Of a DNA stretch of 64,000 nt, positions 1-64,000 are shown piece by piece (positions within the stretch are counted from its first letter, which is position 1; each line of letters starts with the position of its first letter). Both the position numbers and the translations under genes were made by a program. Location of the stretch: the NCBI GenBank assembly GCA_035627515.1, contig DASPLQ010000012.1, positions 778,331 through 842,330 of the forward strand. Direction: 5' to 3'. The notes beneath the pieces are model-generated. The model saw only the letters and a program-made list of their open reading frames with translations, did no database searches and was not told where the DNA came from. The DNA comes from Vitreimonas sp. (lineage in GTDB: Bacteria; Patescibacteriota; Microgenomatia; UBA1400; PJMF01).

Positions 1-20
1 TACCACCTCTTCAGCAAACG

Positions 21-974
21 TTGATATCGCAAGCACAGGTATTATTTTTAAGTTGGGCATTACCTTTTTTTTACTTTACTACTGCTGAGTTTTCTCTGTT
101 ATCTGTATATAAGCACGCTGATATTCTCTATTCGTGGTCACGTGTTAAAAAATTTATAGTACTGATTTTGTTTCACAGTGTAGTCATGTTTAGTTTGATG
201 ATGACGGGTCAGTTTCTAGCCGGTAATTTTTCAAGGTTAGAAAATTGGCTAGGATGGTACTTTTATTCACTAAAGTATGGTAATCCTTCAGCAGTAATTT
301 TTCTATTTCATGCCCTCCTCATCTATTTGGCAGCACATCTAGTTCAAAAGCTAGGACAACTTGTTTCGCTGAAGATAGTGAAATGTTTACTAGTAATAGG
401 GATGATTTTGACATGGTTTTTTTGCTATCAGTTGCCGCTCATTTTTCGGGCAACAGGCTTAACCATTAGCCTCACTTCATGGGTGGGGATGATGGTAGGT
501 TTTATCGTCACTTTACTACCATTTTCTTACTTTTCTCCAGCCAAAAAAGTATTAACTATGCCTATGCTATTGGCAGTAGTGGTTCTGCCAATGCTGATGA
601 GTGGTTTGCCATATTTATTATGGCCACAAGCTTTACCACTACAGGTGGCGGCTTTGATTTTACTAGGAATTACTCTTCATGGTTTGCGAAGAATTTTTGC
701 TCATTTGAGTGGTGCTCTAGCACAACGACTATCGCAATGGGGACAAGAATATTCACTGGGCATTTTTTTATTACATGGTCCAATTATGAAAACAATAGAT
801 TGGCTAATGACAAAATTACTAGCAGCTAATGATGGAGGGTCTGAGTTATTAGGAGTATGGCTAGCGATTAATTTGCTAACACTAGGGTTGACCTTAGTCA
901 TGGTAGTGCTGGTAGCTCACTCACCTTTGAGAACTTTAATTACTTTACAAACAGTCGCGGAGCAAAAAAAATAA
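21..974 (+). CDS. polytopic integral membrane protein (about 10 TM helices), possibly acyltransferase-3 family. The ORF is open to the window edge, so the 5' end may lie upstream.
   Basis: Highly hydrophobic with multiple predicted TM segments. FFYF near the N-terminus and a GIFLLHGP motif near the C-terminus resemble acyltransferase-3 signatures. No stop codon in frame back to position 3. Confidence 0.4.
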   Translation: MISQAQVLFLSWALPFFYFTTAEFSLLSVYKHADILYSWSRVKKFIVLILFHSVVMFSLMMTGQFLAGNFSRLENWLGWYFYSLKYGNPSAVIFLFHALLIYLAAHLVQKLGQLVSLKIVKCLLVIGMILTWFFCYQLPLIFRATGLTISLTSWVGMMVGFIVTLLPFSYFSPAKKVLTMPMLLAVVVLPMLMSGLPYLLWPQALPLQVAALILLGITLHGLRRIFAHLSGALAQRLSQWGQEYSLGIFLLHGPIMKTIDWLMTKLLAANDGGSELLGVWLAINLLTLGLTLVMVVLVAHSPLRTLITLQTVAEQKK

Positions 975-975
975 T

Positions 976-1395
976 ATGGTATCTGCAAACCCAACTTGTA
1001 TTATCTGTGATCTAGATGGAACACTGGCATTAATTGACCACCGTGATCCTTATGATGCCACCTTATGCGAGCTTGATTCTTTGAATCATCCCGTAGCAGC
1101 GGTATTAGAGCGCTTTGCTAATGATACTGATATTGTGTTAGTTTCTGGCCGCATCGATACTTGGCGAACAGAAACTGAGCGATGGCTAGAAACACATTGT
1201 ATACCTTACACGAAACTGTACATGCGCAGAGCAGGTGATCGGCGCAAAGATACAGTTTTAAAAAAAGAAATTTTTGAACGCCACATTTCACCGCAATGGG
1301 AAGTTCGCTTTGTGCTGGAAGATCGCAACCAAGTAGTGGTGATGTGGCGCGAGTTGGGTTTAGTCTGTTTCCAGGTAGCTCCCGGAGATTTTTAA
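976..1395 (+). CDS. HAD-superfamily phosphatase (polynucleotide kinase 3'-phosphatase-like small HAD)
   Basis: N-terminal DLDGTLA (HAD motif I, DxDGT), a VLVSGR Ser/Thr motif II, and a downstream Lys and acidic motif. Starts 1 nt after the upstream stop. Confidence 0.55.
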   Translation: MVSANPTCIICDLDGTLALIDHRDPYDATLCELDSLNHPVAAVLERFANDTDIVLVSGRIDTWRTETERWLETHCIPYTKLYMRRAGDRRKDTVLKKEIFERHISPQWEVRFVLEDRNQVVVMWRELGLVCFQVAPGDF

Positions 1396-1411
1396 GTGTT
1401 ATTATTAAAGA

Positions 1412-3403
1412 ATGCCCGTTCAGTTCTCAAGATTGGTGTTGATTGCTCAAGCTCTAGCACTCGTGATTCTAATCATTGCCTTACGTTTGTTTCCGACTGT
1501 TTTTTTCCCGGCCAAACCGACGCCTCTCCAGCCAACTGCCAGTAATCCCGCTATCTTTATTGCCCCAGCTTCACCGGAAGGTAAAACGACGCTTGAAAGT
1601 AAAGTCATTGCTGAAAAATTAGATCTGGAACGGAAGCTGATTCAACCCACTTCACCTCAGCAACTGCTTGTTATTGCTCAAACAGTTGAAAAAGCTGGAG
1701 GGACAGTTATTGAACAGGCTGATGGCTTCATCGTAGCTGAAATTCCTAAAGAAGTAGAAACAGCTGTTGTTGCTCAACTCAAAAGTACTCAAGCCATTAA
1801 AAATATTGAAGTGGATTATCCCACTTTTGTGACCAGCGACAGTATTGATTGGGGTGTGAGTCATATTACTGCCCCACCCGTGTGGCCGGTTACGCAAGGT
1901 AAAGGAGTCACAGTAGGTGTTTTTGATTCTGGCGTTGATTATACCCATCCTGAACTAAATCAGTTGTACAGTAATGGCTATGATTTTGTTAATGATGATA
2001 GCGATGCTTTTGATGACCATGGGCATGGCACCCACGTAGCAGGCATTATTGCCGCACGGACTAATGATAGTGGTTACATTGGGATTGCACCCCAAGCTCA
2101 GGTGGTGGGAGTGAAAGTGATTGGTGCTGACGGCTCAGGTTATATAAGCGATTTAGTAGATGCCTTTGACTGGGCTTTGACCCAAGATATTCAAATTATC
2201 AATGTATCACTGGGCACCACGTATGACAGTCAATTACTTCATGAAAAAATTACCCAGTTGACGCAAAAAGGGGTAGTAGTGGTGGCAGCAGCAGGCAACA
2301 ACTATGGCGGGCCGTTGTTATATCCGGCCGCTTATCAAGAGGTTATCTCGGTCGCTGCCAGTGATACTAATAATCAGCTCGCTAGTTTTTCCAATTTAGG
2401 CGCTGCCGTAACGGCACCAGGGGTAGGAATTACCTCAACTGTTCCTGGTGGTGGTTACGCAACGTGGTCTGGAACCTCGATGGCGGCCCCGCATGTCTCA
2501 GGCGCCATAGCCTTGATGCTCAGCCAAGGTCAAACGAACGTGCGTACTCAGCTTCAAAAAACTGCTATCGATTTAGGCCCAGCTGGCACTGATACCTACT
2601 TTGGTTATGGCATGATCGATGCTCAGGCCGCGACACTGGGCCTTGATACCTTAGCGCCGGTGGTGACTTTTTCACAGCCACTTCACCAAGCTACAGTTAG
2701 TGGCAGGGTGACAGTAACAATGGAAGTCCAAGATGAAGCACCCATTTCTCAAGCTGAGTTACTTCTTTACCGAGATCAGGTTTCAAGCCCAACTCCTCTA
2801 TACAATTGGACAAATGGTCCCTATGTATTTAGTTGGGACACCCAGTCTGTAGCTCCTGGTGACTATACCTTAGTGGCGCAGGCTAAAGATGAATCAGGAA
2901 ACATAGGCGGAGCGCGTGTTATGGTGACCGTGGTGGCTGAATCCGCTTCGGCGAGCCCTTCACCGAGCCCTACTGTTACTCCTCAGCCTTCTCCCCTCGT
3001 GTCAACCCCAGCTGCCAAATTAGCAACTTCTTCTGCGCGACGGCGTGACCGAGCCTTACCTACTGCAACCCCCTCAGCTTCTGTTGCTCCCACTCCCTCG
3101 CCGATGGCGAGTGCGAACCCTTCACCACAGCCCGCCAGCTCACCTACCTCCAGTCCGGTACTAACTGACACGCCCCCAGGAGCAAGCGGTGATCATCGTC
3201 AAGATCAGACCACCCCAGCCGAAGAGAATCGTCAAAATTTTTATCATGGACCTGAGTATTGGCCACCTGTCACTAACTTAGATCAACGTCATAAGTTTGG
3301 TGAAAGTCAAACCAGCAAAGATGAGAAAAGCGATCACGAAGATAAAAGTAACTCTCGTAGCCGAGTCAAAGGAGTGACTACTAGCTGGTGGCGATTTTGG
3401 TAA
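1412..3403 (+). CDS. secreted subtilisin-like serine peptidase (S8 family) with a C-terminal Pro/Ser/Thr-rich low-complexity tail
   Basis: Asp, His and Ser catalytic triad motifs VFDSGVD, HGTHVAGIIA and GTSMAAPHVSGA. N-terminal hydrophobic signal/anchor. C-terminal ~150 aa rich in SPSPTPA. Confidence 0.85.
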   Translation: MPVQFSRLVLIAQALALVILIIALRLFPTVFFPAKPTPLQPTASNPAIFIAPASPEGKTTLESKVIAEKLDLERKLIQPTSPQQLLVIAQTVEKAGGTVIEQADGFIVAEIPKEVETAVVAQLKSTQAIKNIEVDYPTFVTSDSIDWGVSHITAPPVWPVTQGKGVTVGVFDSGVDYTHPELNQLYSNGYDFVNDDSDAFDDHGHGTHVAGIIAARTNDSGYIGIAPQAQVVGVKVIGADGSGYISDLVDAFDWALTQDIQIINVSLGTTYDSQLLHEKITQLTQKGVVVVAAAGNNYGGPLLYPAAYQEVISVAASDTNNQLASFSNLGAAVTAPGVGITSTVPGGGYATWSGTSMAAPHVSGAIALMLSQGQTNVRTQLQKTAIDLGPAGTDTYFGYGMIDAQAATLGLDTLAPVVTFSQPLHQATVSGRVTVTMEVQDEAPISQAELLLYRDQVSSPTPLYNWTNGPYVFSWDTQSVAPGDYTLVAQAKDESGNIGGARVMVTVVAESASASPSPSPTVTPQPSPLVSTPAAKLATSSARRRDRALPTATPSASVAPTPSPMASANPSPQPASSPTSSPVLTDTPPGASGDHRQDQTTPAEENRQNFYHGPEYWPPVTNLDQRHKFGESQTSKDEKSDHEDKSNSRSRVKGVTTSWWRFW

Positions 3404-4514
3404 TATTTTTTGTTGTAGCGGCAGTAGTCATATCACTGCTAGGCTCAAAAATCACTTGCTGAGTGGGGTGGGCTAAACGCACTTGCTGCCGGTGAATCAT
3501 CTTGACGATTTCAATGTTAAGGCGTTGCTGGATATCCATGTATTGATTGTAATCACTATGAAGCACAAAATACACAATTTCGTAGACATATCCATTAGGC
3601 GTAATTTCTTTGAAGTGGACTCGGTCACATCTAATCATCTCTTCTTTAGCTAAGATTTCCCCAATTAAATCTGGCAACTTTTTTAACATGGCTGCAGAGG
3701 TGTCATAGGTAAATGTTAACTGAAATACTACTCGCCGCTCTGTCATGTGTTTGTAATTATTAACTCGCTCTTCAGTTAGTTTTTTATTGGGAAAAATAAG
3801 TTCCTGACCTTCCAGAGTTTGAATCCGAGTTGATTTCACGCCCACGTGCGTGACGATACCCATATCCTTACCAATGATAATAAAATCACCCACTTGAAAT
3901 GGTTTGTCAAAGTAAATGGAGAAAAAGGCAAAGAAATCTTCTAAGATATTTTGCAGTGCGAAGCCGATGGCAATACCGGCAATGCCTAACCCACTTGTCA
4001 AAGCTGTGACGTTGAAGCCTAAATTTTGCAAAATAACTAAGATAGCCACAATCCAAATCAAAACCCGACTGACTTTGACAATAAATTCCGCAATCACATA
4101 GCGGTCTGGGCTATCAGTATTCCTGACAAAGACTTGGCGCAAGCCATATTCACTTATCAGTTGTAAGACTCGGAAACAATAAACAGCGATAACGATAGTG
4201 GCTAGGTGACGTAAAAACTCTCCTGCCAGCAAGGGAACCTGTAACCAGTAAGTGGCTAGCCACACAGCCAAAAATATGTACAACGGCCACAGGTACGTGC
4301 GGCTAAGTTTACCAATGAAACGTTTCGAGCGGGAATGGGGATGGTGTGCTAAGTGATGTAACCGAGCAATACTAAAACGATGAAAAATGTGTGCTATCAC
4401 CAAAGTCATCACAAACGTCACTAGAGCAAGTGTCCAGTTTTGCTGAGTATTCGCGTACCAAAATTCCCATACGGAAGTATCTGAAAACATAGTTATGGAA
4501 ACAGAGTATATCAA
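3381..4514 (-). CDS. mechanosensitive ion channel, MscS family
   Basis: N-terminal TM helices followed by the conserved MscS core (LGFNVTALTSGLGIAGIAIGFALQNIL...VGDFIIIGKDMGIVTHVGVKSTRIQTLEGQELIFPN). The 3' end overlaps the peptidase gene convergently by ~23 nt. Confidence 0.8.
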   Translation of the reverse strand: MIYSVSITMFSDTSVWEFWYANTQQNWTLALVTFVMTLVIAHIFHRFSIARLHHLAHHPHSRSKRFIGKLSRTYLWPLYIFLAVWLATYWLQVPLLAGEFLRHLATIVIAVYCFRVLQLISEYGLRQVFVRNTDSPDRYVIAEFIVKVSRVLIWIVAILVILQNLGFNVTALTSGLGIAGIAIGFALQNILEDFFAFFSIYFDKPFQVGDFIIIGKDMGIVTHVGVKSTRIQTLEGQELIFPNKKLTEERVNNYKHMTERRVVFQLTFTYDTSAAMLKKLPDLIGEILAKEEMIRCDRVHFKEITPNGYVYEIVYFVLHSDYNQYMDIQQRLNIEIVKMIHRQQVRLAHPTQQVIFEPSSDMTTAATTKNITKIATS

Positions 4515-4588
4515 TAAATCGGAAAAATTGTGGCTGATTCAGTCTTTTTTAACAAAACTCTTACTGAACTGTGATTAAACTCACATGG

Positions 4589-5290
4589 CTAATAAGCTCG
4601 TGCTGAACGGTTTTTAAGGTACATGCCCAATACAGCCACTAGAACTAAAATTCCGGCAGTAAAAAATAATAACGGCACATACCGACTCATCACAGACTGG
4701 GAAGTAGCGCTCGGCACAGGCTCAGAAATAACTTGGGGAGAGCTCATAGGTACTGGATTGATGGGTAAATTGGGATCGATAGTCTGGATAGGACCAGTCG
4801 TGGTAAGTGGATCATTGAGGACGGCACTGGTGGTACTAGCGCCTTGCACTTGTCCTTGGCGAGAAGTGGTATCTTTTTCTTGTGCTTGAGAAATAAACTT
4901 TAACTGACCTGCGGTAGTTACCGTGAAGACTTTGGTGAAGGCGTATTGGGTACCATCAATAGATTCTAGTTTTAGTTCTAGTGCACCTTCTTTGACGGTA
5001 TGGATGACTTTTTGGCCATTGGACTCGGTCCCAGCTAAGTGCGTAGCAGAGAAAGCGTTTTTGGCATCACCTTTGCCGGCATTGGTTAGGGCTTGAGGGA
5101 CAGTAGCGCCTGTTTCAGCGGCCAGATAGGATAATGTGTAGTTCACACTTTTAGTGTTAGTGGCAGTGACAGTAAATGAATGATCACTGTGAGAGTAAGT
5201 CAAACCAACTTGAGGTGTTTTGACAGTAGAAGAAGTAGTTGTGGCCATAAAAACCATGAGTGACTGAAGTAACTCCTTAATAATACTCAT
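4589..5290 (-). CDS. hypothetical secreted or cell-surface protein with a C-terminal membrane anchor
   Basis: N-terminal hydrophobic segment, a Thr/Ser-rich body, and a C-terminal hydrophobic helix followed by a basic tail (LLFFTAGILVLVAVLGMYLKNRSARAY). No LPXTG motif seen. Confidence 0.45.
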   Translation of the reverse strand: MSIIKELLQSLMVFMATTTSSTVKTPQVGLTYSHSDHSFTVTATNTKSVNYTLSYLAAETGATVPQALTNAGKGDAKNAFSATHLAGTESNGQKVIHTVKEGALELKLESIDGTQYAFTKVFTVTTAGQLKFISQAQEKDTTSRQGQVQGASTTSAVLNDPLTTTGPIQTIDPNLPINPVPMSSPQVISEPVPSATSQSVMSRYVPLLFFTAGILVLVAVLGMYLKNRSARAY

Positions 5291-5343
5291 AAATCAGCTA
5301 TTTAGGCTAGTCGGGAATTGCCCGGCATCATACAATTAAGTTT

Positions 5344-5886
5344 GTGTTACTTTTTATTTCTCTTCTAGTTGGCTTGCTAGTGAGCAAGATACTGCTGTGG
5401 TTTGGGCACTGGGCTATGTATCAAGTCCAGTGGTTACACGATCCGGTCTATGTTCCTAGTACTGATCAAGCCACCCGTGACATGGTGGCATTGAAAAGTA
5501 AGTGGGAAGGGGTACGAGTGGCTGATGTAGGCTCTGGCAATGGCAAGCTTGTGATCGCTTTTGCTAAGGAGGGAGCCATCGTGGACGGTTATGAAAATAA
5601 ATGGTGGTTGGTTTGGAACTCACGTCGTCGTATAGCTCAATTAGGCCTCAACAATACCGCTCAAATTAAGTGGCAAAATTTCTGGCAGGTCAATTTTTGT
5701 GCTTACGATGTAGTAATTTTATATACTTCTAATCATCTGATGGCGCAGCTAGAGCGAAAGTTGTGGCAAGAGTTACAGCCTGGGGCAGCAGTGATTTCTA
5801 ATACTTTTCAGTTCCCGCACTGGCCGCTAAAAAAACAGCTGGGCAATGTGTTTTTATATGAGAAGGGTTTGCCATTTAAAACGTAG
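5344..5886 (+). CDS. class I SAM-dependent methyltransferase (small)
   Basis: Gly-rich motif I VADVGSGNGKL followed by an acidic motif II region. N-terminal TM segment. Confidence 0.5.
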   Translation: MLLFISLLVGLLVSKILLWFGHWAMYQVQWLHDPVYVPSTDQATRDMVALKSKWEGVRVADVGSGNGKLVIAFAKEGAIVDGYENKWWLVWNSRRRIAQLGLNNTAQIKWQNFWQVNFCAYDVVILYTSNHLMAQLERKLWQELQPGAAVISNTFQFPHWPLKKQLGNVFLYEKGLPFKT

Positions 5887-5940
5887 TACATATCTTTCAC
5901 AGGTGTCCTTTTTTTTTGGTCTGGTGTATCATGCTCGCAC

Positions 5941-7962
5941 ATGGCTAAAAAAGTCACTTCACCTCCAGCTCATTCCAGAGATACTTACGGTAAATTAATG
6001 ATGGAGTGCCAAAACGATTTAGCTTTACTGAATAGTATTTTGGAAAGTGCGCCTTTTGGCGTGGCATTTTTTAATACTCAATTGCAGTTTATTAAAGTTA
6101 ACCCCATTATGGCCAAGATCAATGGCAAACGGGTTAAAGCGCATTTAGGAAAAACGTTTACAGAATTAATGGGTAAGCCAGCTCAGTCATTTGAGGAGTA
6201 TCTACATAAAGTTCTTAAAACAGGCGAACCTATTTTTGAAGTTGAGTTTTCTACCCCGTCTATTAAAAAACCTGAGCAAGTCAATCATTGGTTAGCCGAT
6301 TACATTCCAATTTGTGCTGATAAAAAGTTAATTGGGGTGGCTGCGCTTATTTTTGAAGTTACTAATCGTAAAGAGGCCGAAGCTAAACTTCAACACCAAG
6401 CTAATTTACTGGAAAATGTTTCAGATGCGATTATTGCCACAGACTTAGATTACAATATCACCAGTTGGAATACAGCAGCCGAGAAATTGTATGGATGGAA
6501 GGCAGAGGAAGCGATTGGTGAAAATGCACGAGAAATTATTCCTACGACCTTCATTACTCATGCGCCAGAAGCTTTTAGATCACATGTGTATAAAGCCGGT
6601 TCGTGGCAAGGAGAGGTGATTCAACGGCGGCGTGATGGTGTTCCAATTGATATTTTAGCCTCAGTTAGTTTAGTCCGTGATTCAACCAAAAAAGTAGTGG
6701 GAATGGTGACCGTGAATCGGGATATGACTGAGATTAAGCAAACAGAAGAAGCTTTGCGTTTCTTGGCTGATGCCACTGGTGTGCTAGCATCATCTTTAGA
6801 TTATGAAACCAATCTTCGCCAGGTGGCTGAGTTAGCTGTCCCCACGATCGCTGACTGGTGTATTGTGCATTTGTTAGAAGGTGATGGTTCCTTGTCAGTG
6901 TCGGCACTTTCTCATTCTGATCCTGATAAAGTGAAGTGGGCATGGAAGTTAAGTGAAAAGTATCCACCCGATCCTGAATCGAGCTCTAGCATTATCACTG
7001 TTATTAAGACCGGCAAGCCAGATTTAATTAGTACAGTCACTCCCGAAATGATTAAGCTGGCGGCTCGGAGCAAAGAGCACTACAACATTATCAAAAAATT
7101 AGGCATGCGATCCTATCTATGTGTACCCATGAAAGCTGAAAATAAAGTGTATGGCGCTATCACCTTGGTGGCAGCAGAGTCAGGGTATAAGTTTTCACAT
7201 TTTGATTTAAGTATTGCTGAAGAGTTGGCAGGTCGGGCGGCTCTGGCAATTGTGAACGCCCGTTTGTTTGCGGCGTCCCTTCAAGCTGTGGAGGTACGCG
7301 ACGAGTTTATTTCCATTGCCTCTCATGAGCTTAAAACGCCTTTAACCAGTATCAAAGCTTTTGTACAACTGTTGCAGAAGCGCTTCAGAAATTCTAATGA
7401 TCTCAAGTCTCAGAGCTTTATAGAGAAGGTCCATGTCCAAATTGATAAGCTGACCCAATTAGTGACTGATTTGTTGGATGTCACTAAAATCCAAGCTGGC
7501 AAATTATCCTACAATATTGTGTCTTTCGATATTGGTGAGTTAGTGAAGACTGTTTGTGCTGACTTTCAAGATACGATTGATACGCATACCATTACCTGCC
7601 AAGTACTTTCGGTACAGGTAGAAGCAGATAAAGATAAAATCACCCAAGTCTTAACTAATTTTTTGTCAAATGCTGTCAAGTACTCGCCCAATGCTAAAGC
7701 GATTGAAGTTATTGTGAGTACTAAAAGTCAGCATGTGCGAGTGGCAGTCAAAGATCATGGAATTGGGATTGCCAAAGAACACTTGCCCAAAGTTTTTGAG
7801 CGCTTTTTCCGAGCTGGTGATAAAGAAGCTGGCACCATGTCTAGTTTAGGGCTAGGCTTATATATTTCCTCTGAAATTATTAAAGATCACGATGGCAAAA
7901 TTGGGGTATTAAGCGCAAAAGGCAAAGGCTCTACGTTTTACTTTGAGCTGCCACTGAAATAG
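5941..7962 (+). CDS. sensor histidine kinase with PAS and GAF domains (cytoplasmic)
   Basis: H-box SHELKTPLTSI. N/G1/G2 boxes of the HATPase_c domain (NAVKYSP, DHGIGIA, GLGLGLYIS). Two PAS-like repeats and a GAF-like region upstream. Confidence 0.8.
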   Translation: MAKKVTSPPAHSRDTYGKLMMECQNDLALLNSILESAPFGVAFFNTQLQFIKVNPIMAKINGKRVKAHLGKTFTELMGKPAQSFEEYLHKVLKTGEPIFEVEFSTPSIKKPEQVNHWLADYIPICADKKLIGVAALIFEVTNRKEAEAKLQHQANLLENVSDAIIATDLDYNITSWNTAAEKLYGWKAEEAIGENAREIIPTTFITHAPEAFRSHVYKAGSWQGEVIQRRRDGVPIDILASVSLVRDSTKKVVGMVTVNRDMTEIKQTEEALRFLADATGVLASSLDYETNLRQVAELAVPTIADWCIVHLLEGDGSLSVSALSHSDPDKVKWAWKLSEKYPPDPESSSSIITVIKTGKPDLISTVTPEMIKLAARSKEHYNIIKKLGMRSYLCVPMKAENKVYGAITLVAAESGYKFSHFDLSIAEELAGRAALAIVNARLFAASLQAVEVRDEFISIASHELKTPLTSIKAFVQLLQKRFRNSNDLKSQSFIEKVHVQIDKLTQLVTDLLDVTKIQAGKLSYNIVSFDIGELVKTVCADFQDTIDTHTITCQVLSVQVEADKDKITQVLTNFLSNAVKYSPNAKAIEVIVSTKSQHVRVAVKDHGIGIAKEHLPKVFERFFRAGDKEAGTMSSLGLGLYISSEIIKDHDGKIGVLSAKGKGSTFYFELPLK

Positions 7963-7966
7963 CAGA

Positions 7967-8603
7967 ATGTCTACTTTTTCTACAGTACTTTTTGATTGGG
8001 ATGGCTGTTTAGTTGATTCATTGCCCTTATGGCTGAAGGCATGCAAAGAGTGTTTACCAGCATTGGCTAGGCCTTTAAGCGATTACGAGATTGCACGTCA
8101 CATTATTCCTGAGCTGAAGATGTTGACACAGTACGGTGTCAGTGAAGATGAAGTGGAGAAGTTTGGAAAAGCGGTGATTGAGTCAATTTACAATATTATC
8201 TCAGAAGGCAAATTTCATGCTGGAGCGTTAGAGTTAATTGACACTTTGCAGATACAGAACAAAAATTTTGCTGTAGTAACATCTTCTAATCGCTATTTTG
8301 TAAACCTAATTTTAGATAAGCACCATGCTTCAAATTGCTTTCCTTATTTAGTAGCCCGCGAAGATGTTATTAATCGGAAGCCTCATCCTGAGCCACTTTT
8401 TAAGGCTTTGGATTTATTGAGTGCACATCCTAATGGTAGGTGACTCCAAGGTAGATGTTTTAGCCGCCAAGGCTGCGGGTGTGACAGCAGTGCTTTTTTA
8501 TCCCCCCTGCCATGAGCTGTTCTATGAATGGACAACAATTAAAGAAGCTCAAGCCGACTATGTGATTCGAGATTTTGCTGAGTTAGCTGAGATAATAGGT
8601 TAA
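7967..8603 (+). pseudogene. HAD-family hydrolase (beta-phosphoglucomutase/phosphatase-like) split by a 1-nt frameshift near 8425-8440
   Basis: ORF 7967..8443 carries HAD motif I (LFDWDGCLVDS) and ends ...LLSAHPNGR*. ORF 8421..8603 in the +1 frame begins with motif IV (ILMVGDSKVDVLAAKAAG). A single nucleotide indel would join them. A sequencing error cannot be excluded. Confidence 0.5.
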
Positions 8604-8651
8604 AGACTATCAACGAACTCCATTTAACTATTAAGAGCTCAATCTGCTAGA

Positions 8652-8735
8652 GAAGTTGGCCTGGAGTGTGTTCATGGTGTGCGTAATGTACATTTTGACT
8701 GTAATGACATGTGTCCAGGGGAACTTCTGAAGGAA
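8652..8735 (+). repeat. copy A of a ~76-84 nt conserved intergenic element (copy B at 44211..44291), containing the hairpin CCTGGA...TCCAGG
   Basis: 83% identity to copy B over 76 nt with no indels. Core is CATGTACATTTTGACTGyAATGACwTGTGTCCAGGsGAACTTCTrAAGGAA. Flanked here by GAAGTT/AACTTC inverted repeats. Conservation is at nucleotide level, not reading frame. Confidence 0.55.
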
Positions 8736-9117
8736 AATCTACGGTGAGGAGTGATAGTTGAAAGGCCTTTAAGAAGATTTCTGAAGGGGCGCGAAAAAAA
8801 TGTCTTATCTTTTTGTTTGACAGTGTGTGCTCAAAAAGTGAACTTTCTGGAGGTTGTATGATTTTTGCCATTATTCATACAAACGAAAAAACATGAGCTT
8901 AATAAAAGACTCTCTCCCTCGTAACATTCACCTTACTGAGCAAAGAAAAATCACCCTCACCACTCTTTCTCCCGACCCTCATTTTTACCGTGACATAAAT
9001 AGTGCACGATCGTGGCACAACTATGCCACGGACTTTTAAGAGTGTTCAACGACATACCTCACCACCCTATCATTATCAACCCAGCCAAAAACCTCCACAA
9101 AATGGTACAATGATGAC

Positions 9118-9573
9118 ATGGTTGTGCATGCAATTTACGCTTCTACCTCTGGTAATGTTGAGGCTGTGATCGAAAAAGTGGCAGGAATTTTGCGAGCGGC
9201 TGGACAAGCCGTGGAGCTCCACCGCGCTGAGCAGACTTCACTTGACGTGATTACTAATAATGACACTTTTATTATTGCCACTTCGACTTGGGAACATGGT
9301 GAGCTGAATCCGTTCTTTCGAAAACTGTTGGAAGAGATGAAAGACCAGGACTTCACAGGCAAAAGAGCAGCCTTTATTGGCTTGGGTGACACGCGTTATG
9401 AGCCCGTTTTGTTTTGCCAGGGGATGGAGATTGTTCGCAAAGCGTGGATAGATCAACAAGGTCAGCAGATTTTTCAAACCTTAAAGATTAATGGTGAGCC
9501 ATATCATCACCTAGAAACTGTGGTGAGTGATTGGGCTCAAGGTTTACAACAGACATTGGAATCACAAGGATAA
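9118..9573 (+). CDS. flavodoxin (short-chain)
   Basis: FMN phosphate-binding loop IYASTSGNVEAV near the N-terminus. Size ~150 aa. Alpha/beta pattern with a conserved Trp/Tyr-containing loop. Confidence 0.7.
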   Translation: MVVHAIYASTSGNVEAVIEKVAGILRAAGQAVELHRAEQTSLDVITNNDTFIIATSTWEHGELNPFFRKLLEEMKDQDFTGKRAAFIGLGDTRYEPVLFCQGMEIVRKAWIDQQGQQIFQTLKINGEPYHHLETVVSDWAQGLQQTLESQG

Positions 9574-9584
9574 CGAACACTCAC

Positions 9585-11354
9585 ATGCCAGATATTCATC
9601 ACTTCAAAAACCAACGCTTTGTAATCAAGATTGGTGGCGAATCGGGCCAAGGCGTAAACTCTATTGGTGAAGTTTTTGCCAAGGTTTTTAAGCGGAGTGG
9701 GTGGCACGTGTTTGGTTACCGTGAGTATCCCTCACTCATTAAAGGTGGTTACTCATGTTATCAGCTCGATGTGCAAGATCAGCCCCTCCGCAGTTCTTCC
9801 AGTCACTGTGACGTGTTAGTGTGTTTAAGCCGAGTCTCGCTCCATAAGTATCTGCCCACAGTCCGTCCCAATGGCATTGTGTTACATTCTTTGCCTCGCT
9901 TTGAGGTTTCAACAGAAGAGCAAACATACCTTGATCAGCATCACATAACCCTTCAGTATGTGCCGGCTGATAAGATTGCGATCGATAATGGTGGTAAACA
10001 CATTATGGCTAACACCGTTATGACTGGGATTGTTTCTCAGTTACTAGGTGTCGATTTAGAGCTGATTCGTTCACAAATTCGTGAAGAATTTTCTAAAAAA
10101 CCTCAATTACTTGATTTAAATATTCTTTGTTTAGAAAAGGGGTATGAATATGATTTGGAAATGTTACCGCGCGTATCTTTAGAGTTTGGCGTCACCGAGT
10201 CTGTCAGGGAGCAATTGTTGTTAACTGGCAATCATGCTATTGCCTTGGGAGCAGTCGCGGGTGGAGTGCGTGCTTATTATGCCTATCCCATGACTCCTTC
10301 CAGCTCCATTCTGAGTTATTTAGCTAATATTTATCACCAAACAGGGATGATGGTGAAACAAATTGAAGATGAAATTTCCGTAGCCCAGATGGCGATTGGT
10401 AGTATGTTTATGGGCACCCGAGCCTTAGTAGCCACATCGGGAGGTGGATATGACTTAATGACCGAATCGGTGTCGATGGCGGGCATTACCGAAATTCCTT
10501 TTGTGTGTGTTTTAGGTCAGCGGCCGGGGCCAGCAACAGGGTTGCCGACGTGGACGGCTGATGGTGATTTGAATTTAGCTATTTATGGAGGTCATGGTGA
10601 GTATGCTAAAGCGGTGTTAGCTGCCAGCGATCCGCAATCCTGTTATGACTTAGTCCAACGCGCGCTTAATTTGGCAGAAGTTTATCAAATACCGGTAATT
10701 GTGCTCACAGATAAAGAAATTGCTGAATCTTTATTTGCCATTGATGGCTTCCCGGCACCGTTACCAATTGAACGCAACTTAGTGGCTCAAGAGGAGTTAG
10801 CACATTTGACGCCTCATGATCGGTATGCTGATACGCCGAGCGGCGTTTCTAAACGCTGGTTGCCTGGTCAGGCTGAGGTCACTTATGACTCAAATAGCGA
10901 TGAACATCTAGCAGATGGTTCATTGACCGAAGAAGCTGCTCCCGTCAAAGTTATGTATGACAAACGAATGCGAAAAATGGCCACCATACTTGAAAATTTT
11001 CCTGAGCCAGTTATGTACGGAGATGATGATGCGGAGCTGACATTTGTAGGTTGGGGGAGTGTCAAAAATACTGTTTTGGATGTGATTGATATTCTTAAAG
11101 CCAGTAATCCAGCGTTGCGTTTAGGCTACCTTCACTACGAGTATATGTATCCACTCAAAACGGCTACTTTTAAGAAATTGACCCAGTCCCGCACTAAATT
11201 AGTCTTGATTGAAAATAACTACTTAGGTCAATTGGGTGCACTCTTAACTCAGGAAACTGGTTATCTTTTCCAATATAAACTGTTGAAATATGATGGTCGG
11301 CCGTTTTTCATTGAGGATGTCTTGAACTTTATTAGTCAGGAGGTAGCTCAATAA
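9585..11354 (+). CDS. 2-oxoacid:ferredoxin oxidoreductase, fused gamma/alpha subunit (KorA/OorA-like)
   Basis: N-terminal gamma-like domain (FVIKIGGESGQGVNSIGEVF) followed by an alpha domain (GNHAIALGAVAGGVRAYYAYPMTPSS). The start was moved to the ATG at 9585 (MPDIHHF) to avoid overlap with the flavodoxin gene. The track ORF starts at 9531. Confidence 0.8.
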   Translation: MPDIHHFKNQRFVIKIGGESGQGVNSIGEVFAKVFKRSGWHVFGYREYPSLIKGGYSCYQLDVQDQPLRSSSSHCDVLVCLSRVSLHKYLPTVRPNGIVLHSLPRFEVSTEEQTYLDQHHITLQYVPADKIAIDNGGKHIMANTVMTGIVSQLLGVDLELIRSQIREEFSKKPQLLDLNILCLEKGYEYDLEMLPRVSLEFGVTESVREQLLLTGNHAIALGAVAGGVRAYYAYPMTPSSSILSYLANIYHQTGMMVKQIEDEISVAQMAIGSMFMGTRALVATSGGGYDLMTESVSMAGITEIPFVCVLGQRPGPATGLPTWTADGDLNLAIYGGHGEYAKAVLAASDPQSCYDLVQRALNLAEVYQIPVIVLTDKEIAESLFAIDGFPAPLPIERNLVAQEELAHLTPHDRYADTPSGVSKRWLPGQAEVTYDSNSDEHLADGSLTEEAAPVKVMYDKRMRKMATILENFPEPVMYGDDDAELTFVGWGSVKNTVLDVIDILKASNPALRLGYLHYEYMYPLKTATFKKLTQSRTKLVLIENNYLGQLGALLTQETGYLFQYKLLKYDGRPFFIEDVLNFISQEVAQ

Positions 11355-11355
11355 T

Positions 11356-12240
11356 ATGTCATGCAACACTTGTACTACCACTTTCCATGATTTTTTCTCG
11401 GATAATTTGTACACCTGGTGCACAAACTGCGGCAACTACGGTATTCACGCAGCTATGAAGCGGGCTTTGGTGGCGGAAAATATTCCTCCTCATCAGGTGG
11501 TGCTGTGTTTTGATATTGGTTGTAATGGTAATGGCTCAGATAAAATTGGTGGTTATCGTGTACATGGTTTGCATGGTCGAGCTATCCCCTTAGCTTGTGG
11601 AGCCTCCAATGCCAACAGTAAAGTCAAAGTCATTGGTTTTGGGGGTGACGGCGGTACTTTGGGTGAAGGTATCAACCATTTGGTGCATGCCATTCGCGGT
11701 AACTATAATGTTACTTTTGTGCTCCACAATAATTTGAATTATGGACTGACACAAGGCCAAGCCTCATCAACCACTAAACCTGGCATGAAAATGAACTCTG
11801 CTCCCGATGGAATTACTTCTGATCCCTTACATCCCATGAATTTTGTGTTGAGTTTAAACGCTAGCTTTGCCGCTCGGACTTTTTCGGGTGATGTCCATCA
11901 CATGACGAAAACATTCCAAGCTGCGGTTGCCCACCAAGGTTTTGCCTTTGTAGAGGTTCTTCAAAGTTGTCCCACCTACAATAAAGCTACTCCTCACGAA
12001 TGGTATCAGGAACGAGTCTATGATGTGGCCAATCGACCTGATTATGACTCTAGTTCTTTAGCTCAAGCATTGGCAGTTTGCCAAGACATTGAAGAGCACT
12101 TGGCGTTGGGAGTTCTGTACCAAGACAAAACGCGCAAGCCTTTTATGCAGCGCCAAGCCAATCGTTTAGAGATTACCACTGAGCTCGTCGACGAAGTCGC
12201 ACCCCGGTCAGTTGATGATTTAGTAGGGAGTTTTAGATAA
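11356..12240 (+). CDS. 2-oxoacid:ferredoxin oxidoreductase, beta (TPP-binding) subunit
   Basis: TPP-binding region IGFGGDGGTLGEGINHLVHAIRGNYNVTFVLHNNLNYGLT and a Cys-containing N-terminal segment. Starts 1 nt after the alpha subunit stop. Confidence 0.8.
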   Translation: MSCNTCTTTFHDFFSDNLYTWCTNCGNYGIHAAMKRALVAENIPPHQVVLCFDIGCNGNGSDKIGGYRVHGLHGRAIPLACGASNANSKVKVIGFGGDGGTLGEGINHLVHAIRGNYNVTFVLHNNLNYGLTQGQASSTTKPGMKMNSAPDGITSDPLHPMNFVLSLNASFAARTFSGDVHHMTKTFQAAVAHQGFAFVEVLQSCPTYNKATPHEWYQERVYDVANRPDYDSSSLAQALAVCQDIEEHLALGVLYQDKTRKPFMQRQANRLEITTELVDEVAPRSVDDLVGSFR

Positions 12241-12242
12241 CT

Positions 12243-12476
12243 ATGTCTAAAAACTCCTCCAAACAAAATCTCGAACCTGCTCATCGTGTTTATCGCTCCC
12301 GTCGTGATTTATTTATTGATAATTTGGTAGGGGGGGTAGCATGGGGATTTGGCAGTGTGATGGGCGCCACTGTGATTGTGGCCATTATTTTACTGATTTT
12401 GGCTCAAGTTCAGACTCTACCTTTTGTGGGCAACGTCGTCCGCATTGTGATCGAAGAAGTTCGCAAATATCAATAG
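12243..12476 (+). CDS. small hypothetical membrane protein (77 aa)
   Basis: Single hydrophobic helix (VMGATVIVAIILLILAQV). Tightly coupled downstream of the oxidoreductase beta gene. Confidence 0.4.
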   Translation: MSKNSSKQNLEPAHRVYRSRRDLFIDNLVGGVAWGFGSVMGATVIVAIILLILAQVQTLPFVGNVVRIVIEEVRKYQ

Positions 12477-12549
12477 TTTTTCTCCATTTCTCATCTATTT
12501 ATAACTGAGTTCTATTATTTTTGTTGATATTTCCATCTAAGATACTCCT

Positions 12550-13878
12550 ATGTCTAAAGTGGATGTAGTTATTGTGGGTAGTGGTTTAGCGGGTCTGAGT
12601 TGTGCTCGGGAGTTGTGTGATCGAGGTTTGAAGGTGGTAATACTAGAGCAGTGCCCAGTGGTAGGGGGACGCACTTCTTCCTGGAACGAAAGAGGTATGC
12701 ACGTAGAGTCTGGATTACATCGTTACTTAGGTTTTTATCGTGCGATGCCGGAATTGTTGAGTAACTGTGGATTGAGTCTGGACGAGGTCGTTATATGGGA
12801 GGATGAGATGGAGATTCGGACTCCTCAGCTGGAGCCAGCTGTCTTTGGCATGTCTCCTTTTTTTCGACCCTGGCAGACAGTGACGAGCTGGCTTGATAAT
12901 CGACACCTTCTGAGTACCCGTGATAAGGCTTCATTACTTCCCTTTTTTTTGATGGGTTTAAAAGAGTATTACACTCGCCCCGGATATCTTGATCAATTTT
13001 CTGTAGCTGAGTGGGCAGATCGGTATAGTGTCACTGCGGCTGCACTCCAGCGTTTATTAGTCCCCTTGACCGCCGGTATTTTTTTCTTGCCACCGGAGCA
13101 GTATTCGGCGCAAGTGTTGATGGGTATTGTGGCTCAGGCCTTGCCCACCGGTTACAAAACCAGAATCGGAGCTTTCAGCGGAGGGATGACAGAGGTGATG
13201 ACGGGACCTATTGCCGGGTGGTTAACAAAAAAAGGGGTGTCAGTAATTACTGATGCCCCTGTCACGCGCTTGTGTGGTAGCCGTGACAAAATCACTGGCG
13301 TAGAAGTGAATGGCAAAAAAATCTTAGCTGAGCAGGTCGTGGTGGCGACGGGGTTGGGGCCGGCGCAACGATTGTTAACACCTTTGTTTAAAAATCACTT
13401 GCGTTTCAAAAATCTTTTTGCGTTGCCGACGATGGCGGAAATTAATATTCAGCTTGAGCTCGATAGTCCGGCATTACCTGTTGATCGAACTACTTTTGGT
13501 CCAGGTACTAGTTTGGCCTGTATGGCTGAACAGAGCAGAACTACCTTTCGTAACTTGCCGGGGAGACTCTCAATTATTTTAAGTCCAGCAGAAAAATTTT
13601 ATACCTTAACTCCAGCTGCCATTTTTGATCATGTGGTGGCGGAAGCAAAAAAGCTCCACATTTTTATCAAAGAGCGAGTCACCAAGTATCGGGTGATTAA
13701 ACATCCTAAGGACTTTTACGCCATTTCCCCAGGCACTGATCATCTCCGGCCTTCACAACATACCTCGGTGCCAGGTTTAGTACTGGCGGGTGATTATACT
13801 CAACAGCCCTGGTACTGCACCATGGAAGGGGCAGTTATTTCTGGCAAAAAAGCAGCTCAGGTAATCCTGAGCTGCTGA
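12550..13878 (+). CDS. FAD-dependent oxidoreductase, amine oxidase/phytoene desaturase-like fold (HpnE/PPOX-like)
   Basis: N-terminal Rossmann dinucleotide motif VVIVGSGLAGLSCARELC...VVILE. C-terminal GLVLAGDYT...GAVISG motif typical of this flavoprotein family. Confidence 0.65.
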   Translation: MSKVDVVIVGSGLAGLSCARELCDRGLKVVILEQCPVVGGRTSSWNERGMHVESGLHRYLGFYRAMPELLSNCGLSLDEVVIWEDEMEIRTPQLEPAVFGMSPFFRPWQTVTSWLDNRHLLSTRDKASLLPFFLMGLKEYYTRPGYLDQFSVAEWADRYSVTAAALQRLLVPLTAGIFFLPPEQYSAQVLMGIVAQALPTGYKTRIGAFSGGMTEVMTGPIAGWLTKKGVSVITDAPVTRLCGSRDKITGVEVNGKKILAEQVVVATGLGPAQRLLTPLFKNHLRFKNLFALPTMAEINIQLELDSPALPVDRTTFGPGTSLACMAEQSRTTFRNLPGRLSIILSPAEKFYTLTPAAIFDHVVAEAKKLHIFIKERVTKYRVIKHPKDFYAISPGTDHLRPSQHTSVPGLVLAGDYTQQPWYCTMEGAVISGKKAAQVILSC

Positions 13879-14029
13879 TTATAAAAAGCCTACGTTCTTA
13901 ATTGATTAAGCTAGATGCTACCCAAATTAAGAATAAGAGTCCGGCGGGAACTCCGAGGGCCCAAGCTACGAGATATTTAGCCATATTGTCTCCTCTCGTT
14001 ATAATTACTATTGGCGCTCGGATATTGTT

Positions 14030-14278
14030 TTACCGAGCAAGGACGCGACCGACCCAGATTAAGGCAATAGCACCTAAGGTGGCCACGAATAAGCTGTAAA
14101 GGTTAAAGCCAGAAACACCTGGTTCACCCATCATGTTCATCACAAAGCCACCGACAATAGCGCCAATTACGCCGAGGGCAATATCCCCCAAAGTGCCTTG
14201 TGTGTCATTAGTTCGCATCACAACTGAAGCTATGTAACCAGCCACTAAGCCGAGTGCGATAAAAAGTAAGATCCCCAT
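14030..14278 (-). CDS. GlsB/YeaQ/YmgE-family transglycosylase-associated small membrane protein
   Basis: 82 aa with three TM helices and Gly-rich repeats (GVIGAIVGGFVMNMMG). Matches the YeaQ/YmgE family pattern. Confidence 0.7.
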   Translation of the reverse strand: MGILLFIALGLVAGYIASVVMRTNDTQGTLGDIALGVIGAIVGGFVMNMMGEPGVSGFNLYSLFVATLGAIALIWVGRVLAR

Positions 14279-14404
14279 ACTGCTCCTTTCGTGAGTAAAT
14301 AGAGTACTTTAATTAATACTACTCGTAGTTTAGAGAGTAGCCTTCACAAGGGCTTAAGAGTGGCGTAAGAGAAGAGTAAGGGACACAATGACAGATTAAA
14401 GAGG

Positions 14405-15073
14405 TTAATCTTTAACCATGTAACCAAAGCCTCTGACTGAATGGATGAGAGGGTTTTTATAACCTTTATCAATTTTATTGCGCAAGTAACCTACGTAGAC
14501 ATCAACCACGCGGGTTTCGATATCAGCTGATGACCAGACCCGGCTCAAGATCATATCTCGTGTCAGCACTTTACCTTTATTAAGCAGTAAATACTCTAGC
14601 AGTTTGAACTCTAACGGTGTTAATTTAATTTCTTCACCGCCGCGGAGGACCTGGATCTTTTGAGTATCGAGGACTAAATCTTGGACACTTAATAAAGTAT
14701 CAGGTGAAGTAGCACTGCGTAAACGGGCTTTGACGCGGGCTAATAATTCTTCTAGTTCAAATGGTTTGGCGAGATAATCATCAGCGCCTAAGTTTAAAGT
14801 AGAGACAATATCCGCAGTGGTATGTTTAGCAGTCAGAACTAAAATTTGGGTATGAAGATTCATTTTCTTCACTTCTTTGCAGACAGATTCTCCGGATAAA
14901 TTAGGCAGACCTAAATCTAAAATCATTAAATCAGGAGCTTGCTGAGTGACCTTATTAATGGCCTGAATGCCATCTTCGGCTACTTCTACTTTATAGCCTT
15001 GGTCAATCATTATAGTGCGAAGATATTCTCTGACCTCTCGGTCATCTTCAACAATGAGTATCGAGTAATTCAT
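14405..15073 (-). CDS. OmpR-family two-component response regulator
   Basis: Receiver domain (ILIVEDD, phospho-acceptor in MILDLGLP, conserved T and K). C-terminal winged-helix domain (VLTRDMILSRVW...VDVYVGYLRNKID). Confidence 0.85.
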   Translation of the reverse strand: MNYSILIVEDDREVREYLRTIMIDQGYKVEVAEDGIQAINKVTQQAPDLMILDLGLPNLSGESVCKEVKKMNLHTQILVLTAKHTTADIVSTLNLGADDYLAKPFELEELLARVKARLRSATSPDTLLSVQDLVLDTQKIQVLRGGEEIKLTPLEFKLLEYLLLNKGKVLTRDMILSRVWSSADIETRVVDVYVGYLRNKIDKGYKNPLIHSVRGFGYMVKD

Positions 15074-15204
15074 GTCGGTATTTTATCAACTTATTTACTA
15101 AAAGCAAAATTTGAGGTGCTTACGGCTTTCTTACCAACTCTTGCTACAGCTTTTATGCTGCCGCTCTACAGTACAGTCATCGACAATAAATAACAAGGAG
15201 CAAG

Positions 15205-15621
15205 ATGACTGCCCACAGCCAAACTACTACAGCACAAATTAATGACCATGAAGCGTTATATTCCCAGCACACTGTCATGACCAGTGGTGGCATTATGGGC
15301 AGCTTTATGGGGGTGATTTCTGGCCTTAATTATGTGCTCAGTAATCAAGGGGGGTTGGTTTTTACCTTTGCGATTGCGATAGCGCTGCTAGCCCTAGCAA
15401 TCTTTGGAGGTATGGTAGGTATGTTAGCTGCTAGTTTATTAAGTAGTTTCATTCTTTTAGCAGTGGTGGAGTCAGCAGCAGCGGACAACGTGAATCAGAC
15501 AGAAGCAGATAAAAACCCTGGTCAATTACGACAAAAACAGTTAGGAATAAAGCGGGGTATCTCACGCCTGAACTTAGACACCGAGCTGGGGGGTTTTGAT
15601 CATCGCCTCCAGTTTGGATAG
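15205..15621 (+). CDS. hypothetical membrane protein
   Basis: Two to three hydrophobic helices. No recognisable motif. Confidence 0.35.
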   Translation: MTAHSQTTTAQINDHEALYSQHTVMTSGGIMGSFMGVISGLNYVLSNQGGLVFTFAIAIALLALAIFGGMVGMLAASLLSSFILLAVVESAAADNVNQTEADKNPGQLRQKQLGIKRGISRLNLDTELGGFDHRLQFG

Positions 15622-15650
15622 TACCAATGAGTAGCAGAAATTGAAAGTAT

Positions 15651-15887
15651 ATGCCCTTTACAAAATTAACTGACTTACCAACACAGGTAAAAGACGTCTT
15701 GCCCAAACACGCGGAAGAAATCTTCCTAGCTGCTTTTAACAGTGCTTGGGAACAATATGATTTGCCGGAAGAACGGCAAGGCGACGACACACGCGAAGAA
15801 ACAGCCTTCAAAGTGGCCTGGGCAGCAGTTAAACGAAAGTATGAAAAAAATGAAGAGACAGGGATGTGGGTAAAGAAAGATGACTAA
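15651..15887 (+). CDS. ChaB-family protein
   Basis: Matches the ChaB pattern: DLPTQVKDVLPKHAEEIFLAAFNSAWEQY with an acidic C-terminus. Confidence 0.65.
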   Translation: MPFTKLTDLPTQVKDVLPKHAEEIFLAAFNSAWEQYDLPEERQGDDTREETAFKVAWAAVKRKYEKNEETGMWVKKDD

Positions 15888-15914
15888 CGTTTTAGTTAGA
15901 CAAAAGGAAAGTAT

Positions 15915-16169
15915 ATGGCAACTTCAACATCTATCATCAGTGCCCCCACAGTGGCACCAGATACCACTCCACCTCAAAGACGTGACGAGGAGTGGGCAGG
16001 CGGTCACATGCCGAACCCTAATGGTGATGAAGTGGATCATTTATTAGAGGAAATGGATTTATATACCACTAAAAATGATGATGAAGCTCATGAGTTAAAT
16101 GTAGCTCAAGAAATTAATAATAATGAGCGCTCACGACATTTTGATATCGAAGAGGAAGATAGTATTTAA
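15915..16169 (+). CDS. hypothetical acidic protein (84 aa)
   Basis: ORF with an Asp/Glu-rich C-terminal half. No motif. Confidence 0.3.
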   Translation: MATSTSIISAPTVAPDTTPPQRRDEEWAGGHMPNPNGDEVDHLLEEMDLYTTKNDDEAHELNVAQEINNNERSRHFDIEEEDSI

Positions 16170-16189
16170 TATTTTAAGGAGCACCAACC

Positions 16190-16264
16190 ATGATTTTTTA
16201 TAGCGTTGATGAGTTACTCCTGACCATTGGTTTGGTAATGGTGATGTTAGTCACCTGGATGTAA
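16190..16264 (+). CDS. candidate 24-aa hydrophobic micropeptide (MIFYSVDELLLTIGLVMVMLVTWM)
   Basis: AAGGAG Shine-Dalgarno 8 nt upstream of the ATG. Located in the gap before the polyprenyl synthase gene. Coordinates approximate. Confidence 0.2.
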   Translation: MIFYSVDELLLTIGLVMVMLVTWM

Positions 16265-16339
16265 CTCACAAATTCCATCTTAATTTCCCTTTTCAGTCCG
16301 CTACAATAAGCTGGTATTTATTTGGAGCGAAGACTCAGC

Positions 16340-17398
16340 ATGAAAGACCAGCTCAGCGCCATCCGATCACAGTTAGTGGCCTTTTTAGAACAGTATTTAT
16401 CCCAGATAGCTTCTCAGTTCCCGCACTTGGAACCAAGTATTTCTCAGGTTTCGCAACAGTTATTGACGTTCTCCACTAGTGGCAAGATGCTACGGGGCGC
16501 GATGACGGTGATGGTATATCAAATGCATGGGGGACAGTTACTTCCAGAAGCTATCAAAGCGGGAGCTGCCTTGGAGCTATTTCAATCCACGCTTCTTATT
16601 CACGACGATATTATGGATCAAGATCGGATGAGACGTGATCAATTATCTGTCTATGCACAATATGAAGAACAAGCACTTAAAAATAACTATCGCCAACCCG
16701 CTCACTTCGGGATCAGCATGGGCATTTGCGTAGGCGATATTGCTTTATTTATGGTCCAGGACATTTTGGCGAGTGTAAAGATAGGAGACGATATCTTGGC
16801 GCCAGTTTTTCGATTGTTAGCTAAGGAATCAATTGGCACCGGGCTTGCTCAAATGATGGATACTGAAAATGGTTTATCCACTCACATCCCTTCGGTAGAA
16901 GAAGTGCGAGCGGTCAATATCCATAAAACTGCCCGCTACACCTTTTGTTTGCCCTTTATGCTGGGAGCGACCTTGGCGGGTCAATCCACCCCGGTGGTCG
17001 ATAAATGGGCTCAGCTGGGAGAAACCCTGGGGCTGTTATTTCAAATTAAAGATGACGAACTGGGATTATTTGGTAAATCGGCCGAGATTGGTAAGCCAGC
17101 AGGTTCTGATATTAGAGAACACAAAAAGACCCTCTATTATGTCTACCTCATGGCAGCTGCTGAGCCAGCAGTGAAACAGAAATTAGTAAGTATTTTTGGT
17201 AATCCCAACCTAGATGAAGAAATGATTGAGTATGTGCGTGAGCAAGTTATGAAAGTGGGGGCTAAAGCCAAGGTGGATGCGGAGCTAACAGCCTTGGAAA
17301 GCCAAAGTTATGCTCACATTGATCAATTAGCCGTGGCAGATGAGTACAAAGCAGCTTTGCGCCAATTTGTGCAATTTAATTTATTGCGCAAGCGCTAA
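16340..17398 (+). CDS. polyprenyl diphosphate synthase (trans-isoprenyl diphosphate synthase family, GGPP/FPP synthase-like)
   Basis: First Asp-rich motif LIHDDIMDQD and second Asp-rich motif FQIKDDELGLFG. The start was moved to the ATG at 16340 (MKDQLSAI). The track ORF begins at a TTG at 16322. Confidence 0.85.
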   Translation: MKDQLSAIRSQLVAFLEQYLSQIASQFPHLEPSISQVSQQLLTFSTSGKMLRGAMTVMVYQMHGGQLLPEAIKAGAALELFQSTLLIHDDIMDQDRMRRDQLSVYAQYEEQALKNNYRQPAHFGISMGICVGDIALFMVQDILASVKIGDDILAPVFRLLAKESIGTGLAQMMDTENGLSTHIPSVEEVRAVNIHKTARYTFCLPFMLGATLAGQSTPVVDKWAQLGETLGLLFQIKDDELGLFGKSAEIGKPAGSDIREHKKTLYYVYLMAAAEPAVKQKLVSIFGNPNLDEEMIEYVREQVMKVGAKAKVDAELTALESQSYAHIDQLAVADEYKAALRQFVQFNLLRKR

Positions 17399-18316
17399 GT
17401 GTGGACGTAAACTCGATAGAATATTCTCTTGCTGATCCTGCAATCTAAAGCCGATTAATACCAGTTTTGATGTGGAGTGAATATCCTGATCTTCCAAGGG
17501 GCTAATCTCGATCCGCGTACCGACTTTATTAATCAACATTACTTCTCCCGTATTTATCGACAGAATACCTTTGACTCTAAACACCGCTTTGGGCAGTGCC
17601 CCGAGGGCGGTCCTGAGACTGGTGAGGCTGGGGGGTTCAGCAACTGTAATAGTCAGAGTATCGATGTCCTCATGCTCATCGGCAGTATGAACGTGCTCAG
17701 GAGGGTGGGAGGTAATCTCAGCAGGATGAAGCCCAAATACCACCGCTGGCGAGATCTGACCGTGAGGTGCTTCTAGGATAGGGGAGCTGGCATTGAGTTC
17801 ACGAATGTAACCCACTACTGCGCGTTTACGGTCATCATCAACGAGCTCCACCTTGTTGAGCAAGATTAAATCTGTAAACTTAGCTTGCTGCTGGGCAGTG
17901 AAACTAATATCTTTATAACCCTCAAAATTTTCAACATCAATGATACTAATCACGCCATCACGAGTTAATCGAGCATGAGAAGAAACCATGAGAGCGATCG
18001 CTGAGGGCTCTGCTGCTCCTGAAGCTTCAATGATAATCCGATCAGGTTGGTGTTGGAGCATCAGCTCATCTATAGCTGAAATAAACGGGCCCACCAATGT
18101 ACAGCAAATACAGCCATTAAGTAACTCAGTGGTTTGGACGGTTTTATTTTGGGCTAACTGGCCATCAATATTCTCTGAGCCAATTTCGTTCTTGATGTAC
18201 ACCACTTGTTCCCCTCGTCTCTGTAGCTGATCAATTAATGACAGAATAATAGTAGTTTTCCCCGAGCCCAAAAAACCTGTCATAAGAGTAGTGGGGATTT
18301 TAGAAGGGTTTGGCAT
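17381..18316 (-). CDS. CobW/COG0523-family G3E GTPase (putative metallochaperone)
   Basis: Walker A GFLGSGKTT, the GCICCT metal-binding motif, and an NKVEL G4-like motif. Confidence 0.8.
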   Translation of the reverse strand: MPNPSKIPTTLMTGFLGSGKTTIILSLIDQLQRRGEQVVYIKNEIGSENIDGQLAQNKTVQTTELLNGCICCTLVGPFISAIDELMLQHQPDRIIIEASGAAEPSAIALMVSSHARLTRDGVISIIDVENFEGYKDISFTAQQQAKFTDLILLNKVELVDDDRKRAVVGYIRELNASSPILEAPHGQISPAVVFGLHPAEITSHPPEHVHTADEHEDIDTLTITVAEPPSLTSLRTALGALPKAVFRVKGILSINTGEVMLINKVGTRIEISPLEDQDIHSTSKLVLIGFRLQDQQENILSSLRPHLALAQ

Positions 18317-18330
18317 CGGTCTCTATGCTA

Positions 18331-19104
18331 TCAAATTCGCTTAACTTCAACAAAACGATTTTTATCAAAGTGGTCCTGATGATTAGTCCAGCTGAGATGG
18401 GATTTGGACTGAGAGAAAGCTTTATCGATGACTGACGGGGTGTGAGTATCATCGAGTTCCAGCCAGGCCACACCATAGGCAGATAAGTGTTGATCAAGAC
18501 CTTCAACAAGGGTAGTAATTAATTCAAGTCCCGTAGGGCCGCCATCAAGAGCTAACCACGGCTCAAACTCCTTCACACTGGGTTCTAAATCAGGCATACG
18601 CTGGTGGGGAATGTAGGGGAGGTTAGCGGTAATCATATCAAACTGAAGGGTGGCATCGATGTTTTGCCACAAGTTACTCTCAATATGTGTGGGCGATTGG
18701 TGGAGTAAGTGAGCAGCATTTTGATGGGCAACAGCTAAAGCGTCCGGACTGAGATCGCTTAAATATAATTGGTAAGGAAGCTGCCGTTGTTCCAGTTTCA
18801 CCCCTAAGCTAATGCCAATCGCACCTGAGCCGGTACCGATATCAATAATAGTAATTGCTTGCTGAGGAAACGAGTTACACCATTTTTCTGCAGCCGCTAA
18901 GGCCTTATGCACTAACTCTTCTGTTTCTACCCGAGGAATTAAGGTGGCCGGGGTGACCATAAATTCGAGTCCCGCAAACTCTACTTTTCCAGTAATGTAC
19001 TCAACTGGCATTTCGCCATACCGCTCAATCTGATCTGGATTTACCCCATGCTTGCGTAAATGATTATGCTCGTAGGGACTAAGCTGGCGGGAAGATGCAG
19101 ACAT
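18331..19104 (-). CDS. prmC: release-factor glutamine N5-methyltransferase PrmC/HemK
   Basis: SAM motif IIDIGTGSGAIGISL and catalytic NLPYIP (NPPY-type) motif. Confidence 0.8.
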   Translation of the reverse strand: MSASSRQLSPYEHNHLRKHGVNPDQIERYGEMPVEYITGKVEFAGLEFMVTPATLIPRVETEELVHKALAAAEKWCNSFPQQAITIIDIGTGSGAIGISLGVKLEQRQLPYQLYLSDLSPDALAVAHQNAAHLLHQSPTHIESNLWQNIDATLQFDMITANLPYIPHQRMPDLEPSVKEFEPWLALDGGPTGLELITTLVEGLDQHLSAYGVAWLELDDTHTPSVIDKAFSQSKSHLSWTNHQDHFDKNRFVEVKRI

Positions 19105-19208
19105 AGTGATATTGTACGGTACTTGATCTCAATCTGGACTTGTTTTTTTGTAAGAAATGTATCACTATAGAGCCTCAGACTGTAGTTAGTAATTTTTTGA
19201 GGAGCATT

Positions 19209-20084
19209 ATGGCTAGAACTCGATCATCAGCAAAAGCTGAGCCCAAATATACCCCTACCGCAGCCCCCGAGATGGGTTACGCTGCTAATGGAGGTTATGC
19301 CTATAGTAATAACAATCCTTACTCACTCCAAAGTGTGATGACAGCGATCAGCAATAACTTTGCGATTCTGTTATTAGCAGGCTTGTGTTTCTTGGGTGGT
19401 TTTTTCTTGGGTTCTGTCTGGACTGAAAACCAAATTTTACGATCAGGTAAATATGCCGGAGCTGCTCCTACTGCTGGTGTGCCTACTAACGGTGCCCCTC
19501 CAGCTGGCGCTCCGAGTGGTCCTACCGAAGATCAACTCAAAAACGCACCTGAAGTTAGCAACGATGATCATATTCGCGGCAATCGTAATGCCAAAGTAGT
19601 CTTAGTTGAGTACTCGGACTTCGAGTGTCCATTCTGTGCTCGGTTCCATCCGACTATGACACAAGTGATGGAAGAGTACGGCGACCAAGTGGCTTGGGTA
19701 TATCGTCACTATCCATTAAGTTTCCATCCTAATGCTCAAAAAGCTGCTGAAGCCTCCGAGTGTGTCGCTAAGCAACAAGGTGACGAAGGCTTCTGGAAGT
19801 TTGTTGATAGCATTTTTGAAGAAAATAACAAAGCCGGTGGTCAAATTTCCCCAGCTGTTATTGAATCAGTTGCTCAAAGCACTGGTGTCAACATGACGAG
19901 CTTCAAATCATGTTTAGACAGTGGTGAAATGGCTCAAAAAGTCAGTGATCACATGACAGGCGGGAGTGGAGCAGGCATTTCTGGTACGCCAGGTACTATC
20001 ATCTTTGCTGATGGCAAAGCTGAGTTAATCCCCGGTGCTTTACCTTTCGAACAAGTCAAACCGATGATCGATCGCTATCTGTAA
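19209..20084 (+). CDS. membrane-anchored DsbA-like thiol:disulfide oxidoreductase
   Basis: Thioredoxin-fold CxxC active site FECPFCARFHP. N-terminal TM anchor and Pro/Gly/Ala linker. The start was moved to the ATG at 19209 (MARTRSS), which has a GAGGAG SD. The track ORF starts at 19140. Confidence 0.75.
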   Translation: MARTRSSAKAEPKYTPTAAPEMGYAANGGYAYSNNNPYSLQSVMTAISNNFAILLLAGLCFLGGFFLGSVWTENQILRSGKYAGAAPTAGVPTNGAPPAGAPSGPTEDQLKNAPEVSNDDHIRGNRNAKVVLVEYSDFECPFCARFHPTMTQVMEEYGDQVAWVYRHYPLSFHPNAQKAAEASECVAKQQGDEGFWKFVDSIFEENNKAGGQISPAVIESVAQSTGVNMTSFKSCLDSGEMAQKVSDHMTGGSGAGISGTPGTIIFADGKAELIPGALPFEQVKPMIDRYL

Positions 20085-20108
20085 GTTTAATTTAGTTTGA
20101 TTATTAAA

Positions 20109-20134
20109 CCCCCGCGCTCAGCGCGGGGGTTTTT
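20109..20134 (+). terminator. intrinsic terminator after the dsbA-like gene
   Basis: CCCCCGCGC-tca-GCGCGGGGG (9-bp GC stem) followed by TTTTT. Confidence 0.8.
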
Positions 20135-20187
20135 GTTTTCCATACGATTTATCTTGATTAATTAAGCCTATTTATATTAATTATAAG

Positions 20188-20216
20188 TTGACTTATGTGT
20201 ATCAAAGAAGTATATT
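20188..20216 (+). promoter_or_regulatory. sigma70-like promoter upstream of the 20238 gene
   Basis: TTGACT -17 nt- TATATT, about 22 nt upstream of the ORF start. Confidence 0.5.
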
Positions 20217-20237
20217 ATGGCTCCTTAAAAGTATTAG

Positions 20238-21887
20238 TTGGTTATGACTAATTCCGCTCCCCAAGAAAAAAGAATTTTAGATCTGGATACTCTTGAAGAG
20301 ATTCTGAGAGGTAATTGGGCAACCAAACAACTGTCTAAAAATTGGATAGATTACTTAGCTTCTACTGCCTTCGGAAAAGCAATAGCGTTATCGATTGTTA
20401 ATACCCAATACCAGAGACAATCCCAAGAATACCAGCAGCAACAGCAAGTATTGCGAGCTGAACAGGAAGCTGCCGTCGCGCGTGCCCAGGATACCCGAAT
20501 GCCAATTGAGATTGGTGAAAGAGTAGTTGAGCATGAGTTAATCGCCACAGCAGAACAAGTCAAAGGAATTAATGCTACTTTAACAGCTGGTATTGCTTAT
20601 CTTGAGCGTCAATTAGCCTCGATTATTAATGCTGAAGGGGTACCTAACACCAGTCGTTGGGAAGAAGCTATTTCTCCCATTGAAGTAGTGAAATTATTTG
20701 CTAAGTCGAGAGCAGATGCTAACTTGCATACTCAAATGCTTGAGCAGGCAATGGGATATTTATGGAATCCTCATATAAATCAGATTGATAAAAGTGCAGC
20801 CAAACCTAAAAGCGGTGAAATTCAAAAGATTATGTGGGAATTTATGCAGGCTGCTAAGGGACCTGATGTTCATTTGGCTGAAGCTCAAATAGTTGTCACA
20901 CACACAGTAGATAAAGATGACACAGGTGAAGTTTTTAATCGTGAGGCGATGATAAATATCATTAATACAGTCATGGTGGCAAAAGCCGATAAGCAACGTT
21001 TAGTGAAGACTGCTGAAAACGATAATTATGCTACTTTAGAACTGGAAGCAATGTTGGAATTTTGTCGTCGCAAGGGATTGAGTGATACTTTAGTGAAAGC
21101 TGAGTTAGAAAAAATGCCTTCTCGAGAACTTCGGTTGAAATATCTCGCCTCATTGATGAAGTTGGTTTGGGAAACTAACTTGTGGTCTGGAAGAGATTAT
21201 AGTGGGGTAGCCCATAACATCCGTTTGCTTTATGAGCCTAGTCTCAAGGGCCATGAAACCGTTGTTCCGCTGCGACGCTTTAATAACAATATTTTTTGGA
21301 AAAGTATGGCTGGGGCATTGCGAGCTGACTTTTTTGATGCTGGTCAAAACAAAGCACTTTACTCAGAAACACATCTATTAATTGGAAAATTGGTTCGTTG
21401 TTTAGCGATTGTGGCCTTCTTCCGGGCCGTCATACTTCAAAATAGAAATGGATCTTTCTCTCAAGAGTGTAAAGAATCGTTCCGAATTTTTATTGAGCAA
21501 CAATATCCAGAGGAAGGTAGTAAAGCCGCCAAAGTATTTATGATGCCCAAAGAGACTAGCAAAACAAATATAGTCGCCATGGCCAATAAACTCATCAGAG
21601 GTCTGCAAGCCATAGAAGGTTTTACGATTGATGACATGCTCGAAATGTTTATTGATTCGAAAATTCCCAATATTCACAAACAATTACAAGCGTGGATAGA
21701 ACAACTTACCGCCCTCTTATTAAGTAATAGTCCAGTTTTCAAGTTCGATTTTGCTCTGTTAGAAATGCCTGAGCATGATACGCAAGAGGTGACGGCTCAA
21801 GCAATAGAAGCTGTTTTTCCTGAAGATGCAACTCAAACTGAAGACCACCCAACTCCGCCTTCTGCTGCTGCTTCAGCCACAGTCTAA
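20238..21887 (+). CDS. large hypothetical protein (549 aa) with no recognisable domain
   Basis: Long ORF with its own promoter and an upstream terminator. Gln-rich coiled-coil-like segment near the N-terminus. The start may be the ATG at 20244. Confidence 0.5.
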   Translation: MVMTNSAPQEKRILDLDTLEEILRGNWATKQLSKNWIDYLASTAFGKAIALSIVNTQYQRQSQEYQQQQQVLRAEQEAAVARAQDTRMPIEIGERVVEHELIATAEQVKGINATLTAGIAYLERQLASIINAEGVPNTSRWEEAISPIEVVKLFAKSRADANLHTQMLEQAMGYLWNPHINQIDKSAAKPKSGEIQKIMWEFMQAAKGPDVHLAEAQIVVTHTVDKDDTGEVFNREAMINIINTVMVAKADKQRLVKTAENDNYATLELEAMLEFCRRKGLSDTLVKAELEKMPSRELRLKYLASLMKLVWETNLWSGRDYSGVAHNIRLLYEPSLKGHETVVPLRRFNNNIFWKSMAGALRADFFDAGQNKALYSETHLLIGKLVRCLAIVAFFRAVILQNRNGSFSQECKESFRIFIEQQYPEEGSKAAKVFMMPKETSKTNIVAMANKLIRGLQAIEGFTIDDMLEMFIDSKIPNIHKQLQAWIEQLTALLLSNSPVFKFDFALLEMPEHDTQEVTAQAIEAVFPEDATQTEDHPTPPSAAASATV

Positions 21888-21963
21888 ATTTTCTGACGTA
21901 ATTTTACTTCTCCAGATGTGCTAAAATGTTTATGCCGTAAAGTAACGTGCATAAAGGATAATT

Positions 21964-22395
21964 ATGTCTCTCAAAACCCAACTTACCGATGATATGAAGC
22001 AAGCCATGCGCGATCGCAATTCAGTGAAATTGAACACGATTCGCTTCATGTTATCTGAACTCAAAAACTACGAAATCGATAATGGCGAGCAAGATGATGC
22101 TGGTGTCCAAAAATTAATTGCCAAACAAGTCAAGCAAATGAAAGACGCTATGGCTGAGTTTCAGCAAGGTGGCCGTGAAGATTTGGTTGCCGAAGAGCAA
22201 GCCAAAGTGGTATTTTTGGAAGCTTATTTACCTGCTCAAATGTCTGATGCTGATCTGGAAGCAATCGTCAAACGCGTCATTGAAGGTGCCAGTGATAAAT
22301 CAATGGGTGCCATCATGAACCAGGTCCGCGCCGAAGTGGGTGGGGCTGCTGACGGTGGAAAGATTGCCCAAATAGTCAAAGCTCACTTACAATAA
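21964..22395 (+). CDS. GatB/YqeY-domain protein
   Basis: Typical YqeY N-terminus (LTDDMKQAMRDRNSVKLNTIRFMLSELKNYEID). About 143 aa. Confidence 0.8.
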   Translation: MSLKTQLTDDMKQAMRDRNSVKLNTIRFMLSELKNYEIDNGEQDDAGVQKLIAKQVKQMKDAMAEFQQGGREDLVAEEQAKVVFLEAYLPAQMSDADLEAIVKRVIEGASDKSMGAIMNQVRAEVGGAADGGKIAQIVKAHLQ

Positions 22396-22399
22396 GAGC

Positions 22400-23044
22400 A
22401 TGAAGACCAAATCCATTGGTGAAATTCTTGGTGAGGAACGTGAGTTCCATCGATTAAGTTTAGCTGACCTTGCTAAGCGGACGCGCATTCGTTTGGAGTA
22501 CTTGCAGGCTTTGGAAAATAACGAGTTCGATAAGTTACCTTCCTCCACTTTTGTCAAAGGTTATATTCGCACCTACGGCCAGATTTTTGGGTTTGATTAT
22601 TTACCGCTGCTAGCTTTGCTACGGCGTGATTTTAAAGAAAGTGCTAAAGGCAAGCTAGTGCCACGGGAGTTTATCAAACCGGTCCTCAAAAAACGTCCTT
22701 TTTGGACCCCTATCACTGCCGCTATGGTCGTGCTTGGAACCTTGTTTTTGACCCTTATCACATATGTTCTAGTCCAGTGGTATCACTTCACTAAGCCCCC
22801 GCTGCTGGAAGTTTTCTCACCTGAAGCAGACGCTTTTGTCTCTGCCCAAGTGATGGTGGAAGGGAGAACAAATCCTGAAGCGGTAGTAGCGGTGAATGCT
22901 CAGCCAGTCTCATTACAACCAGATGGGAGTTTCCGGTATGAGCTGTACTTGCCGCGTGAAGGTATCACTACCATCACTGTGGAAGCCACTGATCGGCGTG
23001 GTAAAACTAATCTTCTCCAGCGGACGGTTTACGTAAAGTTCTAA
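22400..23044 (+). CDS. RodZ-like membrane protein with an N-terminal XRE-type HTH
   Basis: HTH region LSLADLAKRTRIRLEYLQALENNEFDKLPSSTFVKGYIRTY matches the RodZ N-terminus. Single TM, then an extracellular domain. Confidence 0.65.
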   Translation: MKTKSIGEILGEEREFHRLSLADLAKRTRIRLEYLQALENNEFDKLPSSTFVKGYIRTYGQIFGFDYLPLLALLRRDFKESAKGKLVPREFIKPVLKKRPFWTPITAAMVVLGTLFLTLITYVLVQWYHFTKPPLLEVFSPEADAFVSAQVMVEGRTNPEAVVAVNAQPVSLQPDGSFRYELYLPREGITTITVEATDRRGKTNLLQRTVYVKF

Positions 23045-23065
23045 ACGCGGTAAGATAGGGGTCAT

Positions 23066-23341
23066 ATGCCACCATATTTACCAGTCATTTTTGCTATCGT
23101 CTTAATTGTTCTCACTAGTGTTTTAACGGTGGTGGGTGTTCAAATCATTTTAGTTCTGGCTGAAATGAAGAAAACTCTCGAGAAAGTCAACACGACCCTC
23201 GACACCGCTGAAGCCAAACTTCACGCTGTCACCCAACCGTTGCAAAGTTTAGGTGGGATGGCTTCAGGGTTATCGACTGGCTTTAAAGTTTTTGAGGCCT
23301 TCACAGGTTGGTTGCATCGTTCTAAAGAGCGGGATGAGTAA
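23066..23341 (+). CDS. DUF948-like small membrane protein (YtxG-like)
   Basis: N-terminal TM followed by a coiled segment LAEMKKTLEKVNTTLDTAEAKL, typical of DUF948. Confidence 0.5.
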   Translation: MPPYLPVIFAIVLIVLTSVLTVVGVQIILVLAEMKKTLEKVNTTLDTAEAKLHAVTQPLQSLGGMASGLSTGFKVFEAFTGWLHRSKERDE

Positions 23342-23342
23342 C

Positions 23343-23690
23343 ATGTCACAGTCTTCACATGATTCAGGCTCATTTATTACCGGCTTTACGCTGGGGATGT
23401 TTGCTGGAGCAGCTGGATATTTCTTATTTGGCACCAAGCGCGGGGAAAAACTCAAAAAAGAGCTGAGCAAAGAGTGGCAAAAAGCCAGTGAGAATTGGCA
23501 AGAGTCTGGGGCAGCCCAAACAGGTACCGCGACCATCCGTGAAATGGCTCGCCAAGTTTTCGAGTGGCTGACCACTGAAGGTCAAAAAATGAGTGAAGAA
23601 ATGGATAAAGCTCAGCAAAAATCCAAAACTACGACCAAAACTAAAAAGAACTCCACCCCATCTAAAGAGAAAAAATTTAAAGGCCTCTAA
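23343..23690 (+). CDS. YtxH-like protein
   Basis: N-terminal GFTLGMFAGAAGYFLF hydrophobic segment followed by KRGEKLKKEL and a Lys/Glu-rich helix. The start was set at the ATG at 23343 (MSQSSHDS). The track ORF begins at 23253 inside the previous gene. Confidence 0.5.
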   Translation: MSQSSHDSGSFITGFTLGMFAGAAGYFLFGTKRGEKLKKELSKEWQKASENWQESGAAQTGTATIREMARQVFEWLTTEGQKMSEEMDKAQQKSKTTTKTKKNSTPSKEKKFKGL

Positions 23691-23737
23691 ACTTTTACTT
23701 GCTTTATAAAGGTTTTTTCTGAGATACTGATGGGATG
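23691..23737 (+). promoter_or_regulatory. conserved promoter cassette copy 1. Extended -10 (TGaGATACT) ending 6 nt before the ATG predicts a leaderless transcript.
   Basis: ACTTTTaCTTGCTTTaTAaAGGtTTTTTCTGAGATACTGaTGggATG. 35 of 43 positions identical to copy 2 (25634..25680). Confidence 0.45.
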
Positions 23738-25627
23738 TTTGTTGTTGAAGATGATTTAGCACATTTAGCCGAGACTCAGCCTGCTACTCCAAAAGTTGTC
23801 GACCCTACTCCGGTTCACAACGATACCGCTCCCACGGAGCCAGTTCTAAAAAAATCCCACATCCACAGTGACAAGGAACTTCGAGATGGAATTCAAGACG
23901 AACTTGATGCCTTACACCAAGATCCAGAGGAGTTATTAGCAGAGTTATTGCCTAGCGCTAGGCCGAGGGTGGAGAAATTAGCAGCTTTTTTAGCAGATAA
24001 ATTATTCAACAACTTTGCTGTCGGCGATAACGATTTAATAGGTTTGCTAGCTCAAGAGCCAGAGAGAATAATGAACTTCTATGGAAAGAAAGATGATGAA
24101 GTTGACGCGGAGGATTTACGACTCAAATTAACAACAGATTACCCCACTTTAGCTTTTGATTACGAACTAAATAGTGTGGGGATTGAGAGTGTTTTAACTA
24201 AACTTGTCGGGGTTATGAAGTCGCATCCTGAAGCTTTTGGGTATACCTTTCACGAATTAGAGTGGGCGACAACGTTACTCTATAAAAAGTTAGAAGAAAG
24301 ATATGCTGCCGGCCAGATGACAATTGCACAAAAGAAAGTAGGTGAAGTAGTGTTACTTTACCTTTTCACTGATAGCATTTGGTTTAAAGATGAGGTTTTT
24401 CTGAGTGATTGGCGAAATACGATCCCAGTAGGTCTTGACCACCCTGTTAGATACAATGCCGTACGTCACTCATTGGCAGTTTCTATCGCCGATTTTTGTA
24501 GGCAACATTTAGACATGGCACAAAACAAAATCCTTAGCGAGGAGGAGGAAGATAAATTATTTAAGGAGTTTAAAGAGCGTTTTCAAGGTCATAACTACGC
24601 TCAAGTATTCGGGGCGATCCAAAAAGTTTGGTATTATTTTGAGGCTACCACTAATGATAGACGGGCAGCGACCATTTTACATTCTTTAGCTTCCGAGCTA
24701 GCTTGGTATGCTAAGCCCAATAAAGGGGAAGTGTGGGATAAACTAAAAAAGACCAAGATCAAGTTAACTCCTGAACAGAAGCGGTATTATGCTGAGTTAT
24801 CTAAGGCATTCTTTGATTCAGACGATTGGCACCATCTTCGCCCAGAACAGCCTCCACCCCAGTGGTTATTCAAAATAGTCAAAGGATTATTTATTGGTTT
24901 ATCGATTGGCTCTGTTCTCACCATCGGTGCTAAAGAAAATCCACAAAAAACCAACGAGATAGTTAACACTGCTGAAAATTATTATCAGCTCAGCGCTGAA
25001 GCCCTAGCTGAGTTTTTGCCGGATAGGTTTGGTGGGCACGATGTAGATCGATCAAGTGCTGAAGCCACCGCTGTGAGTTCCAACGAACAAAATAAGCCTG
25101 GTGCTACTAACTTTACAGAGCAAGTTAACACGCAACCGGAGACTAGGCCTACACAAAGTGTCCCCACCCAACCTGCTCAGCCTCCACCCGAGAGCCCACC
25201 AGTAGTGTCGGCGACCCCAGAAGTAGTTTTGCCCACTACTGGTTGGCATACTTTCGTTGGCATTGATTTACAAGGTTGGCAAACAGTCAAAGAGTGGGAA
25301 AACGGTGGTTTTGGTTGGCGCGCGCCGGTGATCGAGCTAACAGAGTTTTTCTTGCGTGAAGCTCACACTAACCCCCAGGGAGCTGAGTATTCATATGGTT
25401 TTAATCCTCATGCCAGTGATGCCGAAACTATTGAGTGGGCAGTTCGCGCTGCTCAGGCAGTGCAGAATCAACATCCTGAACTTGCAGGTACAGTTACACC
25501 GGGTAACCTTGATGAAACAATCACTCCCATCATAGCTGGCATCGAGGGTAGCGCCACGGCTATTACACCGGTGCCAGTGACCAATTACACCGGCCTTGTG
25601 GATCGCTTAACCCAACGCTTGCCATAA
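23735..25627 (+). CDS. large hypothetical bitopic membrane protein (630 aa)
   Basis: Single TM near the middle (LFKIVKGLFIGLSIGSVLTIG). C-terminal half is Pro/Thr/Gln-rich and then globular. No known domain. Confidence 0.5.
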   Translation: MFVVEDDLAHLAETQPATPKVVDPTPVHNDTAPTEPVLKKSHIHSDKELRDGIQDELDALHQDPEELLAELLPSARPRVEKLAAFLADKLFNNFAVGDNDLIGLLAQEPERIMNFYGKKDDEVDAEDLRLKLTTDYPTLAFDYELNSVGIESVLTKLVGVMKSHPEAFGYTFHELEWATTLLYKKLEERYAAGQMTIAQKKVGEVVLLYLFTDSIWFKDEVFLSDWRNTIPVGLDHPVRYNAVRHSLAVSIADFCRQHLDMAQNKILSEEEEDKLFKEFKERFQGHNYAQVFGAIQKVWYYFEATTNDRRAATILHSLASELAWYAKPNKGEVWDKLKKTKIKLTPEQKRYYAELSKAFFDSDDWHHLRPEQPPPQWLFKIVKGLFIGLSIGSVLTIGAKENPQKTNEIVNTAENYYQLSAEALAEFLPDRFGGHDVDRSSAEATAVSSNEQNKPGATNFTEQVNTQPETRPTQSVPTQPAQPPPESPPVVSATPEVVLPTTGWHTFVGIDLQGWQTVKEWENGGFGWRAPVIELTEFFLREAHTNPQGAEYSYGFNPHASDAETIEWAVRAAQAVQNQHPELAGTVTPGNLDETITPIIAGIEGSATAITPVPVTNYTGLVDRLTQRLP

Positions 25628-25633
25628 ATTCTG

Positions 25634-25680
25634 ATTGTTGCTTGCGTGTCAAAGGGTTTTTCTGAGATACTGGTGAAATG
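25634..25680 (+). promoter_or_regulatory. conserved promoter cassette copy 2 (leaderless-type, extended -10 TGaGATACT 6 nt before the ATG)
   Basis: TTGCTTGCgTgtcAAAGGgTTTTTCTGAGATACTGgTGaaATG. Confidence 0.45.
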
Positions 25681-27504
25681 CATGAAGCTCCGATAACTGC
25701 TGTTAACTTGCCACTTTCTACGGCCATTAGAACAGATGGTGTTCTGAGTCCTCAACAAGAGGATACTTTGAAGTATCGAAATAGAGCCGAACAAAAAGCA
25801 GAAGATTTGCTAAATAACATTATCGGGGGAAGAGACTTAACAGTAGTAATGGGGTATGTTACTACTGAACCTAAGGCTGTTAATGAAGTTGTTCCTGATT
25901 TTTCAATTCTATTTAATACTGAAGCCACAGGAACTTTAACATCTGCGGTGCCTGCAGTTTTATCTCATGACACGATTGTAACTGAAGGCGAAACCCGCCT
26001 GCACAACGGTTTGTATCATCAACTTTCTACTGAGAATCATAGTTTTCAAGGTTTAAAAATTAATCAAATAGGTGATGAATATGTCACTAAACTTAGTTCA
26101 CTTTTAATTGATAAATATGGGGTGAACTATACAGCGGAAGATGTAATTAGAGCACTTGATAAGCTCTTCACTAAAGTTTCTGGCGATTCAGATTTGGCTG
26201 AGAAGGCTCGAACTCAACTTAAAGCAGTCTTAGAAGCAACTAAAGCTAAACTCAAACATCGATTCGCCACTGTTTCAATTGAGAATAAAACAGCTCCAGT
26301 GGAGAGACTCGAGTTGCTTAAGCCTGGAAATAGGGCTGTCAGAATTGAACTCACGCACTTTTGTTTAACTGAAGGATTTCAAGTTGATAACTCGGAAGCT
26401 CAGCGATCAAAGTTTGTGGCCAAATTTTTAGCTGAATTTGATGGTTACCAACCTGGAGTTTTGCGACACTACTTAGCTATTCTTTACAAAGAGTTATCTG
26501 TTTTGCCCAGTGATATGGGAGTGGTAAAACAAAGTATTGATCTTCTTAACACAGCAATTCTGCGCCAACAGGTCGATAATAAGAACTGGAAGCATCAATC
26601 AGATTCTTCCAAGTTAGGTGTTGTTTTTAGTAAGTATCGATTTTATCGCGATTTCCAGCGTGAGGTAGCTGAGGCCTTAAAAAACAAGCAAAAAGCCACC
26701 GAGGTTGAAAAGCAGAAGGCGCTGCTTGAAAAAACAGCTGTAAGTGCTGAAATAAGAAAACCTGTTCTTTCACGAAAAATGCTTTGGGGTGGGGTCGTTT
26801 TCTTATTGGTTGGGGCCTGTGGTTTAGTTGAGGCATTTAACCCTGGTGCATTGACTCAAGCGCGAGCTAACTTTAATGATAATAATGAAAACTCATCTTC
26901 AACTTCGATGGTCAGTGAGTTGTTTGCAGATTTGTTAGCAGCAGAAAAACATATCGAGCATATTTTGAGTGATGAATATGTTCCAGCCTTAGTGAATGAT
27001 CCATATAAAGAAATGCGTGCCGCTGCGGCTTCGCCGATAGTACCTGAAGCGTCAGTAACTCGTAGTGAAGGGATGCAAGAGTTGCATCAACTGAGTCAAG
27101 ATTTAGCTCTAGCATCTTTGCGCGATCAGGTCACAGGGGGGTCGCCTGAACGCCAACGCTTAGTTGATTACGTACGTTGGACGATCAATATGTCATATAA
27201 TCGGCCTGGAGATTTTGCGCGGCTAGTGTCTATTACGGGGGTAAGTTGGAATCCAGAAAAGTTGGAAACATATTTGCGGATAGCTACTCGGATTGAGAAG
27301 TATCTGCCTGATTTACATCAACAGGTTATAACTGGTCAATCTGACATTTTAGGAGCAGTTCAGGCAAATATGGATGAGTTCCCAGAAGGTTTTGATGCTC
27401 GTGCAGTTGAGCATGACAATACCACTCCAGATGCTTCAATTTCAGGAGAAATTGATACAGAATTACTAGATAAACTGCAAACTCTGACTAAGATTGCTGG
27501 CTAA
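25678..27504 (+). CDS. large hypothetical bitopic membrane protein (608 aa), same architecture as the preceding gene
   Basis: Single central TM (MLWGGVVFLLVGACGLV). No known domain. Shares the upstream cassette with 23735..25627. Confidence 0.5.
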   Translation: MHEAPITAVNLPLSTAIRTDGVLSPQQEDTLKYRNRAEQKAEDLLNNIIGGRDLTVVMGYVTTEPKAVNEVVPDFSILFNTEATGTLTSAVPAVLSHDTIVTEGETRLHNGLYHQLSTENHSFQGLKINQIGDEYVTKLSSLLIDKYGVNYTAEDVIRALDKLFTKVSGDSDLAEKARTQLKAVLEATKAKLKHRFATVSIENKTAPVERLELLKPGNRAVRIELTHFCLTEGFQVDNSEAQRSKFVAKFLAEFDGYQPGVLRHYLAILYKELSVLPSDMGVVKQSIDLLNTAILRQQVDNKNWKHQSDSSKLGVVFSKYRFYRDFQREVAEALKNKQKATEVEKQKALLEKTAVSAEIRKPVLSRKMLWGGVVFLLVGACGLVEAFNPGALTQARANFNDNNENSSSTSMVSELFADLLAAEKHIEHILSDEYVPALVNDPYKEMRAAAASPIVPEASVTRSEGMQELHQLSQDLALASLRDQVTGGSPERQRLVDYVRWTINMSYNRPGDFARLVSITGVSWNPEKLETYLRIATRIEKYLPDLHQQVITGQSDILGAVQANMDEFPEGFDARAVEHDNTTPDASISGEIDTELLDKLQTLTKIAG

Positions 27505-27506
27505 AA

Positions 27507-27535
27507 TTGACAAACCTCCAGCCACCACTTACAAT
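27507..27535 (+). promoter_or_regulatory. consensus sigma70-like promoter of the alaS leader
   Basis: TTGACA -17 nt- TACAAT, immediately after the upstream stop codon. Confidence 0.6.
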
Positions 27536-27541
27536 TCAAGC

Positions 27542-27766
27542 AACAACTTAACAACAGCGATGAATGGAAGAATTTTGAGTTCATTTGAATTCAGAAGGGC
27601 CGCCCAGGAGCTGCCAGCGAAGAGCTGAGCCGGAAGTTTACAAAGTTCACCGTCAACAGAACTAGAGCCCTATGCCGAAATGGTTTAGGGGAACCAAGGT
27701 GGTACCACGAGAAGCCTCGTCCTTGTCCAGAACTAGAGTAGTTCAGGATGAAGACGAGGTTTTTTT
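27542..27766 (+). ncRNA. candidate T-box riboswitch leader controlling alaS
   Basis: About 260-nt leader. T-box-like sequence AACCAAGGUGGUACCACGAG (27690..27711; consensus AAUUAGGGUGGNACCGCG). It contains UGGU, which is complementary to an NCCA 3' end with an A discriminator base, as in tRNA-Ala. It overlaps the 5' arm of a long terminator hairpin (27715..27733 / 27741..27759) that is followed by UUUUUUU (27760..27766). Confidence 0.55.
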
Positions 27767-27803
27767 ATTGGCATAAAGAAAATTACTTAACCCGAAAGGT
27801 CAT

Positions 27804-29684
27804 ATGACACCGAATCAATTACGCGACAAGTATTTACAGTACTTTGAAAAACAAGGTCATGCTATTGTGCCGTCTTCACCCCTGGTGCCTGAAAATGACC
27901 CAACTACCTTATTTACAGGCTCAGGCATGCAGCCGATGGTGCCCTATCTATTAGGTCAGCCTCATCCCAAAGGCACTCGAATTGTAGATTCACAGAAATG
28001 TTTCCGGTCGCAAGACATTGAAGAAGTGGGTGACAATCGCCACACCACATTTTTTGAAATGTTGGGTAATTGGTCGCTGGGTGATTACTTTAAAAAAGAC
28101 CAGTTGCGATGGTTTTTTACTTTTTTGACTGACGAAGTGGGCTTAGATCCGCATCGTATTTTTGTGACGGTTTTCCGTGGCAGTGAAGAATTAGATATTC
28201 CTCGTGATAGCGAATCTGTTGCTGTCTGGAAGGAGTTGTTTGCAGAGAAGGGTATCGCAGCTACCGATATCGATTTTGCTGATCGCGATGGCATGCAAGA
28301 CGGCCGTATTTTTTACTACGAAGAAAAGAAAAACTGGTGGTCTCGAGCAGGTGTGCCCGCGAATATGCCGGCTGGTGAACCAGGGGGTCCCGATAGTGAA
28401 GTTTTTTATGACTTTGGCGCTGAGTTACATCTTCACGAAAACTCAACTTTCAAAACTGAACCCTGTCATGTGAATTGTGATTGCGGCCGCTTTTTGGAAA
28501 TTGGGAACTCAGTATTCATGCAGTACCAGAAACAGCCCGATGGTAGTTTCAACGAACTGCCACAGAAGAATGTTGATTTTGGCGGCGGTTTAGAACGCAT
28601 TCTAGCTGCTCATAATCAAGATGGAGATGTTTTTAACACTGAGCTATTTAGCCCGATTATGACCCAGCTCTCACAAGTCAGTGGCCAAGAATATCGCACT
28701 GCGGATGACAAGGTCAAACGTTCTTTTCGAGTGATTGCTGACCATCTGAAAGCAGCGACGATGTTAGCAGCCGATGGCGTATACCCAGCCAACAAAGAAC
28801 AAGGTTATTTTGCTCGGCGCTTGGTACGGCGCGCAGTGCGTTATGGCAGAATGATTGGCATTACGCAACCATTTGTGAGCCAAGTTGTGCAGGTCGTAGG
28901 TGAAATATATGAGCAGGCTTATCCCGAAGTTTTTGGTCAGTTAGAAAAAATTAAAACCGGCCTCAGTGATGAAGAACAAAAATTTAATAAAACCTTGGAA
29001 AAAGGTTTGCGAGAGATCGAAAAAATTGGTGAGCTGACGGGTGAGTCTGCCTTCAAGCTCTATGAAACCTATGGTTTTCCCTTGGAGTTGACAGAGGAAA
29101 TCGCTCAGGAGCGCGGCCAAATCGTGGATCGCGAAGCTTTTCGTTTGGCGTTCAATGAACACAAAGATAAATCACGGACCGCTTCGGCTGGCAAGTTCAA
29201 AGGTGGTCTGCAAGATCACTCAGAAGTGACGATTAAGTACCATACAGCTACACATTTGCTTCATGCTGCGTTGCGGCAGGTATTGGGTACCCATGTCCAA
29301 CAAAAAGGCTCTAATATTACGGCCGAGCGGTTACGATTTGATTTTTCTCACCAGCAGGCTATGACGGAACAAGAAAAGCAGCAGGTGGAACAACTCGTAA
29401 ATAACTGGATCAAGCAAGATTTGTCAGTCACGCGCCAAACGATGCTCAAACAAGAGGCACTCAATTCAGGCGCCATTGCTTTCTTTTTAGAAAAGTATCC
29501 CGATGAAGTTTCGGTCTATACAGTTGGCCAGGATCCTACTGGTAAACAAGGTGAGGGCTGGATTTCTAAAGAGTTTTGTGGAGGGCCACACGTAGAGCAC
29601 ACTGGGCAAATTGGACCGATCAAGCTTACAAAAGAACAAGCTACCTCAGCTGGCGTACGGCGGGTGTATATGGAGTTGGCATAA
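27804..29684 (+). CDS. alaS: alanyl-tRNA synthetase, short form lacking the C-terminal C-Ala domain (626 aa)
   Basis: Class II catalytic core (FTGSGMQP, GDNRHTTFFEMLGNWSLGDYFK). Editing-domain zinc motifs HTATHLLHAALRQ and CGGPHV are present. The protein ends ~250 aa short of canonical bacterial AlaRS. Confidence 0.85.
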   Translation: MTPNQLRDKYLQYFEKQGHAIVPSSPLVPENDPTTLFTGSGMQPMVPYLLGQPHPKGTRIVDSQKCFRSQDIEEVGDNRHTTFFEMLGNWSLGDYFKKDQLRWFFTFLTDEVGLDPHRIFVTVFRGSEELDIPRDSESVAVWKELFAEKGIAATDIDFADRDGMQDGRIFYYEEKKNWWSRAGVPANMPAGEPGGPDSEVFYDFGAELHLHENSTFKTEPCHVNCDCGRFLEIGNSVFMQYQKQPDGSFNELPQKNVDFGGGLERILAAHNQDGDVFNTELFSPIMTQLSQVSGQEYRTADDKVKRSFRVIADHLKAATMLAADGVYPANKEQGYFARRLVRRAVRYGRMIGITQPFVSQVVQVVGEIYEQAYPEVFGQLEKIKTGLSDEEQKFNKTLEKGLREIEKIGELTGESAFKLYETYGFPLELTEEIAQERGQIVDREAFRLAFNEHKDKSRTASAGKFKGGLQDHSEVTIKYHTATHLLHAALRQVLGTHVQQKGSNITAERLRFDFSHQQAMTEQEKQQVEQLVNNWIKQDLSVTRQTMLKQEALNSGAIAFFLEKYPDEVSVYTVGQDPTGKQGEGWISKEFCGGPHVEHTGQIGPIKLTKEQATSAGVRRVYMELA

Positions 29685-29723
29685 CTTTTGCTTGCTTTGT
29701 ACTAAAAAATTCTGCATACTAAC
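29685..29723 (+). promoter_or_regulatory. conserved promoter cassette copy 3 (TGcATACT extended -10), about 40 nt upstream of the 29765 gene
   Basis: ACTTTTgCTTGCTTTgTActAAAAAATTCTGcATACTAA begins right after the alaS stop, exactly as copy 1 begins after its upstream stop. Confidence 0.4.
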
Positions 29724-29764
29724 TTCAACACAGTTACTGTTGTGATGACTGTGGTGAAAGTTGT

Positions 29765-31603
29765 ATGTTTGCTCAAGGTGGTATCCCCGAAGAACATAAA
29801 GAAAAAAGTGAGTTACTCAAACTACCTGCTAGTGGGCATCGGTTGGATAACTTACCACAGCTGTTAAAAGAGCAAAAGTCTGCTGCGGAGTTGGCACAAA
29901 AGACTCATGAGGTAGTTGATGGATTAATTAATCCATCTTTAACTGCGCTTGCAACAGAAGCCTCTAAGAATGTTGAGGGTAATCCTGCTAACGCTTCGAA
30001 AAATCCGGTGGCAACAGAGATAAACGCGCTCTTACAGAAAGATTCTCCTTTACAGCTGCTAAAGGAGACAGCCGATCTCCAATTAGAACAAACGAACTCT
30101 ACATTAACCACCTTAGCTAATGATGCGATGACAGCACTGGGTTTTTTCCAGAATCGTGGTTTTTATGACAAATTTTCATCTCAGTATGATGTGGGAGGGA
30201 TCTTAGATGATCTTAAGACACCCGGAAAGACTCGAGTAGATTGGCTCAAAGACAATGCCGAGAAAATCGCCCATGCTTTAAAAGATGCGTGCGCTAAACA
30301 TTTTGAAATAGCTGACGGTGTTTTAGATCTCTATGCTCTTATTTTCCCGGGAAATCAAAAAATTATAAGATTACAGAGAATGCATCCTAACGGGAATGCT
30401 CCTGGTGAATTATGGTCAAGCGAAGACCTGCAAAGATTTGATAGAGACATGAAGGCAACTCAGCAAGATTTGAAGCCCAAGCTAGAAGAAATGGTAAGAA
30501 CCTGGCAGAAATTGGGTCACAATCCTTCACAAATTATGAACTTTTTAAATGGAGACTACAATCAAATGAGATTTGATGTGGAGTCAGTAAAAGGGCAACT
30601 GACAACTTTAATGCGAGACGTTGAGGCTCAACGACAGGCAGCTGAGGCGACTACGGCTGTTGGTCTACTGAGGTTCCTTGAGCAAGGGAATGATGCCGTA
30701 ATCAGTGTGGCAGCAGAGTCAGGTCTACAAAAAATACTCAAGCCTGACCAATATCAGAACTTAATTGATATTTTAAGTAACAACGCTCAAGCTAATGGTG
30801 GTGATAAAGTTTCACTCCTGCAGCTAGCCGCCTTTGAAGCTCATGGGGTTTCAACACAACAACTTATTAAAGATATTTTTCGAAGAAATCCGGCTCTAAT
30901 TATCAAACTTTCAGAGCAACTACAAGATTGGAGTCAAGTTGATGGTAGAAATCTCAGATTTGCCCAGCAGGTGAGTGAAAAATACTTGACTGGACTTAAA
31001 GCCAGAGCTGATAAAACTAAATCGCCAAGTGAAGCGTTGAGCTCTCTCAAGCAATATCTGACAGAAATGAGTCAGCCGGCGATCAAAGTCAAGGAAACAA
31101 GGGAGCAGGTGGAAAAGTCTATTGAGCGCTTTGATAACGATAAATTGCAAAACAGAGATGCCGCTGATACCTATGACGATTTGGCTAAGCTGGCATGTAA
31201 GTTATTGGGTATGGGTGAGCAAGAGACTTTACTTAATATGAACCCGCTTCTCGAAGCTTTTACGAGTAGAAATTTGCGCAGAGCGCTTTTAGCCCACTTG
31301 CCAGAAGGGTCCTCGGCCAGAGCTGAATATGCAAATTTCACCATCCTGTTGCCAATTGATGGGAACAGAAAGATGGAAATCAGTATTACAAGTGCTCTGA
31401 ATATCGCTTATATGAGCTTGAAAGCCCACCATCCAGATGGAGTGGGTACAGTGGGAGTGATGCTGGGTTATCAATTTAATGATAAAGGCGACAGGCCAAA
31501 AGTAACGCGAACCGCCTCAAGCCCAGTCTTTGGTTTGCAGGATGTGACTAAGAATCTTTTAATGATTAATGACAATGTCAAAAAAGTAGAAATTCCTAAG
31601 TAA
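29765..31603 (+). CDS. large hypothetical soluble protein (612 aa)
   Basis: No TM and no known motifs. Helical, Gln/Leu-rich N-terminal region. Confidence 0.5.
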   Translation: MFAQGGIPEEHKEKSELLKLPASGHRLDNLPQLLKEQKSAAELAQKTHEVVDGLINPSLTALATEASKNVEGNPANASKNPVATEINALLQKDSPLQLLKETADLQLEQTNSTLTTLANDAMTALGFFQNRGFYDKFSSQYDVGGILDDLKTPGKTRVDWLKDNAEKIAHALKDACAKHFEIADGVLDLYALIFPGNQKIIRLQRMHPNGNAPGELWSSEDLQRFDRDMKATQQDLKPKLEEMVRTWQKLGHNPSQIMNFLNGDYNQMRFDVESVKGQLTTLMRDVEAQRQAAEATTAVGLLRFLEQGNDAVISVAAESGLQKILKPDQYQNLIDILSNNAQANGGDKVSLLQLAAFEAHGVSTQQLIKDIFRRNPALIIKLSEQLQDWSQVDGRNLRFAQQVSEKYLTGLKARADKTKSPSEALSSLKQYLTEMSQPAIKVKETREQVEKSIERFDNDKLQNRDAADTYDDLAKLACKLLGMGEQETLLNMNPLLEAFTSRNLRRALLAHLPEGSSARAEYANFTILLPIDGNRKMEISITSALNIAYMSLKAHHPDGVGTVGVMLGYQFNDKGDRPKVTRTASSPVFGLQDVTKNLLMINDNVKKVEIPK

Positions 31604-31690
31604 GATCGTTGTTTTCACTCTCTCCCTTCCCATTACACTCGATCTTTGCTTTAATTAAGCTGAAGCCTTTTTAGCAAGGCTGTCTTTGCT

Positions 31691-33997
31691 ATGGAGTTAC
31701 CAAACCTGTTTTCGTCACCGGCTGGGCCTGATAAATTGTTGTTGGCAGTTGTGCTGACTGGGAGCACTGTTCAAGCAGCGTTGTGGAAGGTGAAAGATGG
31801 TGAGATCGTAGTGGTCCATACCTCAAGTGTTCTGGAATACACCGATGATGAGAACTGCTTAGTGGTGACTGATGAGAGCTTGCAAGAGTTGGGCAAAGAA
31901 TCTGAAGATGTTGAGGAGGTGGTGTTTGGCTTTGCACCGAGTTGGGTTGATGCTCAAGGTATTGTTGATGTTCATAAACCATTGTTGAAGAAATTAACTA
32001 AACAGCTCAGCCTCAAAGCGGTGGGTTTTGTGGTAATTGATGAAGCTTTATTTCAAGAACTAAAAGAGCATGAGCCTTTTTTAAGTGCATTTTTGATTGT
32101 GGCGGCTCAGCAAGAACTGCGAGTGTCGGTCATTCATCAAGGTAACTTAGGTTTTACGATTGAAGTGGGCAAATCTGATGATGCCGCTGCCGATGTGATT
32201 GAGGCTTTAGCGCGCGCCACAGCCGAGGGCAAGAAGCTACCTCCAGTTTTACCGGCCAAGATGTTATTAGCTTCAGCTGAGCTGGACGAAAGTGAAGTTA
32301 CCGATATCCAACAAAGTTTAATTGCACACGATTGGGTGGCATCGCATGGGTTGTTACATCCTCCCACCGTCGATGTCTTATCCACGACAAGCGTGGTAGA
32401 AGCGATCACCCGTCAAGGTGGGCGAGCAGTTGCTGAAGTTCAAGGGCTGATTAAACGAGCAGCCAGTAGTACAACGCCCACTCCACAAGTGCCTCAGCTG
32501 GAGAGTGACGTAGTACCTGTAGCAGGTGAAGTTGTTGCCGACGAATTAGGTTTCGAGCCCATGGTGCTCGAAGCCCAACCCAATGAGCCGCAGCCTGCCA
32601 CGCCTAGTTTGCCAGAAGCCGAAGAATATGCCGTAGAGCAAGCAAATGTGGTACTCCCTAATCATGCTCAATCTAGCTTTGGTGTCCCCATTGGTTTGCA
32701 CCACTTGGAAAAGTCTAATTCTGGAACTTCTCCAGCGTTCCGCACTCATGAGGATGAAGAGTATGCATTTGAAACTGAACAACCTGCCAGTCACAGTCAA
32801 GCAAGTTCACCGCGTCAGCGACTTGGAACTTTTATTCACGCTCATCGCTTATTTATTACCTTGGGATTTATTGGGGGAGTTTTAGCATTACTTCTGATTG
32901 CCTTTGGTGCCATTGCGATGAGTACGCAAGCTCAGGTGGCAATCACACTCAATAGTAAGCCACTCTCGCAAGAAGTTCCCGTGACTTTAGATGCCAAGGC
33001 AACTGCTGTTGATGCCGCTAACCGAGTCCTACCTGCTAAAGCCGTAACTCAGGAGCTGAGTGAGACTAAGTCCCTGCCCACTACCGGGATTAAATTAGTG
33101 GGGGACAAGGCTAAAGGCACAGTCACTTTGATCAACAAAACTGAGTCATCTAAATCATTTGCTGCTGGGACAGTGCTGACTGCTGGCAAGCTCAAGTTTG
33201 TTTTAGATAAAGAAGTGACCGTGGCATCTGCCAGTGTCAGTAAGCGTGGTAGTGAAGGTGAAAACAAAACCTATGGTAAAGCTGATGGGGCAGCGACGGC
33301 TCAAGCTATCGGTACTGAGAGCAATGTTGGTCAAAATGTAGAGTTTACGGTCGGTGACTTTTCAGGGAATACGTACTCAGCGATCGCCAAGAGTGCTTTC
33401 AGCGGCGGAGCTAGCCGTGAAGCTCGTGCAGTCAGTGAAAAGGATCGTGAAAAAATTCTAGCCGATCTGAAGACTGAGCTGATTAAAAAAGCCGAAGCTG
33501 CTTTTCAAGAACAATCAGGAAATGGCAGTTATACTGTCCCCACCGGCAAAGTCTCGGTCAAAACCTCTGAGTACAGCGGTAAAGCCGGTGAGGAAGCAGA
33601 TACCCTGACGCTGAAAGCGACGATGGTAGTGGAGGGTCTAAGTTATCAAGTAGGAGATTTACAACCGCTGGCTAAAGAGATCTTAGCTACCCAACTGCCG
33701 AGTGAGTATGAGCTAAGTGATGAAGCCCCTCAGGTGTTATCTACCCCTTCGCAAACCGCCAGCAATTCCGGCAAAGTGGTGTTACAGATGAACATGAGCA
33801 CTGTTGCCTATCCTAAGATCGATGTTGCAGCTTGGCTGAATCAGCTGCAAGCTAAACAACTAACTGAAGCCGAGAGTGAGCTCAAAACTAAAGCAGAAGT
33901 AAAAAGTGTCGAGATTACTCTTCAGCCCAAGATTGCTGAATGGGTTTGGCCACGGTTACCGAGTAAAGCTGAAAGAATTAAGGTACAAACACAATGA
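31691..33997 (+). CDS. large bitopic membrane protein (768 aa), translationally coupled to the sortase gene
   Basis: About 380-aa cytoplasmic N-domain, one TM (LFITLGFIGGVLALLLIAFGAIAM), and a ~360-aa extracellular C-domain rich in Thr/Ser/Lys/Gly. ATGA overlap with the downstream sortase gene. Confidence 0.5.
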   Translation: MELPNLFSSPAGPDKLLLAVVLTGSTVQAALWKVKDGEIVVVHTSSVLEYTDDENCLVVTDESLQELGKESEDVEEVVFGFAPSWVDAQGIVDVHKPLLKKLTKQLSLKAVGFVVIDEALFQELKEHEPFLSAFLIVAAQQELRVSVIHQGNLGFTIEVGKSDDAAADVIEALARATAEGKKLPPVLPAKMLLASAELDESEVTDIQQSLIAHDWVASHGLLHPPTVDVLSTTSVVEAITRQGGRAVAEVQGLIKRAASSTTPTPQVPQLESDVVPVAGEVVADELGFEPMVLEAQPNEPQPATPSLPEAEEYAVEQANVVLPNHAQSSFGVPIGLHHLEKSNSGTSPAFRTHEDEEYAFETEQPASHSQASSPRQRLGTFIHAHRLFITLGFIGGVLALLLIAFGAIAMSTQAQVAITLNSKPLSQEVPVTLDAKATAVDAANRVLPAKAVTQELSETKSLPTTGIKLVGDKAKGTVTLINKTESSKSFAAGTVLTAGKLKFVLDKEVTVASASVSKRGSEGENKTYGKADGAATAQAIGTESNVGQNVEFTVGDFSGNTYSAIAKSAFSGGASREARAVSEKDREKILADLKTELIKKAEAAFQEQSGNGSYTVPTGKVSVKTSEYSGKAGEEADTLTLKATMVVEGLSYQVGDLQPLAKEILATQLPSEYELSDEAPQVLSTPSQTASNSGKVVLQMNMSTVAYPKIDVAAWLNQLQAKQLTEAESELKTKAEVKSVEITLQPKIAEWVWPRLPSKAERIKVQTQ

Positions 33998-34959
33998 TAG
34001 GGCAGACACCACCTATTGCCAGAGACGACATGGTCAAGCTCTACCGACAAGCTTTAGCTTCTGGTGTGCCACTGACCAAGCTAGAAGAGAAAATTGAGCG
34101 GTTAAGCCATCGTACTCAGGTGGCTCAAGCAGTGGAAAGTACCCAGGTGGCTGAGCGTGTCACTACCCTCAAAAATCGATTACCTAAAGCAATTAGAGTG
34201 GGGGCAGCACTGGTGCCGTTATTTTTCATCATGGTAGGTATGGGTTTAGTGGGGAATGCTTTATTACCATTTGCTCAGTATTACTTTGTGGAGCTGCCCC
34301 AAATCCAAGCTAGTACCCTCACCTCCCCGTTACCACCAGAACAGGTGTTAGATGCCAACCCCATTGTGATTGCTCAAGCGCAAGCGAGCACTGCTGAAGG
34401 CCCCTTACAAGGAGTGGGTATGGGGGAAAGCACCAAACCGATTATTCTCGATACTAAATTGGATTTCACTAATCTATCGAACTGGTTTGGTGAAACTGAG
34501 TTGAGCGAGTTGGAGAAGGGTGCACAGGAAGAAGAAGTGTATTATATTGATATTCCGTCAGTAGATGTCACTAATGCTGAGGTGCGGTTGGGTGGCGTCA
34601 ACTTAAATAAGAGTCTCATTCAATATCCTGGAACGGCAGCTCCAGGCGAGCCAGGGGCACCAGTTATTTTTGGTCACTCAGTATTACGGCAGTTTTACAA
34701 CCCGAGTGAAAAAAACCCTCGCCGATATAACTCGATCTTCAGTTATATTATGACGTTGAAAAAAGGTGATGAGATTTTTGTAACCTACAAAGGGGTACGT
34801 TATCGCTACCTGGTTCAAGATAGAGCTGAGGTGAAGCCCACTGATGTCCATATTTTGACTCAAAAGTATGATACTCGCCAGATCAAGCTGGTGACGTGTT
34901 ACCCTGAGGGATCGTATAAAAATCGCGGTGTGATAACTGCAGTATTAGTGCCTAATTAA
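33994..34959 (+). CDS. sortase-family transpeptidase, membrane-anchored
   Basis: Conserved His (IFGHSVL), the TLxTC-type catalytic Cys motif (IKLVTCYP), and a downstream Arg (NRGVITAVL). N-terminal TM after a ~60-aa cytoplasmic segment. Confidence 0.75.
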   Translation: MIGQTPPIARDDMVKLYRQALASGVPLTKLEEKIERLSHRTQVAQAVESTQVAERVTTLKNRLPKAIRVGAALVPLFFIMVGMGLVGNALLPFAQYYFVELPQIQASTLTSPLPPEQVLDANPIVIAQAQASTAEGPLQGVGMGESTKPIILDTKLDFTNLSNWFGETELSELEKGAQEEEVYYIDIPSVDVTNAEVRLGGVNLNKSLIQYPGTAAPGEPGAPVIFGHSVLRQFYNPSEKNPRRYNSIFSYIMTLKKGDEIFVTYKGVRYRYLVQDRAEVKPTDVHILTQKYDTRQIKLVTCYPEGSYKNRGVITAVLVPN

Positions 34960-34961
34960 GT

Positions 34962-35348
34962 ATGATTCCCAAAACACTTGCTATTGATTTTGGTTTAAGC
35001 CGAGTTGGTTTGGCTGTTTCGTATGGGACGTTGGCAGAGCCGTTGAAAATTATTCCTCATGATGATCGGTTATTTGCGACGTTAGCTCAAGTCATTGTAG
35101 CTGAAGGAGTAGAGCAAATTGTGGTAGGTATGTCTGAAAATGAGATGGCTGAAAAAACACGGGGATTTGTAGAGCAGTTAAAAACCCAGCTTTCGCTGCC
35201 CATTTTCATGACTGACGAAACGCTTAGTTCTAAAACCACCCATACTAAGCAGCTCGAAGCTCATTTAAGTTTATCCAAGCGCCAACAACCCATCGATCAC
35301 TTGGCTGCCGCTGAGTTTCTTCAAGAGTGGCTGGATGAGCATAGTTAA
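34962..35348 (+). CDS. ruvX: Holliday-junction resolvase-like protein YqgF/RuvX
   Basis: N-terminal LAIDFGLSRVGLAVS motif and an RNase H-like fold pattern. About 128 aa. Confidence 0.8.
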   Translation: MIPKTLAIDFGLSRVGLAVSYGTLAEPLKIIPHDDRLFATLAQVIVAEGVEQIVVGMSENEMAEKTRGFVEQLKTQLSLPIFMTDETLSSKTTHTKQLEAHLSLSKRQQPIDHLAAAEFLQEWLDEHS

Positions 35349-36346
35349 TGTTATACTCTGTAGCGATGTCGTTTTTATTAAAGACTTTCTTCATTGGCGC
35401 CTTATTAGCTATTCTCGTATTAGCTGGTGTAACAGGTTATGCCTACACGCAGCTGCAACCAGCCTCATCTACCCCGACTGATTCAACAACGTTTGTGATT
35501 CCCAAAGGTCAAGCCATTTCCATTATTGGTCACCGCCTGGCGGAAGAAGGCTTAATCAAAAATCCCTTAGCTTTTCGGGCGTATGTTAAGTTCAAAGGTT
35601 TGGGTGATAAGCTCCAGGCAGGGTCATTCAAGCTTAATAGTGGTATGTCTCTCGGCGAGATCGCTCAACAGTTAACGACTGGCACTGATGACCTCTGGAT
35701 TACGATTCCCGAAGGCTGGCGAGTGGAGGAAATTGCTGATAGTTTAGATCGCCAGGAGTTAGGATCGTTTGATAAAGATGAGTTCTTAGAGTTAGCTGAT
35801 GTCAGTGAGGGCAAACTTTATCCTGATACCTACTTAGTTTCTCGAGACTCTACTGCTGCTACCATTTATAACTTACTGACCAACACTTTCGAGCAAAAAG
35901 TAGTGGAAGGTTTGGCTGATGAGATTGAAGCCTCCGGTCATACGCTGGAGGAAGCAATAATTATGGCTTCTATAATTGAGCGCGAGTCCTCTGGTGAAGA
36001 GGATATGGCAGTAGTCTCAGGTATTTTATGGAATCGTTTTGAGATAGGGATGCCACTCCAGGCTGATGCAACGCTCCAGTATGTAAAGGGATATGATAAA
36101 ACTCAACAATCCTGGTGGGTACCACCTTTGGCAGTAGATAAAGAGCTCAACTCTCCCTTTAATACCTACAAAAACCCCGGTTTACCTCCCCGGCCAATTG
36201 CGAGCCCAGGCGCCGCTGCTATCAAAGCTGCTCTCGATCCTGCTCAGACAAACGACTTGTTTTATATTCATGATCGCCAGGGCCAGATTCACACAGCCCG
36301 TACTTTGGATGAGCACAATGCCAATGTGCAGAAGTATTTGAGATAA
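35348..36346 (+). CDS. mltG: endolytic murein transglycosylase MltG (YceG family)
   Basis: N-terminal TM, a LysM-like region, and conserved ITIPEGW, LYPDTY, ASIIERE and GLPPRPIASPG motifs. Confidence 0.8.
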   Translation: MLYSVAMSFLLKTFFIGALLAILVLAGVTGYAYTQLQPASSTPTDSTTFVIPKGQAISIIGHRLAEEGLIKNPLAFRAYVKFKGLGDKLQAGSFKLNSGMSLGEIAQQLTTGTDDLWITIPEGWRVEEIADSLDRQELGSFDKDEFLELADVSEGKLYPDTYLVSRDSTAATIYNLLTNTFEQKVVEGLADEIEASGHTLEEAIIMASIIERESSGEEDMAVVSGILWNRFEIGMPLQADATLQYVKGYDKTQQSWWVPPLAVDKELNSPFNTYKNPGLPPRPIASPGAAAIKAALDPAQTNDLFYIHDRQGQIHTARTLDEHNANVQKYLR

Positions 36347-36396
36347 TAAATTCCAAATCTCAAAATTCAAAGTTTGACATTTGGATTTTGGAATTT
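36347..36396 (+). repeat. A/T-rich hairpin repeat, copy X1 (related copy X2 at 57211..57271)
   Basis: AAATTCCAAATCTCAAAATTCAAAG...ATTTGGATTTTGGAATTT. The arms form a ~16-bp interrupted stem. It starts right after the mltG stop codon. Confidence 0.5.
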
Positions 36397-36409
36397 TTAT
36401 AACTCCCGC

Positions 36410-36438
36410 TTGCACTTATCTGCCAGACTTGTTATACT
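36410..36438 (+). promoter_or_regulatory. sigma70-like promoter for rpoB-rpoC
   Basis: TTGCAC -17 nt- TATACT. Predicts a ~170-nt 5' UTR before the rpoB ATG. Confidence 0.5.
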
Positions 36439-36612
36439 ACCCCCTATTCTCAAAAACGTAGCAATATAATTCCTGGAAAATTCTCTTGCTGACAGACATT
36501 GCCATATTCAGCACCAAGTAAATCAGCACAGGGCACGGTTGTGGCCTGGCTTTTTGTGTGCCTGTTAGTAAGAGAGTTTTCCACAGTGAAAATACGGATA
36601 AAAGGAGTCTTC

Positions 36613-39600
36613 ATGCCGACACAGCAACGCGCCTATTGGGGGAAACAACATCGCAACCTTCCCGAGTTAAATTTAGTTAGGTTACAACTACAAAGCTATG
36701 AGCGCTTTTTAAGTAAAGGCATCGGCGAGGCGCTAGCAGAGGTAAATGGTGAAAAAGGTATTGAAGATTTTACCGGCAAAAACTGGCGAATTACTTTTGG
36801 TGAGTATCGCTTTGGTAAGCCTAAATACACCTTAGCCCAAGCTAAGCGTAAGGCTGTCAGCTACGACGTGCCTCTCTACGTAGAAGCTACATTACTCAAT
36901 AAAAAAACTGGCGAAGAGCAAACCCAGGAAGTGTTTTTAGGTGATATTCCTAAGATGACCCCTGTGGGTACCTTTGTGATCAATGGTATTGAGCGGGCAG
37001 TGGTGACGCAGTTAGTGCGCTCTCCAGGTATTTTCTTTTCAGGTGATGAAGATCCAGCGACCGGTCGGATGCTCTACCGGGCTGAACTGCGTCCTAATCG
37101 TGGCTCATGGTTAGAAATTGGTGTTGGTCGTCGCGATGTGATTACAGTTAAGATCGATCGCCGCCGTAAGATGCCAGTTACCGTTTTGTTACGGGCTATG
37201 GGCTATGGCACCGATGAAGAATTATTAGATTTATTCAAAGATCTCAAAGATAAAGATGAATCTGATTTGATTGCCAAAACTATCGAAAAAGATCCTACCA
37301 AGAGCCAAGCAGAAGCTTTAATTGAGCTTTACGAAAAAATGCGCCCTGGTGAGCCAGCCGTGTTAGATAACGCTAAGGAATACTTAAAACAATTATTCTT
37401 CGATCCTCGTCGTTATGATCTGGATGAAGTCGGTCGTTATAAGCTTAACCGTCGCTTGAAGGTCAACGCTGATCAAAAAACCACTGTCCTCACTACTGAA
37501 GACGCCGTGGCTGCTGTTCGTTACTTGATCAAATTACAAAATGGCGAAGGTAAAACTGATGACATCGATCACTTGAGTAACCGCCGCGTTCGCCGGATTG
37601 GTGAGCTCGTCCAAACCAATGCTTTGCGGATTGGTTTAATTCGCTTAGAGCGTTCCATCCGTGAAAAAATGTCTTTGACCAAAACAGATGAAGTTTTAAC
37701 TCCAGCTGCTTTAGTCAATGCTCGGCCGTTGATCGCTACTATCTCTGAATTTTTCCGCCGTAACCGCTTATCCACTATCTTAGATCAAACTAACCCGTTA
37801 TCAGAAATTGATAACCTGCGTCGGTTGTCAGTGATGGGTAGTGGTGGTGTGACTCGTGAGCGCGCCTCATTCTCAATGCGTGACATCAACGCGTCTCAAT
37901 ATTCACGGATTGACCCCGTCCGGTCTCCAGAAGGTCCAAACATCGGTTTGGTTACCTACTTAGCTTTATACGCTCAAGTTAATGATTTTGGTTTCTTAGA
38001 ATCTCCTTATCACAAAGTGGAGAACGTCAAAGGCAAGATGAAGATTTCAGATCAAATCGTATATCTGGCCGCTGATGATGAAGAAGAATACAAAATTACC
38101 CATGCCGGTGTCGAAGTCAGTGATGATGATGTCATTACCCAAGCTTGGGTGCCAATGCGGTCTATGAACCAATTCATCGAAGGCCCAGTAGAAGACGTGC
38201 AGTATATTGACGTCGTTCCTCGCCAAGTGATTGGTACTTCTGCCTCTTTAATTCCCTTTATCTCTCATGACGAAGCTAACCGGGCTTTGATGGGTACGCA
38301 CATGCAATGTCAGGCTGTGCCCTTGATCAAACCTCAAGCTCCGATTGTAGGTACCGGTATGGAAGAAGCCGTAGCTACTGCCATGGGACGCACCGTTCGG
38401 GCTCGCCACAGTGGTGTGGTGAAGTATGTGGACGCTCAGCAAATCGTGATTGATCTGGATACTAAAGAAGTGGCCAAAGCCAAAGATTTAGCTGCCAGTG
38501 ATGAAAATGCGATGGTGACTGTCGAAGGCAGTACTGAGGTCTATCATATCGAAAAGTTTGTCCGTACTTCACAAAGTACTTCATACTCTCAAAAACCAAT
38601 GGTTAGTCTTGGTCAAAAAATCAAAGCTGGTGACATCATTATTGATGGCCCATCTGCTGATGGTGGTGAGTTAGCCTTGGGTGCTAACTTGATCATTGCT
38701 TACACTTCATTTGAAGGATTAGGGTATGAAGACGCGATCGTCATTTCTGATCGTTTAGTCAAAGAAGATGTCTTGACCTCAGTCCAAATCAGTGAGCACC
38801 GCGCTCAAGTGATGGACACCAAGTTAGGTCCTGAAGAATTGACTAACGATATTCCTAATGTTTCTGAGGCTTACTTAAGTAACTTGACGCCTGATGGCAT
38901 TATCCGGGTTGGTTCAGTTGTGGGTGCTGGTGACATCCTGGTGGGTAAGATTGCCCCCAAAGGTGAAACCGAGTTGACTCCAGAAGAGCGGTTATTGCGC
39001 GCTATCTTTGGTGAGAAATCACGCGAAGTTCGTGACACCTCCCTCCGTGTGCCTCACGGTGAAGGTGGTACTGTCATCGAAGTCCAAGTACTCGATCGTA
39101 CTTTAGGTGATGAACTTGACCCTGGTACTAATATGGAAGTGATTGTCAAAGTCGCTCAAACTCGGAAGATCACTGTCGGTGACAAGGTAGCCGGTCGTCA
39201 TGGTAACAAGGGTGTTATCTCGAAGATTGTGCCTCAAGCTGACATGCCTCATCTCGAAGATGGGACTCCAGTCGATATCATCATTTCACCACTGTCAGTC
39301 TTGGCTCGTATGAACTTAGGTCAGCTGTTAGAAGCTCACTTGGGTTGGGCAGCCAGTAAATTAGGCTATAAAGTGGCGATCCCAGCTTTTGAAGAAATTA
39401 ATGAAAGCAAAATTTGGGAAGAGCTCGAGAGAGCTGGTTTACCACGCGATGGTAAAGCTCAATTAATCGATGGCCGCACCGGCTTACCATTTAGTGAGAA
39501 GACCGTGGTTGGTATCGGTTATATCTTGAAGCTGATCCACATGGTGGAAGACAAGACTCATGCTCGGTCCACTGGTCCATACTCGTTAGTCACACAACAA

Positions 39601-40092
39601 CCTTTGGGTGGTAAAGCTCAAATGGGTGGTCAACGGTTGGGAGAAATGGAAGTCTGGGCTTTGGAAGCACACCGAGCTGCGCATACCCTCCAAGAAATGT
39701 TGACGATTAAATCAGATGACGTGATGGGTCGGGCTAAAGCCTTCGAAGCTATCGTTAAAGGTACGCCGATTCCCGCTCCAACAGTGCCTGAGGCCTTTAA
39801 AGTGATGATGCGCGAGTTGAACTCACTTGGTTTGGAAGTTGTGGCTCACGAAGTCAAAGAAGTTGATGACGAAGTCGCCGCTCCAGTTGGAGTAGCTGCT
39901 TTGGTTGCTGATGATCAAGTAATTACTGATGATCAGGCTCAGCTCGTAGCTGATGATGGGATGATCACTACCGATGATCCCGCTGCTCAAAGCGATGATT
40001 CAGATGACGTCAGTACCGATGACGCCGACGACTTGGAGGCGGTTGATGAACCCTCCGAAGCCGATTTAGAAGATGTTAGTGACGAACAATAG
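36613..40092 (+). CDS. rpoB: DNA-directed RNA polymerase beta subunit, with a ~85-aa Asp-rich C-terminal tail
   Basis: Universal RpoB motifs throughout. The start was moved to the ATG at 36613 (MPTQQRAYWG), which has an AAGGAG SD 6 nt upstream. The track ORF extends to 36499 through a hydrophobic non-conserved region. The C-terminus is ...DDQVITDDQAQLVADDGMITTDDPAAQSDDSDDVSTDDADD... Confidence 0.95.
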   Translation: MPTQQRAYWGKQHRNLPELNLVRLQLQSYERFLSKGIGEALAEVNGEKGIEDFTGKNWRITFGEYRFGKPKYTLAQAKRKAVSYDVPLYVEATLLNKKTGEEQTQEVFLGDIPKMTPVGTFVINGIERAVVTQLVRSPGIFFSGDEDPATGRMLYRAELRPNRGSWLEIGVGRRDVITVKIDRRRKMPVTVLLRAMGYGTDEELLDLFKDLKDKDESDLIAKTIEKDPTKSQAEALIELYEKMRPGEPAVLDNAKEYLKQLFFDPRRYDLDEVGRYKLNRRLKVNADQKTTVLTTEDAVAAVRYLIKLQNGEGKTDDIDHLSNRRVRRIGELVQTNALRIGLIRLERSIREKMSLTKTDEVLTPAALVNARPLIATISEFFRRNRLSTILDQTNPLSEIDNLRRLSVMGSGGVTRERASFSMRDINASQYSRIDPVRSPEGPNIGLVTYLALYAQVNDFGFLESPYHKVENVKGKMKISDQIVYLAADDEEEYKITHAGVEVSDDDVITQAWVPMRSMNQFIEGPVEDVQYIDVVPRQVIGTSASLIPFISHDEANRALMGTHMQCQAVPLIKPQAPIVGTGMEEAVATAMGRTVRARHSGVVKYVDAQQIVIDLDTKEVAKAKDLAASDENAMVTVEGSTEVYHIEKFVRTSQSTSYSQKPMVSLGQKIKAGDIIIDGPSADGGELALGANLIIAYTSFEGLGYEDAIVISDRLVKEDVLTSVQISEHRAQVMDTKLGPEELTNDIPNVSEAYLSNLTPDGIIRVGSVVGAGDILVGKIAPKGETELTPEERLLRAIFGEKSREVRDTSLRVPHGEGGTVIEVQVLDRTLGDELDPGTNMEVIVKVAQTRKITVGDKVAGRHGNKGVISKIVPQADMPHLEDGTPVDIIISPLSVLARMNLGQLLEAHLGWAASKLGYKVAIPAFEEINESKIWEELERAGLPRDGKAQLIDGRTGLPFSEKTVVGIGYILKLIHMVEDKTHARSTGPYSLVTQQPLGGKAQMGGQRLGEMEVWALEAHRAAHTLQEMLTIKSDDVMGRAKAFEAIVKGTPIPAPTVPEAFKVMMRELNSLGLEVVAHEVKEVDDEVAAPVGVAALVADDQVITDDQAQLVADDGMITTDDPAAQSDDSDDVSTDDADDLEAVDEPSEADLEDVSDEQ

Positions 40093-40105
40093 GAGTGGAG
40101 CAAAT

Positions 40106-43100
40106 ATGAAACAAATTGTAGATTTTTCTGCCTTACAAATCAAAATTGCTTCACCGCAAACCATTAAATCTTGGTCACATGGTGAAGTCAAAAAACCAGA
40201 AACGATTAACTACCGGTCTTTGAAAGCCGAAAAAGATGGTCTCTTTGATGAGAAGATCTTCGGCCCCATGAAAGATTACGAGTGTTACTGTGGTAAGTAC
40301 AAACGGATTCGTTACAAAGGTATCATCTGTGATAAGTGTGGTGTGGAAGTTACTCAAGCTCGCGTCCGCCGCGAACGCATGGGTCACATTACCTTAGCTG
40401 CTCCGGTGGCTCACATCTGGTTTTTCAAGGGTGCTCCTTCTAAGTTGTCATTACTCTTGGATATCTCACCTCGTAACTTAAGTGCCATCATTTACTTCTC
40501 CCAATACTTAGTGTTGGAAGTGAACTCAGATGATAAAGCTCAAGTCATCGAACAACTTGATGCTGACTTAGTAGCTGCTCAAGACGAGCTGCGCGCTGCA
40601 GCTGAGAAAACCTTACAAAAGGTCAAAGATGACTTGGATACTGATAAAGCCAAGCTCAAAGAAAAAGTTACTAACAAAGAAACGTTAGAACTCAAAACTT
40701 CTGAGCTCGAGCTAAAAGCTAAGCAAGTCATGGCTACGACCAAAGAGCAACTGATCACGCAACTCGAACAAACTGAAGAGATCTACAAAACCGTCAAAGG
40801 TATGGTCAAGAAGATCCGCAAAGGCACGATTCTTTCCGAAGATGAGTACCTCAAGCTTGATGAGTACAACGCCGCTGATCACTTGCGCGTGGGCATGGGT
40901 GCCGAAAGCGTGATGGAACTCGTCCGCGAGCTCGATCTCGATACTTTAGTGGAAAAACTGCGCGTGGAGATGGCCGAAAGCAAAGGTGCCAAGCGCATCA
41001 AAGCTACCAAACGCTTACGCGTCGTGGAAGGTTTACGCAAAGCCAGCATTAACGCCGAGTGGATGTTTATGTCGGTCTTGCCAGTTATCCCTCCCGACCT
41101 GCGTCCGATGGTGCAGTTATCCGGTGGCCGTTTTGCGACTTCGGACTTAAATGACCTCTATCGTCGTGTTATCAATCGTAACAACCGTTTGAAGCACTTG
41201 ATTGAGTTAGGTGCTCCTGACATCATTTTGCGCAACGAAAAACGAATGTTGCAAGAAGCCGTCGACTCCTTGATTGATACCACTCAAGCTCGTCAGTCTC
41301 GCCGCCGTGCTACTCGCCGTCCGTTACGCTCTCTCTCAGAAATGTTGAAGGGTAAGCAAGGTCGGTTCCGTCAAAACTTGCTCGGTAAACGTGTCGACTA
41401 TTCTGGTCGGTCAGTGATCGTAGTCGGTCCTGAACTCAAACTCAATGAGTGTGGTTTACCTAAAGACATGGCTTTGGAAATGTTCAAGCCATACGTGTTA
41501 CGCGAGTTAATCGTCCAAGGTGTAGCTCCTAACGTCAAGAGTGCTCGTCACTTACTCGACCGTCGCGAACCAGTGGTGTATGACATTTTGGAACAAGTGA
41601 CACGCAACCACCCGGTGATTTTGAATCGTGCTCCGACACTTCACAAACTGGGTATGCAAGCCTTCTTCCCACAATTGATTGAAGGTAATGCTATTCGTTT
41701 ACATCCTTGTGTCTGTGCGGGTTATAACGCTGACTTCGACGGTGACCAAGTAGCTGTCCACGTGCCGTTGACCGAAGAAGCTCAGGAAGAAGCTCGTCAA
41801 TTAATGATGGCCACTCACAACTTGTTGAAACCTGCCAATGGTGAACCAATCACTGTGCCTAACAAGGAAATGGCGATGGGTATGTACTTCTACACCTCAG
41901 TTGATGAGAACGTAGATCCTGCTCCGACCATTTTTGCTTCACAAGATGAGGCTTATCATGCGTACCAAGTGGGCATAATTGGTTTACGCCAATTAATCAC
42001 GATCCGCTTGAGTGTCGGTGGCAAATCACAATTGATGAAAACCACCGTTGGTCGCTTAGAGTTCAATGATATCTTGCCAGAAAGTTTGCGCTTTATTAAC
42101 GAAGCCGTCACTGCCAAGAAAATCAAGGAACTGGTGACTACCGCTATCGGTAGCCAACCTCAACACGAAGTGGCTATCTTGATCGACAAGATTAAGAACT
42201 TAGGCTTTAGTGCCGCCACCTTGTCTGGTCTGTCAGTGTCAGTTAGTGACTGTCAAATGCTTGATGAAAAAGACGTCATCATTGGCGAAGCTAACAAAAA
42301 GGCTGAACAAGTCCAAGAGAACTATCTGCAAGGTTTAATCACCAGTGACGAGCGCCGGAAATTGACTTTCGAAATCTGGATGCAAACCACTGATGAAGTG
42401 GCCGAGAAGACCTGGAACTCATATGACGAGAACAACGCCGTCAAGATCATGATTAACTCAGGTGGTACCCGGGCCTCTAAAGACCAAGTAAAGCAGCTGG
42501 CTGCTATGCGGGGTCTCGTCGTTGACCCCTTGGGTAACATCGTGGAAATGCCAACGAAATCAAATTTCCGTCAAGGCTTAACCATCTTTGAGTATGTGAC
42601 TTCTGCTCGTGGTTCACGCAAAGGTTTGACTGACTCAGCTCTGAAAACTGCTGACGCCGGTTACCTGACTCGCCGGTTGGTTGACGTCTCACATGATGTC
42701 ATCATCCGCTTACAAGATTGTGAAACCACTGACAGCCTGACACTGATCAAAGCTGAGCGCCCAGATGTCTTTGCTAACCGTATGGTGGGTAGAGTTGTCG
42801 CTCAAGATGTGGTCATCAAAGGCAAGACGTTAATTACCAAAGGTGAAGTCATCACTGTCGATATTTCTCAACAAATCGATGCAGCTGGCGCCACTGAAAT
42901 TCAAGTCCGGTCCCCATTGACCTGTCAAGCTCCCAAGGGCATGTGTGCCCAGTGTTACGGTTGGGATTTCTCAACCCGTGCCATTGTCGAAATTGGTGTG
43001 CCAGTCGGCGTAGTTGCCGCTCAATCAATTGGTGAACCAGGTACGCAGCTAACAATGCGGGTGAAGCACTCTGGAGGTATCGTCGGTCTCGACGTGACCC

Positions 43101-43858
43101 AAGGTTTGCCTCGTGTGGAAGAGTTGTTTGAAGCTCGGATTCCTAAAACTCCAGCCTTAGTGGCTGAAGTAGCCGGAAAAGTTACGATCGCTGAGACAGA
43201 AGACGGCCGCATTTTGACCATCAAACCTACCAGTGAAGGTGTGGAAGAACGCAGCTATGCTGTGCCTAACAACGCCGTGTTGCTGGTCGGGGAGGGTGAT
43301 TTAGTCCATATGGGTGCGCAATTAAGCGGTGGTTCTATTGATGTCCGCGAGTTACTCCACGTCCGAGGGTTATTGGCTGCACAACAATACGTTGTCAACC
43401 AAATCCAAGCCGTGTACGAATCACAAGGCATTCCTATCCACGACAAGCACTTTGAAGTCATTGTCCGCAAGATGGGTGACAAACTGCAAATTGAAGCTGC
43501 GGGTGACACCGAGTTCTTAACTGGTGAAGTCATCGAACGCTCCAAGTTCATTGCCAACAATGATGCAGTCATCGCCGCTGGTGGTGAGCCTTCAACTGCT
43601 AAGGTCATGATCTTGGGTATTACCCGGTCATCACTCTTTACCAGTTCGTGGTTATCAGCTGCTTCATTCCAACACACTAAGAACGTGTTGACTGATGCCG
43701 CTTCCGCTGGAGCTGTCGATTACCTCGAGGGCTTGAAGGAAAACGTCATCATTGGTCGCTTAATCCCCACTGACTCAGAACGCGCCAGTTTGGATTATGT
43801 CCCACCAGTAGTGGCAGAAGAAATCACCAACACTGAAGAAGTGGTGATGGCAGCCTAA
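40106..43858 (+). CDS. rpoC: DNA-directed RNA polymerase beta' subunit
   Basis: Zn-binding CxxC...CxxC near the N-terminus, catalytic NADFDGD motif, trigger-loop and bridge-helix regions. The start is set at the ATG at 40106 (MKQIVDF), which has a GGAG SD. Confidence 0.95.
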   Translation: MKQIVDFSALQIKIASPQTIKSWSHGEVKKPETINYRSLKAEKDGLFDEKIFGPMKDYECYCGKYKRIRYKGIICDKCGVEVTQARVRRERMGHITLAAPVAHIWFFKGAPSKLSLLLDISPRNLSAIIYFSQYLVLEVNSDDKAQVIEQLDADLVAAQDELRAAAEKTLQKVKDDLDTDKAKLKEKVTNKETLELKTSELELKAKQVMATTKEQLITQLEQTEEIYKTVKGMVKKIRKGTILSEDEYLKLDEYNAADHLRVGMGAESVMELVRELDLDTLVEKLRVEMAESKGAKRIKATKRLRVVEGLRKASINAEWMFMSVLPVIPPDLRPMVQLSGGRFATSDLNDLYRRVINRNNRLKHLIELGAPDIILRNEKRMLQEAVDSLIDTTQARQSRRRATRRPLRSLSEMLKGKQGRFRQNLLGKRVDYSGRSVIVVGPELKLNECGLPKDMALEMFKPYVLRELIVQGVAPNVKSARHLLDRREPVVYDILEQVTRNHPVILNRAPTLHKLGMQAFFPQLIEGNAIRLHPCVCAGYNADFDGDQVAVHVPLTEEAQEEARQLMMATHNLLKPANGEPITVPNKEMAMGMYFYTSVDENVDPAPTIFASQDEAYHAYQVGIIGLRQLITIRLSVGGKSQLMKTTVGRLEFNDILPESLRFINEAVTAKKIKELVTTAIGSQPQHEVAILIDKIKNLGFSAATLSGLSVSVSDCQMLDEKDVIIGEANKKAEQVQENYLQGLITSDERRKLTFEIWMQTTDEVAEKTWNSYDENNAVKIMINSGGTRASKDQVKQLAAMRGLVVDPLGNIVEMPTKSNFRQGLTIFEYVTSARGSRKGLTDSALKTADAGYLTRRLVDVSHDVIIRLQDCETTDSLTLIKAERPDVFANRMVGRVVAQDVVIKGKTLITKGEVITVDISQQIDAAGATEIQVRSPLTCQAPKGMCAQCYGWDFSTRAIVEIGVPVGVVAAQSIGEPGTQLTMRVKHSGGIVGLDVTQGLPRVEELFEARIPKTPALVAEVAGKVTIAETEDGRILTIKPTSEGVEERSYAVPNNAVLLVGEGDLVHMGAQLSGGSIDVRELLHVRGLLAAQQYVVNQIQAVYESQGIPIHDKHFEVIVRKMGDKLQIEAAGDTEFLTGEVIERSKFIANNDAVIAAGGEPSTAKVMILGITRSSLFTSSWLSAASFQHTKNVLTDAASAGAVDYLEGLKENVIIGRLIPTDSERASLDYVPPVVAEEITNTEEVVMAA

Positions 43859-43881
43859 AAGTTCTGTAAAAGGAATTCAGA

Positions 43882-43918
43882 AAAGCCCTGGTCCGCCAAC
43901 TGGCGGATGGGGCTTTTT
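43882..43918 (+). terminator. intrinsic terminator after rpoC
   Basis: GCCCtgGTCCGCC-aact-GGCGGAtgGGGC hairpin followed by TTTTT. Confidence 0.7.
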
Positions 43919-43923
43919 GGTAG

Positions 43924-44130
43924 TTAGCGATACTTTTTACCTTGGGATTTGGGTCGCTCAGGATCATACATTGTGGGAGGCACCCCTCTTAATATCGCTA
44001 CTATTCTTCCTCGTCTTCTAATGAAAATGGGTTGTTGCTGAAAGTAGGCAATATGGAGCAACTCGAAGAAGTCATTCCGAGCTTGTGTAGCTGTTACAAA
44101 GATACGGCTGCGGTTGTAAATAGATTTCAT
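43924..44130 (-). CDS. Phd/YefM-family antitoxin-like protein (68 aa), with no cognate toxin gene adjacent
   Basis: N-terminal ~50 aa (VTATQARNDFFELL...QPIFIRRRGRIVAILRGV) fits the Phd/YefM pattern. TTGCAT direct repeats (operator-like) lie just upstream on its strand. Its 3' end overlaps the rpoC terminator. Confidence 0.5.
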   Translation of the reverse strand: MKSIYNRSRIFVTATQARNDFFELLHIAYFQQQPIFIRRRGRIVAILRGVPPTMYDPERPKSQGKKYR

Positions 44131-44210
44131 ATACGTACTTTATAGGAAATTTCTTGCATTAAGCTTGCATACAGCAAACTCTACCTATCTCAGTATCAAC
44201 CTGTAGAAAA

Positions 44211-44291
44211 GTGAACCTGGACACTGTCTATCGTGTGCAACATGTACATTTTGACTGCAATGACTTGTGTCCAGGCGAACTTCTAAAGGAA
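44211..44291 (+). repeat. copy B of the ~76-nt conserved intergenic element (copy A at 8652..8735)
   Basis: Contains a 9-bp stem CCTGGACAC/GTGTCCAGG around the conserved core ATGTACATTTTGACTGCAATGAC. Same orientation as copy A. Confidence 0.55.
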
Positions 44292-44378
44292 GTGGTCAAG
44301 GCATAAAAAAGCAGCTCATCACAAGGTGTAAAACACAACCTGGTATAATACACATTCATTACTCAATAAGTAATAAAT

Positions 44379-44612
44379 ATGTGTAAAGTAGAGCGGGTGA
44401 GACAAGAGTTACTACAGAGGTTAGATGCTGGCCAAAGTCCTGCCAGACTTCATGAGTGGTTAGCTGAGGAATTTAATGCGGCAGCTTTTGAAGATGATGA
44501 TCCCATTGATTGGGAGGCTTACGATGCTTTATTCATGATGTGCCCGTTGCCTCCTACACGCAGTCAATTAGAATTGGAAACTGTCTTGGACGAGACACCT
44601 TTTACGAGGTGA
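44379..44612 (+). CDS. hypothetical acidic protein (77 aa)
   Basis: ORF with a TATAAT-like box ~30 nt upstream. No motif. Confidence 0.3.
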   Translation: MCKVERVRQELLQRLDAGQSPARLHEWLAEEFNAAAFEDDDPIDWEAYDALFMMCPLPPTRSQLELETVLDETPFTR

Positions 44613-44639
44613 CATGTTTTTAACACAATTCTTTCACTA

Positions 44640-44668
44640 TTGGCTAAGAATTCCTCTTATGTTACAAT
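44640..44668 (+). promoter_or_regulatory. sigma70-like promoter for rpsL-rpsG
   Basis: TTGGCT -17 nt- TACAAT, about 45 nt upstream of rpsL. Confidence 0.55.
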
Positions 44669-44714
44669 CAACGCCTGACTAAAAATAGTTTATAAGTATA
44701 TCTGGAAGTCACGA

Positions 44715-45125
44715 ATGCCAACCATTAACCAACTGATTCGAAAAGGTGGACGGACAAGTAAAGTGAAACGCATCAAAGCTACTGCTTTGCGCCGTAGTTT
44801 TAACACGATTACTAACAGTCCTGTCAAAACCACTAACCCTCAAAAACGAGGTGTGTGTACCGTGGTTAAAACCATGACTCCTAAGAAACCTAACTCAGCC
44901 TTACGTAAAGTAGCTCGTGTCCGCTTGTCCAACAAGATGGAAGTCACGGCTTACATCATGGGTGAAGGTCATAACTTAGCTGAACACAGTATCGTCTTAG
45001 TTCGTGGTGGTCGGGTCAAAGACTTACCTGGTGTGAAGTATCACATCGTCCGCGGTAAATTTGACTGTGCTGGTGTCAATGGTCGTAAGACCAGTCGTAG
45101 TAAATACGGCGTCAAGAAAAGTTAA
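44715..45125 (+). CDS. rpsL: 30S ribosomal protein S12
   Basis: [13 protein letters not shown]...conserved [10 protein letters not shown] and the [12 protein letters not shown] loop. Confidence 0.95.
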
Positions 45126-45198
45126 TTATTAATACTCATACCTTCTCACGATTGGTGAAGAAGGAGTAACCACGCTCAGCGTGGTGAAGAAAGAGCCT

Positions 45199-45675
45199 AT
45201 GCGCGCTAAAAAAGCCAAAGTCAGACAAGCTGTCCCAGACTTCAAATATAACTCCGTTAAGATCGCCCGGTTGATCAACTATGCCATGTATGATGGCAAA
45301 AAAACTGTGGCCCAAAAACAGGTCTATGATGCCTTAGAGCAGATTAGCCAACAATTAAATCGCCCTGCGCCAGAAATTTTAGAAGACGTATTACGCAACG
45401 TGACTCCACAAATGGAAGTCCGTTCTCGCCGCGTGGGTGGTGCTGCTTACCAGGTGCCGATGCCTGTCAAAGGTCGCCGTGGTTCATCACTCTCCTTGCG
45501 CTGGTTAATCCAAGAAGCTCGCAAACGCCCTAACAAGCAATACCACTCCTTTGCTGAGAAATTAGTCGCTGAAATGACTGACGCTCTCAACAATGCTGGT
45601 GGTGCGATCCAACGCAAAGAAACCTCACATCGCATGGCCGAAGCCAACAAGGCTTTCAGTCACTTCCGGTGGTAA
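45199..45675 (+). CDS. rpsG: 30S ribosomal protein S7
   Basis: S7 signature region NYAMYDGKKTVAQKQVYDAL...RRVGGAAYQVP. The start is most likely the ATG at 45199. The track ORF begins at a GTG at 45181. Confidence 0.9.
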   Translation: MRAKKAKVRQAVPDFKYNSVKIARLINYAMYDGKKTVAQKQVYDALEQISQQLNRPAPEILEDVLRNVTPQMEVRSRRVGGAAYQVPMPVKGRRGSSLSLRWLIQEARKRPNKQYHSFAEKLVAEMTDALNNAGGAIQRKETSHRMAEANKAFSHFRW

Positions 45676-45715
45676 GAGTTGGCTATTAAGTAGCTGCCTA
45701 AGACAAGGATAGTTT

Positions 45716-46528
45716 ATGCCTCCAGTTGAACGAGGTATTCGACTAAACGAAGAAGACTTAGCATTACTGGAACAGCTTTTAGCAGCATCTCTCCCTACGG
45801 CGGTTCTATTTGATTTACCGGCAACTGAAGCGACAAAGGAAGTTCTCACGCAATCAGACGAAGTTGAATCACCTCCAGTAACAGCCGAAGAATATCTGAC
45901 TGAATATCAGCTTCAACAAAATCCCACTAAAGATGAGTTACAAATGGCTTTAGAAAATAGTGGTTTGACAGTAGGGGAAGCTCAGCAGTTATTACATAAA
46001 ACTCGCTGGATTATTCCCTGGGATAACCCCTTGCACCTTGCTGAGGTTTTTCACATCATGATTAATTTCACAGATGGAGCTGAACTGAGTTTAAGAACAG
46101 AGAAGGTTGATCATGCTCTAAGCCTTCGGAAACTTAGAAAAACAGACTTAATTTTATTTAGGCAAGCATTATTACTAATAGGCAATCAAAAGAAAACTTT
46201 ATTATCACGAGATATTCGTAATAACCCTAATCTGCTCGAAGGCGTAACCTTGCGTCGTCTTTTAATGGCACATGGCTATGCCCCAAGGCTAGCTACCCAA
46301 GCTGTAAATGGTTTAGTTCGCCATAACTTCATTAATCCTTTTGAACAAGCGGCTAATGAACAGTCAACTGAGGTTATTGAGATGTTGCGTACAGCTGTTA
46401 ATTTAGAAGACTTTGGAGAAAAAGTTTTCAATCGCAGATCATTCTCAATACCAGGCGTAATTCATCATTTAGGTAACATAGGCTTTGAGGCCTTACATGA
46501 TGTGTTTACTAAATTAGAAAATAAATAA
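45716..46528 (+). CDS. hypothetical protein H1 (270 aa), inserted between rpsG and fusA
   Basis: Starts 40 nt after rpsG with no intervening promoter. No known motif. Confidence 0.45.
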   Translation: MPPVERGIRLNEEDLALLEQLLAASLPTAVLFDLPATEATKEVLTQSDEVESPPVTAEEYLTEYQLQQNPTKDELQMALENSGLTVGEAQQLLHKTRWIIPWDNPLHLAEVFHIMINFTDGAELSLRTEKVDHALSLRKLRKTDLILFRQALLLIGNQKKTLLSRDIRNNPNLLEGVTLRRLLMAHGYAPRLATQAVNGLVRHNFINPFEQAANEQSTEVIEMLRTAVNLEDFGEKVFNRRSFSIPGVIHHLGNIGFEALHDVFTKLENK

Positions 46529-46654
46529 CTCACCCCTTTTCCTGTATTGATTTCGGCGTATAATCACTTTTTGTTACACATCCATGGCGGATGAAAAACG
46601 TAGTAAAAGGGCTGGCTAGAAGGTACTAAATTCCATTTTTAGCCTGGATTTTTT

Positions 46655-47119
46655 ATGGCAGGATTTACAGTAGAACACTCACGAGTAGGGAATGATGCCG
46701 GCAGTTTAACAGCATGGTTATTAAATATGGTTCGAGGGCAAGAAGAAGGTGGTCAATCTGATTCTAATCGTGTTGAGGCTGGAGCCATTGTTTGGCAGTG
46801 GAATCAAAATGGTGCTACTTCCCACATTGACCAAGACCATCTCACTCAGAGTGTTAATATGCTGAAGCACCATGATGACGAGAGATTCCAGGCAGCTTTA
46901 GAGAGTTTCACTGTTATTGCTCCTAGTACCCAAGTAGCAAGTCAAGTAACCTACAGGGAATGCAAACTAATGCTAACTCTTGATGATCAGCGCCAAGTTC
47001 CTCAACAACAAGTTGAAACAGTTTTACAGATGTTAGTTCAAAACAATATTCCTTTTAGTGTAAAGATCGAGGACGCAGTTGATCCTAGAAAAGACGCATT
47101 AGTGATCCGAGTTTATTAA
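46655..47119 (+). CDS. hypothetical protein H2 (154 aa)
   Basis: ORF between H1 and H3. No motif. Confidence 0.4.
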   Translation: MAGFTVEHSRVGNDAGSLTAWLLNMVRGQEEGGQSDSNRVEAGAIVWQWNQNGATSHIDQDHLTQSVNMLKHHDDERFQAALESFTVIAPSTQVASQVTYRECKLMLTLDDQRQVPQQQVETVLQMLVQNNIPFSVKIEDAVDPRKDALVIRVY

Positions 47120-47137
47120 CCTCAAGCAGAGTGCTTT

Positions 47138-47800
47138 ATGACTCCAGAAGATAATCATAAGCATTGGTATGAGTTAACGGTTTATGATTTGTCTGAAAAG
47201 GAGCGCTTTGCACTCCAAAATAGTATTGCTCGAGCCTTATTGCAGTTTGATCTCAAGGTAGGTGTCGCAGAGGGAGAGCTGAAGGCACTGTACTTTGCTA
47301 ACAGACTTAGTATCGAGTTCCCACATTGGGCTTATCAATTAGTGCAAACTGTTCTCGAAAAGCATTTCCCAAATATCACCTATGAAGCGATTAAGATTGC
47401 TGAGCGAGACCCTAGTCACGAGCAAGGGGCTTTAGCGTTAGATATGGTCATGGCACTTGTTGCACGACAGAAATTACTGTCAGTATATGAAGCTCGGCTT
47501 TTAAAAGAGATGATAATCAAAAAAGAATGGGCCACTCATGGGTACATTTTTCCCGAAATTGTAAATGCAATTTTAGCTTTACCAGCTGAGGTAAGTACTA
47601 TCACTGGGTATCAGGCTAAATTACCACGAATCTTAAAAAGGCCAAGTAAAATTAATTACTTTAGAGGTAGTGAAGGTATTACTCCCAAAGAGATGGGAAT
47701 ACTTAAAACTGCCATCGAAAACCTAGTCAATCAACAACAAATTTACTTTTTAAGTTCTAAGATAGATGACGAGTGGATCGAAGACGAGCGGAAAGACTGA
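47138..47800 (+). CDS. hypothetical protein H3 (220 aa)
   Basis: ORF immediately upstream of fusA. No motif. Confidence 0.45.
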   Translation: MTPEDNHKHWYELTVYDLSEKERFALQNSIARALLQFDLKVGVAEGELKALYFANRLSIEFPHWAYQLVQTVLEKHFPNITYEAIKIAERDPSHEQGALALDMVMALVARQKLLSVYEARLLKEMIIKKEWATHGYIFPEIVNAILALPAEVSTITGYQAKLPRILKRPSKINYFRGSEGITPKEMGILKTAIENLVNQQQIYFLSSKIDDEWIEDERKD

Positions 47801-47914
47801 TTTCCACACCTTCCCTCAGAGCGGTTTTCTCGGTATAATCCTCTGTTACTTTGCCCAAAAGTTTTGTGCATATTTAAATACGTAATACACTTCGTCATTT
47901 GACAGAGGACATAT

Positions 47915-50062
47915 ATGGCAGGTCAACAAACCGTCAAAACTACCAACCGTAACCTTCCGCTCGATCGGATTCGGAACATCGGTATTATTGCTCACATCGA
48001 CGCTGGTAAGACCACTACTACTGAGCGCATTCTTTATTACACTGGTAAGTCCTACAAAATTGGTGAAGTTCATGAAGGTGCTACCCAAATGGACTGGATG
48101 GACCAAGAGCGTGAGCGTGGTATTACAATCGTGTCAGCTGCCACAACAACTTTCTGGACTCCTGTTTTCGACACCCACTTAACTAAAGATTCTTACCGCT
48201 TCAATATCATCGATACTCCAGGACACGTGGACTTCACTGCCGAAGTGGAGCGCTCACTACGCGTGCTCGATGGTGGTATCACTGTGCTCGATGCCGAAGA
48301 GGGTGTACAGTCACAATCAGAAACTGTTTGGCGCCAAGCTGACAAATACAATGTGCCTCGGATCTGTTTCGTCAACAAAATGGACAAGCTCGGTGCTGAT
48401 TTCATGCGCACGATTCAAGATATCCGTGACAAATTCGGCGTCAAACCAGCCATCATGGTCTTGCCAATTGGTGTCGAAGATACTTTCAAAGGCGTGATCC
48501 AGTTACTCGAGCGCAAAGCTTGGGTGTGGGAAAAAGGTCACTTAGGTGCTGAGTACAATGAAGTCGAGATTCCAGCCGAGATGAAGGATGATGTCGAGAA
48601 GTATCGTTCACAATTAATTGAACAAATTTCCGAAACTGATGATGCTTTGTTAGAAAAATATTTAGCTGGTGAAGAACCCTCAGTGGCTGAATTGAAGGCC
48701 GCTTTACGTGCTGCCACTATTGGTTACAAATTAGTGCCTATTTATTGTGGTTCATCGTTGCGCAACACTGGTGTACAAATTCTCTTAGATGCAGTCGTTG
48801 AGTACTTACCATCTCCTCAAGACATCGTAGAAATCAAAGGCACTCACCCCAAAACTGGTGAGGAAGAAGTTCGGCAACTTGTTCCTGAAGAGCCTTTCTG
48901 TGGTTTGGCCTTCAAGATCCAAACCGATCCTCACGTGGGTCGTTTGACCTATGTCCGGATTTATTCTGGCAAATTGGCTTCAGGTTCCTATACGTTTAAC
49001 TCCACTCGCAAAGCTCGCGAGCGCGTGGGTCGCTTGCTGTTAATGCATGCCAACCAACGTGAAGAAATCACTGAAGCTTTTGCTGGTGAGATCGTCGCTA
49101 TTGTGGGTTTGAAGGACACCAAAACTGGTGACTCACTCTGTGACGAAGGCAAGCCGATTGTGCTCGAAGGTATCAGCTTTGCTGATCCGGTGATTTCCTT
49201 AGCAATTGAACCTAAGACTAAGTCTGACCAAGAAAAGATGGGTGTAGCTTTAGGTAAATTAGCTGAAGAAGACCCCACCTTCCAAATTAAGAGTGATCAA
49301 GAGACCGGTCAAACCATTATTGCCGGTATGGGTGAGTTGCACTTAGAAATTTTGGTTGACCGCATGAAACGCGAGTTCAAAGTAGATGCCAATGTGGGTG
49401 CGCCTCAGGTAGCTTACAAAGAAACTATTAAAGTGGCTGCTGATGGTGAAGGTAAATACATCAAACAAACTGGTGGTCGCGGTCAATATGGTCACGTCTT
49501 ACTCAAAGTCGAGCCTAAAGATCGTGGAACTGGTTATGAATTTGTTAACGCCATCACTGGTGGTACCGTGCCTAAAGAGTACATCGAGCCGACTAATAAA
49601 GGTATCCAAGAGTCATTGGAAAGAGGTTTCATTGCTGGTTTCCCAATGAGTGATATCAAAGTCACTTTGTATGACGGGTCATTCCACGAAGTGGACTCTA
49701 GTGAACTGTCATTTAAAATGGCAGGCTCACTGGGTATGCGTGACGCCATTTCTCGCGCTCAAGCCGTGATCTTGGAACCAATCATGAAAGTGGAAGTCAC
49801 TACCCCTGATGAATTTATGGGTGATGTGATTGGTGACCTCGGTGCTCGCCGGGCTCAAATCCAAGGTACTGCTAACCGTAACAATGTCACGATCATTACC
49901 GCTTTGGTGCCCTTAGCTCAAATGCAAGGTTATGTGACTATCTTACGGTCCATGACCCAAGGCCGTGCTTCCTCAGTGATGTTACCAAGTCACTACGAAG
50001 AAGTGCCTTCTAGTATTCAAGCTAAATTAATCGAAGAGAGAAAAGGGATTAACGTTCGGTAA
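47915..50062 (+). CDS. fusA: elongation factor G
   Basis: GTPase G1-G4 motifs ([21 protein letters not shown]) and EF-G domains II-V. Confidence 0.95.
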
Positions 50063-50085
50063 ACTCTCATAGTTACACAGAGAAA

Positions 50086-50113
50086 GGGGTGCCCAGCCGG
50101 GCGCCCCTTTTTT
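50086..50113 (+). terminator. intrinsic terminator after fusA
   Basis: GGGGTGCCC-agcc-GGGCGCCCC followed by TTTTTT. Confidence 0.8.
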
Positions 50114-50184
50114 ATTACTTCTTTTTAACACCTTTTGGCATTTTTATTGACATGCTATGCTCCCTTAAGTAACAGAAAGGCCAT

Positions 50185-50628
50185 ATGGTTATTGAGCAGT
50201 TAAGCAAGCCAGATTTTAGCAATTTCATTAACTATACTATTCAATATTGGGAACTAATTGATAAATTTAATAAAAAAAATGAGAGCTTTGAGGAAGAGGA
50301 TGTGGAGACATTTCTAGGTGTATGTGCGCTATTAATTGAGTTTGCCCGTTTAGATAGAGAAGTGCAGCCGGCGGTAATCAGAATGTTTACCGGTGTGATC
50401 GATGAGACTGAAAGGCCCTCATCATCTAATGCATTAACTGAAGAGCAAAAACGGCAACAGGAAATCTTTCAAGCCTGGTTTGAGACAGAAATTTCATTGG
50501 CATTGTTGGTAGAGAATGCACACACTTTTAAAGAAGCCTTGCGCAAACTTAAAGTTAGTGCCGATCGTCCGATTATGAAAATCTTGCAAAACAGAAAGAG
50601 AACCACTCATGCAAAGCTGGCGAGTTAG
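50185..50628 (+). CDS. hypothetical protein H4 (147 aa), member of a family of small proteins interleaved in the str/S10 region
   Basis: Shares the FINYTIQ and EEDVETFLGVCALLIEF segments with H6 and H7 (FINEIRT / DDELETFFPIIAMIF). Confidence 0.45.
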   Translation: MVIEQLSKPDFSNFINYTIQYWELIDKFNKKNESFEEEDVETFLGVCALLIEFARLDREVQPAVIRMFTGVIDETERPSSSNALTEEQKRQQEIFQAWFETEISLALLVENAHTFKEALRKLKVSADRPIMKILQNRKRTTHAKLAS

Positions 50629-51322
50629 GATGGAGAATGGAAGTAATTATCTGGAGAGAATGGCTCCCGATCAGCTTTCATTGCAGCCTCTTGTTTCATC
50701 ACTGCTGGAGTTAAAAGCTCCTAAGAGGCAGCGGCTGAGGTTGCGTCGTCAGCGCCAGTACTTTGTTTCATATCTTGATAAATTATCTTCACATGAGCTG
50801 CCATCGGCTGAGTTACAAGCAGAGTTAGAGACATTTATTCAATCTACCCATTCACTTTACTTGGAAACACTGACCTTAATTGATAGTAGTTTTGGATCAG
50901 CTACGGAAGCTGAAATAAAAATCAAAAGTGAGCAGCGGAAAAATGGGGAGATTATTACTGTAAGATCAGCTGCAGAGACAAAAAGATTAATTGATCTTGA
51001 GTATTTGTTTTTTTGTTACTCGCGGTGGGCGGCGGTGTTGGTGCGTGAGCGATTTGTGGAGGCACTCCAGAATATCGAAGATGAGCTTACAGTGACCGGG
51101 GCTGTAATTTGTAGTGAGAGCGAGCACGTGGAGGGAGTAGGAGCACACCAGAGTTTTATGGAGATATATATTGAAGTTCCTCTCACTACCCTTAACCAAA
51201 CTTTGGCTATTCTTGAGAAAATAGGTATTACGTACGATCTTTCAACTCTGCAATCCACTGATGGGATAGTAGCCTTAGAAATTTTCAATGAACCCGCTTT
51301 TTCAAGCAGTACTAAGGGATAG
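50609..51322 (+). CDS. hypothetical protein H5 (237 aa)
   Basis: Overlaps H4 by 20 nt. Contains an AELETFIQ segment resembling the family motif. Confidence 0.45.
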   Translation: MQSWRVRMENGSNYLERMAPDQLSLQPLVSSLLELKAPKRQRLRLRRQRQYFVSYLDKLSSHELPSAELQAELETFIQSTHSLYLETLTLIDSSFGSATEAEIKIKSEQRKNGEIITVRSAAETKRLIDLEYLFFCYSRWAAVLVRERFVEALQNIEDELTVTGAVICSESEHVEGVGAHQSFMEIYIEVPLTTLNQTLAILEKIGITYDLSTLQSTDGIVALEIFNEPAFSSSTKG

Positions 51323-51395
51323 AGAGTAAGTTCACTATAAAAAGTTTTTTTATGATGAGTAAACTCATCGATAATGTCCGCACTAAAACCTCCCT

Positions 51396-51424
51396 TTGCC
51401 AACTTGCCCCAGAGGCTTTATAAT
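51396..51424 (+). promoter_or_regulatory. sigma70-like promoter for tuf
   Basis: TTGCCA -17 nt- TATAAT, about 105 nt upstream of the tuf ATG. Confidence 0.6.
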
Positions 51425-51528
51425 CAACTCTCGATTGTTTTCCAATCGCTCGTATTTTAGTATTAAGTACTTCTAGTTTAGTCATTAATAATTAGTAACT
51501 AGAAATTACCTTTACCGGGAGGACTCAT

Positions 51529-52725
<1,197 letters not shown>

Positions 52726-52767
52726 TTTTAGTTGATTGCGCTTAGCGCAATTGCATTGAAAACAAAA

Positions 52768-52796
52768 GCCCTCTCCGCTTATGGAGGGGGCTTTTT
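52768..52796 (+). terminator. intrinsic terminator after tuf
   Basis: GCCCTCTCC-gcttat-GGAGGGGGC followed by TTTTT. A second small hairpin (TTGCGCTtAGCGCAA) lies just upstream. Confidence 0.8.
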
Positions 52797-52844
52797 GGTA
52801 GAAAAATTTTTATCAGTGGTAAAATAATCAACACTTTATTTCCT

Positions 52845-53369
52845 ATGTCATTTTTACTCAAGTATCGTGAGCTTGGTATTTTTCCCCACCCATGGAAATG
52901 GAGAGACTATGAAGTGGGTGATGATGTGCGCTTATTAGCCTTCATTAATGAAATCAGAACGCCATTTACTTCCAAAAGGCGAATCAAAAAAGTTATTAAG
53001 CAATTGCAGTCCGTCGATCAAATTCATCAATTAAGTAGCCAAGATGATGAGTTAGAGACTTTTTTCCCTATCATTGCCATGATCTTTAGAAGGGAGTTAT
53101 CAGACAGTTTACAAAAAGTTATTATCCAGCCCCCCCAGCAGGTGTTTCGCCTCAAACCTGACCGTGAACTTGACCTGACTCAATTAGTCCGTATTAGCGC
53201 TAGCAGCACCGCCCCCGATAGCAGAGAACTGCAAGGCTATAAGTTTCATCCTTATTATGTGGAAACTGAAGCTGGAGCGATCAGTCTGGCCGCTAAAGTA
53301 CCTCAGCTAATTTTTGAGGATATTAGCTATATTATTTATCAAAAATTGTTGGCTGAAGCCAAGAAATAA
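52845..53369 (+). CDS. hypothetical protein H6 (174 aa), tandem paralog of H7
   Basis: Shared segments with H7: KYRE, ELETFFPIIAMIF vs ELELFFPLMAQLF, and HPYYVETEAGAISL vs FRYYAETELGYLTL. Confidence 0.5.
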   Translation: MSFLLKYRELGIFPHPWKWRDYEVGDDVRLLAFINEIRTPFTSKRRIKKVIKQLQSVDQIHQLSSQDDELETFFPIIAMIFRRELSDSLQKVIIQPPQQVFRLKPDRELDLTQLVRISASSTAPDSRELQGYKFHPYYVETEAGAISLAAKVPQLIFEDISYIIYQKLLAEAKK

Positions 53370-53417
53370 AATACTCACTGATTACACACATCAAATGGAG
53401 TGCTAGAATAACTGACT

Positions 53418-53933
53418 ATGAGCATGAGAGTTGGGGTAAAGTACCGAGAGTTTATAGAATTCAGTGACATCGAAAGATGGTCAGTGTTTAAATCAAAACC
53501 AGAAGCCTACGCATTTATCTCAACTATAACTCAACCCTTAGATACAGAGGAGTACCTACTCAGTATTATTGATTCTTTGGAAGATTATCGCCAACTGCAA
53601 GAAGTTCTCCCAGAAAGTAGAGAGCTGGAATTATTTTTCCCCCTCATGGCTCAGCTTTTTATTTTAAACAACCAAGAGCATGGCATACGGGTTCCACAAC
53701 GGTCTGCCAATGAGCGATACCGACGGGGGGCAAATTTAATAGTCCATCAACCATCAAATCGCTCTGTGCAAATTTACCCCTCACCTAAAGCACTGCACCC
53801 GTATGATGCTCCACACATATTCCGCTATTATGCTGAGACGGAATTAGGATATTTAACACTGCAAACGCGTGCGACTGATGCCGAGCGAAATAGTCTCAGG
53901 GAGATAATTTTTCAAGTGTTGAAGGGAACTTAA
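53418..53933 (+). CDS. hypothetical protein H7 (171 aa), tandem paralog of H6
   Basis: See H6. Confidence 0.5.
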   Translation: MSMRVGVKYREFIEFSDIERWSVFKSKPEAYAFISTITQPLDTEEYLLSIIDSLEDYRQLQEVLPESRELELFFPLMAQLFILNNQEHGIRVPQRSANERYRRGANLIVHQPSNRSVQIYPSPKALHPYDAPHIFRYYAETELGYLTLQTRATDAERNSLREIIFQVLKGT

Positions 53934-54020
53934 GTTTCTCTCAGGGTTGTAAAAAAAGGTGGTAAAAAGAGAGTATTTGCAGCTATGAAGTGGGAAGAGC
54001 AGCCGGCTCAAAACTCCCCT

Positions 54021-54050
54021 CTTGCTACCAGGTGAAATTCTCTGTATAAT
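54021..54050 (+). promoter_or_regulatory. sigma70-like promoter for the S10 operon
   Basis: TTGCTA -17 nt- TATAAT, about 75 nt upstream of rpsJ. Coordinates +/-1. Confidence 0.6.
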
Positions 54051-54123
54051 CACGCTCTGTCTTTAAAAATGTAAGAGGATTGATAAAAATTCGTAAGAAG
54101 CGAAATTTAACAAGTGAAACAGT

Positions 54124-54450
54124 ATGGCAGCGACCACATCTACAGCTAGCTACAAAATCCGAGTCCGGCTTAAGGCCTATGATCATCGGGTGATTGACGA
54201 AGCTTCTAAAAAGATTTTAGAAACTGCTTTATCAACCGGTGCTAAAGTAATTGGTCCGGTGCCTTTGCCAACTAACCACAAATGGTTTACTGTTTTGGCA
54301 TCACCACATACTGATAAAGATGCTCAAGAGCATTACACAATCCGAACGCACAAACGCTTAATTGAAATTGTCAATCCAACTGGTAAAACTATTGATTCTC
54401 TAATGCACTTAGAGTTACCAGCCGGTGTTGATATTCAAATTAAGATGTAG
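54124..54450 (+). CDS. rpsJ: 30S ribosomal protein S10
   Basis: [15 protein letters not shown]...conserved S10 fold sequence. Confidence 0.9.
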
Positions 54451-54505
54451 CCTCCTCGTGAGTCTACTTTTTTAATGACAAAAATAAACAAAAAAAAAGA
54501 TATAT

Positions 54506-55240
54506 ATGTTAACGACAGTATTCGCCACCAAACTCGGCATGACCCAGGCTTGGACCAAAGAGGGCAAGCGCATGGCTGTGACTCGTTGTAAAGTCACACC
54601 GAATGTAGTCGTTGGTACTCAAAATCCCCAAGAAAAATCAGTTGTTTTAGAAATTGGTTACGGCACTAAAAAGCTCAAAAACATGAACAAACCACTCAGA
54701 TCGCAATTAGAGAAGAGTGGTTTTTCAATGGGTATTACCCAAGTCAAAGGCGTAAAAGTCGCTCTTGATGGTGAAACCCCAGCTCCTAAAGCTGGTGACA
54801 GTATTACTATTGATCAAGTTTTACAAATCGGTGATATCGTCAAAGTTCAAGGCATCACTAAAGGTCGCGGCTTTGCTGGTGCCGTCAAACGCCATGGTTT
54901 TGCTGGTGGCCCTGAAACTCACGGTCAATCAGATCGTGTCCGTGCTGTCGGTTCTATCGGCGCTGGTACTACTCCAGGTCGTGTTTTCAAAGGCAAACGC
55001 ATGCCTGGCCATTATGGTGTCGATACCAAAACTGTGACTGGGTTAGTCATTTTACACATCGATCCTACTACGCAAGAAGTATGGTTGAGCGGTCCAGTCC
55101 CTGGCCACAATCAAGCAGTCGTACGAATTTTGAAAACCGGTCAAACGAAGCAAGTTGAATTATTAAACGTGCAAAAATCTGAAGCTGTGGTCGAAGCAGC
55201 TCCAGCTGAAGAAGCACCAGTAGCAGAGGCACAAGCATAA
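54506..55240 (+). CDS. rplC: 50S ribosomal protein L3
   Basis: KLGMTQAW...GFAGAVKRHGF motifs. Short Ala/Glu-rich C-terminal tail. Confidence 0.9.
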   Translation: MLTTVFATKLGMTQAWTKEGKRMAVTRCKVTPNVVVGTQNPQEKSVVLEIGYGTKKLKNMNKPLRSQLEKSGFSMGITQVKGVKVALDGETPAPKAGDSITIDQVLQIGDIVKVQGITKGRGFAGAVKRHGFAGGPETHGQSDRVRAVGSIGAGTTPGRVFKGKRMPGHYGVDTKTVTGLVILHIDPTTQEVWLSGPVPGHNQAVVRILKTGQTKQVELLNVQKSEAVVEAAPAEEAPVAEAQA

Positions 55241-55247
55241 GTATCTC

Positions 55248-56069
55248 ATGAAAGTCACACACGTTACTTCTACCGGCAAACACAGCGAACTCGCACTCAA
55301 TGATGCTGTGTTCGGTGCGCCCGCAAACTTGAGCTTATTAAGCCAAGCTGTGCGTGTGTACCAATCAAACTTGCGCCAAGGGAGTAGTAAGGTCAAAACC
55401 CGTTCTGAAATTAACCGCACTAAAAAGAAATGGTTTAAACAAAAAGGTACCGGTAATGCTCGCCATGGTGCTCGTACCTCCAACATCTTTGTAGGTGGTG
55501 GTGTTTCTCACGGTCCTAATGGTGAACAAAACTGGTCTTTAAACATGAGTCAAACTATGAAACACCAAGCTTTGGTTAATGCCTTGAGCATTCAAGCTTC
55601 CAAAATCGTGGTGCATGATGGTTTAAGCGCTTTGGGTGGTAAAACTGCTGAGGCCATGACCGCCTTGAAAGCTGTCGTCGAGCCTACTGAAAAAGTGTTA
55701 GTAATTATTCACAGTCCAACACTCAACATCATTCGCGGCTTGCGCAATGTAGAGACGGTCTTAGTTACCCAAGCTGATCGTGTCACCGCTTTAGAAGTTT
55801 CTTTAGCTGATAGAATTGTGTTAACGAGTGAAGCCATTACTACTTTAGAAAAACGCTTGACTGCTAAACCCACCAAACCAGCTGCTAAAACTGTAGCTGC
55901 AACCAGTGACAAAGCTGTCAAAGCTGAAACCAAAGCTCAGCCCGTTGCTAAAGCCGCCAAGCCCGCAGCCAAAAAAGCAGCGACTGCGCCTAAAGCTGAA
56001 CCTAAGAAAGCAGCCACCAAAAAAGCCGCTCCTAAAAAAGAAGCCGTGAAAGCTAAAAAAACTAAATAA
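55248..56069 (+). CDS. rplD: 50S ribosomal protein L4, with a ~70-aa Ala/Lys/Pro-rich C-terminal extension
   Basis: L4 core (KQKGTGNARHGARTSNIFVGGGVSHGP). Tail is AKPTKPAAKTVAATSDKAVKAETKAQPVAKAAKPAAKKAA... Confidence 0.9.
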   Translation: MKVTHVTSTGKHSELALNDAVFGAPANLSLLSQAVRVYQSNLRQGSSKVKTRSEINRTKKKWFKQKGTGNARHGARTSNIFVGGGVSHGPNGEQNWSLNMSQTMKHQALVNALSIQASKIVVHDGLSALGGKTAEAMTALKAVVEPTEKVLVIIHSPTLNIIRGLRNVETVLVTQADRVTALEVSLADRIVLTSEAITTLEKRLTAKPTKPAAKTVAATSDKAVKAETKAQPVAKAAKPAAKKAATAPKAEPKKAATKKAAPKKEAVKAKKTK

Positions 56070-56074
56070 ATATC

Positions 56075-56371
56075 ATGAACGCTTTTATTATTAAACAACC
56101 AGTCATTACCGAAAAATCAATGTTACTTGCTAACACTGAAAACACTTACACGTTTGAAGTGGCTCGCAATGCAAATAAACAACAGATTCAAGATGCTGTG
56201 GAAAAACTGTATGGTGTGGCAGTTGAGTCAGTCAACACCGTGGTGGGCCATAACTCACCAGTACGAACTGGTCGTAAACGTTTGAAGAGCGTCCAAACTA
56301 AAGTCAAAAAAGCTATGGTCAAGTTGAAAGCTGGTCAAACAATTGCCTTGTTTGACTTATCAGGGAACTAA
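56075..56371 (+). CDS. rplW: 50S ribosomal protein L23
   Basis: Typical L23 N-terminus (IIKQPVITEKS) and size. Confidence 0.9.
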   Translation: MNAFIIKQPVITEKSMLLANTENTYTFEVARNANKQQIQDAVEKLYGVAVESVNTVVGHNSPVRTGRKRLKSVQTKVKKAMVKLKAGQTIALFDLSGN

Positions 56372-56376
56372 GTATC

Positions 56377-57210
56377 ATGTTAATTAAACGTAAAGCTACT
56401 AGCGCCGGACGTCGACACCAAGTGTCGGTGGATCGCAGCCACCTTCACAAAGGTGAACCTGAAAAAGGGTTGATGGCTACCGGTCACTTGAAACGACAAG
56501 GTCGCGGCTATAAAGGTCGTATCACTGTCCGTCATCGTGGTGGTGGTGTCAAAAAACGTTTGCGAATTTTGGACTGGAAACGCAATAAGTTCGGCGTACC
56601 AGGCAAAATTGAGCGCTTAGAATATGATCCATTGCGCAGTGCAAACATCGCCTTAGTTATTTATAATGATGGTGAGAAACGCTACATGGTAGCACCTGAT
56701 GGTCTGAATGTTGGTCAAGAAGTGCTCTCAGGTCCCACTGCTGAAGTACGAGTTGGTAATGCTTTACCTTTAAAAAACATCCCTGTCGGAACTCCGATTC
56801 ATAACTTAGAGTTACACGCAGGTAAAGGTGGTCAAATCGTTCGCGGAGCAGGAACAGCAGCTTATATCCAAGCTAAAGAAGGTGCTATGGTGACTGTGCA
56901 GTTGCCTTCTCGAGAATTAAGATTGCTAAATGCCGAGTGTTTCGCTACAATCGGCCAAGTCGGAAATCAAGATCACAAAAACCAAAAAATTGGTAAAGCT
57001 GGCCGCAAGCGCTTAATGGGTATTCGTCCTGGAGTGCGGGGAACTGCACAACATCCAGACAGTCACCCACATGGTGGTGGTGAAGGCCGGAGTGGTATTG
57101 GTCTCAAATATCCCAAGACTCCATGGGGCAAACATGCCTTGGGTACTAAGACACGTAATAAACGCAAGAACAGTAGTAAGTATATTGTGAGAGATAGAAG
57201 AGTTAAGTAA
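56377..57210 (+). CDS. rplB: 50S ribosomal protein L2
   Basis: Conserved L2 motifs (GRNxxGxIT-like region, PGVRGTAQHPDSHPHGGGEG). Confidence 0.95.
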   Translation: MLIKRKATSAGRRHQVSVDRSHLHKGEPEKGLMATGHLKRQGRGYKGRITVRHRGGGVKKRLRILDWKRNKFGVPGKIERLEYDPLRSANIALVIYNDGEKRYMVAPDGLNVGQEVLSGPTAEVRVGNALPLKNIPVGTPIHNLELHAGKGGQIVRGAGTAAYIQAKEGAMVTVQLPSRELRLLNAECFATIGQVGNQDHKNQKIGKAGRKRLMGIRPGVRGTAQHPDSHPHGGGEGRSGIGLKYPKTPWGKHALGTKTRNKRKNSSKYIVRDRRVK

Positions 57211-57271
57211 AATCCAAATCCCAAAATCCAAACGTTAAAATTGGATTTTGAAATTTGAAACTTGGAATTTG
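57211..57271 (+). repeat. A/T-rich hairpin repeat, copy X2 (related to X1 at 36347..36396), in the rplB-rpsS spacer
   Basis: AAAATCCAAATCCCAAAATCCAAACGttaaaaTTGGATTTTGAAATTTGAAACTTGGAATTT, with a perfect 10-bp stem CAAAATCCAA/TTGGATTTTG. Starts right after the rplB stop codon. Confidence 0.5.
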
Positions 57272-57277
57272 AGCACT

Positions 57278-57562
57278 ATGTCTAGATCAAGTAAAAAAGG
57301 ACCATTTATTGACCCAAAGCTCTTAAAAAAGGTTTTGGCTCAGAAATCGTCAGGCACTAAAGCTCCTATCAAAACTTGGAGCCGGTCATGTGTGATTTCA
57401 CCTGACTTTGTAGGTCACACGTTTATGGTGCATCAAGGTAAGAAGTTTGTAGAGGTATTTGTTAGTGAGGCCATGGTGGGTCACAAGCTGGGAGAATTTG
57501 CTCCAACTCGTAACTTCCGCGGTCACGGTAAAGTGGTTAAACGCGTCTTGAGTAAGACGTAA
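57278..57562 (+). CDS. rpsS: 30S ribosomal protein S19
   Basis: [12 protein letters not shown]...[12 protein letters not shown]...[11 protein letters not shown]. The track ORF begins at an upstream TTG at 57248 inside the repeat. Confidence 0.9.
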
Positions 57563-57606
57563 AAAATTGATCCGCCAGTTGGCGGACGAAAATTGGAATT
57601 TAAATA

Positions 57607-58026
57607 ATGTTAATTACGGCACAGCAAAAATACATTCGTCAGACACCACGCAAGTTGCGTTTGGTGGCTAACACTGTCAAGAAATTGAGCTTGGATAAAG
57701 CCATCAATCAATTAGCAGTGATTGAACGCCGGGCTACTTTGCCAGTTATGAAAGTAGTCAAGCAAGCCGTCGCTAACGCTCTTAACAACCATAAATTACA
57801 GTTCAGCGACTTAGTATTAAAAGATATTCAAGTTGGTGAAGGTCCACGCTACCGCCGTTTTCGAGCTGTTAGTCGTGGTCGCGCTCATGACGTCAAGAAA
57901 AGAACCAGTCACGTGACTGTGACATTGATGACTCGTGACGAAATCAAGCCCGTTGCTGCCCCTGCAGCCGAGCCTGTTAAAAAAGCAGTTAAACAAGACA
58001 AGAGTACCAAAAAGGAGACTAAGTAA
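57607..58026 (+). CDS. rplV: 50S ribosomal protein L22, with a short Ala/Pro/Lys C-terminal tail
   Basis: L22 core (RKLRLVANTV...RFRAVSRGRAHDVKKRTSHVTV). Confidence 0.9.
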   Translation: MLITAQQKYIRQTPRKLRLVANTVKKLSLDKAINQLAVIERRATLPVMKVVKQAVANALNNHKLQFSDLVLKDIQVGEGPRYRRFRAVSRGRAHDVKKRTSHVTVTLMTRDEIKPVAAPAAEPVKKAVKQDKSTKKETK

Positions 58027-58055
58027 CTTCATTACAGGAGTTGCTCATCACGCAC

Positions 58056-58709
58056 ATGGGACAAAAAGTAAATCCAACTAGCTTTCGTATCGGTAACACT
58101 TTCACCTGGAAATCACGCTGGTTTGCAGATAAAAGTAGTTACTCTGACACCATGCTCGAGGATTATTCCTTAAGAAAGTTCTTATCAGGAAAATTATCAA
58201 ATGCTGGTTTAGTCCAAATTGATATTGAACGATCATTAACAAGTATCAAAGTCATGTTATATGTTTCACGCCCTGGTGTTGTTATCGGCAAAGGTGGCGT
58301 AAACTTAGAAGCTATCAAAAAAGACATTGAACGCATTTTGAACGTCGCTAAAAAGAAAAAAGATAAAGTCCGCGTGGAATTAAAAGTTGAAGAAATTAAG
58401 AAACCTGATTTAAGTGCTCGCTTAGTAGCAGAACGAATTGCTGAGCAATTAATCAAACGTTTCCCTCACCGCCGTGCAGTGATGCAAGCTTTAGAAAAAG
58501 TGATGGGAGCCGGTGCTAAGGGCGTAAAAATCGCTTTGTCAGGTCGGATTGGTGGCGCCGAGATTGGTCGCAGTGAGAAATACTTCCAAGGAAGTGTGCC
58601 CACTCAAACTTTACGCGCTAATATTGATTATTACCAATCTCCAGCTCGTACTCGATCTGGATACGTGGGTATTAAGGTCTGGATTTATAAAGGTGAAGTA
58701 GTTCATTAA
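58056..58709 (+). CDS. rpsC: 30S ribosomal protein S3
   Basis: MGQKVNPTSFRIG N-terminus and KH domain. The track ORF starts 15 nt upstream at 58041. Confidence 0.9.
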   Translation: MGQKVNPTSFRIGNTFTWKSRWFADKSSYSDTMLEDYSLRKFLSGKLSNAGLVQIDIERSLTSIKVMLYVSRPGVVIGKGGVNLEAIKKDIERILNVAKKKKDKVRVELKVEEIKKPDLSARLVAERIAEQLIKRFPHRRAVMQALEKVMGAGAKGVKIALSGRIGGAEIGRSEKYFQGSVPTQTLRANIDYYQSPARTRSGYVGIKVWIYKGEVVH

Positions 58710-58715
58710 GAAGAT

Positions 58716-59120
58716 ATGTTACAACCGAAAAAATCAAAATTCAGAAAACAATTTAGAGGCAAGAACCGTGGTGTAGCCTTACGTGGTTCGAGTGTCACTT
58801 TTGGTGATTTTGGTTTGAAAGCAGTCACGGCTGGCTGGATTACTTCTCGCCAAATTGAAGCTGCTCGTAAAAAAATTACCTATGCTACCAAACGTGCTGG
58901 TCGTTACTGGATGAAAGTGTTTCCTCACAAACCAGTTACTCATAAACCAGTGGGTGTGAAAATGGGCTCTGGTAAAGGTGATATTGATAAATACGTAGCA
59001 GTCATTAAACCAGGTATGGTGTTGTTTGAAATTGGTGGTGTGACAGAGCAAGAAGCTCGCTCAGCTTTCACCAAAGCTGGTCACAAGTTGTCAGTGAAAA
59101 CGACCTTAATTAAGAAATAA
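58716..59120 (+). CDS. rplP: 50S ribosomal protein L16
   Basis: MLQPKKSKFRKQFRGK...conserved L16 sequence. Confidence 0.9.
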   Translation: MLQPKKSKFRKQFRGKNRGVALRGSSVTFGDFGLKAVTAGWITSRQIEAARKKITYATKRAGRYWMKVFPHKPVTHKPVGVKMGSGKGDIDKYVAVIKPGMVLFEIGGVTEQEARSAFTKAGHKLSVKTTLIKK

Positions 59121-59127
59121 AACGAGT

Positions 59128-59331
59128 ATGAAGCGCAACGATATTAAAGCTCTAAAAGATAAATCAGTAGCTGAGTTACAAAAACAACTCGCTCAGTTAG
59201 TGGTGGAGCTGGCTCGCAAGCGCCATGAGAAAAAAGTTGGTAAAATAGTTAACTCACGATCTGTTTCAGTGATGAGTGATGACATTGCTCGCATTAAAAC
59301 AATCTTAAAAGAGAAAGAGTTGGTAGGATAA
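59128..59331 (+). CDS. rpmC: 50S ribosomal protein L29
   Basis: 67-aa helical protein (ALKDKSVAELQKQLAQLVVELARKR) in the canonical position. Confidence 0.85.
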   Translation: MKRNDIKALKDKSVAELQKQLAQLVVELARKRHEKKVGKIVNSRSVSVMSDDIARIKTILKEKELVG

Positions 59332-59334
59332 ATC

Positions 59335-59568
59335 ATGAAAACATTACAAGGCACTATTACTTCGCTCAAGAACACAGCTACTGCTCGTGTGACTGTGACG
59401 ACTCGCTGGCAACATCCGTTGTACAAAAAGTACGTCAAGCGCAGTAAAAATTATGCCTGTCATTATGAGAACATTGCCTTAGCTGAAGGTGATTTGGTCA
59501 CGATCCAAGAGTGCCGACCCATCAGCAAGACCAAACGTTTTAAAGTCGTAGCAAAAGTAGAAAACTAA
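59335..59568 (+). CDS. rpsQ: 30S ribosomal protein S17
   Basis: [37 protein letters not shown]-fold S17. Confidence 0.9.
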
Positions 59569-59569
59569 C

Positions 59570-59944
59570 ATGATTCAATTACGAACCGTACTACAAGTTG
59601 CAGATAACAGTGGCGCCCGACAGCTTCGCGTCATTCAAGTCCATGGTGGTTCACGCCGCCGGTTTGGACACGTGGGTGACATCGTCAGTGCTTCCGTTAT
59701 TGCTGCTGATCCTAAAGGGACGGTTAAAAAAGGCGAAAAAGTCAAAGCTGTGATTGTCCGCACTCACAAGGAAGCCCGCCGCGCTAGTGGCGAGTACATC
59801 CGCTTTGATGATAACGCTGCTGTAGTGATCGAGTCTCGCAGTAATCCTAATCCCATTGGAACTCGCGTTTTTGGACCGGTTGCTCGCGAAGTAAAAGATA
59901 AAGGTTTTGCTAAAATTGCAAGTTTAGCACCAGAAGTATTGTAA
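59570..59944 (+). CDS. rplN: 50S ribosomal protein L14
   Basis: [17 protein letters not shown]...conserved L14. Confidence 0.95.
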
Positions 59945-59948
59945 ACGT

Positions 59949-60263
59949 ATGAAATTTAAAGTCGGCGATCAAGTCATAGTCACCAGCGGCAAAGATAAAG
60001 GTAAAAAAAGCAGTATCACTGCCGTTTTACCTAAAGACAATAAAGTCGTGGTTGAAGGTTTGAACATGTTTGTCAAACACGTCAAACCACAAGGTGATCG
60101 TGAAGGTCAACGCATTCAACGCGAACGAGCTTTGGATGTCGCCAAAGTCGCTATCTTAAACAATGGTAAGCCTGATCGGATCGGCTACAAAGTCGAAAAA
60201 GATGGCACCAAAGTCAGAGTGTATAAGAAAACTGGAAAAGTAATTGAGAGTAAAAAGAAATAA
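59949..60263 (+). CDS. rplX: 50S ribosomal protein L24
   Basis: KVGDQVIVTSGKDKGKK, KOW motif. Confidence 0.9.
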   Translation: MKFKVGDQVIVTSGKDKGKKSSITAVLPKDNKVVVEGLNMFVKHVKPQGDREGQRIQRERALDVAKVAILNNGKPDRIGYKVEKDGTKVRVYKKTGKVIESKKK

Positions 60264-60265
60264 AT

Positions 60266-60817
60266 ATGAATCGCTTACAAACATTCTACCAAGAGACTGT
60301 GGCTCCAACTCTGATGAAAGAGATGAAGTATAGTACGGTCATGGCTATCCCTAAGATTAAAAAGGTAGTCATTAACACTGGTATTTCCCAACCTCAGGAG
60401 CCTCGGGCTCGCCGTGAGGTGGTCAATAATGTAGCTGAGCAATTTCAAGTTATCAGTGGTCAAAAAGCGCAGATCACCACTGCTCGCAAAGCCATCTCTA
60501 ACTTTAAGTTGCGCAAAGGTGATCCGATGGGTGTGGTAGTTACGCTCCGCAGCCAATTCATGTGGGAGTTCTTAGACAAATTGATTTCAGTAGCTTTACC
60601 TCGGGTAAAAGATTTCCAAGGTGTGTCTCGCACAGCTTTCGATGGTCAAGGCAACTACAACTTGGGAATTGAAGAGCAAATCATCTTCCCTGAAATTGAG
60701 TACGATAAAATTGATCAAGTCCGAAGTTTACAAATTACAGTAGTGACTTCAGCTTCTACTAATGATGAAGCTCGTCGCTTGCTCGAATTATTAGGTATGC
60801 CTTTCAAAAAGGCATAA
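60266..60817 (+). CDS. rplE: 50S ribosomal protein L5
   Basis: L5 conserved regions (KIVINTGI-like, RKGDPMGVVVTLR). Confidence 0.9.
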   Translation: MNRLQTFYQETVAPTLMKEMKYSTVMAIPKIKKVVINTGISQPQEPRARREVVNNVAEQFQVISGQKAQITTARKAISNFKLRKGDPMGVVVTLRSQFMWEFLDKLISVALPRVKDFQGVSRTAFDGQGNYNLGIEEQIIFPEIEYDKIDQVRSLQITVVTSASTNDEARRLLELLGMPFKKA

Positions 60818-60839
60818 TAGATGAGGTTGAGATTATAGT

Positions 60840-61070
60840 ATGGCTAAAAAATCAAAAATCGCTAAAGCTCAAAAACTGTTACGGAAACGTGACATGTTAC
60901 TCCAATCTGGAGTCAAAAAAGCAAACCGCGTATCGACTCGAGGAGAAAACCGGTGTAAAATAACTGGCCGTCCACGTGGATACATGCGTTTCTTCGGTTT
61001 GAGTCGGTTGACTTTCCGTGAGTTAGCAGCCAAAGGCGAATTACCCGGTGTGGTGAAAGCAAGTAAGTAA
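60840..61070 (+). CDS. rpsN: 30S ribosomal protein S14 (short form without the Cys4 zinc knuckle)
   Basis: 76 aa, ...[39 protein letters not shown]. Only one Cys, so not the Zn-ribbon type. Confidence 0.85.
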
Positions 61071-61083
61071 GTGAATAACTAAT

Positions 61084-61473
61084 ATGACTGATCCTATCGC
61101 AGACATGATCATCCGAATAAAAAATGCTTTACTCGTTCGTAAAGCAGAAGTTGAGATTCCTTTCTCCAAAATGAAGCAATCAATTGCCACCATTTTGAAG
61201 GAAGAAAACTACATCGAAGAAATCGAAGTAAAACCAACTACACCTCAAGCTACTTTAGTCTTGAAGTTGAAGTATGTAGGTCGAACCCCAGCTATCACCG
61301 ACGTCAAGCGCTTATCAAAGCCTGGTCGCCGTATGTATGCTACCGTCGATCAAATTCCTCAATCATTGGGTGGATATGGATTAACTTTGGTCTCTACCAG
61401 TAAAGGAGTCATGACTGCTACTAAAGCTCGCCAACTCAATGTCGGCGGCGAAGTACTGTGTCAGATCTGGTAA
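61084..61473 (+). CDS. rpsH: 30S ribosomal protein S8
   Basis: MTDPIADMIIRIKNA...conserved S8. Confidence 0.9.
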   Translation: MTDPIADMIIRIKNALLVRKAEVEIPFSKMKQSIATILKEENYIEEIEVKPTTPQATLVLKLKYVGRTPAITDVKRLSKPGRRMYATVDQIPQSLGGYGLTLVSTSKGVMTATKARQLNVGGEVLCQIW

Positions 61474-61478
61474 TCGTT

Positions 61479-62015
61479 ATGTCAAGAATTGGTCGCAAAC
61501 CTATCACTGTTCCATCCGGAGTTACAATTGAGACTCAAGATCATCAAATTGTAGTCCGTGGCCCTAAAGGTGAACTCAAAGTAGAGTTACTCTCAGGCGT
61601 TAAAATGGAGAAACAAGAAGACAAAGTTGTGTTGAGTCGCGTTAATGATGAAAAGCAAAATCGCGCTAATCATGGCTTGATTCGCAGTTTAGTCAATAAT
61701 GCTGTGGCTGGTGTAACAACTGGTTACAAAAAAACCTTGAAATTATTGGGTACTGGATACCGCGTCTCGATGAAAGGGGCTGGTATTTCCTTAGCGGTGG
61801 GTTTCTCCCATCCAGTTGATATTGCTGCTCCAGCTGGTATCAAGCTCAGTATCGAAGGTAACGACACCATTTATATTGAAGGTATCGATAAACAATTAGT
61901 CGGTCAAGTTGCAGCTAATATCCGCAAAGTCCGACCACCTGAACCTTACAAGGGTAAAGGTATTCGTTATGAAGATGAAGTAGTTAGAAGAAAACAAGGT
62001 AAAGCTGCTGCTTAA
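61479..62015 (+). CDS. rplF: 50S ribosomal protein L6
   Basis: MSRIGRKPITVP N-terminus and two L6 repeats. The track ORF starts at an upstream ATG at 61458 overlapping rpsH. Confidence 0.9.
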   Translation: MSRIGRKPITVPSGVTIETQDHQIVVRGPKGELKVELLSGVKMEKQEDKVVLSRVNDEKQNRANHGLIRSLVNNAVAGVTTGYKKTLKLLGTGYRVSMKGAGISLAVGFSHPVDIAAPAGIKLSIEGNDTIYIEGIDKQLVGQVAANIRKVRPPEPYKGKGIRYEDEVVRRKQGKAAA

Positions 62016-62020
62016 CGCCA

Positions 62021-62371
62021 ATGCCAAAAATTACGCATACACTATCTAAAATTGTCAAAAGAAAACTGCGCGTTCGTGGTAAGTTATTTGGAACTAATGC
62101 TCGGCCTCGTTTGTCGATCAATCGTTCTAACAAACACACCTACTTGCAAGCTATCAGTGACGAGCAGGGTGTGACCGTGGCTTATGCCAGTGACGTAAAA
62201 ATCGAAACAGGCACTAAGACTGAGCGCGCTGTCCAAGCCGCCGAGACCTTAGCTAAAGCCTTAATGAAACAAGGTATTAAAGCAGTAATTATTGATCGTG
62301 GTAGCTTCCGCTATCATGGTCGGATCAAGGCCGTCGCCGATGCTGTCCGTGCAGCCGGGGTGGAGGTTTAA
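62021..62371 (+). CDS. rplR: 50S ribosomal protein L18
   Basis: RLSINRSNKHTYLQAISDEQGVTVAYASD...conserved L18. Confidence 0.9.
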   Translation: MPKITHTLSKIVKRKLRVRGKLFGTNARPRLSINRSNKHTYLQAISDEQGVTVAYASDVKIETGTKTERAVQAAETLAKALMKQGIKAVIIDRGSFRYHGRIKAVADAVRAAGVEV

Positions 62372-62374
62372 ATC

Positions 62375-63082
62375 ATGGCTAATCAACATCAACAACGCAA
62401 TCAGATGCAACAAGGCGAAAACCAAGTCAATGAATTTGATGAAAAAGTAGTGCAGATCTCTCGGGTTTCCAAGAAAACCAAGGGTGGCAACAAAATGGGT
62501 TTCTCCATTTTAATGGTAGTTGGTGACCGCAAAGGTCGCGTTGGTGTCGGTTTAGGTAAAGCTGGCGATGTGTTGTCAGCCATGCGCAAAGGTGTCAAAA
62601 AAGCTAAGAAAAAGTTAATCTCTGTGCCTTTAGATGGTACAACTATCCCGTTTGCTTTGACCGTTAAAAAAGGTGCTAGTCGTATCATGTTGAAACCAGC
62701 TCCTAAGGGTTCTGGAGTCATCGCTGGTGGACCTGTGCGCGCCGTGGTGGAAGCTGCAGGTATTCGTGACATCTCAAGCAAAATTTTAGGAACCACTAAT
62801 CAAGCTTCAAATGTGTATGCCACGTTTGATGCTCTGAAACGCATTGAAACTATCGTTAAGTTAAAAGGTATTAAATTGAAGTCTATTGCCGAAATCGAAA
62901 CTGAAGAAGCTAAGAAGATGCAAGAGCTCCAGGAAAAAGCTAAGAAAACTGAAAAAGCCCCTGAAGTGAGTAAAGAAGCTAAGGTTGAAGACAAAACCGA
63001 GAAAAGTGCAGACAAAGCTACCAAACCAGCCAAGAAGCCGGTAGCGAAAAAGGAAAGTAAGAAAAAGGAATTAAGTAACTAA
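62375..63082 (+). CDS. rpsE: 30S ribosomal protein S5, with N- and C-terminal low-complexity extensions (~60-aa Lys/Glu-rich tail)
   Basis: S5 dsRBD and C-terminal domain (VVQISRVSKKTKGGNKMGFSILMVVGDRKGRVGVGLGKAGDV). Tail is EEAKKMQELQEKAKKTEKAPEVSKEAKVEDKTEK... Confidence 0.9.
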   Translation: MANQHQQRNQMQQGENQVNEFDEKVVQISRVSKKTKGGNKMGFSILMVVGDRKGRVGVGLGKAGDVLSAMRKGVKKAKKKLISVPLDGTTIPFALTVKKGASRIMLKPAPKGSGVIAGGPVRAVVEAAGIRDISSKILGTTNQASNVYATFDALKRIETIVKLKGIKLKSIAEIETEEAKKMQELQEKAKKTEKAPEVSKEAKVEDKTEKSADKATKPAKKPVAKKESKKKELSN

Positions 63083-63162
63083 GTAAATGAGTAACTAAGT
63101 AATTCGCTAACGCGCTAAATTACTTAATTACTGAATTACTCAATAACTCAATTACTCAACTC
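63083..63162 (+). repeat. 80-nt A/T-rich spacer with short direct repeats, at the position where rpmD (L30) normally lies
   Basis: AGTAACTAAGTAA x2, CGCTAA x2, and four 8-mer repeats ATTACTNA (attactga attactca ataactca attactca). No ORF. Confidence 0.5.
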
Positions 63163-63603
63163 ATGTCATTGTTAAACCAACTCATCAGCATTACCACTAA
63201 GCCCAAGAAACGCGTTGGTCGCGGCTATGGATCCGGTAAAGGAAGTCATACTTCTACTCGCGGTACCAAAGGTCTTAAATCACGCGTCGGTGGCAAAGTA
63301 GCCTTATGGTTTGAAGGTGGTCAGTTACCATTGGTCAAGCGCTTACCGATGATCCGTGGTAAGGCTCGCTTCAAAGCTCTTAATCCAGCCGCTGAAATTA
63401 CCTTAAATGACCTCCAAAACATGAGTGCGACTGTTATTACGTTGGACACATTGAAATTAGAAAAAGTCATTGATCAACGCTTTAAAAAAGCTAAAGTAAT
63501 TGCAACTGGATCATTATCTCGAGCCGTGACAGTCAAGGGTATTCCTGCCTCCGCAGCAGCTCGCCAACAGATTGAAAAAGCTGGTGGCTCGCTCGAGAAT
63601 TAA
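63163..63603 (+). CDS. rplO: 50S ribosomal protein L15
   Basis: KRVGRGYGSGKGSHTSTRGTKG...conserved L15. Confidence 0.9.
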   Translation: MSLLNQLISITTKPKKRVGRGYGSGKGSHTSTRGTKGLKSRVGGKVALWFEGGQLPLVKRLPMIRGKARFKALNPAAEITLNDLQNMSATVITLDTLKLEKVIDQRFKKAKVIATGSLSRAVTVKGIPASAAARQQIEKAGGSLEN

Positions 63604-63644
63604 CCCCAGGTCTTGACTTTTCCCACCGTTCCCGTAATACTCAG

Positions 63645-64000
63645 TTGCTCGTTTGTGCTGTGCAACAAATCTTAACCATTTTTAATACCATTGCTCGCAA
63701 TCCAGAACTTCGCAAGAAGTTATTATTTACGGCCGCTATTTTTTTGGTTTTTAGACTCTTGGCTCAAATTCCCGTGCCCGGTGTGGACATTGCTCAAATT
63801 CGCACGTGGTTCAACGCCAACTCATTTTTAAGCTTTTTTAATATTATTTCCGGTGGTACTTTAGCTAACTTCTCAATTGTGGCGGTGGGGATTAATCCTT
63901 ATATTACGGCCTCAATCATTTTTCAGTTGGCTGCGATGGTGTTCCCGGCCTTGAAAGAAATGCAAAAAGAAGGTGAGTCAGGCCGAGAGCGTATTAATCA
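63645..64000 (+). CDS. secY: preprotein translocase SecY, N-terminal part (runs off the window end)
   Basis: Translation from a TTG near 63645 gives ...ILTIFNTIARNPELRKKLLFTAAIFLVFRLLAQIPVPGVDIAQI...GINPYITASIIFQLAAM, a canonical SecY N-terminus. It is not in the supplied track because there is no ATG start. Start codon is uncertain. Confidence 0.6.
   Translation, partial: MLVCAVQQILTIFNTIARNPELRKKLLFTAAIFLVFRLLAQIPVPGVDIAQIRTWFNANSFLSFFNIISGGTLANFSIVAVGINPYITASIIFQLAAMVFPALKEMQKEGESGRERIN

Follow-up and report, generated by a model that had tools for sequence, protein, structure and literature searches.

The MITEs known as Correia/NEMIS in Neisseria and RUP in Streptococcus pneumoniae are among the described systems closest to the repeat reported here: in each case a sharp-ended unit of ~100 nt, with inverted arms that are imperfect, is dispersed in intergenic copies, contains no transposase and would give a long hairpin if transcribed. 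The ERIC/IRU and REP/BIME sequences of Enterobacteria and Pseudomonas are likewise intergenic imperfect palindromes, and ERIC, with about 127 nt, is of similar size. Repeats of the ERIC and REP type are often transcribed as part of a longer unit, and mRNA stability is then affected by the hairpin that they form. A third comparison is offered by the QUAD/SIB and LDR loci of E. coli (~100-500 nt), type I toxin-antitoxin loci that first came to attention as repeats between genes and that, as here, occur in a few intergenic copies of about 80% identity with a short open frame in each.

None of these systems is matched in full. Compared with Correia/NEMIS and RUP, the repeat has neither a target-site duplication nor an identified parent IS, its three known copies are ~80% identical, its arms are subterminal and conservation differs between its two halves. 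Its sequence is not similar to ERIC or REP, and the copy number is apparently very low in comparison with the tens to hundreds of those families. A RAYT-associated REP/BIME was rejected on four counts: the unit has 97 nt instead of a 20-40-nt palindrome, the 5' GT[AG]G tetranucleotide is not kept (GTAG in copy B, CTAG in copy A), only 2 copies are present in 64 kb whereas REP/BIME reach high copy number, and no RAYT / Y1-transposase gene occurs in the window; moreover, the host phylum is Patescibacteria. In contrast to QUAD/SIB and LDR, whose frames encode hydrophobic membrane toxins, the peptide here would be hydrophilic and acidic, and we found neither a promoter or terminator for an antisense RNA nor a conserved start codon.

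Copies of the repeat and the gaps that hold them

The features on which the analysis rests are given below by their positions in the window, the whole stretch of 64,000 nt that was analysed.

8639..8735, + strand: copy A of the ~97-nt imperfect-palindromic repeat, with sharp boundaries (blastn/nhmmer limits)
8649..8747, + strand: open frame across copy A, REVGLECVHGVRNVHFDCNDMCPGELLKENLR, then stop
8651..8665: left inverted arm of copy A, AGAAGTT-GG-CCTGGA, pairing with 8714-8728 in the MFE and consensus folds
8677..8735, + strand: 3' portion of copy A, GTGTGC...AAGGAA, where conservation with copy B is higher (88% identity)
8714..8728: TCCAGG-GG-AACTTCT, right inverted arm of this copy, pairing with 8651-8665 in both folds (MFE and consensus)
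43924..44130, - strand: p68, a solitary Phd-family antitoxin-like ORF of 68 aa with its start 66 nt away from the left edge of copy B
44196..44291, + strand: copy B, in the same orientation as copy A (blastn/nhmmer limits)
44211..44306, + strand: ORF of 31 aa with a GTG start, MNLDTVYRVQHVHFDCNDLCPGELLKEVVKA, running across copy B in the frame homologous to that of copy A
44379..44612, + strand: p77, an ORFan of 77 aa whose start is 88 nt past copy B

Two conserved intergenic copies with a hairpin had been recognised in a sequence-only reading of this DNA, and blastn within the window bears this out, aligning A and B as a discrete homologous unit of 97 nt with one 1-nt gap and 80.4% identity (E=1e-19); a repeat search of the window recovered the ungapped pair over 88 nt at 81% identity. 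The 76-nt limits first given to the copies are right as far as they go but short of the full length, as homology reaches ~20 nt further 5'. A 23-nt core occurs exactly 2 times in the window versus 0.01 expected in shuffles, and neither blastn nor an nhmmer --max profile detected a third copy within the 64 kb. Read in register, the identity between A and B is 13-19/20 inside the element and 0-9/20 outside, and a blastn comparison of the flanks of both copies (±1.5 kb) returned the 97-nt HSP as its sole match. With such sharp boundaries and flanks devoid of similarity, the repeat is not part of a larger duplicated segment, an origin that had been considered from the outset. Conservation within the unit is asymmetric, the 3' half being 88% identical between copies and the 5' half about 71% (37/40 positions over 8689-8728, 27/40 over 8649-8688). 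The 3' part of copy A contains a 16-nt run identical in both copies, ATGTACATTTTGACTG, and the palindrome AATGTACATT.

The two copies have no class of neighbouring gene in common. Copy A begins 36 nt past the stop of a HAD-family hydrolase gene and ends 383 nt ahead of a flavodoxin gene, which shares an operon with a 2-oxoacid:ferredoxin oxidoreductase. The HAD identity previously assigned to the upstream gene (7967-8603) is correct, but the gene is not intact: a frameshift near 8421-8443 splits it into a 158-aa N-terminal ORF (7967-8443) and a 60-aa C-terminal ORF (8421-8603), both with HAD Pfam matches, of which NCBI annotates only the 158-aa piece. Either the gene is a pseudogene or the assembly is at fault here. 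A separate assembly of this organism (Logan contig SRR7003767_15665) spans positions 8817-52685 of the window. Its first break coincides exactly with a TTGACA, 82 nt beyond copy A, and its second falls inside tuf; strain variation or a further repeat close to copy A may be responsible.

Copy B is found in the rpoC-rpsL spacer of 856 nt (43859-44714), where it is flanked by two small divergent ORFs, p68 (-) and p77 (+), that are 248 nt apart. The description of the intergenic regions as devoid of features does not hold for this spacer, where rpoC is followed in order by a terminator-like hairpin, p68, the repeat, an extended -10, p77 and a second terminator-like hairpin, with a promoter-like site ahead of rpsL. 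The p68 frame matches Pfam PF02604 (E=0.004), falls just below the cut-off of TIGR01552 (19.4 bits vs 20.8) and has no toxin partner. The extended -10 that precedes p77, as read from the sequence, is TGGTATAAT (44341-44349), and one of the terminator-like hairpins stands at the end of this ORF. Among 5.8 billion proteins the sole match of p77 is itself, and, being an ORFan, it was discarded as a marker for related loci. No remnants of p68 or p77 were found near copy A by tblastn. Both host gaps are unusually long and lie beside decayed or ORFan genes, where selfish DNA persists; the repeat marks two such decaying gaps in a compact genome, one of them in the normally tight rpoC-rpsL junction.

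A third copy and the host genome

A profile built from the two peptides read across the copies and compared with 1.84 billion representative proteins had a single match (E=4e-5), the called 36-aa ORF P0250 (MTSEIAAKVRLGCVQNVRFDCNDVYPGELLKQGWRE), whose exact match was placed on the same 1,409,795-bp contig as the window. This brings the family to at least three copies, the third one being seen through a called ORF, that is, at the protein level, and the repeat appears to be specific to this genome. The concern that no further copies might exist is in this way removed. Outside this genome, no ORF-called copy and no homologue of the core VxFDCNDxxPGELLK was found among the same 1.84 billion representatives. 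Two exact core patterns gave 0 matches in the GTDB species genomes and 0 in the JGI metagenomes, and a third, degenerate pattern gave 0 in the JGI metagenomes. For viral contigs, one core pattern had 0 matches and another had 2, none genuine, both being chance occurrences in high-GC coding sequence. The peptide profile had no relatives among viral sequences either, blastn against plasmid and phage records returned no match, and a search of the literature on palindromic repeats in Patescibacteria retrieved nothing relevant. At the RNA level, the suggested Rfam check came out negative, and the element is a member of no Rfam family: Rfam 15 had no match in the whole window at gathering thresholds and nothing meaningful in the two intergenic regions at E<=10, where the one match to the repeat is the generic long hairpin mir-2154, with 24.5 bits against a gathering score of 70. 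Altogether, the repeat appears as a discrete unit of ~97 nt, present in at least three copies and genome-specific among everything searched.

The public name of the host, Vitreimonas sp., is that of an alphaproteobacterium (proteins HYD35215-HYD35283, locus tags VD999_04065 onward). The nearest retrievable relative (L002) shares 96% identity in S12, 80% in the C-terminus of RpoC and about 75% at the DNA level. Beyond the genome's own NCBI entry, to which S12 is identical, the best S12 and RpoC matches all come from Patescibacteria (Pacebacteria, Woesebacteria, Paceibacterota), and the gene content, with a sortase and compact r-protein operons, fits CPR. Judging from the S12 and RpoC matches, the genome would be a mislabelled CPR (Microgenomates-like) MAG, and the Vitreimonas label looks wrong.

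The repeat is absent from L002, whose rpoC-rpsL spacer (1518-1584) measures 68 nt compared with 856 nt here. The protein collection searched holds no relative closer than this one, and relatives recovered through the flavodoxin, which are 54-57% identical, do not carry the repeat. Another contig (L003) was set aside as a comparison for the orthologous locus once it proved to be unrelated high-GC sequence.

Readings of the repeat as DNA, RNA and peptide

Both copies carry the inverted arms AGAAGTTnnCCTGGA / TCCAGGnnAACTTCT. The CCTGGA/TCCAGG stem pointed out by the sequence-only reading is real, and RNA folding places it, as the inner arms, inside a second stem formed by the outer arms AGAAGTT/AACTTCT; in copy B only, this inner stem is lengthened to 9 bp, CCTGGACAC/GTGTCCAGG. 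Moreover, the two-copy profile matches its own reverse complement (nhmmer, E=8e-6 on copy B), which makes the whole unit an imperfect palindrome.

The reading that we prefer, tentatively and with a confidence somewhat short of even, is that of a lineage-specific, low-copy dispersed miniature palindromic repeat, a MITE/REP/ERIC-like and non-autonomous unit of ~97 nt, presumably mobile and non-coding. This is supported by the dyad symmetry of the whole unit, by the sharp ends without flank homology within ±1.5 kb and by the unrelated contexts of the copies, A after a decaying HAD gene and B between a Phd-like ORF and an ORFan. The contrast in spacer length between this genome, with the repeat, and L002, without it, points the same way, as do the third homologous copy and the lack of any Rfam family, promoter, terminator or significant coding signal. 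On this view, the unit would have spread within a single Patescibacteria genome to at least three intergenic gaps that are otherwise unrelated, with the copying done by recombination or else by a transposase or recombinase whose gene lies elsewhere, and the copies would since have diverged to about 80% identity. Should a copy be transcribed, a long bulged hairpin (about -31 kcal/mol) is expected for the + strand RNA, with a possible incidental effect on the stability or processing of mRNA 3' ends. Among the three options raised at the beginning (ncRNA, operator, and mobile or repeat element), it is the miniature mobile or repeat element that gains from the discrete unit, its terminal arms and the further copy; the ncRNA received no positive support and the operator is weak.

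Regarding the MITE class itself, inverted arms are present, though subterminal (7-12 nt inside the homology limits), and the copies are dispersed and sharp-ended, but no consistent target-site duplication was found at the homology boundaries of copy A or B, and membership is therefore not established. The short recurrences of AATCT and TCAA were rejected as target-site duplications, lying as they do at alignment positions that A and B share by homology. Pfam searches of the 64-kb window revealed neither a transposase or integrase nor a RAYT gene. The empty-site comparison is made with L002 only, which lacks the repeat but is just about 75% identical in DNA. Two further observations stand against this reading: the three known copies are old (about 80% identity), and their 3' half is better conserved than the 5' one (88% vs about 71%). 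Such unequal halves are unexpected for a purely symmetric transposition substrate and hint at a strand-specific function, either of an RNA or of a peptide. CPR repeat and mobile-element biology being poorly catalogued, a genome-specific miniature palindromic repeat would be a small data point; with three known copies and no relatives, it leaves current understanding unchanged and makes a modest addition to a known kind of feature.

A function at the DNA level, as a protein-binding site, was also considered, in the form of an operator or divergent-promoter control region (for instance of a Phd-like antitoxin) or of the core site of a recombinase. Phd-type antitoxins typically autoregulate through palindromic operators, and the repeat does hold the palindromic sub-motifs AATGTACATT and ATGTACATT-N8-AATGACAT; furthermore, copy B stands between divergent small ORFs, one of them Phd-family antitoxin-like with copy B 66 nt upstream of it. 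Copy A, however, adjoins neither an antitoxin nor a divergent gene, so that a Phd/YefM operator at every copy fits B but not A. Moreover, 97 nt of common descent are far more than an operator needs, and no recombinase gene occurs in the window. We regard such a binding site as very unlikely.

More specific DNA sites were examined and rejected. For a Xer/dif site, the match to the E. coli dif sequence is 18/28, compared with a mean maximum of 18.6 in shuffled windows and thus at chance level, and the XerD arm agrees at 4/11 positions. For an integron attC, the polarity of the arms here (5' ...GTT, 3' AAC...) is the reverse of that of the R''/R' boxes. The template and variable repeats of a DGR are excluded by a mismatch spectrum that is not adenine-specific: differences between the copies involve all four bases, 2/18 falling at an A of copy A and 7/18 at an A of copy B, and this pair also fails in that both copies are intergenic and no reverse transcriptase is encoded in the window. 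Finally, the copies cannot be taken for the att sites of an island, given that the 35.5 kb between them include rpoB and rpoC.

The repeat could instead act as a structured RNA of the + strand, either as a family of paralogous sRNAs or as a cis-acting hairpin in 3' or 5' UTRs (a REP/ERIC-like stabiliser or an RNase III site), with the conserved 3' half as the functional part. Both copies are co-oriented with the surrounding + strand genes, and unequal halves fit a strand-specific function. The + strand folds have energies of -30.6 kcal/mol for copy A (z=-2.1) and -31.5 kcal/mol for copy B (z=-2.4), against -20.3 and -30.9 kcal/mol, respectively, for the minus strand, and the z-scores over both strands range from -2.1 to -2.8. 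The RNAalifold consensus comprises 28 pairs on the + strand and 18 on the minus strand. An inner hairpin GUGUGC-loop-GUACAU can form in the + strand RNA alone, because G-U pairs are needed.

The covariation check that had been proposed gave a mixed answer with these two copies. All one-sided changes (6/6) keep their pairing on the + strand through G-U wobbles, yet there are 0 compensatory double changes in the two-sequence alignment. In a less biased comparison, where a single copy supplies the reference structure, copy A breaks 3 pairs of the MFE structure of copy B versus 8.4 under random substitution (P=0.005), whereas with the MFE structure of copy A as the reference 8/9 changed pairs are broken (P=0.48). 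A + strand RNA function stays in consideration on account of the P=0.005 obtained in one direction and of the asymmetric conservation.

Against it, neither copy is preceded by a promoter-like site or followed by a terminator in scans restricted to sigma-70-type consensus sequences and canonical terminators. The TTGACT box reported inside the repeat does exist as a sequence, but its interpretation as a promoter fails, with no -10 partner on either strand and no hit of the scan in either copy. In addition, a terminator-like hairpin stands between rpoC and copy B, the third copy appears, judging from P0250, to lack 9 nt of the 5' arm of the inner hairpin, and the Rfam searches described above gave no family. 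On balance, a dedicated RNA function seems to us quite improbable.

The asymmetry could also come from a peptide. According to this explanation, which we consider unlikely, the repeat would be a family of protein-coding genes of ~22-36 aa with the core V-[HR]-F-D-C-N-D-x-[CY]-P-G-E-L-L-K, and the palindrome in the DNA would be incidental or regulatory. The sequence-only reading had looked at the minus-strand frame alone, and it missed one frame of the + strand that is open across the whole repeat in A and B and ends in a stop 4-5 codons past ELLKE in each (in copy B the full frame reads RKVNLDTVYRVQHVHFDCNDLCPGELLKEVVKA, then stop). P0250, which begins with ATG, is read in the same frame, has lost 3 codons without a shift of that frame and stops at the equivalent position. 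The substitutions between A and B are distributed 7/3/7 by codon position and leave 5 synonymous codons versus a null mean of 2.5 (P=0.09), and in the conserved half 3/7 changes are synonymous third-position ones. Consequently, the claim that conservation at the nucleotide level means a non-coding element is only partly right: none of the three known copies interrupts the + strand frame, and the P value stands at 0.09.

This synonymous excess is nevertheless a trend and not significant, and a minus-strand frame is open in both copies too. No start codon is common to the copies, as A has only an internal GTG, the sole canonical start in its frame (8679), and B a GTG at either 44211 or 44235; the ATG of P0250 precedes the conserved block by 7 codons, and the segment with the internal GTG is missing from this ORF. 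Since P0250 could be found only because it is open and in frame, it does not count as independent evidence for coding. Conservation does not extend to the second Cys; the representative proteins include no homologue from outside the genome, and Pfam, NCBIfam and PHROG gave no match; and the ORF at copy B was called neither by the NCBI annotation nor by the Logan gene calls. The missing Shine-Dalgarno sequence, on the other hand, is uninformative, because only 11/41 genes in the window have one.

A broader proposal, possible in our view though doubtful, is that the repeat would be a functional lineage-restricted family of a Microgenomates-group CPR bacterium, consisting of at least three paralogous structured sRNAs with an active 3' half or of acidic micro-proteins of ~30 aa sharing the VxFDCNDxxPGELLK core. 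Very few sRNA or micro-protein families are known in CPR bacteria, and the repeat, if it proved to be one, would join that small number.

Other features of the window

The str operon of this genome is interrupted by five ORFs without Pfam, NCBIfam or PHROG match (45716-47800 and 50185-51322), three of them between rpsG and fusA (270, 154 and 220 aa) and two between fusA and tuf (147 and 237 aa). Likewise, L002 has ORFs of no assigned family after rpsG.

Two other repeats were noticed in the window. A 43-nt direct repeat, 79% identical between 23695-23737 and 25638-25680, lies directly upstream of the starts of two adjacent ORFs of ~610-630 aa without significant Pfam match; it looks like a duplicated upstream or start region, which would fit a tandem gene duplication. 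The second is a 34-nt inverted repeat pair (36363-36396 and 57216-57249), 82% complementary and rich in AAATCCAAA-like motifs. One of its arms is found just upstream of rpoB, and the other, between an ORF ending at 57210 and one starting at 57248, occupies a short gap in the gene cluster downstream of tuf.

Follow-up and report, generated by a model that had tools for sequence, protein, structure and literature searches.

Promoter-like blocks at the start codons of lineage-specific genes in a CPR genome: probable compact promoters with a leaderless layout that is ordinary for the host

Extended -10 (TGn) promoters of the sigma-70 class, of the E. coli galP1 type, are common in Gram-positive bacteria. 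In the vsp, vlp and vsa loci of Mycoplasma, a short conserved 5′ cassette precedes tandem, highly divergent genes for surface lipoproteins. Leaderless transcription in bacteria has a signature described as group C of GeneMarkS-2, in which the Pribnow box lies 6–8 nt from the start codon; the group includes Actinobacteria such as Mycobacterium tuberculosis, and Deinococcus deserti, with a sizeable share of transcription units being leaderless (PMC6028130). No literature connecting the CPR/Patescibacteria with leaderless mRNAs was found in the library searched.

We analyzed a 64-kb stretch of DNA (the window) from the metagenome-assembled genome of an uncultured member of this phylum, in which a first-pass annotation had described three copies of a short block upstream of large genes. 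Re-reading of the sequence found the three blocks where they had been placed:

23691..23737, plus strand: putative promoter block copy 1, read from the sequence, repeat family D7, start-anchored identity 31/40 to copy 2; -35-like TTGCTT at 23699–23704, 18-nt spacer, TG at 23720–21, GATACT at 23723–28, 6 nt, ATG at 23735
23735..25627, plus strand: A630, orphan of 630 aa with one TM helix (379–399), predicted all-helical, acidic
25634..25680, plus strand: putative promoter block copy 2, read from the sequence by start-anchored identity to copy 1; -35-like TTGCGT at 25642–47, 18-nt spacer, TG at 25663–64, GATACT at 25666–71, 6 nt, ATG at 25678
25678..27504, plus strand: B608, orphan of 608 aa with one TM helix (369–391)
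29685..29723, plus strand: putative promoter block copy 3, leadered variant, read from the sequence by its exact AACTTTTRCTTGCTTTRTA match with copy 1; TTGCTT at 29692–97, 17-nt spacer, CATACT at 29715–20, ending 44 nt before the ATG at 29765
29765..31603, plus strand: C612, orphan of 612 aa without TM helix

Copy 1 occupies the entire intergenic space between ytxH and A630. The blocks had been said to begin right after an upstream stop codon, which holds for copies 1 and 3 but not for copy 2, which starts 6–10 nt after it. The similarity of copies 1 and 2 is real, although the identity of 35/43 first reported has to be corrected: positions 23695–23737 and 25638–25680 agree at 34 of 43 nucleotides and have the exact 16-mer TTTTTCTGAGATACTG in common. 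The nine mismatches are scattered, and the two copies lie 1.9 kb apart in the same orientation. The start-anchored identity of 31/40 (z = 6.6) far exceeds the background for sequences upstream of genes in the window (1596 pairs, mean 11.0, standard deviation 3.0, next best 21), so that this likeness is not due to chance. Its 5′ limit is the -35 region and its 3′ limit the ATG. Both copies present an extended -10 element, TGn followed by a hexamer with A2 and T6, in the form TGaGATACT, and, as annotated, exactly 6 nt separate its end from the ATG. The -35-like hexamers TTGCTT and TTGCGT, separated from the -10 by 18 nt, match TTGACA at three of six positions, and neither site was called by a simple scan for the sigma-70 consensus. 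TTGCTT recurs at the minus-strand response-regulator gene at 15073, where the TAAAAT -10 box follows about 17 nt downstream. The ATG is the earliest start available in frame after a stop in both the A630 and the B608 ORF, and the start codons of A630, B608 and C612 are identical in the NCBI annotation.

Copy 3 resembles copy 1 in its 5′ half, where the two share a 19-mer. The motif AACTTTTRCTTGCTTTRTA is exact in both, and these are its sole two matches in the window at up to three mismatches (0.24 expected); TTCTG and ATACT are also common to the two copies. Copy 3 had been described as carrying TGcATACT and lying about 40 nt ahead of a soluble 612-aa protein. The distance and the lack of a TM helix were confirmed, but the TG directly adjoins CATACT, so the register is off by one and a proper TGn extended -10 is missing. 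At 44 nt from the start codon, the -10 box of copy 3 also lies outside the 6–8 nt of the leaderless signature, and no in-frame start was read between the stop at 29720–22 and the ATG at 29765. Transcription would begin near 29727, leaving about 38 nt of leader in which GGTGA lies 5–12 nt before the ATG.

The geometry of copies 1 and 2 had been put forward as that of leaderless transcripts. The signature is present, with a Pribnow box at 6–8 nt, but other genes have it too. In 8 of the 62 ORFs of the window, exactly 6 nt lie between the end of a TANNNT box and the first ATG, with about 1–2 at other offsets, and TGN[TGC]ANNNT occurs five times at 6 nt and twice at 8 nt. Examples from conserved genes are:

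9118: flavodoxin gene, TGgTACAAT ending 6 nt before the start
12550: FAD oxidase gene, TAAGAT ending 6 nt before the start
15073, minus strand: response-regulator gene, TGaTAAAAT ending 6 nt before the start
18316, minus strand: CobW gene, TGaTAGCAT ending 8 nt before the start

The Pfam domains of these four proteins begin at residues 5–8, which fixes their start codons. Among relatives (80 CPR loci, 1903 ORFs), TANNNT was counted 147 times at 6 nt, 85 times at 7 nt, 91 times at 8 nt and 71 times at 9 nt, and mostly 25–50 times at offsets beyond 15 nt. The commonest hexamers at 6 nt in these loci are TATAAT and TATACT. GATACT has a G at position 1, and GANNNT is not enriched at this distance (32 versus a background of about 30). 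The alaS orthologues have TGTATAAT at 7 nt and TGgTATAAT at 9 nt in the related loci L001 and L002. The leaderless layout is thus a habit of the whole genome and of the CPR, and does not set A630 and B608 apart. The missing Shine-Dalgarno motif, taken earlier as a further leaderless sign, proved uninformative: the motif was found at 9/57 window starts versus 7/57 in a coding control, and most genes of the window, operon-internal ribosomal protein genes included, do without it. Since the genome initiates mostly without this motif, its absence does not argue for leaderless starts. Judged from sequence, leaderless transcripts from copies 1 and 2 are plausible but unproven.

The genes yqeY, HTH, ytxH, alaS, D768 and sortase form a syntenic block that is kept in the closest relatives without A630, B608 and C612. 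The absence of these three from the corresponding block of L001 and L002 marks them as lineage-specific additions, in agreement with the earlier proposal; C612 separates alaS from the conserved D768 gene. The nearest relatives, recovered by a genome-contig search, show an AlaS identity of at most 68%. Large central-TM orphans were not seen in the variable gaps adjoining alaS in six other CPR loci. Homologues of the three proteins in a set of 5.8 billion proteins were limited to self matches, as was the outcome of a full phmmer search against 1.84 billion representative proteins, and PADLOC and PHROGs searches gave non-significant matches only (E-values 0.007 or weaker). Codon usage marks the orphan ORFs as coding in the annotated frame (for A630, r = 0.62 in frame versus -0.20 and 0.09 out of frame). 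Hydropathy supported the single central TM described for the 630- and 608-aa proteins and detected no N-terminal hydrophobic segment (signal peptide) in the large ORF proteins. In both A630 and B608, about 230 aa at the C-terminus are predicted to form an external domain; in B608, four K/R on the N-terminal flank of the TM helix versus one on the C-terminal flank suggest that the N-terminus is in and the C-terminus out. Single-sequence AF2 models of A630 and B608 (pLDDT 37 and 39) were too poor for comparison. Two candidate sortase substrates were rejected: the LPTTG at residue 499 of A630 is followed by neither a TM helix nor a C-terminal sorting signal, and in D768 the LPTTG is not conserved in the family and a C-terminal sorting signal is lacking.

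These three genes and a 549-aa ORF at 20238 had been grouped as one family with a shared regulatory module. The four large ORFs are indeed without recognisable domains, Pfam and NCBIfam searches being empty, but the family did not hold up. BLASTP between the proteins gave best E-values of 0.1–0.8, the six protein pairs had hhalign probabilities of at most 1.7% and Smith-Waterman shuffle z-scores below 1, and the orphans did not match a profile of 23 D768-family proteins. What is left of the family is a layout with a single central TM helix in three of the four (at 379 in A630, 369 in B608 and 381 in the 20238 protein), which is also found at 387 in the conserved D768. The block is absent from the 20238 ORF, which has its own promoter instead, TTGACT-17-TATATT at 20188–20216, downstream of a strong terminator.

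We consider it reasonably probable that the blocks are compact promoters of the sigma-70 type, copies 1 and 2 directing leaderless mRNAs and copy 3 a leadered one, in a layout ordinary for the organism. Copies 1 and 2 would function as extended -10 promoters, with TGn and GATACT assisted by a weak TTGCNT -35 at 18 nt. Because the -10 hexamer is followed 7 nt downstream by the A of the ATG, RNA polymerase should start at the start codon, plus or minus one base. The resulting leaderless mRNAs would encode two adjacent single-pass membrane proteins, both lineage-specific orphans, while copy 3 would be a related promoter with the same -35 and upstream half and CATACT as its -10, providing the third orphan with its leader of about 38 nt. 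Leaderless expression would be the usual mode for first-in-unit genes in this host, and in a streamlined CPR genome, with intergenic space down to the promoter alone, blocks would begin at the upstream stop codon. Copies 1 and 2 resemble each other much more closely than independent promoters should, their likeness reaches only from the -35 region to the ATG, and the coding sequences are unlike. The promoter was presumably copied, on its own or as part of an old duplication of the gene in tandem, and may then have been kept by selection on promoter function. Sequence, geometry, statistics, orphan status, absence from relatives and the genome-wide habit were observed; promoter activity, a transcription start at the ATG, a shared origin and co-regulation are inferred.

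Core-promoter function alone does not account for the conservation of the spacer, AAAGGnTTTTTC, within which a regulator site is possible. A refinement of the promoter explanation, not strictly exclusive of it, would take this spacer, the TGnTG discriminator and the AACTTTTRCTTGCTTTRTA half as the operator of one factor controlling a three-gene envelope or host-interaction regulon. Spacer and discriminator bases, normally unconserved in core promoters, are identical in copies 1 and 2, the 19-mer joins copies 1 and 3, a lineage-specific orphan lies downstream of every copy, and two of these orphans are membrane proteins predicted to have the external domain. However, the copies have no dyad or direct repeat in common (only copy 1 contains the CTTTATAAAG palindrome), the spacer is exactly where copy 3 departs from the two others, and the two or three sites known have neither a candidate regulator nor further copies in the 64-kb window; we regard such a common operator as rather unlikely. 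It is a long shot that the block of about 45 bp is a portable 'expression module' accompanying newly acquired or newborn CPR genes. Three unrelated orphans would then have entered an otherwise conserved syntenic block on either side of alaS, each with a related promoter at the upstream stop, through promoter-first capture or a recombination mechanism; alternatively, rapidly evolving envelope proteins would make up a regulon of their own, its regulatory DNA being kept while the coding sequences diverged past recognition. The conserved stretch is also U-rich 8–20 nt upstream of the AUG, and the U-rich tract with the start context GGUUUUUCUGAGAUACUGnUGnnAUG could serve on a polycistronic read-through RNA as an S1-type, Shine-Dalgarno-independent initiation region. 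No terminators were found between ytxH and A630, A630 and B608, or alaS and C612. Transcription probably reads through, and the ATGs could serve internally; with most window genes lacking a Shine-Dalgarno motif, internal initiation without one must be common. An Rfam scan of the window returned nothing at gathering thresholds. An RNA-level signal nevertheless seems improbable, since TGn-NANNNT sits exactly where -10 boxes accumulate genome-wide, the block is not seen at operon-internal starts in the window, and the -35-like TTGC, shared at the right spacing, has no role in RNA.

Scattered mismatches in adjacent copies of the same orientation would fit a recent short duplication or gene-conversion patch of about 45 bp, its conservation being functionally meaningless. 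We find this very improbable, because the patch has its edges at the -35 region and at the ATG, and because 79% identity predicts similar flanks from a larger copied segment, whereas the coding DNA and the proteins are unlike. Scarcely credible is a generic intergenic repeat, the end of a mobile element (REP/MITE-like) or chance resemblance, even though one shared 16-mer per 64 kb is by itself near the chance expectation. At the level of the window, the generic repeat that the first-pass annotation had named as its own refutation was not encountered: all three copies mark gene starts, and up to three mismatches no other was found save a weak 13/16 match inside A630. A partial fourth copy inside A630 (24394–24418, 21/25 to copy 2) was rejected, as it lacks an ATG and is no better than chance repeats. 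The 18-mer TTTTCTGAGATACTGRTG gave 46 matches in metagenome and viral scans, all with unrelated flanks and hence due to chance, and no recombinase or transposase was present among the Pfam-scanned ORFs (about 1–36 kb plus the ORF at 52845). The start-anchored z of 6.6 argues against chance as well.

Were the start sites confirmed, the promoter reading would provide a clean case of leaderless expression in Patescibacteria, and of a streamlined genome that needs only some 45 bp of regulatory sequence to express lineage-specific orphans. A promoter that stayed conserved ahead of coding sequences that differ beyond recognition offers a small but useful way to study how CPR bacteria gain and control new genes, and the -10 signal at 6 nt, applied genome-wide, could aid in fixing start codons in CPR annotation.

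The two membrane-protein genes share with Mycoplasma vsp, vlp and vsa a short conserved regulatory block ahead of divergent membrane-protein genes. They differ in that a conserved signal peptide or lipobox and internal coding repeats are absent, neither a site-specific recombinase nor inverted copies were seen nearby, and the copies number only two to three. As in the extended -10 class, copies 1 and 2 have TG one base before the hexamer, A2, T6 and a weak -35; in contrast to that class, the hexamer begins with G, the TG of copy 3 is in the wrong register, and activity is predicted only. Like group C (PMC6028130), the locus shows a Pribnow box 6–8 nt before the AUG of putative first-in-operon genes, no Shine-Dalgarno motif and a predicted absence of 5′ UTR, and the -10 peak recurs in this window and in the 80 CPR loci. 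Unlike group C, the host belongs to the Patescibacteria/CPR, the -10 is GATACT with TGn and not TANNNT, two promoters are near-identical, and leaderless status is here a prediction from sequence. The A630 and B608 promoters are a neat example of the normal layout of their host, not a new type or mechanism of control.

The three promoter-like blocks lie where the first-pass annotation had placed them, each upstream of an orphan gene, and all were confirmed in the sequence:

23691-23737, plus strand, copy 1, upstream of A630 (ATG at 23735)
25634-25680, plus strand, copy 2, upstream of B608 (ATG at 25678)
29685-29723, plus strand, copy 3, upstream of C612 (ATG at 29765)

Copies 1 and 2 (aligned over 23695-23737 and 25638-25680) are identical at 34 of 43 positions and have the exact 16-mer TTTTTCTGAGATACTG in common. 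Both carry TGn followed by GATACT, with TTGCTT and TTGCGT, respectively, located 18 nt upstream of the hexamer. This hexamer ends 6 nt before the ATG, so that the A of the start codon is the seventh base past it. Copies 1 and 3 have in common the 19-mer AACTTTTRCTTGCTTTRTA, which finds no further match in the 64 kb with up to three mismatches allowed (0.24 expected), as well as TTCTG and ATACT. In copy 3, the spacer differs and TG directly adjoins the hexamer; from the end of this hexamer to the ATG at 29765 there are 44 nt, with no in-frame start between, and transcription would be predicted to begin near 29727. A 25-nt stretch within the coding sequence of A630 (24394-24418) matches the 3′ half of copy 2 (GGTTTTTCTGAG...) at 21 of 25 positions; no ATG follows it and the resemblance is probably due to chance.

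A common 16-mer in 64 kb is unremarkable alone; its position is remarkable. For 57 genes, the 40 nt that precede the start codon were anchored there and compared in all 1596 pairs. Copies 1 and 2 have 31 of 40 bases in common; the mean over the pairs is 11.0 (sd 3.0), with 21 for the runner-up. Their likeness is bounded by the -35 region and the ATG, and the coding DNA beyond shares nothing.

The blocks are best read as putative compact promoters, two of which (copies 1 and 2) would be positioned for leaderless transcription. Such a layout is routine in the host genome, whose intergenic DNA is pared down to the promoter alone. What stands out is that copies 1 and 2 are nearly identical across spacer and discriminator although their genes share nothing, which points to a promoter that may have been copied and then kept by selection; an operator possibly lies within the conserved block. 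Several features limit the promoter call. GATACT deviates from TANNNT at position 1, and GANNNT at the 6-nt offset is not enriched in loci of Patescibacteria (CPR). The -35 elements of copies 1 and 2 match at 3/6 positions only, and a consensus scan left both sites unflagged. No terminators were found between the upstream genes and A630, B608 or C612, so read-through transcripts are likely also present at these three genes. Because of these features, an action of the U-rich block at the RNA level is a live rival, although a weaker one than the compact promoter.

Searches among 5.8 billion clustered proteins returned only self matches for A630, B608 and C612, as did a full phmmer search with A630 against 1.84 billion representatives. 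On the orphan ORFs, Pfam and NCBIfam gave nothing, and PADLOC and PHROGs gave only non-significant matches (E-values of 0.007 or weaker). In frame, their codon usage correlates with that of housekeeping genes (r = 0.33-0.62), whereas out of frame it does not; the orphans are genuine coding genes, and their composition is native-like. Hydropathy places a single central TM helix in A630 (379-399), B608 (369-391) and g20238, the 549-aa ORF at 20238 (381-399), likewise one in the conserved gene D768 (387-405), and none in C612. The four large ORFs had been proposed to form a gene family. Since no similarity was detectable among them or with the D768-family profile, and the AlphaFold models were unusable, layout is the sole ground for this proposal. 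The regulatory module that g20238 was thought to have in common with the others is missing there: the block is absent, and the gene has its own promoter, TTGACT-17-TATATT, downstream of a strong terminator.

All relatives of the AlaS encoded here are Patescibacteria, the closest being from two MAGs (68% and 64% identity), and the synteny of the window points to Microgenomates-type genomes. In L002, one of the two closest loci, the contiguous order is yqeY, HTH, g23066, ytxH, alaS, D768, sortase, ruvX, mltG, and L001, the other, is similar. A630 and B608 lie between ytxH and alaS, and C612 between alaS and D768; all three are lineage-specific additions. At the alaS/D768 junction, L001, the closest relative, holds a different, unrelated 301-aa orphan (11880-12785) with no Pfam match and with TGaTATAGT 9 nt upstream of its ATG. 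Within the clade, this junction thus varies, which suggests a hotspot for lineage-specific genes. Gene content, a GC content of ~44% and all AlaS relatives indicate Patescibacteria. The window is part of a 1.41-Mb contig from an NCBI MAG with the locus tags VD999_04200, 04205 and 04215. This MAG is labelled "Vitreimonas sp.", which is an alphaproteobacterium and does not fit the AlaS relatives; among related MAGs, several carry the labels Pseudomonadales or Gammaproteobacteria. Such labels are probably taxonomy-label errors.

The region around alaS holds further elements:

27507-27535, strong alaS promoter, TTGACA-17-TACAAT
27551-27727, T-box leader (RF00230, full model span)
near 27715-27765, terminator-like hairpin with T-run
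31691-33997, D768, 768 aa, no Pfam domain
33994-34959, sortase

The T-box match (55.3 bits, E = 1.2e-11) is under the 93-bit gathering score, and its stem I is shortened. In L001 and L002, a leaderless-type promoter lies directly upstream of alaS instead, leaving no room for a T-box. AlaS (27804-29684) is short for a bacterial enzyme of this kind, at only 626 aa, and comprises the catalytic core plus the second additional domain; the alignments of all 80 CPR relatives cover the same span (~621-626 residues). In at least 22 CPR loci, D768 is conserved as the neighbour of a sortase gene. A conserved motif, xTG...G(D/E)KAKGTVT, lies in its C-terminal domain, the family does not share the LPTTG that D768 has at residue 462, and the L002 orthologue gave a weak, sub-threshold Baseplate_J match (E = 9e-4). 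Elsewhere, an 88-nt element occurs in two copies of 81% identity, upstream of flavodoxin/PFOR genes (8648-8735) and of rpsL (44204-44291). Each of its two strands can form a long hairpin (z -2.1 to -2.8), its only Rfam match is a chance-level miRNA precursor (E = 0.065, 24.5 bits; gathering 70 bits), and its core 14-mer is absent among 126 loci examined. A small structured RNA and a palindromic repeat element are both possible identities for it.

Leaderless geometry is the habit of this genome. In 8 of the 62 window ORFs of at least 100 aa, the first ATG is preceded by a TANNNT whose end lies exactly 6 nt upstream, against ~1-2 ORFs at other offsets.

Window genes with a -10 box close to the ATG, the six clear cases first
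9118, flavodoxin, TGgTACAAT + 6, Pfam domain from residue 6
12550, FAD amine oxidase, TAAGAT + 6, Pfam domain from residue 5
15073, minus strand, OmpR-type response regulator, TGaTAAAAT + 6, Pfam domain from residue 5
18316, minus strand, CobW-like GTPase, TGaTAGCAT + 8, Pfam domain from residue 8
19104, minus strand, methyltransferase, TACAAT + 6, Pfam not placed at the N-terminus
1412, subtilase, TGtTATTAT + 6, Pfam not placed at the N-terminus
22400 and 53418, further genes, -10 box ending 6-8 nt before the ATG

The start codons of the flavodoxin, amine oxidase, response regulator and GTPase genes are fixed because their Pfam domains begin so near the N-terminus. Among 1903 ORFs of 80 related CPR loci, 147, 85, 91 and 71 have the box at 6, 7, 8 and 9 nt, against mostly 25-50 ORFs at offsets >15 nt; the leading hexamers at 6 nt are TATAAT and TATACT. 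In the two closest relatives, alaS is preceded by TGTATAAT + 7 and TGgTATAAT + 9. The lack of a Shine-Dalgarno sequence, used earlier as an argument for leaderless mRNAs, has no weight here, since SD-like 4-mers precede 9/57 starts against 7/57 in the coding control. Full-text literature searches gave no paper that connects leaderless mRNAs to CPR, Patescibacteria or Saccharibacteria. The -10 peak of the window and the CPR loci is the signature given for leaderless "group C" bacteria in the GeneMarkS-2 paper (PMC6028130), a Pribnow box lying 6-8 nt ahead of the start.

Follow-up and report, generated by a model that had tools for sequence, protein, structure and literature searches.

A predicted T-box riboswitch with a platform-less Stem I and an intrinsic terminator ahead of alaS in an apparent Microgenomates-like CPR lineage

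The alaS locus and its match to the T-box family

The window, that is the whole stretch of 64,000 nucleotides analysed here, carries on its plus strand a promoter, a leader and the gene alaS, which encodes an AlaRS. The two features on either side of the leader are:

27507..27535, plus strand: sigma-70-type promoter (TTGACA 27507-27512, 17-nt spacer, TACAAT 27530-27535)
27804-29684, plus strand: alaS, 626 aa, with an SD-like GAAAGG at 27794-99

The promoter, which an earlier note on this DNA had proposed as TTGACA-17-TACAAT, was found in place; it agrees with the consensus at 11 of 12 positions and is the top site of the region scanned (26500-29000), and a related locus, L170 (loci other than the window are given as L and a number), has TTGACC-17-TACAAT at the equivalent position. 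Transcription would start near 27542, about 7 nt past TACAAT. The AlaRS shows a match to PF01411 (E 1e-124) and a tRNA_SAD match at residues 569-622, and it stops at the tRNA_SAD motif without a C-Ala domain, in agreement with what had been said of a truncated alaS.

Judged by protein sequence, the lineage is CPR and Microgenomates-like because all close named homologs of RpoB and AlaRS are Woesebacteria, Pacebacteria or 'Patescibacteria group', and the CPR-like origin suggested before is thereby borne out. The label 'Vitreimonas sp.', carried by a contig whose proteins match RpoB and AlaRS of the window with 100% identity, is at odds with these homologs, Vitreimonas being an alphaproteobacterial genus.

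In a permissive cmscan, the Rfam T-box family RF00230 covered 27551-27727 end to end (model positions 1-219) with 55.3 bits and an E-value of 2.4e-9 for the 64-kb window or 1.5e-11 for a 401-nt stretch, and it was the sole Rfam family at E <= 0.01 in the 64-kb window. At gathering thresholds no family, tRNA included, was found in the whole 64-kb window. The Rfam scan that had been advised as a check came out positive on E-value and negative on score, 55.3 bits being lower than the curated gathering threshold of 93 because of deletions in Stem I (the tRNA-elbow platform) and Stem II. None of the ten alaS T-boxes found in this work (31.6-81 bits) reaches that threshold, and the canonical alaS T-boxes of relatives with a long Stem I also score just 55.7-81 bits on RF00230. 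Folding of the whole leader gave z = -3.96 relative to shuffles.

The full-length match and its E-value mean that the resemblance to a T-box is not due to chance. Together with the homologous leaders of relatives, in which compensatory changes are seen (see below), they sustain the proposal of a T-box leader upstream of alaS, and it is near certain that the alaS leader is a genuine T-box riboswitch.

Fold of the leader and its expression platform

The 5' part of the leader folds into a short Stem I, whose elements are listed below.

27556..27612, plus strand: Stem I, short form (from the cmscan alignment, segmentation and pair table)
AGC 27556-58 / GCU 27610-12, plus strand: K-turn stem, with strands GAUGAA and GGA
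UGG(A) 27565-68 / (C)CCA 27603-06, plus strand: helix under the specifier loop
5' AGAA 27569-72 and 3' GG-GCC-G 27597-27602, plus strand: specifier loop
27573-82 / 27587-96, plus strand: apical Stem I hairpin, 10 bp, loop AUUU
27599..27602, plus strand: specifier GCC (alanine codon) and its 3' purine G27602 (from the model position and relatives)

The K-turn, AGC-GAUGAA...GGA-GCU, agrees with the model consensus gCgaUGA...gGAGc and is kept in all four full-length members of the family described below. Just 24 nt (10 bp and AUUU) stand above the specifier loop, and in the cmscan alignment 3 nt stand in for 46 model positions in distal Stem I. Model alignment and segmentation found no AG bulge (AGAGA), distal loop or AGAGA/UGxRA T-loops in Stem I of the window; since both the AGAGA bulge and the distal loop are missing, the IDTM, or tRNA-elbow platform, is absent, as it also is from Stem I of L165, L166 and L170. 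The S-turn motif AGUA/GAA is not present in the specifier loop of the window, where AGAA/GG is found in its place. Of the Stem I features advised as another check, the specifier loop and the K-turn were found and the distal platform was not.

At the aligned specifier position GCC is the only triplet common to the alaS T-boxes found (10/10). The nucleotides 5' of it differ (GG, AG, GA, UC, AC) and the one 3' of it is always a purine, and GCC, an alanine codon, suits the regulated gene alaS. Another triplet, GCU at about 27624, had been offered as a possible Ala specifier. It is present at 27624-27626 in GAAGAGCUGA, but belongs to the 3' arm of Stem II, where GCUG 27624-27627 pairs with CAGC 27615-27618, and the model puts the specifier at GCC 27599-27601; GCU was consequently rejected.

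Downstream of Stem I, the following elements connect it to the antiterminator:

27613..27630, plus strand: minimal Stem II (GC and CAGC 27613-18, GAAGA 27619-23, GCUG 27624-27, bulged A27628, GC 27629-30)
CGG 27631-33 / CCG 27650-52, plus strand: Stem IIA (from the pair table)
GUUC 27645-48 with GAAC 27659-62, plus strand: IIB pseudoknot (from compensatory changes)
27663..27695, plus strand: Stem III region, with CCCUA 27668-72 / UAGGG 27686-90

No loop-E/S-turn was found in Stem II of the window, which consists of a 6-bp stem and the GAAGA pentaloop with no internal loop. A mini Stem II of like form with the pentaloop GAUGA occurs in L031 and L052, and Stem II of L166 and L170 contains an internal loop, GAA / ..AA, that differs from AGUA/GAA in the register supported by covariation. 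Among relatives the changes in Stem II are exchanges between A-U and U-A and between G-C and U-A or C-G, and the IIB pairing takes the forms GUUC/GAAC, UCUC/GAGA and ACUC/GAGU across three species, while that of L166 is GCUC/GAGA with one non-standard G-A cell. The purine-rich flanks of Stem III, UAGAG and GAA, match the RRRxG...AA motif (PMC7583486) approximately only.

The 3' part of the leader holds the T-box motif and two alternative hairpins.

27696..27724, plus strand: antiterminator, AAGG (UGGUACC) ACGAG-AAGC-CUCGU CCUU, -5.7 kcal/mol
AAGG 27696-99 / CCUU 27721-24, plus strand: antiterminator helix A1
27700-06, plus strand: T-box bulge of 7 nt, UGGUACC, whose UGGU is complementary to the tRNA-Ala 3' ACCA
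ACGAG 27707-11 / CUCGU 27716-20, plus strand: antiterminator helix A2
27714..27766, plus strand: intrinsic terminator, a 20-bp hairpin at 27714-27760 with U7 at 27760-27766, -26.5 kcal/mol

The T-box string AACCAAGGUGGUACCACGAG, which had been noted as a match to the T-box consensus that includes UGGU, lies at 27692-27711 and places UGGU in the bulge of the antiterminator. In the folding, the terminator hairpin includes the pairs G27714-U27760 and C27715-G27759 and has two internal mismatches and a GAG loop; a simple terminator scan did not pick up the hairpin at 27714-27760, probably because of these internal mismatches. The two folds are mutually exclusive because the 5' arm of the terminator reuses 27716-27724, in accordance with the claim made for this locus of a terminator with U7 that competes with the antiterminator. 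Both -5.7 and -26.5 kcal/mol fall in the antiterminator/terminator energy ranges of TBDB. Beyond the U-run, at a distance of 28-38 nt, come the SD-like GAAAGG (27794-99) and the ATG, neither of which is paired in the fold, and this makes the expression platform a terminator and not an SD sequestrator. A hairpin and U-run of equivalent kind are found in L165, L166, L170 and L172, the hairpin being followed by U7 in L166 and L170 and by AUUUUUU (six U's) in L165.

Homologous leaders and covariation

The distribution of the leader was first considered in a broad survey of 160 alaS loci, 80 from GTDB species genomes and 80 from metagenome contigs, whose AlaRS are 45-70% identical to that of the window and which are mostly CPR. 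A T-box was present in only 5 of the 160 (L031, L052, L076, L141 and L148), always with a long Stem I; L031 and L052 are MAGs labelled Saccharibacteria, and L076, L141 and L148 are GC-rich contigs of Chloroflexi type. None of the 160 surveyed loci had a short-Stem-I leader, and in the ten closest of them no T-box was found even at permissive thresholds. Motif matches in L052 (at 6129), L068 and L111 were discarded as they lie inside coding sequence, and one in L140 was discarded as weak and antisense.

Closer relatives, with AlaRS identical to that of the window at 72-78% by BLASTP and 72-79% in a MAFFT alignment, were obtained from a large protein search and gene context. Leaders homologous to that of the window were found in three other CPR species, represented by L165, L166/L167 and L170/L171, whose AlaRS are 75-77% identical to the window's. 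All of them have the 5' AACAACAGC...UGGAAGAA, a short Stem I hairpin (8-12 bp) and GCC-A, followed by the pseudoknot, the discriminator core and the terminator with its U-run as in the window. Scores of 31.6, 44.5 and 50.9 bits were obtained for them on RF00230, with the same deletion in Stem I. A further locus, L172, lies at a contig end and keeps the 3' part of the leader, with both antiterminator helices preserved through sequence changes (GAGG/CCUC and GUUCUC/GAGAGC); it was missed by the antiterminator model R1 and by Rfam RF00230, and is by its sequence a probable member of this leader family.

In eight close relatives no leader was found upstream of alaS, with gaps of 55-115 nt in the leaderless L161/162, L163, L164, L168 and L169, which means that the T-box is dispensable in the clade. 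By AlaRS similarity, loci with the leader fall among loci without it, as shown by the leader-bearing P0129, which is 80-81% identical to the leaderless P0123 and P0133, and alaS loci with and without the leader are syntenic. This interleaving and synteny point to a leader that would be ancestral and repeatedly lost.

Covariation was assessed in an alignment of the four full-length members (the window, L165, L166 and L170), from which an excerpt was registered by hand to the structure. In this excerpt, whose hand registration favours the structure and which MAFFT gave back without gaps, standard pairs occupy 95.6% of 160 cells, compared with 35-45% after a shift of the 3' partners by 1-3 columns. 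Changes on both sides of the pair are seen in 15 of 40 pairs; the mean in shuffles was 7.7, and 15 was reached in none of 500. The covarying pairs are distributed over the Stem I hairpin (7/8), Stem III (4/4), Stem II (2/6) and IIB (2/4), and GCC, UGGUACC, the K-turn, IIA, A1 and A2 are invariant in the four members. Since the short Stem I hairpin stays paired through compensatory changes, the alignment argues that the truncated form of Stem I would be under selection rather than debris.

Relation to known T-box systems and the proposed response to tRNA-Ala

T-boxes are divided into four classes (PMC10482949): Class I has a long Stem I with IDTM and a Stem II S-turn, Class II (the glyQS type) a long Stem I without Stem II, Class III a short Stem I with the specifier in the apical loop and a required Stem II, and Class IV an intermediate Stem I without IDTM and with the specifier at a helix junction. 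Termination is 'generally' the mode of control in Classes I and II and translation 'mostly' that in Classes III and IV, for which actinobacterial ileS leaders are the examples, and the classes without IDTM are stated to depend on the Stem II S-turn (PMC10482949). According to another review (PMC7583486, sec. 6.2) translational T-boxes can do without the IDTM, but it is essential in transcriptional ones, where it speeds the capture of tRNA ahead of the arrival of polymerase at the terminator.

The nearest systems to the leader of the window are Class IV (Actinomyces odontolyticus ileS) and Class III (Nocardia farcinica / Mycobacterium ileS). With Class IV it has in common an intermediate Stem I without IDTM and a specifier at the junction beneath a short upper helix, and with both classes the K-turn, Stem II, the IIA/B pseudoknot, Stem III and the UGGN bulge core. 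On the other hand, Class III and IV leaders belong to actinobacterial ileS and act mostly by RBS sequestration, whereas the leader of the window belongs to a CPR alaS and has a GCC specifier and a terminator with U7; they also need the Stem II S-turn, of which no canonical form is present in the window. The sequestrator over the Shine-Dalgarno that is found in most Class III and IV leaders does not occur here, the terminator with its U7 ending 28 nt before GAAAGG. The predicted architecture is Class-IV-like, and the expression platform is a predicted terminator.

Among T-boxes of the same gene, those of B. subtilis and C. acetobutylicum alaS (PMC4695836) resemble the leader of the window in the UGGU bulge and the terminator/antiterminator switch, but have a GCU specifier and a long Stem I with the platform where the window has GCC and no platform. 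Erosion of Stem II is also known from them, the Stem II loop E being absent from B. subtilis alaS and the whole of Stem II and IIA/B from C. acetobutylicum alaS (PMC4695836). Class I (B. subtilis tyrS) shares with the window the order of elements, the K-turn, the specifier with its 3' purine, IIA/B, Stem III, the T-box sequence and the terminator, and differs in that the window has about 43 distal Stem I model positions deleted and non-canonical S-turns in the specifier loop and Stem II. Class II glyQS has, like the window, terminator control and a specifier-anticodon duplex of G and C only (GGC:GCC in glyQS, GCC:GGC in the window), by which the literature explains why glyQS dispenses with Stem II; it has a long Stem I with IDTM and no Stem II or pseudoknot, whereas the window has a mini Stem II and a pseudoknot and no IDTM. 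Finally, the five surveyed loci with a long Stem I have the GCC specifier, the UGGUACC bulge and the terminator in common with the window, but they keep AGAGA and the distal loop, reach 55.7-81 bits on RF00230 and show a G-C pair in the 4-position helix below the specifier where the window shows an A-C opposition.

No published report of a T-box riboswitch in Patescibacteria, CPR or Saccharibacteria was found in the searchable literature, and no terminator-type T-box naturally without the platform was found there either, an isolated earlier listing being possible and the 'mostly' of PMC10482949 allowing for exceptions. TBDB ran its class II model on class I matches with a truncated Stem I, and platform-less sequences may therefore sit unremarked in databases.

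What is observed is the sequence and structure of the leader, the way it is conserved and covaries in relatives, and the agreement of the specifier with the regulated gene; the tRNA binding, the isoacceptor and the regulatory outcome are predicted from these. By default, the 20-bp terminator at 27714-27760 with its U7 would form and RNA polymerase would be halted ahead of alaS. In uncharged tRNA-Ala, the anticodon (GGC by prediction) would pair with GCC 27599-27601, the specifier in the internal loop of Stem I, and the free 3' ACCA with UGGU 27700-27703 of the T-box bulge, as is the case in the alaS T-boxes studied, which pair UGGU with the ACCA end of a tRNA-Ala whose discriminator is A73 (PMC4695836). 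This pairing would stabilise the weak antiterminator at 27696-27724, deny 27716-27724 to the terminator and allow alaS to be transcribed, while charged tRNA-Ala would be unable to make the UGGU contact. It is likely, with good confidence, that the T-box is a transcription attenuator of alaS which senses uncharged tRNA-Ala. Efficient co-transcriptional capture of the tRNA by the leader of the window is not assured because it has neither the IDTM nor the Stem II S-turn; our leading guess, by analogy with glyQS, is that the all-G/C codon-anticodon pairing would compensate for the missing elbow contact. The fuller reading, in which a conserved minimal T-box of terminator type would sense tRNA-Ala co-transcriptionally without the elbow platform or the Stem II S-turn, is one to which we give about even chances.

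A rather improbable alternative is that the leader is the eroding relic of a former full-length T-box, with no useful response to tRNA and acting as a leaky constitutive attenuator that is being lost. The absence of distal Stem I and of the Stem II S-turn from the window would agree with it, as these are the elements called essential in the respective classes (PMC7583486, PMC10482949), and so would the outright loss of the leader from many close relatives. Neutral decay, however, is expected to strike the specifier and the bulge first, and GCC and UGGUACC are invariant together with the K-turn; moreover, the short form recurs in four species with about 25% difference between their AlaRS, and its Stem I hairpin, like the pseudoknot and Stem III, is upheld by compensatory changes, which indicate selection on the whole fold. 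Much less probable is a translational T-box resembling the actinobacterial Class III/IV ileS leaders, with the 3' hairpin serving chiefly as an RBS sequestrator. Although an IDTM-less Stem I is tied 'mostly' to translational control (PMC10482949), U7 follows directly on the hairpin in the window and its GAAAGG and ATG are left unpaired 28-38 nt beyond, and the hairpins of L166 and L170 also run into U7 and that of L165 into AUUUUUU. We give next to no credence to a tRNA-independent element, since a leader-peptide attenuator, for which a 22-codon ORF from the K-turn AUG (27560-27628) with GCC GCC inside might speak, is excluded by the lack of conservation of the small ORFs (no SD in the window, other length and sequence in L166 and L170, absent in L165), and a chance T-box look-alike beside an ordinary terminator is contradicted by the RF00230 E-value of 2.4e-9 and the covarying homologs.

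In textbooks, T-box riboswitches serve as an example of RNA-RNA recognition. If the minimal terminator-type T-box does sense tRNA-Ala, anticodon pairing and capture of the 3' end would be enough for a kinetic, transcription-coupled decision. Help may come from the GCC:GGC duplex, made up of G and C alone, from the purine pentaloop, from slow transcription in CPR or from some further factor. Joined as they are to a classical terminator, the platform-less Stem I and the reduced Stem II would offer a direct test of the rule that the platform is needed for termination, and, at about 170 nt, a compact scaffold for engineered tRNA-responsive switches. CPR bacteria obtain amino acids from hosts and, to our knowledge, little is known of their gene regulation; T-box regulation would become part of CPR biology, with aminoacyl-tRNA synthetase control of riboswitch type in these bacteria. 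The patchy spread of alaS T-boxes over CPR, Saccharibacteria and contigs of Chloroflexi type also bears on whether T-boxes are ancestral or were transferred.

As for the tRNA itself, ARAGORN found no tRNA-Ala(GGC) among 172 loci, the only tRNA-Ala genes being CGC (L095) and UGC (L153), and there are no tRNA genes in the 64-kb window and no tRNA-Ala in the family loci. The two bearers of tRNA-Ala, L095 and L153, are more distant loci than the T-box family. The tRNA-Ala that adjoins alaS in the CPR locus L095 has G3-U70 and A73. The commonest Ala codons in the window are GCU and GCC, the pair read by a GGC anticodon.

Structural details of the short leaders

At the top of the helix lying just below the specifier (UGGA/CCCA; window positions 27565-27568 and 27603-27606), an A was found to oppose a C, and this opposition is kept in all four short-Stem-I leaders, namely those of the window and of its candidate phyla radiation (CPR) relatives L165, L166 and L170. 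In the long-Stem-I alaS T-boxes, on the other hand, a G-C pair occupies this place. Opposed in this way, the two bases may make the specifier loop wider, or they may pair as an A+-C wobble.

A minimal Stem II of 6 bp, with one bulged base and a pentaloop cap, is common to the window leader (27613-27630) and to the leaders of the Saccharibacteria-labelled loci L031 and L052, although the pentaloop reads GAAGA in the former and GAUGA in the latter two. In L166 and L170, by comparison, Stem II is longer than that of the window and carries an internal loop. The purine-rich Stem II loop might serve as a substitute for the purine string of the S-turn, the Stem II motif missing from the window leader.

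The window leader also contains a 22-codon ORF (MNGRILSSFEFRRAAQELPAKS) at 27560-27628, whose start is the AUG of the GAUGA motif of the K-turn. Its counterparts differ in L166 and L170, and L165 has none, so the ORF probably exists only as a side effect of RNA motif conservation.

Long-Stem-I T-boxes and tRNA-Ala genes at other alaS loci

Canonical long-Stem-I T-boxes with a GCC specifier precede alaS at five loci.

Position of each T-box (locus coordinates)
L031, 2724-2985: Saccharibacteria-labelled MAG
L052, 2712-2980: Saccharibacteria-labelled MAG
L076, 2685-2975: Chloroflexi-type contig
L141, 26-365: Chloroflexi-type contig
L148, 331-620: Chloroflexi-type contig

All five score below the Rfam gathering threshold (55.7-81 against 93 bits) and would therefore be missed by standard annotation.

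At two more distant loci, a tRNA-Ala gene was found beside alaS. In L095, a CPR-type contig, a tRNA-Ala(CGC) gene (1401-1475) with G3-U70 and A73 lies about 25 nt upstream of alaS (start 1501), and in L153, a further CPR-type contig, a tRNA-Ala(UGC) gene (2010-2085) lies just downstream. At loci lacking a T-box, such physical linkage may be an alternative solution.

Gene content of the window and taxonomic labels

Nowhere in the 64 kb (1-64000) did any Rfam family, tRNA and rRNA included, reach the gathering threshold. The window also contains rpoB/rpoC and the genes for EF-G and EF-Tu, together with ORFs taken in the earlier note for ribosomal-protein genes, a putative assignment.

Further protein-coding features of the window
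1412-3403: S8 peptidase
5941-7962: PAS/GAF histidine kinase
9531-11354: PFOR-like protein
23735-25627: large ORF, 630 aa, no Pfam match
25678-27504: large ORF, 608 aa, no Pfam match
29765-31603: 612-aa ORF after alaS, no Pfam match
31691-33997: 768-aa ORF following the 612-aa ORF, no Pfam match

The stretch that separates alaS from the syntenic YqeY and HTH_25/Glucodextran_B genes (21964-23044) holds the 630-aa and 608-aa ORFs; in relatives, just two small ORFs are present there. After alaS, most relatives examined carry a gene of about 700-780 aa without Pfam match.

The name Vitreimonas sp., that of an alphaproteobacterial genus, is the label on the proteins of the source record (a 1.41-Mb contig). 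The close homologs of RpoB (36499-40092) and AlaRS (27804-29684) are all CPR (Woesebacteria, Pacebacteria, Patescibacteria), and several TPA MAGs with a CPR-type AlaRS also carry Pseudomonadales or Gammaproteobacteria labels. Such labels are probably taxonomic errors in the public databases.

Follow-up and report, generated by a model that had tools for sequence, protein, structure and literature searches.

Foldback heptanucleotide repeats at two gene junctions of a Patescibacteria contig

The X1 and X2 sequences are homologous copies of one small foldback element and lie in two intergenic spacers of the 64-kb stretch of DNA analysed here (the window). An earlier note on this DNA had described the pair as A/T-rich hairpins. 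All four of their arms are tandem arrays of approximately three to five heptamers, a point overlooked in that first reading, with TTGGAWT as the unit of one arm and the complementary heptamer in the opposite arm. In period, location and pairing, the elements are a heptanucleotide simple-sequence repeat of the LSSR/STRR-like kind, in an inverted-pair form. Both, along with a third element built from octamers, are lineage-specific and recently gained, and palindromic heptamer arrays like X1 and X2 form a wider class.

Coordinates, repeat units and predicted RNA folds are collected in Table 1. In the arms of X1 and X2, TRF reports the units AAATTCA (3.3 copies), AAAATCC (3.4 copies) and TTTGAAA (3.7 copies), and the 3' arm of X1 is a 2.6-copy heptamer array that is detected only at a lower threshold. 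The arms are separated by 1 nt in X1 and 9 nt in X2 and are 79-88% complementary; the array pairs are also found by unit matching. Among the units are TTGGATT, TTGGAAT and TTGAAAT, and the sole three-base run of G is one GGG on the minus strand of X2.

Table 1. Positions and predicted RNA folds of the repeat elements and neighbouring sites in the window
Feature	Position	Strand	Location and description	RNA fold, + strand (kcal/mol)	RNA fold, - strand (kcal/mol)
X1, whole foldback element	36347-36398	+	mltG-rpoB junction; RNA and ssDNA folds; inverted repeat I3	-15.3 (z = -3.3)	-16.5 (z = -3.6)
X1, 5' arm	36348-36371	+	AAATTCC AAATCTC AAAATTC AAA; TRF period 7, 3.3 copies; inverted-repeat arm I3		
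X1, 3' arm	36373-36396	+	TTTGACA TTTGGAT TTTGGAA TTT; heptamer array		
Probable rpoB promoter	36410-36438	+	TTGCAC-N17-TATACT; kept in two relatives, by alignment		
X2, whole foldback element	57208-57271	+	fills the rplB-rpsS spacer	-13.6 (z = -2.3)	-21.1 (z = -4.4)
X2, 5' arm	57211-57232	+	(A)AAATCC AAATCCC AAAATCC AAA; TRF period 7, 3.4 copies; inverted-repeat arm I7		
X2, 3' arm	57241-57270	+	TTGGATT TTGAAAT TTGAAAC TTGGAAT TT; TRF period 7, 3.7 copies		
Single TTGGAATTT unit	57593-57601	+	just 5' of the rplV start; direct reading		
Third element	63066-63159	+	rpsE-rplO junction; octamers TAAGTAAC (x3.9), then AATTACTC (x5.2); TRF, inverted repeat I1	-21.6 (z = -3.0)	-38.2 (z = -8.0)

Both elements are intergenic and extend from a stop codon towards the next gene. 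By Pfam, X1 is flanked by YceG/MltG (35348-36346) and RpoB (ATG at 36613), and X2 by L2 (56377-57210) and S19 (ATG at 57278); the gene order around X1 is sortase, ruvX, mltG, rpoB, rpoC. The stop-codon starts described in the earlier note are confirmed: the mltG stop (36344-36346) precedes X1, which opens with a second TAA at 36347, and X2 has the rplB TAA (57208-57210) as its opening triplet. The placement of X1 just upstream of the rpoB promoter is supported: the promoter sequence TTGCAC-N17-TATACT is kept in two relatives, and X1 lies 12 nt 5' of its -35 box. The following start codon is 217 nt away from X1.

The positions first given for X1 and X2 are correct, and the likeness extends past the arms. 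A colinear alignment that runs from the TAA through the loop to the 3' arm is identical in 42 of 51 columns and scores 54. Dinucleotide shuffles of X2 score 17.3 +/- 3.2 with a maximum of 37, none of 5,000 reaches 54, and the next-best score in the window is 25. With up to three mismatches, TTGGATTTTGRAATTT gives nine matches against 3.2 expected, a number reached by 0 of 100 shuffles; in the 64-kb window it matches X1 and X2 only, plus one three-mismatch match at 49337. Arrays of X-type units number two loci in the window, and there are none in a 3.2-kb extension of it in L001; together these cover 64 kb plus 3 kb of a genome of 1.41 Mb.

The third element has the same design as X1 and X2 with octamer units instead of heptamers. 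The rpsE stop codon (63080-63082) lies within its 5' arm, and the rplO ATG (63163) follows its 3' arm by 4 nt. Positions 52655-64000 of the window, which cover X2 and the third element, recur with 100% identity in an independent Logan assembly, so these two are not assembly artefacts. At this junction S5 is followed directly by L15, and L30 is missing between them.

The single TTGGAATTT unit near rplV is probably a native sequence close to the ribosome binding site, because the closest relative found (L082) has AAAATTGGAT at the equivalent place 5' of rplV; sequences of this kind may be able to seed arrays. Slightly upstream of this unit, a GC hairpin (57571-57586) forms a canonical terminator on the minus strand only and is the top result of the terminator scan.

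The best matches to RplB all come from Patescibacteria/CPR assemblies and are at most 87% identical. The rplB-rpsS spacer is 67 nt in the window, 13 nt in L082 (RplB 87% identical), and 2 and 6 nt in relatives with RplB identities of 81-82%. Across 79 related loci its median length is 13 nt, and among the 45 closest a single locus attains 67 nt, so the gap that the earlier note called unusual is indeed so. Similarly, the rpsE-rplO spacer measures 80 nt in the window and 3 and 12 nt in the nearest relatives found. Two relatives (MltG 62-65% identical) preserve the synteny of mltG and rpoB and retain a promoter-like CTTGCA-N17-TAnAnT that corresponds to positions 36410-36438; in both, the sequence at the place of X1 is unrelated. 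Units of the X family appear in the sampled regions of close relatives as scattered single matches only. These short or unrelated junctions identify all three elements as lineage-specific additions.

Such a distribution argues against a conserved role in RNA processing or attenuation, one of the functions first considered. Another was a protein-binding site that mimics an r-protein autoregulatory structure. The whole window yields no Rfam match at the gathering threshold, and a relaxed search (E up to 1) of positions 36250-36650 returns one chance-level match (E = 0.85, 17.5 bits against a gathering threshold of 60). Because the elements are lineage-specific and match no Rfam family, they are not r-protein autoregulatory structures; moreover, relatives have spacers of 2-13 nt, and X1 lies outside the r-protein operons at the unrelated mltG-rpoB junction. 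Location inside the S10 operon speaks for such a mimic, just as low-complexity A/T-rich sequence speaks for the other simple explanation, a chance likeness of spacers. The earlier note had expected a lack of other occurrences, together with short junctions in relatives, to mean chance similarity. Half of this holds, in that the junctions of relatives are short, but chance does not follow because the similarity of X1 and X2 is far beyond that of shuffled sequences. We regard chance likeness and a conserved mimic alike as refuted.

Among the long simple-sequence repeats of prokaryotes, heptamers are reported to be the commonest, and polymerase slippage is named as their cause (Mrazek 2007, as cited in PMC4679880 and PMC4692102). 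Arrays of GGGAATC in Xanthomonas form 70-75 inverted (convergent) pairs per genome that are capable of forming stem-loops, and the repeat of Nostoc PCC 7120 is GGGGA(T/C)T (Rehm et al. 2015, PMC4692102). The repeat type in Xanthomonas is usually kept between species while array length varies, and the function of the arrays is unknown (PMC4692102). Like X1 and X2, the repeats of both organisms consist of intergenic 7-nt tandem units, and those of Xanthomonas also occur as inverted pairs. On direct reading, the unit core of X1 and X2 resembles the GGAAT/GGATT of these repeats, which is a resemblance only. However, X1 and X2 are A/T-rich, with GG or GGG at most, and are without the G-quadruplex potential that defines the Xanthomonas/Nostoc set. 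They also differ in having a CPR host, short arrays (three to five units), colinear copies and a location in r-protein and RNA-polymerase gene clusters.

The STRR1, STRR2 and STRR3 repeats have the units CCCCAGT, TTGGTCA and CAACAGT. Like X1 and X2, cyanobacterial STRRs are 7-bp repeats that occupy spacers inside operons and can form hairpins. In contrast to X1 and X2, of which two copies are seen in 64 kb of a CPR genome, STRRs have other units, reside in filamentous cyanobacteria and reach high copy numbers. For STRR hairpins such as that between hupS and hupL, roles in transcript stability, translational coupling or termination have been proposed but are unproven (summarised in PMC2670836). 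In marine Beggiatoaceae, TAACTGA arrays lie a few nucleotides 5' of start codons, including sites inside r-protein operons, mostly without a Shine-Dalgarno sequence (MacGregor 2015, PMC4679880). These heptamer arrays share r-protein operon sites and a patchy phylogenetic distribution with the window elements. However, their unit is different, and they are direct arrays (169 direct sets and one indirect; PMC4679880), whereas X1 and X2 are inverted pairs. In the papers searched, arrays of this kind are not described for CPR or Omnitrophota.

Related arrays also occur near r-protein genes of other CPR bacteria. The survey sample comprises 84 CPR sources and 1.37 Mb around rplB, so it describes r-protein neighbourhoods only. 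Arrays of at least 2.5 copies were collected, and inverted partners were accepted within 80 nt; the thresholds are heuristic and the gene calls are crude longest-ORF calls. Period 7 is the commonest intergenic tandem repeat, with 62 arrays in 105 kb of intergenic sequence against 44 in 1,268 kb called coding. Period-8 arrays number 25 intergenic and 26 coding, and arrays whose period is a multiple of 3 are mostly coding. Inverted partners accompany 18 of the 62 intergenic heptamer arrays (approximately 30%) and 8 of the 25 octamer arrays, compared with 3 and 0 in a reverse-only control.

When merged, the paired arrays make 28 hairpin elements in 13 sources, which include Doudnabacteria, Yanofskybacteria, Saccharibacteria and Moranbacteria, among others. 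Most of these lie between co-directional genes and begin a few nucleotides from a stop codon, and in 16 of 25 no more than 12 nt separate the end of the element from the start codon that follows, in many cases without a Shine-Dalgarno sequence. The units vary among genomes: at least six of seven bases are shared in 22% of comparisons between different junctions of one genome and 11% between genomes (permutation p = 0.02), a slight excess within genomes. One source (L081) carries at least four copies with the same composite unit layout. GGA motifs in the 3' arms that resemble Shine-Dalgarno or CsrA-binding sequences were also considered; they are missing from the octamer element and from many CPR elements. 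Complementarity to the 3' tail of 16S rRNA, judged by the E. coli sequence, amounts to 4 nt only and was dismissed.

The class also extends beyond CPR loci. When JGI metagenome contigs were scanned with a 24-nt pattern derived from the X1/X2 core, 75 loci matched, of which approximately 25 are distinct palindromes of 40-173 nt built from AAATCC, AAATTC and CAAAAT heptamers; most of these adjoin gene ends. Six pattern loci occur in one assembly, Omnitrophica WOR_2 SM23_72, which is not a typical CPR genome because it has full sets of arginine and lysine biosynthesis genes. The likeness of X1 and X2 to the Omnitrophota elements is real, with alignment scores of 36 to 63, among matches that were pre-selected by the X1/X2-derived pattern; because of this partial circularity, the likeness is not used as evidence of transfer. 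The suggestion in the earlier note of a small dispersed repeat is supported by the colinear copies and by the presence of the class in other CPR loci, in Omnitrophota and in other metagenomic contigs. A scan of viral contigs with the hairpin pattern gave 29 matches, and the sole contig with several of them carries an unrelated perfect palindrome of a GC-rich phage.

Comparison of SM23_72 with two relatives (ArgG 93% identical) reveals how such arrays change. At the dapA-dapB junction, two of the three Omnitrophota carry palindromes of 137 and 153 nt and the third has a 17-nt spacer, with the Shine-Dalgarno sequence and start codon kept throughout. The argG-argH spacer has the same length, 41 nt, in each of the three genomes and consists of four heptamers and a Shine-Dalgarno sequence, with a heptamer that differs per genome (ATCCAAA, TTCGGAG or TTCAAAG); on direct reading, the short coding stretches beside it are approximately 85-90% identical. 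This constant length with a changing unit hints at selection on the array itself. At the aspDH junction, the units of one palindrome (L197) resemble the native spacer of its relative. Some copies contain short GC-rich hairpins that are nested precisely within them (L125 and L164 compared with L148; also L175). The arrays therefore change quickly, and they can appear or vanish cleanly and be seeded from local sequence; some of them also hint at constraint on period and copy number.

On balance, and with moderate confidence, we favour the reading that X1 and X2 are recent DNA-level foldback heptanucleotide repeats that are tolerated as hairpins, any benefit being secondary. The element consists of a 5' arm of three or four A/C-rich heptamers, a short loop and a 3' arm of three to five T/G-rich heptamers (TTGGAWT). 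The arrays may grow and shrink by replication slippage, and the second arm may arise through intrastrand template switching or inverted duplication. Further copies would then appear close to stop codons in additional spacers of this genome. Once transcribed, the elements would form weak hairpins, rich in A and U, in which the inserted bases are looped out. The stop codon on one side and the start region on the other would thereby stay near each other, so the insertions would be tolerated in tightly coupled ribosomal-protein junctions. Secondary benefits might include shielding of the 3' end of the upstream cistron or, at X1, weak termination or insulation that separates mltG from the promoter of rpoB.

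The manner of copying bears on a further explanation, in which the elements are non-autonomous mobile elements, similar to MITEs, REPs or foldback transposons, that insert beside TAA stop codons and are moved by an enzyme encoded elsewhere. REP/BIME sequences and bacterial MITEs such as Correia elements are small extragenic palindromes that lie after stop codons, occur in several copies and are co-transcribed as hairpins. Eukaryotic foldback transposons have long inverted arms made of short tandem repeats, and X1 and X2 share tandem-repeat arms with them. X1 and X2 have unit order, loop position and a leading TAA in common, and L081 and the SM23_72 contigs hold at least four copies with the same composite layout. 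This shared complex unit order accords better with copy-and-paste mobility than with independent slippage in situ. Similar layouts recur in many metagenomes, and the nested GC-rich hairpins show that these spacers do receive insertions.

However, there is no target-site duplication at X1 or X2, at the rplB-rpsS junction of the window compared with that of L082, or at the filled and empty dapA-dapB sites. A non-exhaustive screen of the window and its proteins found no transposase, RAYT or REP head sequence. On direct reading, the arms are periodic, and the stems have a far higher A/T content than those of REPs and are much weaker. The resemblance of the L197 palindrome to its local native spacer also points away from mobility, and the likeness across genomes was ascertained with the 24-nt pattern from X1 and X2, which makes it partly circular. 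We therefore consider a mobile element quite unlikely as the explanation.

A broader proposal, which we regard as doubtful, places X1 and X2 in one cross-phylum foldback heptamer family of uncultivated bacteria, from at least the two phyla Patescibacteria and Omnitrophota, that has a GGAWT-type core, is strand-asymmetric and is kept periodic by a putative sequence-specific machinery. In its layout, outer tandem heptamers would be followed by CAAAATYCAAA as the core, then by a loop and the mirrored half, and the family would colonise stop-to-start junctions of operons. If this were true, the machinery might be a mobilising enzyme or a factor that binds RNA or DNA, its strand-asymmetric action or selection would explain the antisense pairing described below, and the four-heptamer argG-argH spacer would be a functional module rather than junk.

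As RNA, X1 and X2 are predicted to form the hairpins that were first reported for them, and the predicted folds of all three window elements beat those of shuffled sequences yet are weak and A/U-rich. The + strand stem of X2 has 10+5 bp; the last two units of its 3' arm are without a partner in the 5' arm and in this fold lie unpaired 5' of the rpsS start. As single-stranded DNA, X1 folds at approximately -11 kcal/mol on either strand, and in general the ssDNA folds of both strands are about equal. The hairpins were said to lack a U-tract, which holds for X2; X1 is followed by TTTTTAT, part of which falls inside the stem.

Of the 25 elements between co-directional genes, 21 fold better as antisense than as sense RNA (Wilcoxon p = 0.0004), and 18 do so by composition-normalised z-score (p = 0.03). 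Mismatched arm positions comprise 42 sense A.C and 23 sense G.U (binomial p = 0.025), and the arm mismatches fail to keep pairing in sense RNA. Selection for a helix in the sense mRNA predicts the reverse of both biases. The usual C-to-T bias of the non-template strand would likewise predict the opposite asymmetry. The A.C and G.U counts, together with the equal ssDNA folds, argue that the arms are not selected as a sense-RNA helix. The better folding of antisense RNA in 21 of 25 elements is not predicted by a purely neutral model either. Possibly, the asymmetry reflects selection for weaker mRNA hairpins, an antisense role or enrichment of A on the sense strand.

These observations weigh on the proposal that the elements are selected cis-acting mRNA structures, which would serve either translational coupling or as a barrier to RNase III or 3' exonucleases that sets cistron levels. 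REP elements offer a precedent for an exonuclease barrier that sets relative cistron levels. With coupling, a ribosome that terminates at a stop codon adjoining or within the 5' arm would melt the stem and free the start region held by the 3' arm. The elements do span the interval from stop to start, with 16 of 25 ending within 12 nt of a start codon, often one that lacks a Shine-Dalgarno sequence, and the third element encloses the rpsE stop and ends 4 nt short of the rplO ATG. Sense-strand folds beat shuffles (z from -2.3 to -4.4), the length of the four-heptamer argG-argH spacer is constant in three Omnitrophota relatives, and transcript stability or translational coupling has been proposed for the hupS-hupL hairpins (PMC2670836). 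However, the same junctions in the nearest relatives found are without elements, and X1 lies as far as 217 nt from its start codon downstream. Sense pairing is not preferentially kept in the mismatches, the sense strand folds worse than the antisense strand in 21 of the 25 elements, and the X2 units nearest the ribosome binding site are unpaired anyway. We find selected mRNA structures an unlikely account of X1 and X2.

The strand asymmetry could also mean that the elements act as terminators of, or barriers to, antisense transcription that enters highly expressed operons. All three window elements fold better as antisense RNA (Table 1), as do most elements of the survey. The minus-strand stems are followed by U-rich sequence, and the neighbouring hairpin at 57571-57586 is a canonical terminator on that strand only. 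However, the U-rich antisense tails largely reflect A-rich spacers and C-termini with many Lys residues, and the stems consist mainly of A and U and contain few G-C pairs. Promoter-like matches occur at chance level and reveal no evident antisense promoter, and the asymmetry is modest once composition is normalised. A function against antisense transcription is very improbable.

The terminator scan makes no call at X1, X2 or the third element. Terminator-like hairpins elsewhere in the window, read directly and including inverted repeat I17, have GC-rich stems followed by T-runs. An intrinsic terminator on the sense strand was rejected for X2 and the third element and would be weak for X1, which has a T5 run and an A/U-rich stem.

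Taken as recent foldback repeats, X1 and X2 bear on annotation: unusually long spacers in CPR r-protein operons are not to be read as conserved leaders or attenuators, since those in the window are recent repeat insertions. The class pattern joins the dominance of periods 7 and 8, the inverted pairing of approximately 30% of arrays and the weak likeness of units within genomes to the arrays of Xanthomonas, cyanobacteria and Beggiatoaceae. Very small, streamlined genomes appear to tolerate, and to keep regenerating, palindromic heptamer arrays at the most highly expressed, tightly coupled junctions, which offers a natural setting in which to gauge the amount of structure that is tolerable between stop and start codons. 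If the arrays were functional, they would be a simple, readily evolved means of adjusting cistron ratios where many regulators are missing.

The 3' arm of X1 also contains TTGACA (36374-36379), with TTATAA 17 nt later, a weak promoter-like match. A promoter inside X1 (TTGACA-N17-TTATAA) was considered and rejected, as the scanner does not call it. Because TTGACA/TGTCAA recurs in related elements elsewhere, this hexamer is more likely a variant of the repeat unit than a promoter.

The octamer-array palindrome occupies the junction between rpsE and rplO, so that its 5' arm contains the rpsE stop codon and its 3' arm ends 4 nt before the rplO ATG. Its predicted RNA fold reaches -38.2 kcal/mol on the minus strand (z = -8.0 relative to shuffled sequences) versus -21.6 kcal/mol on the plus strand. 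Relatives lack the palindrome, and their rpsE-rplO spacers are 3-12 nt long. In the window, rplO directly follows rpsE with no rpmD (L30) gene in between (62375-63603), an absence that is consistent with CPR affiliation.

Coordinates of the spacers, hairpins and repeated elements (window positions unless a comparison locus is named)
Feature	Coordinates	Location or remark
Octamer-array palindrome	63066-63159	rpsE-rplO junction
GC hairpin TCCGCCAGTTGGCGGA	57571-57586	rpsS-rplV spacer
rpoC terminator hairpin	43892-43907	
~85-nt element, copy 1	44206-44290	
~85-nt element, copy 2	L001 12998-13085	~65.7 kb in window coordinates, past window end
Spacers before tandem genes	23691-23734, 25628-25677, 29685-29764	promoter-like motifs
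argG-argH spacers	L160 8666-8706; L197 11183-11223; L198 11183-11223	Omnitrophota

A further r-protein operon junction that holds an AAATCC-type heptamer palindrome is rplV-rpsC in locus L162 (449-513), which comes from a distant organism whose r-proteins are 40-52% identical to those of the window. The rplB-rpsS spacers of three CPR relatives (L010, L019 and L020) share a hairpin, TTGTTAAAATATATCGAT...ATCGATAGAATCAACAA, that is conserved across the three genomes but, unlike the heptamer-array elements, is not periodic.

The GC hairpin TCCGCCAGTTGGCGGA and the rpoC terminator hairpin are exact reverse complements of each other. Because a T-run follows TCCGCCAGTTGGCGGA on the minus strand only, it looks like a terminator directed against the S10 operon. 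In four metagenomic contigs (L169, L125, L164 and L175), similar GC hairpins adjoin or nest within A/T heptamer palindromes.

Heptamer arrays also occur in three closely related Omnitrophota loci, where the argG-argH spacer is always 41 nt and consists of four heptamers and a Shine-Dalgarno sequence. By direct reading, identity in the coding DNA on either side is ~85-90%, while the heptamer unit varies among ATCCAAA, TTCGGAG and TTCAAAG. In L197 and L198, the TTCNNAG-type unit also fills several other junctions of the arg/dap cluster, always in the sense orientation.

The ~85-nt element, whose two copies are ~85% identical, carries a long imperfect hairpin (CTGGACA...TGTCCAG) and has no match in Rfam. 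Both copies have a CTTGCA -35-like box upstream and unrelated small ORFs (77 and 73 aa) downstream. The element may represent a small RNA or leader family.

Promoter-like sequences, CTTGCTT...GATACT or CATACT, are common to the three spacers before tandem genes, and AAGGKTTTTTCTGAGATACTGRTG is present in two of them. The tandem genes, which start at 23735, 25678, 27804 and 29765, each encode ~610-630 aa, and every one seems to have its own promoter.
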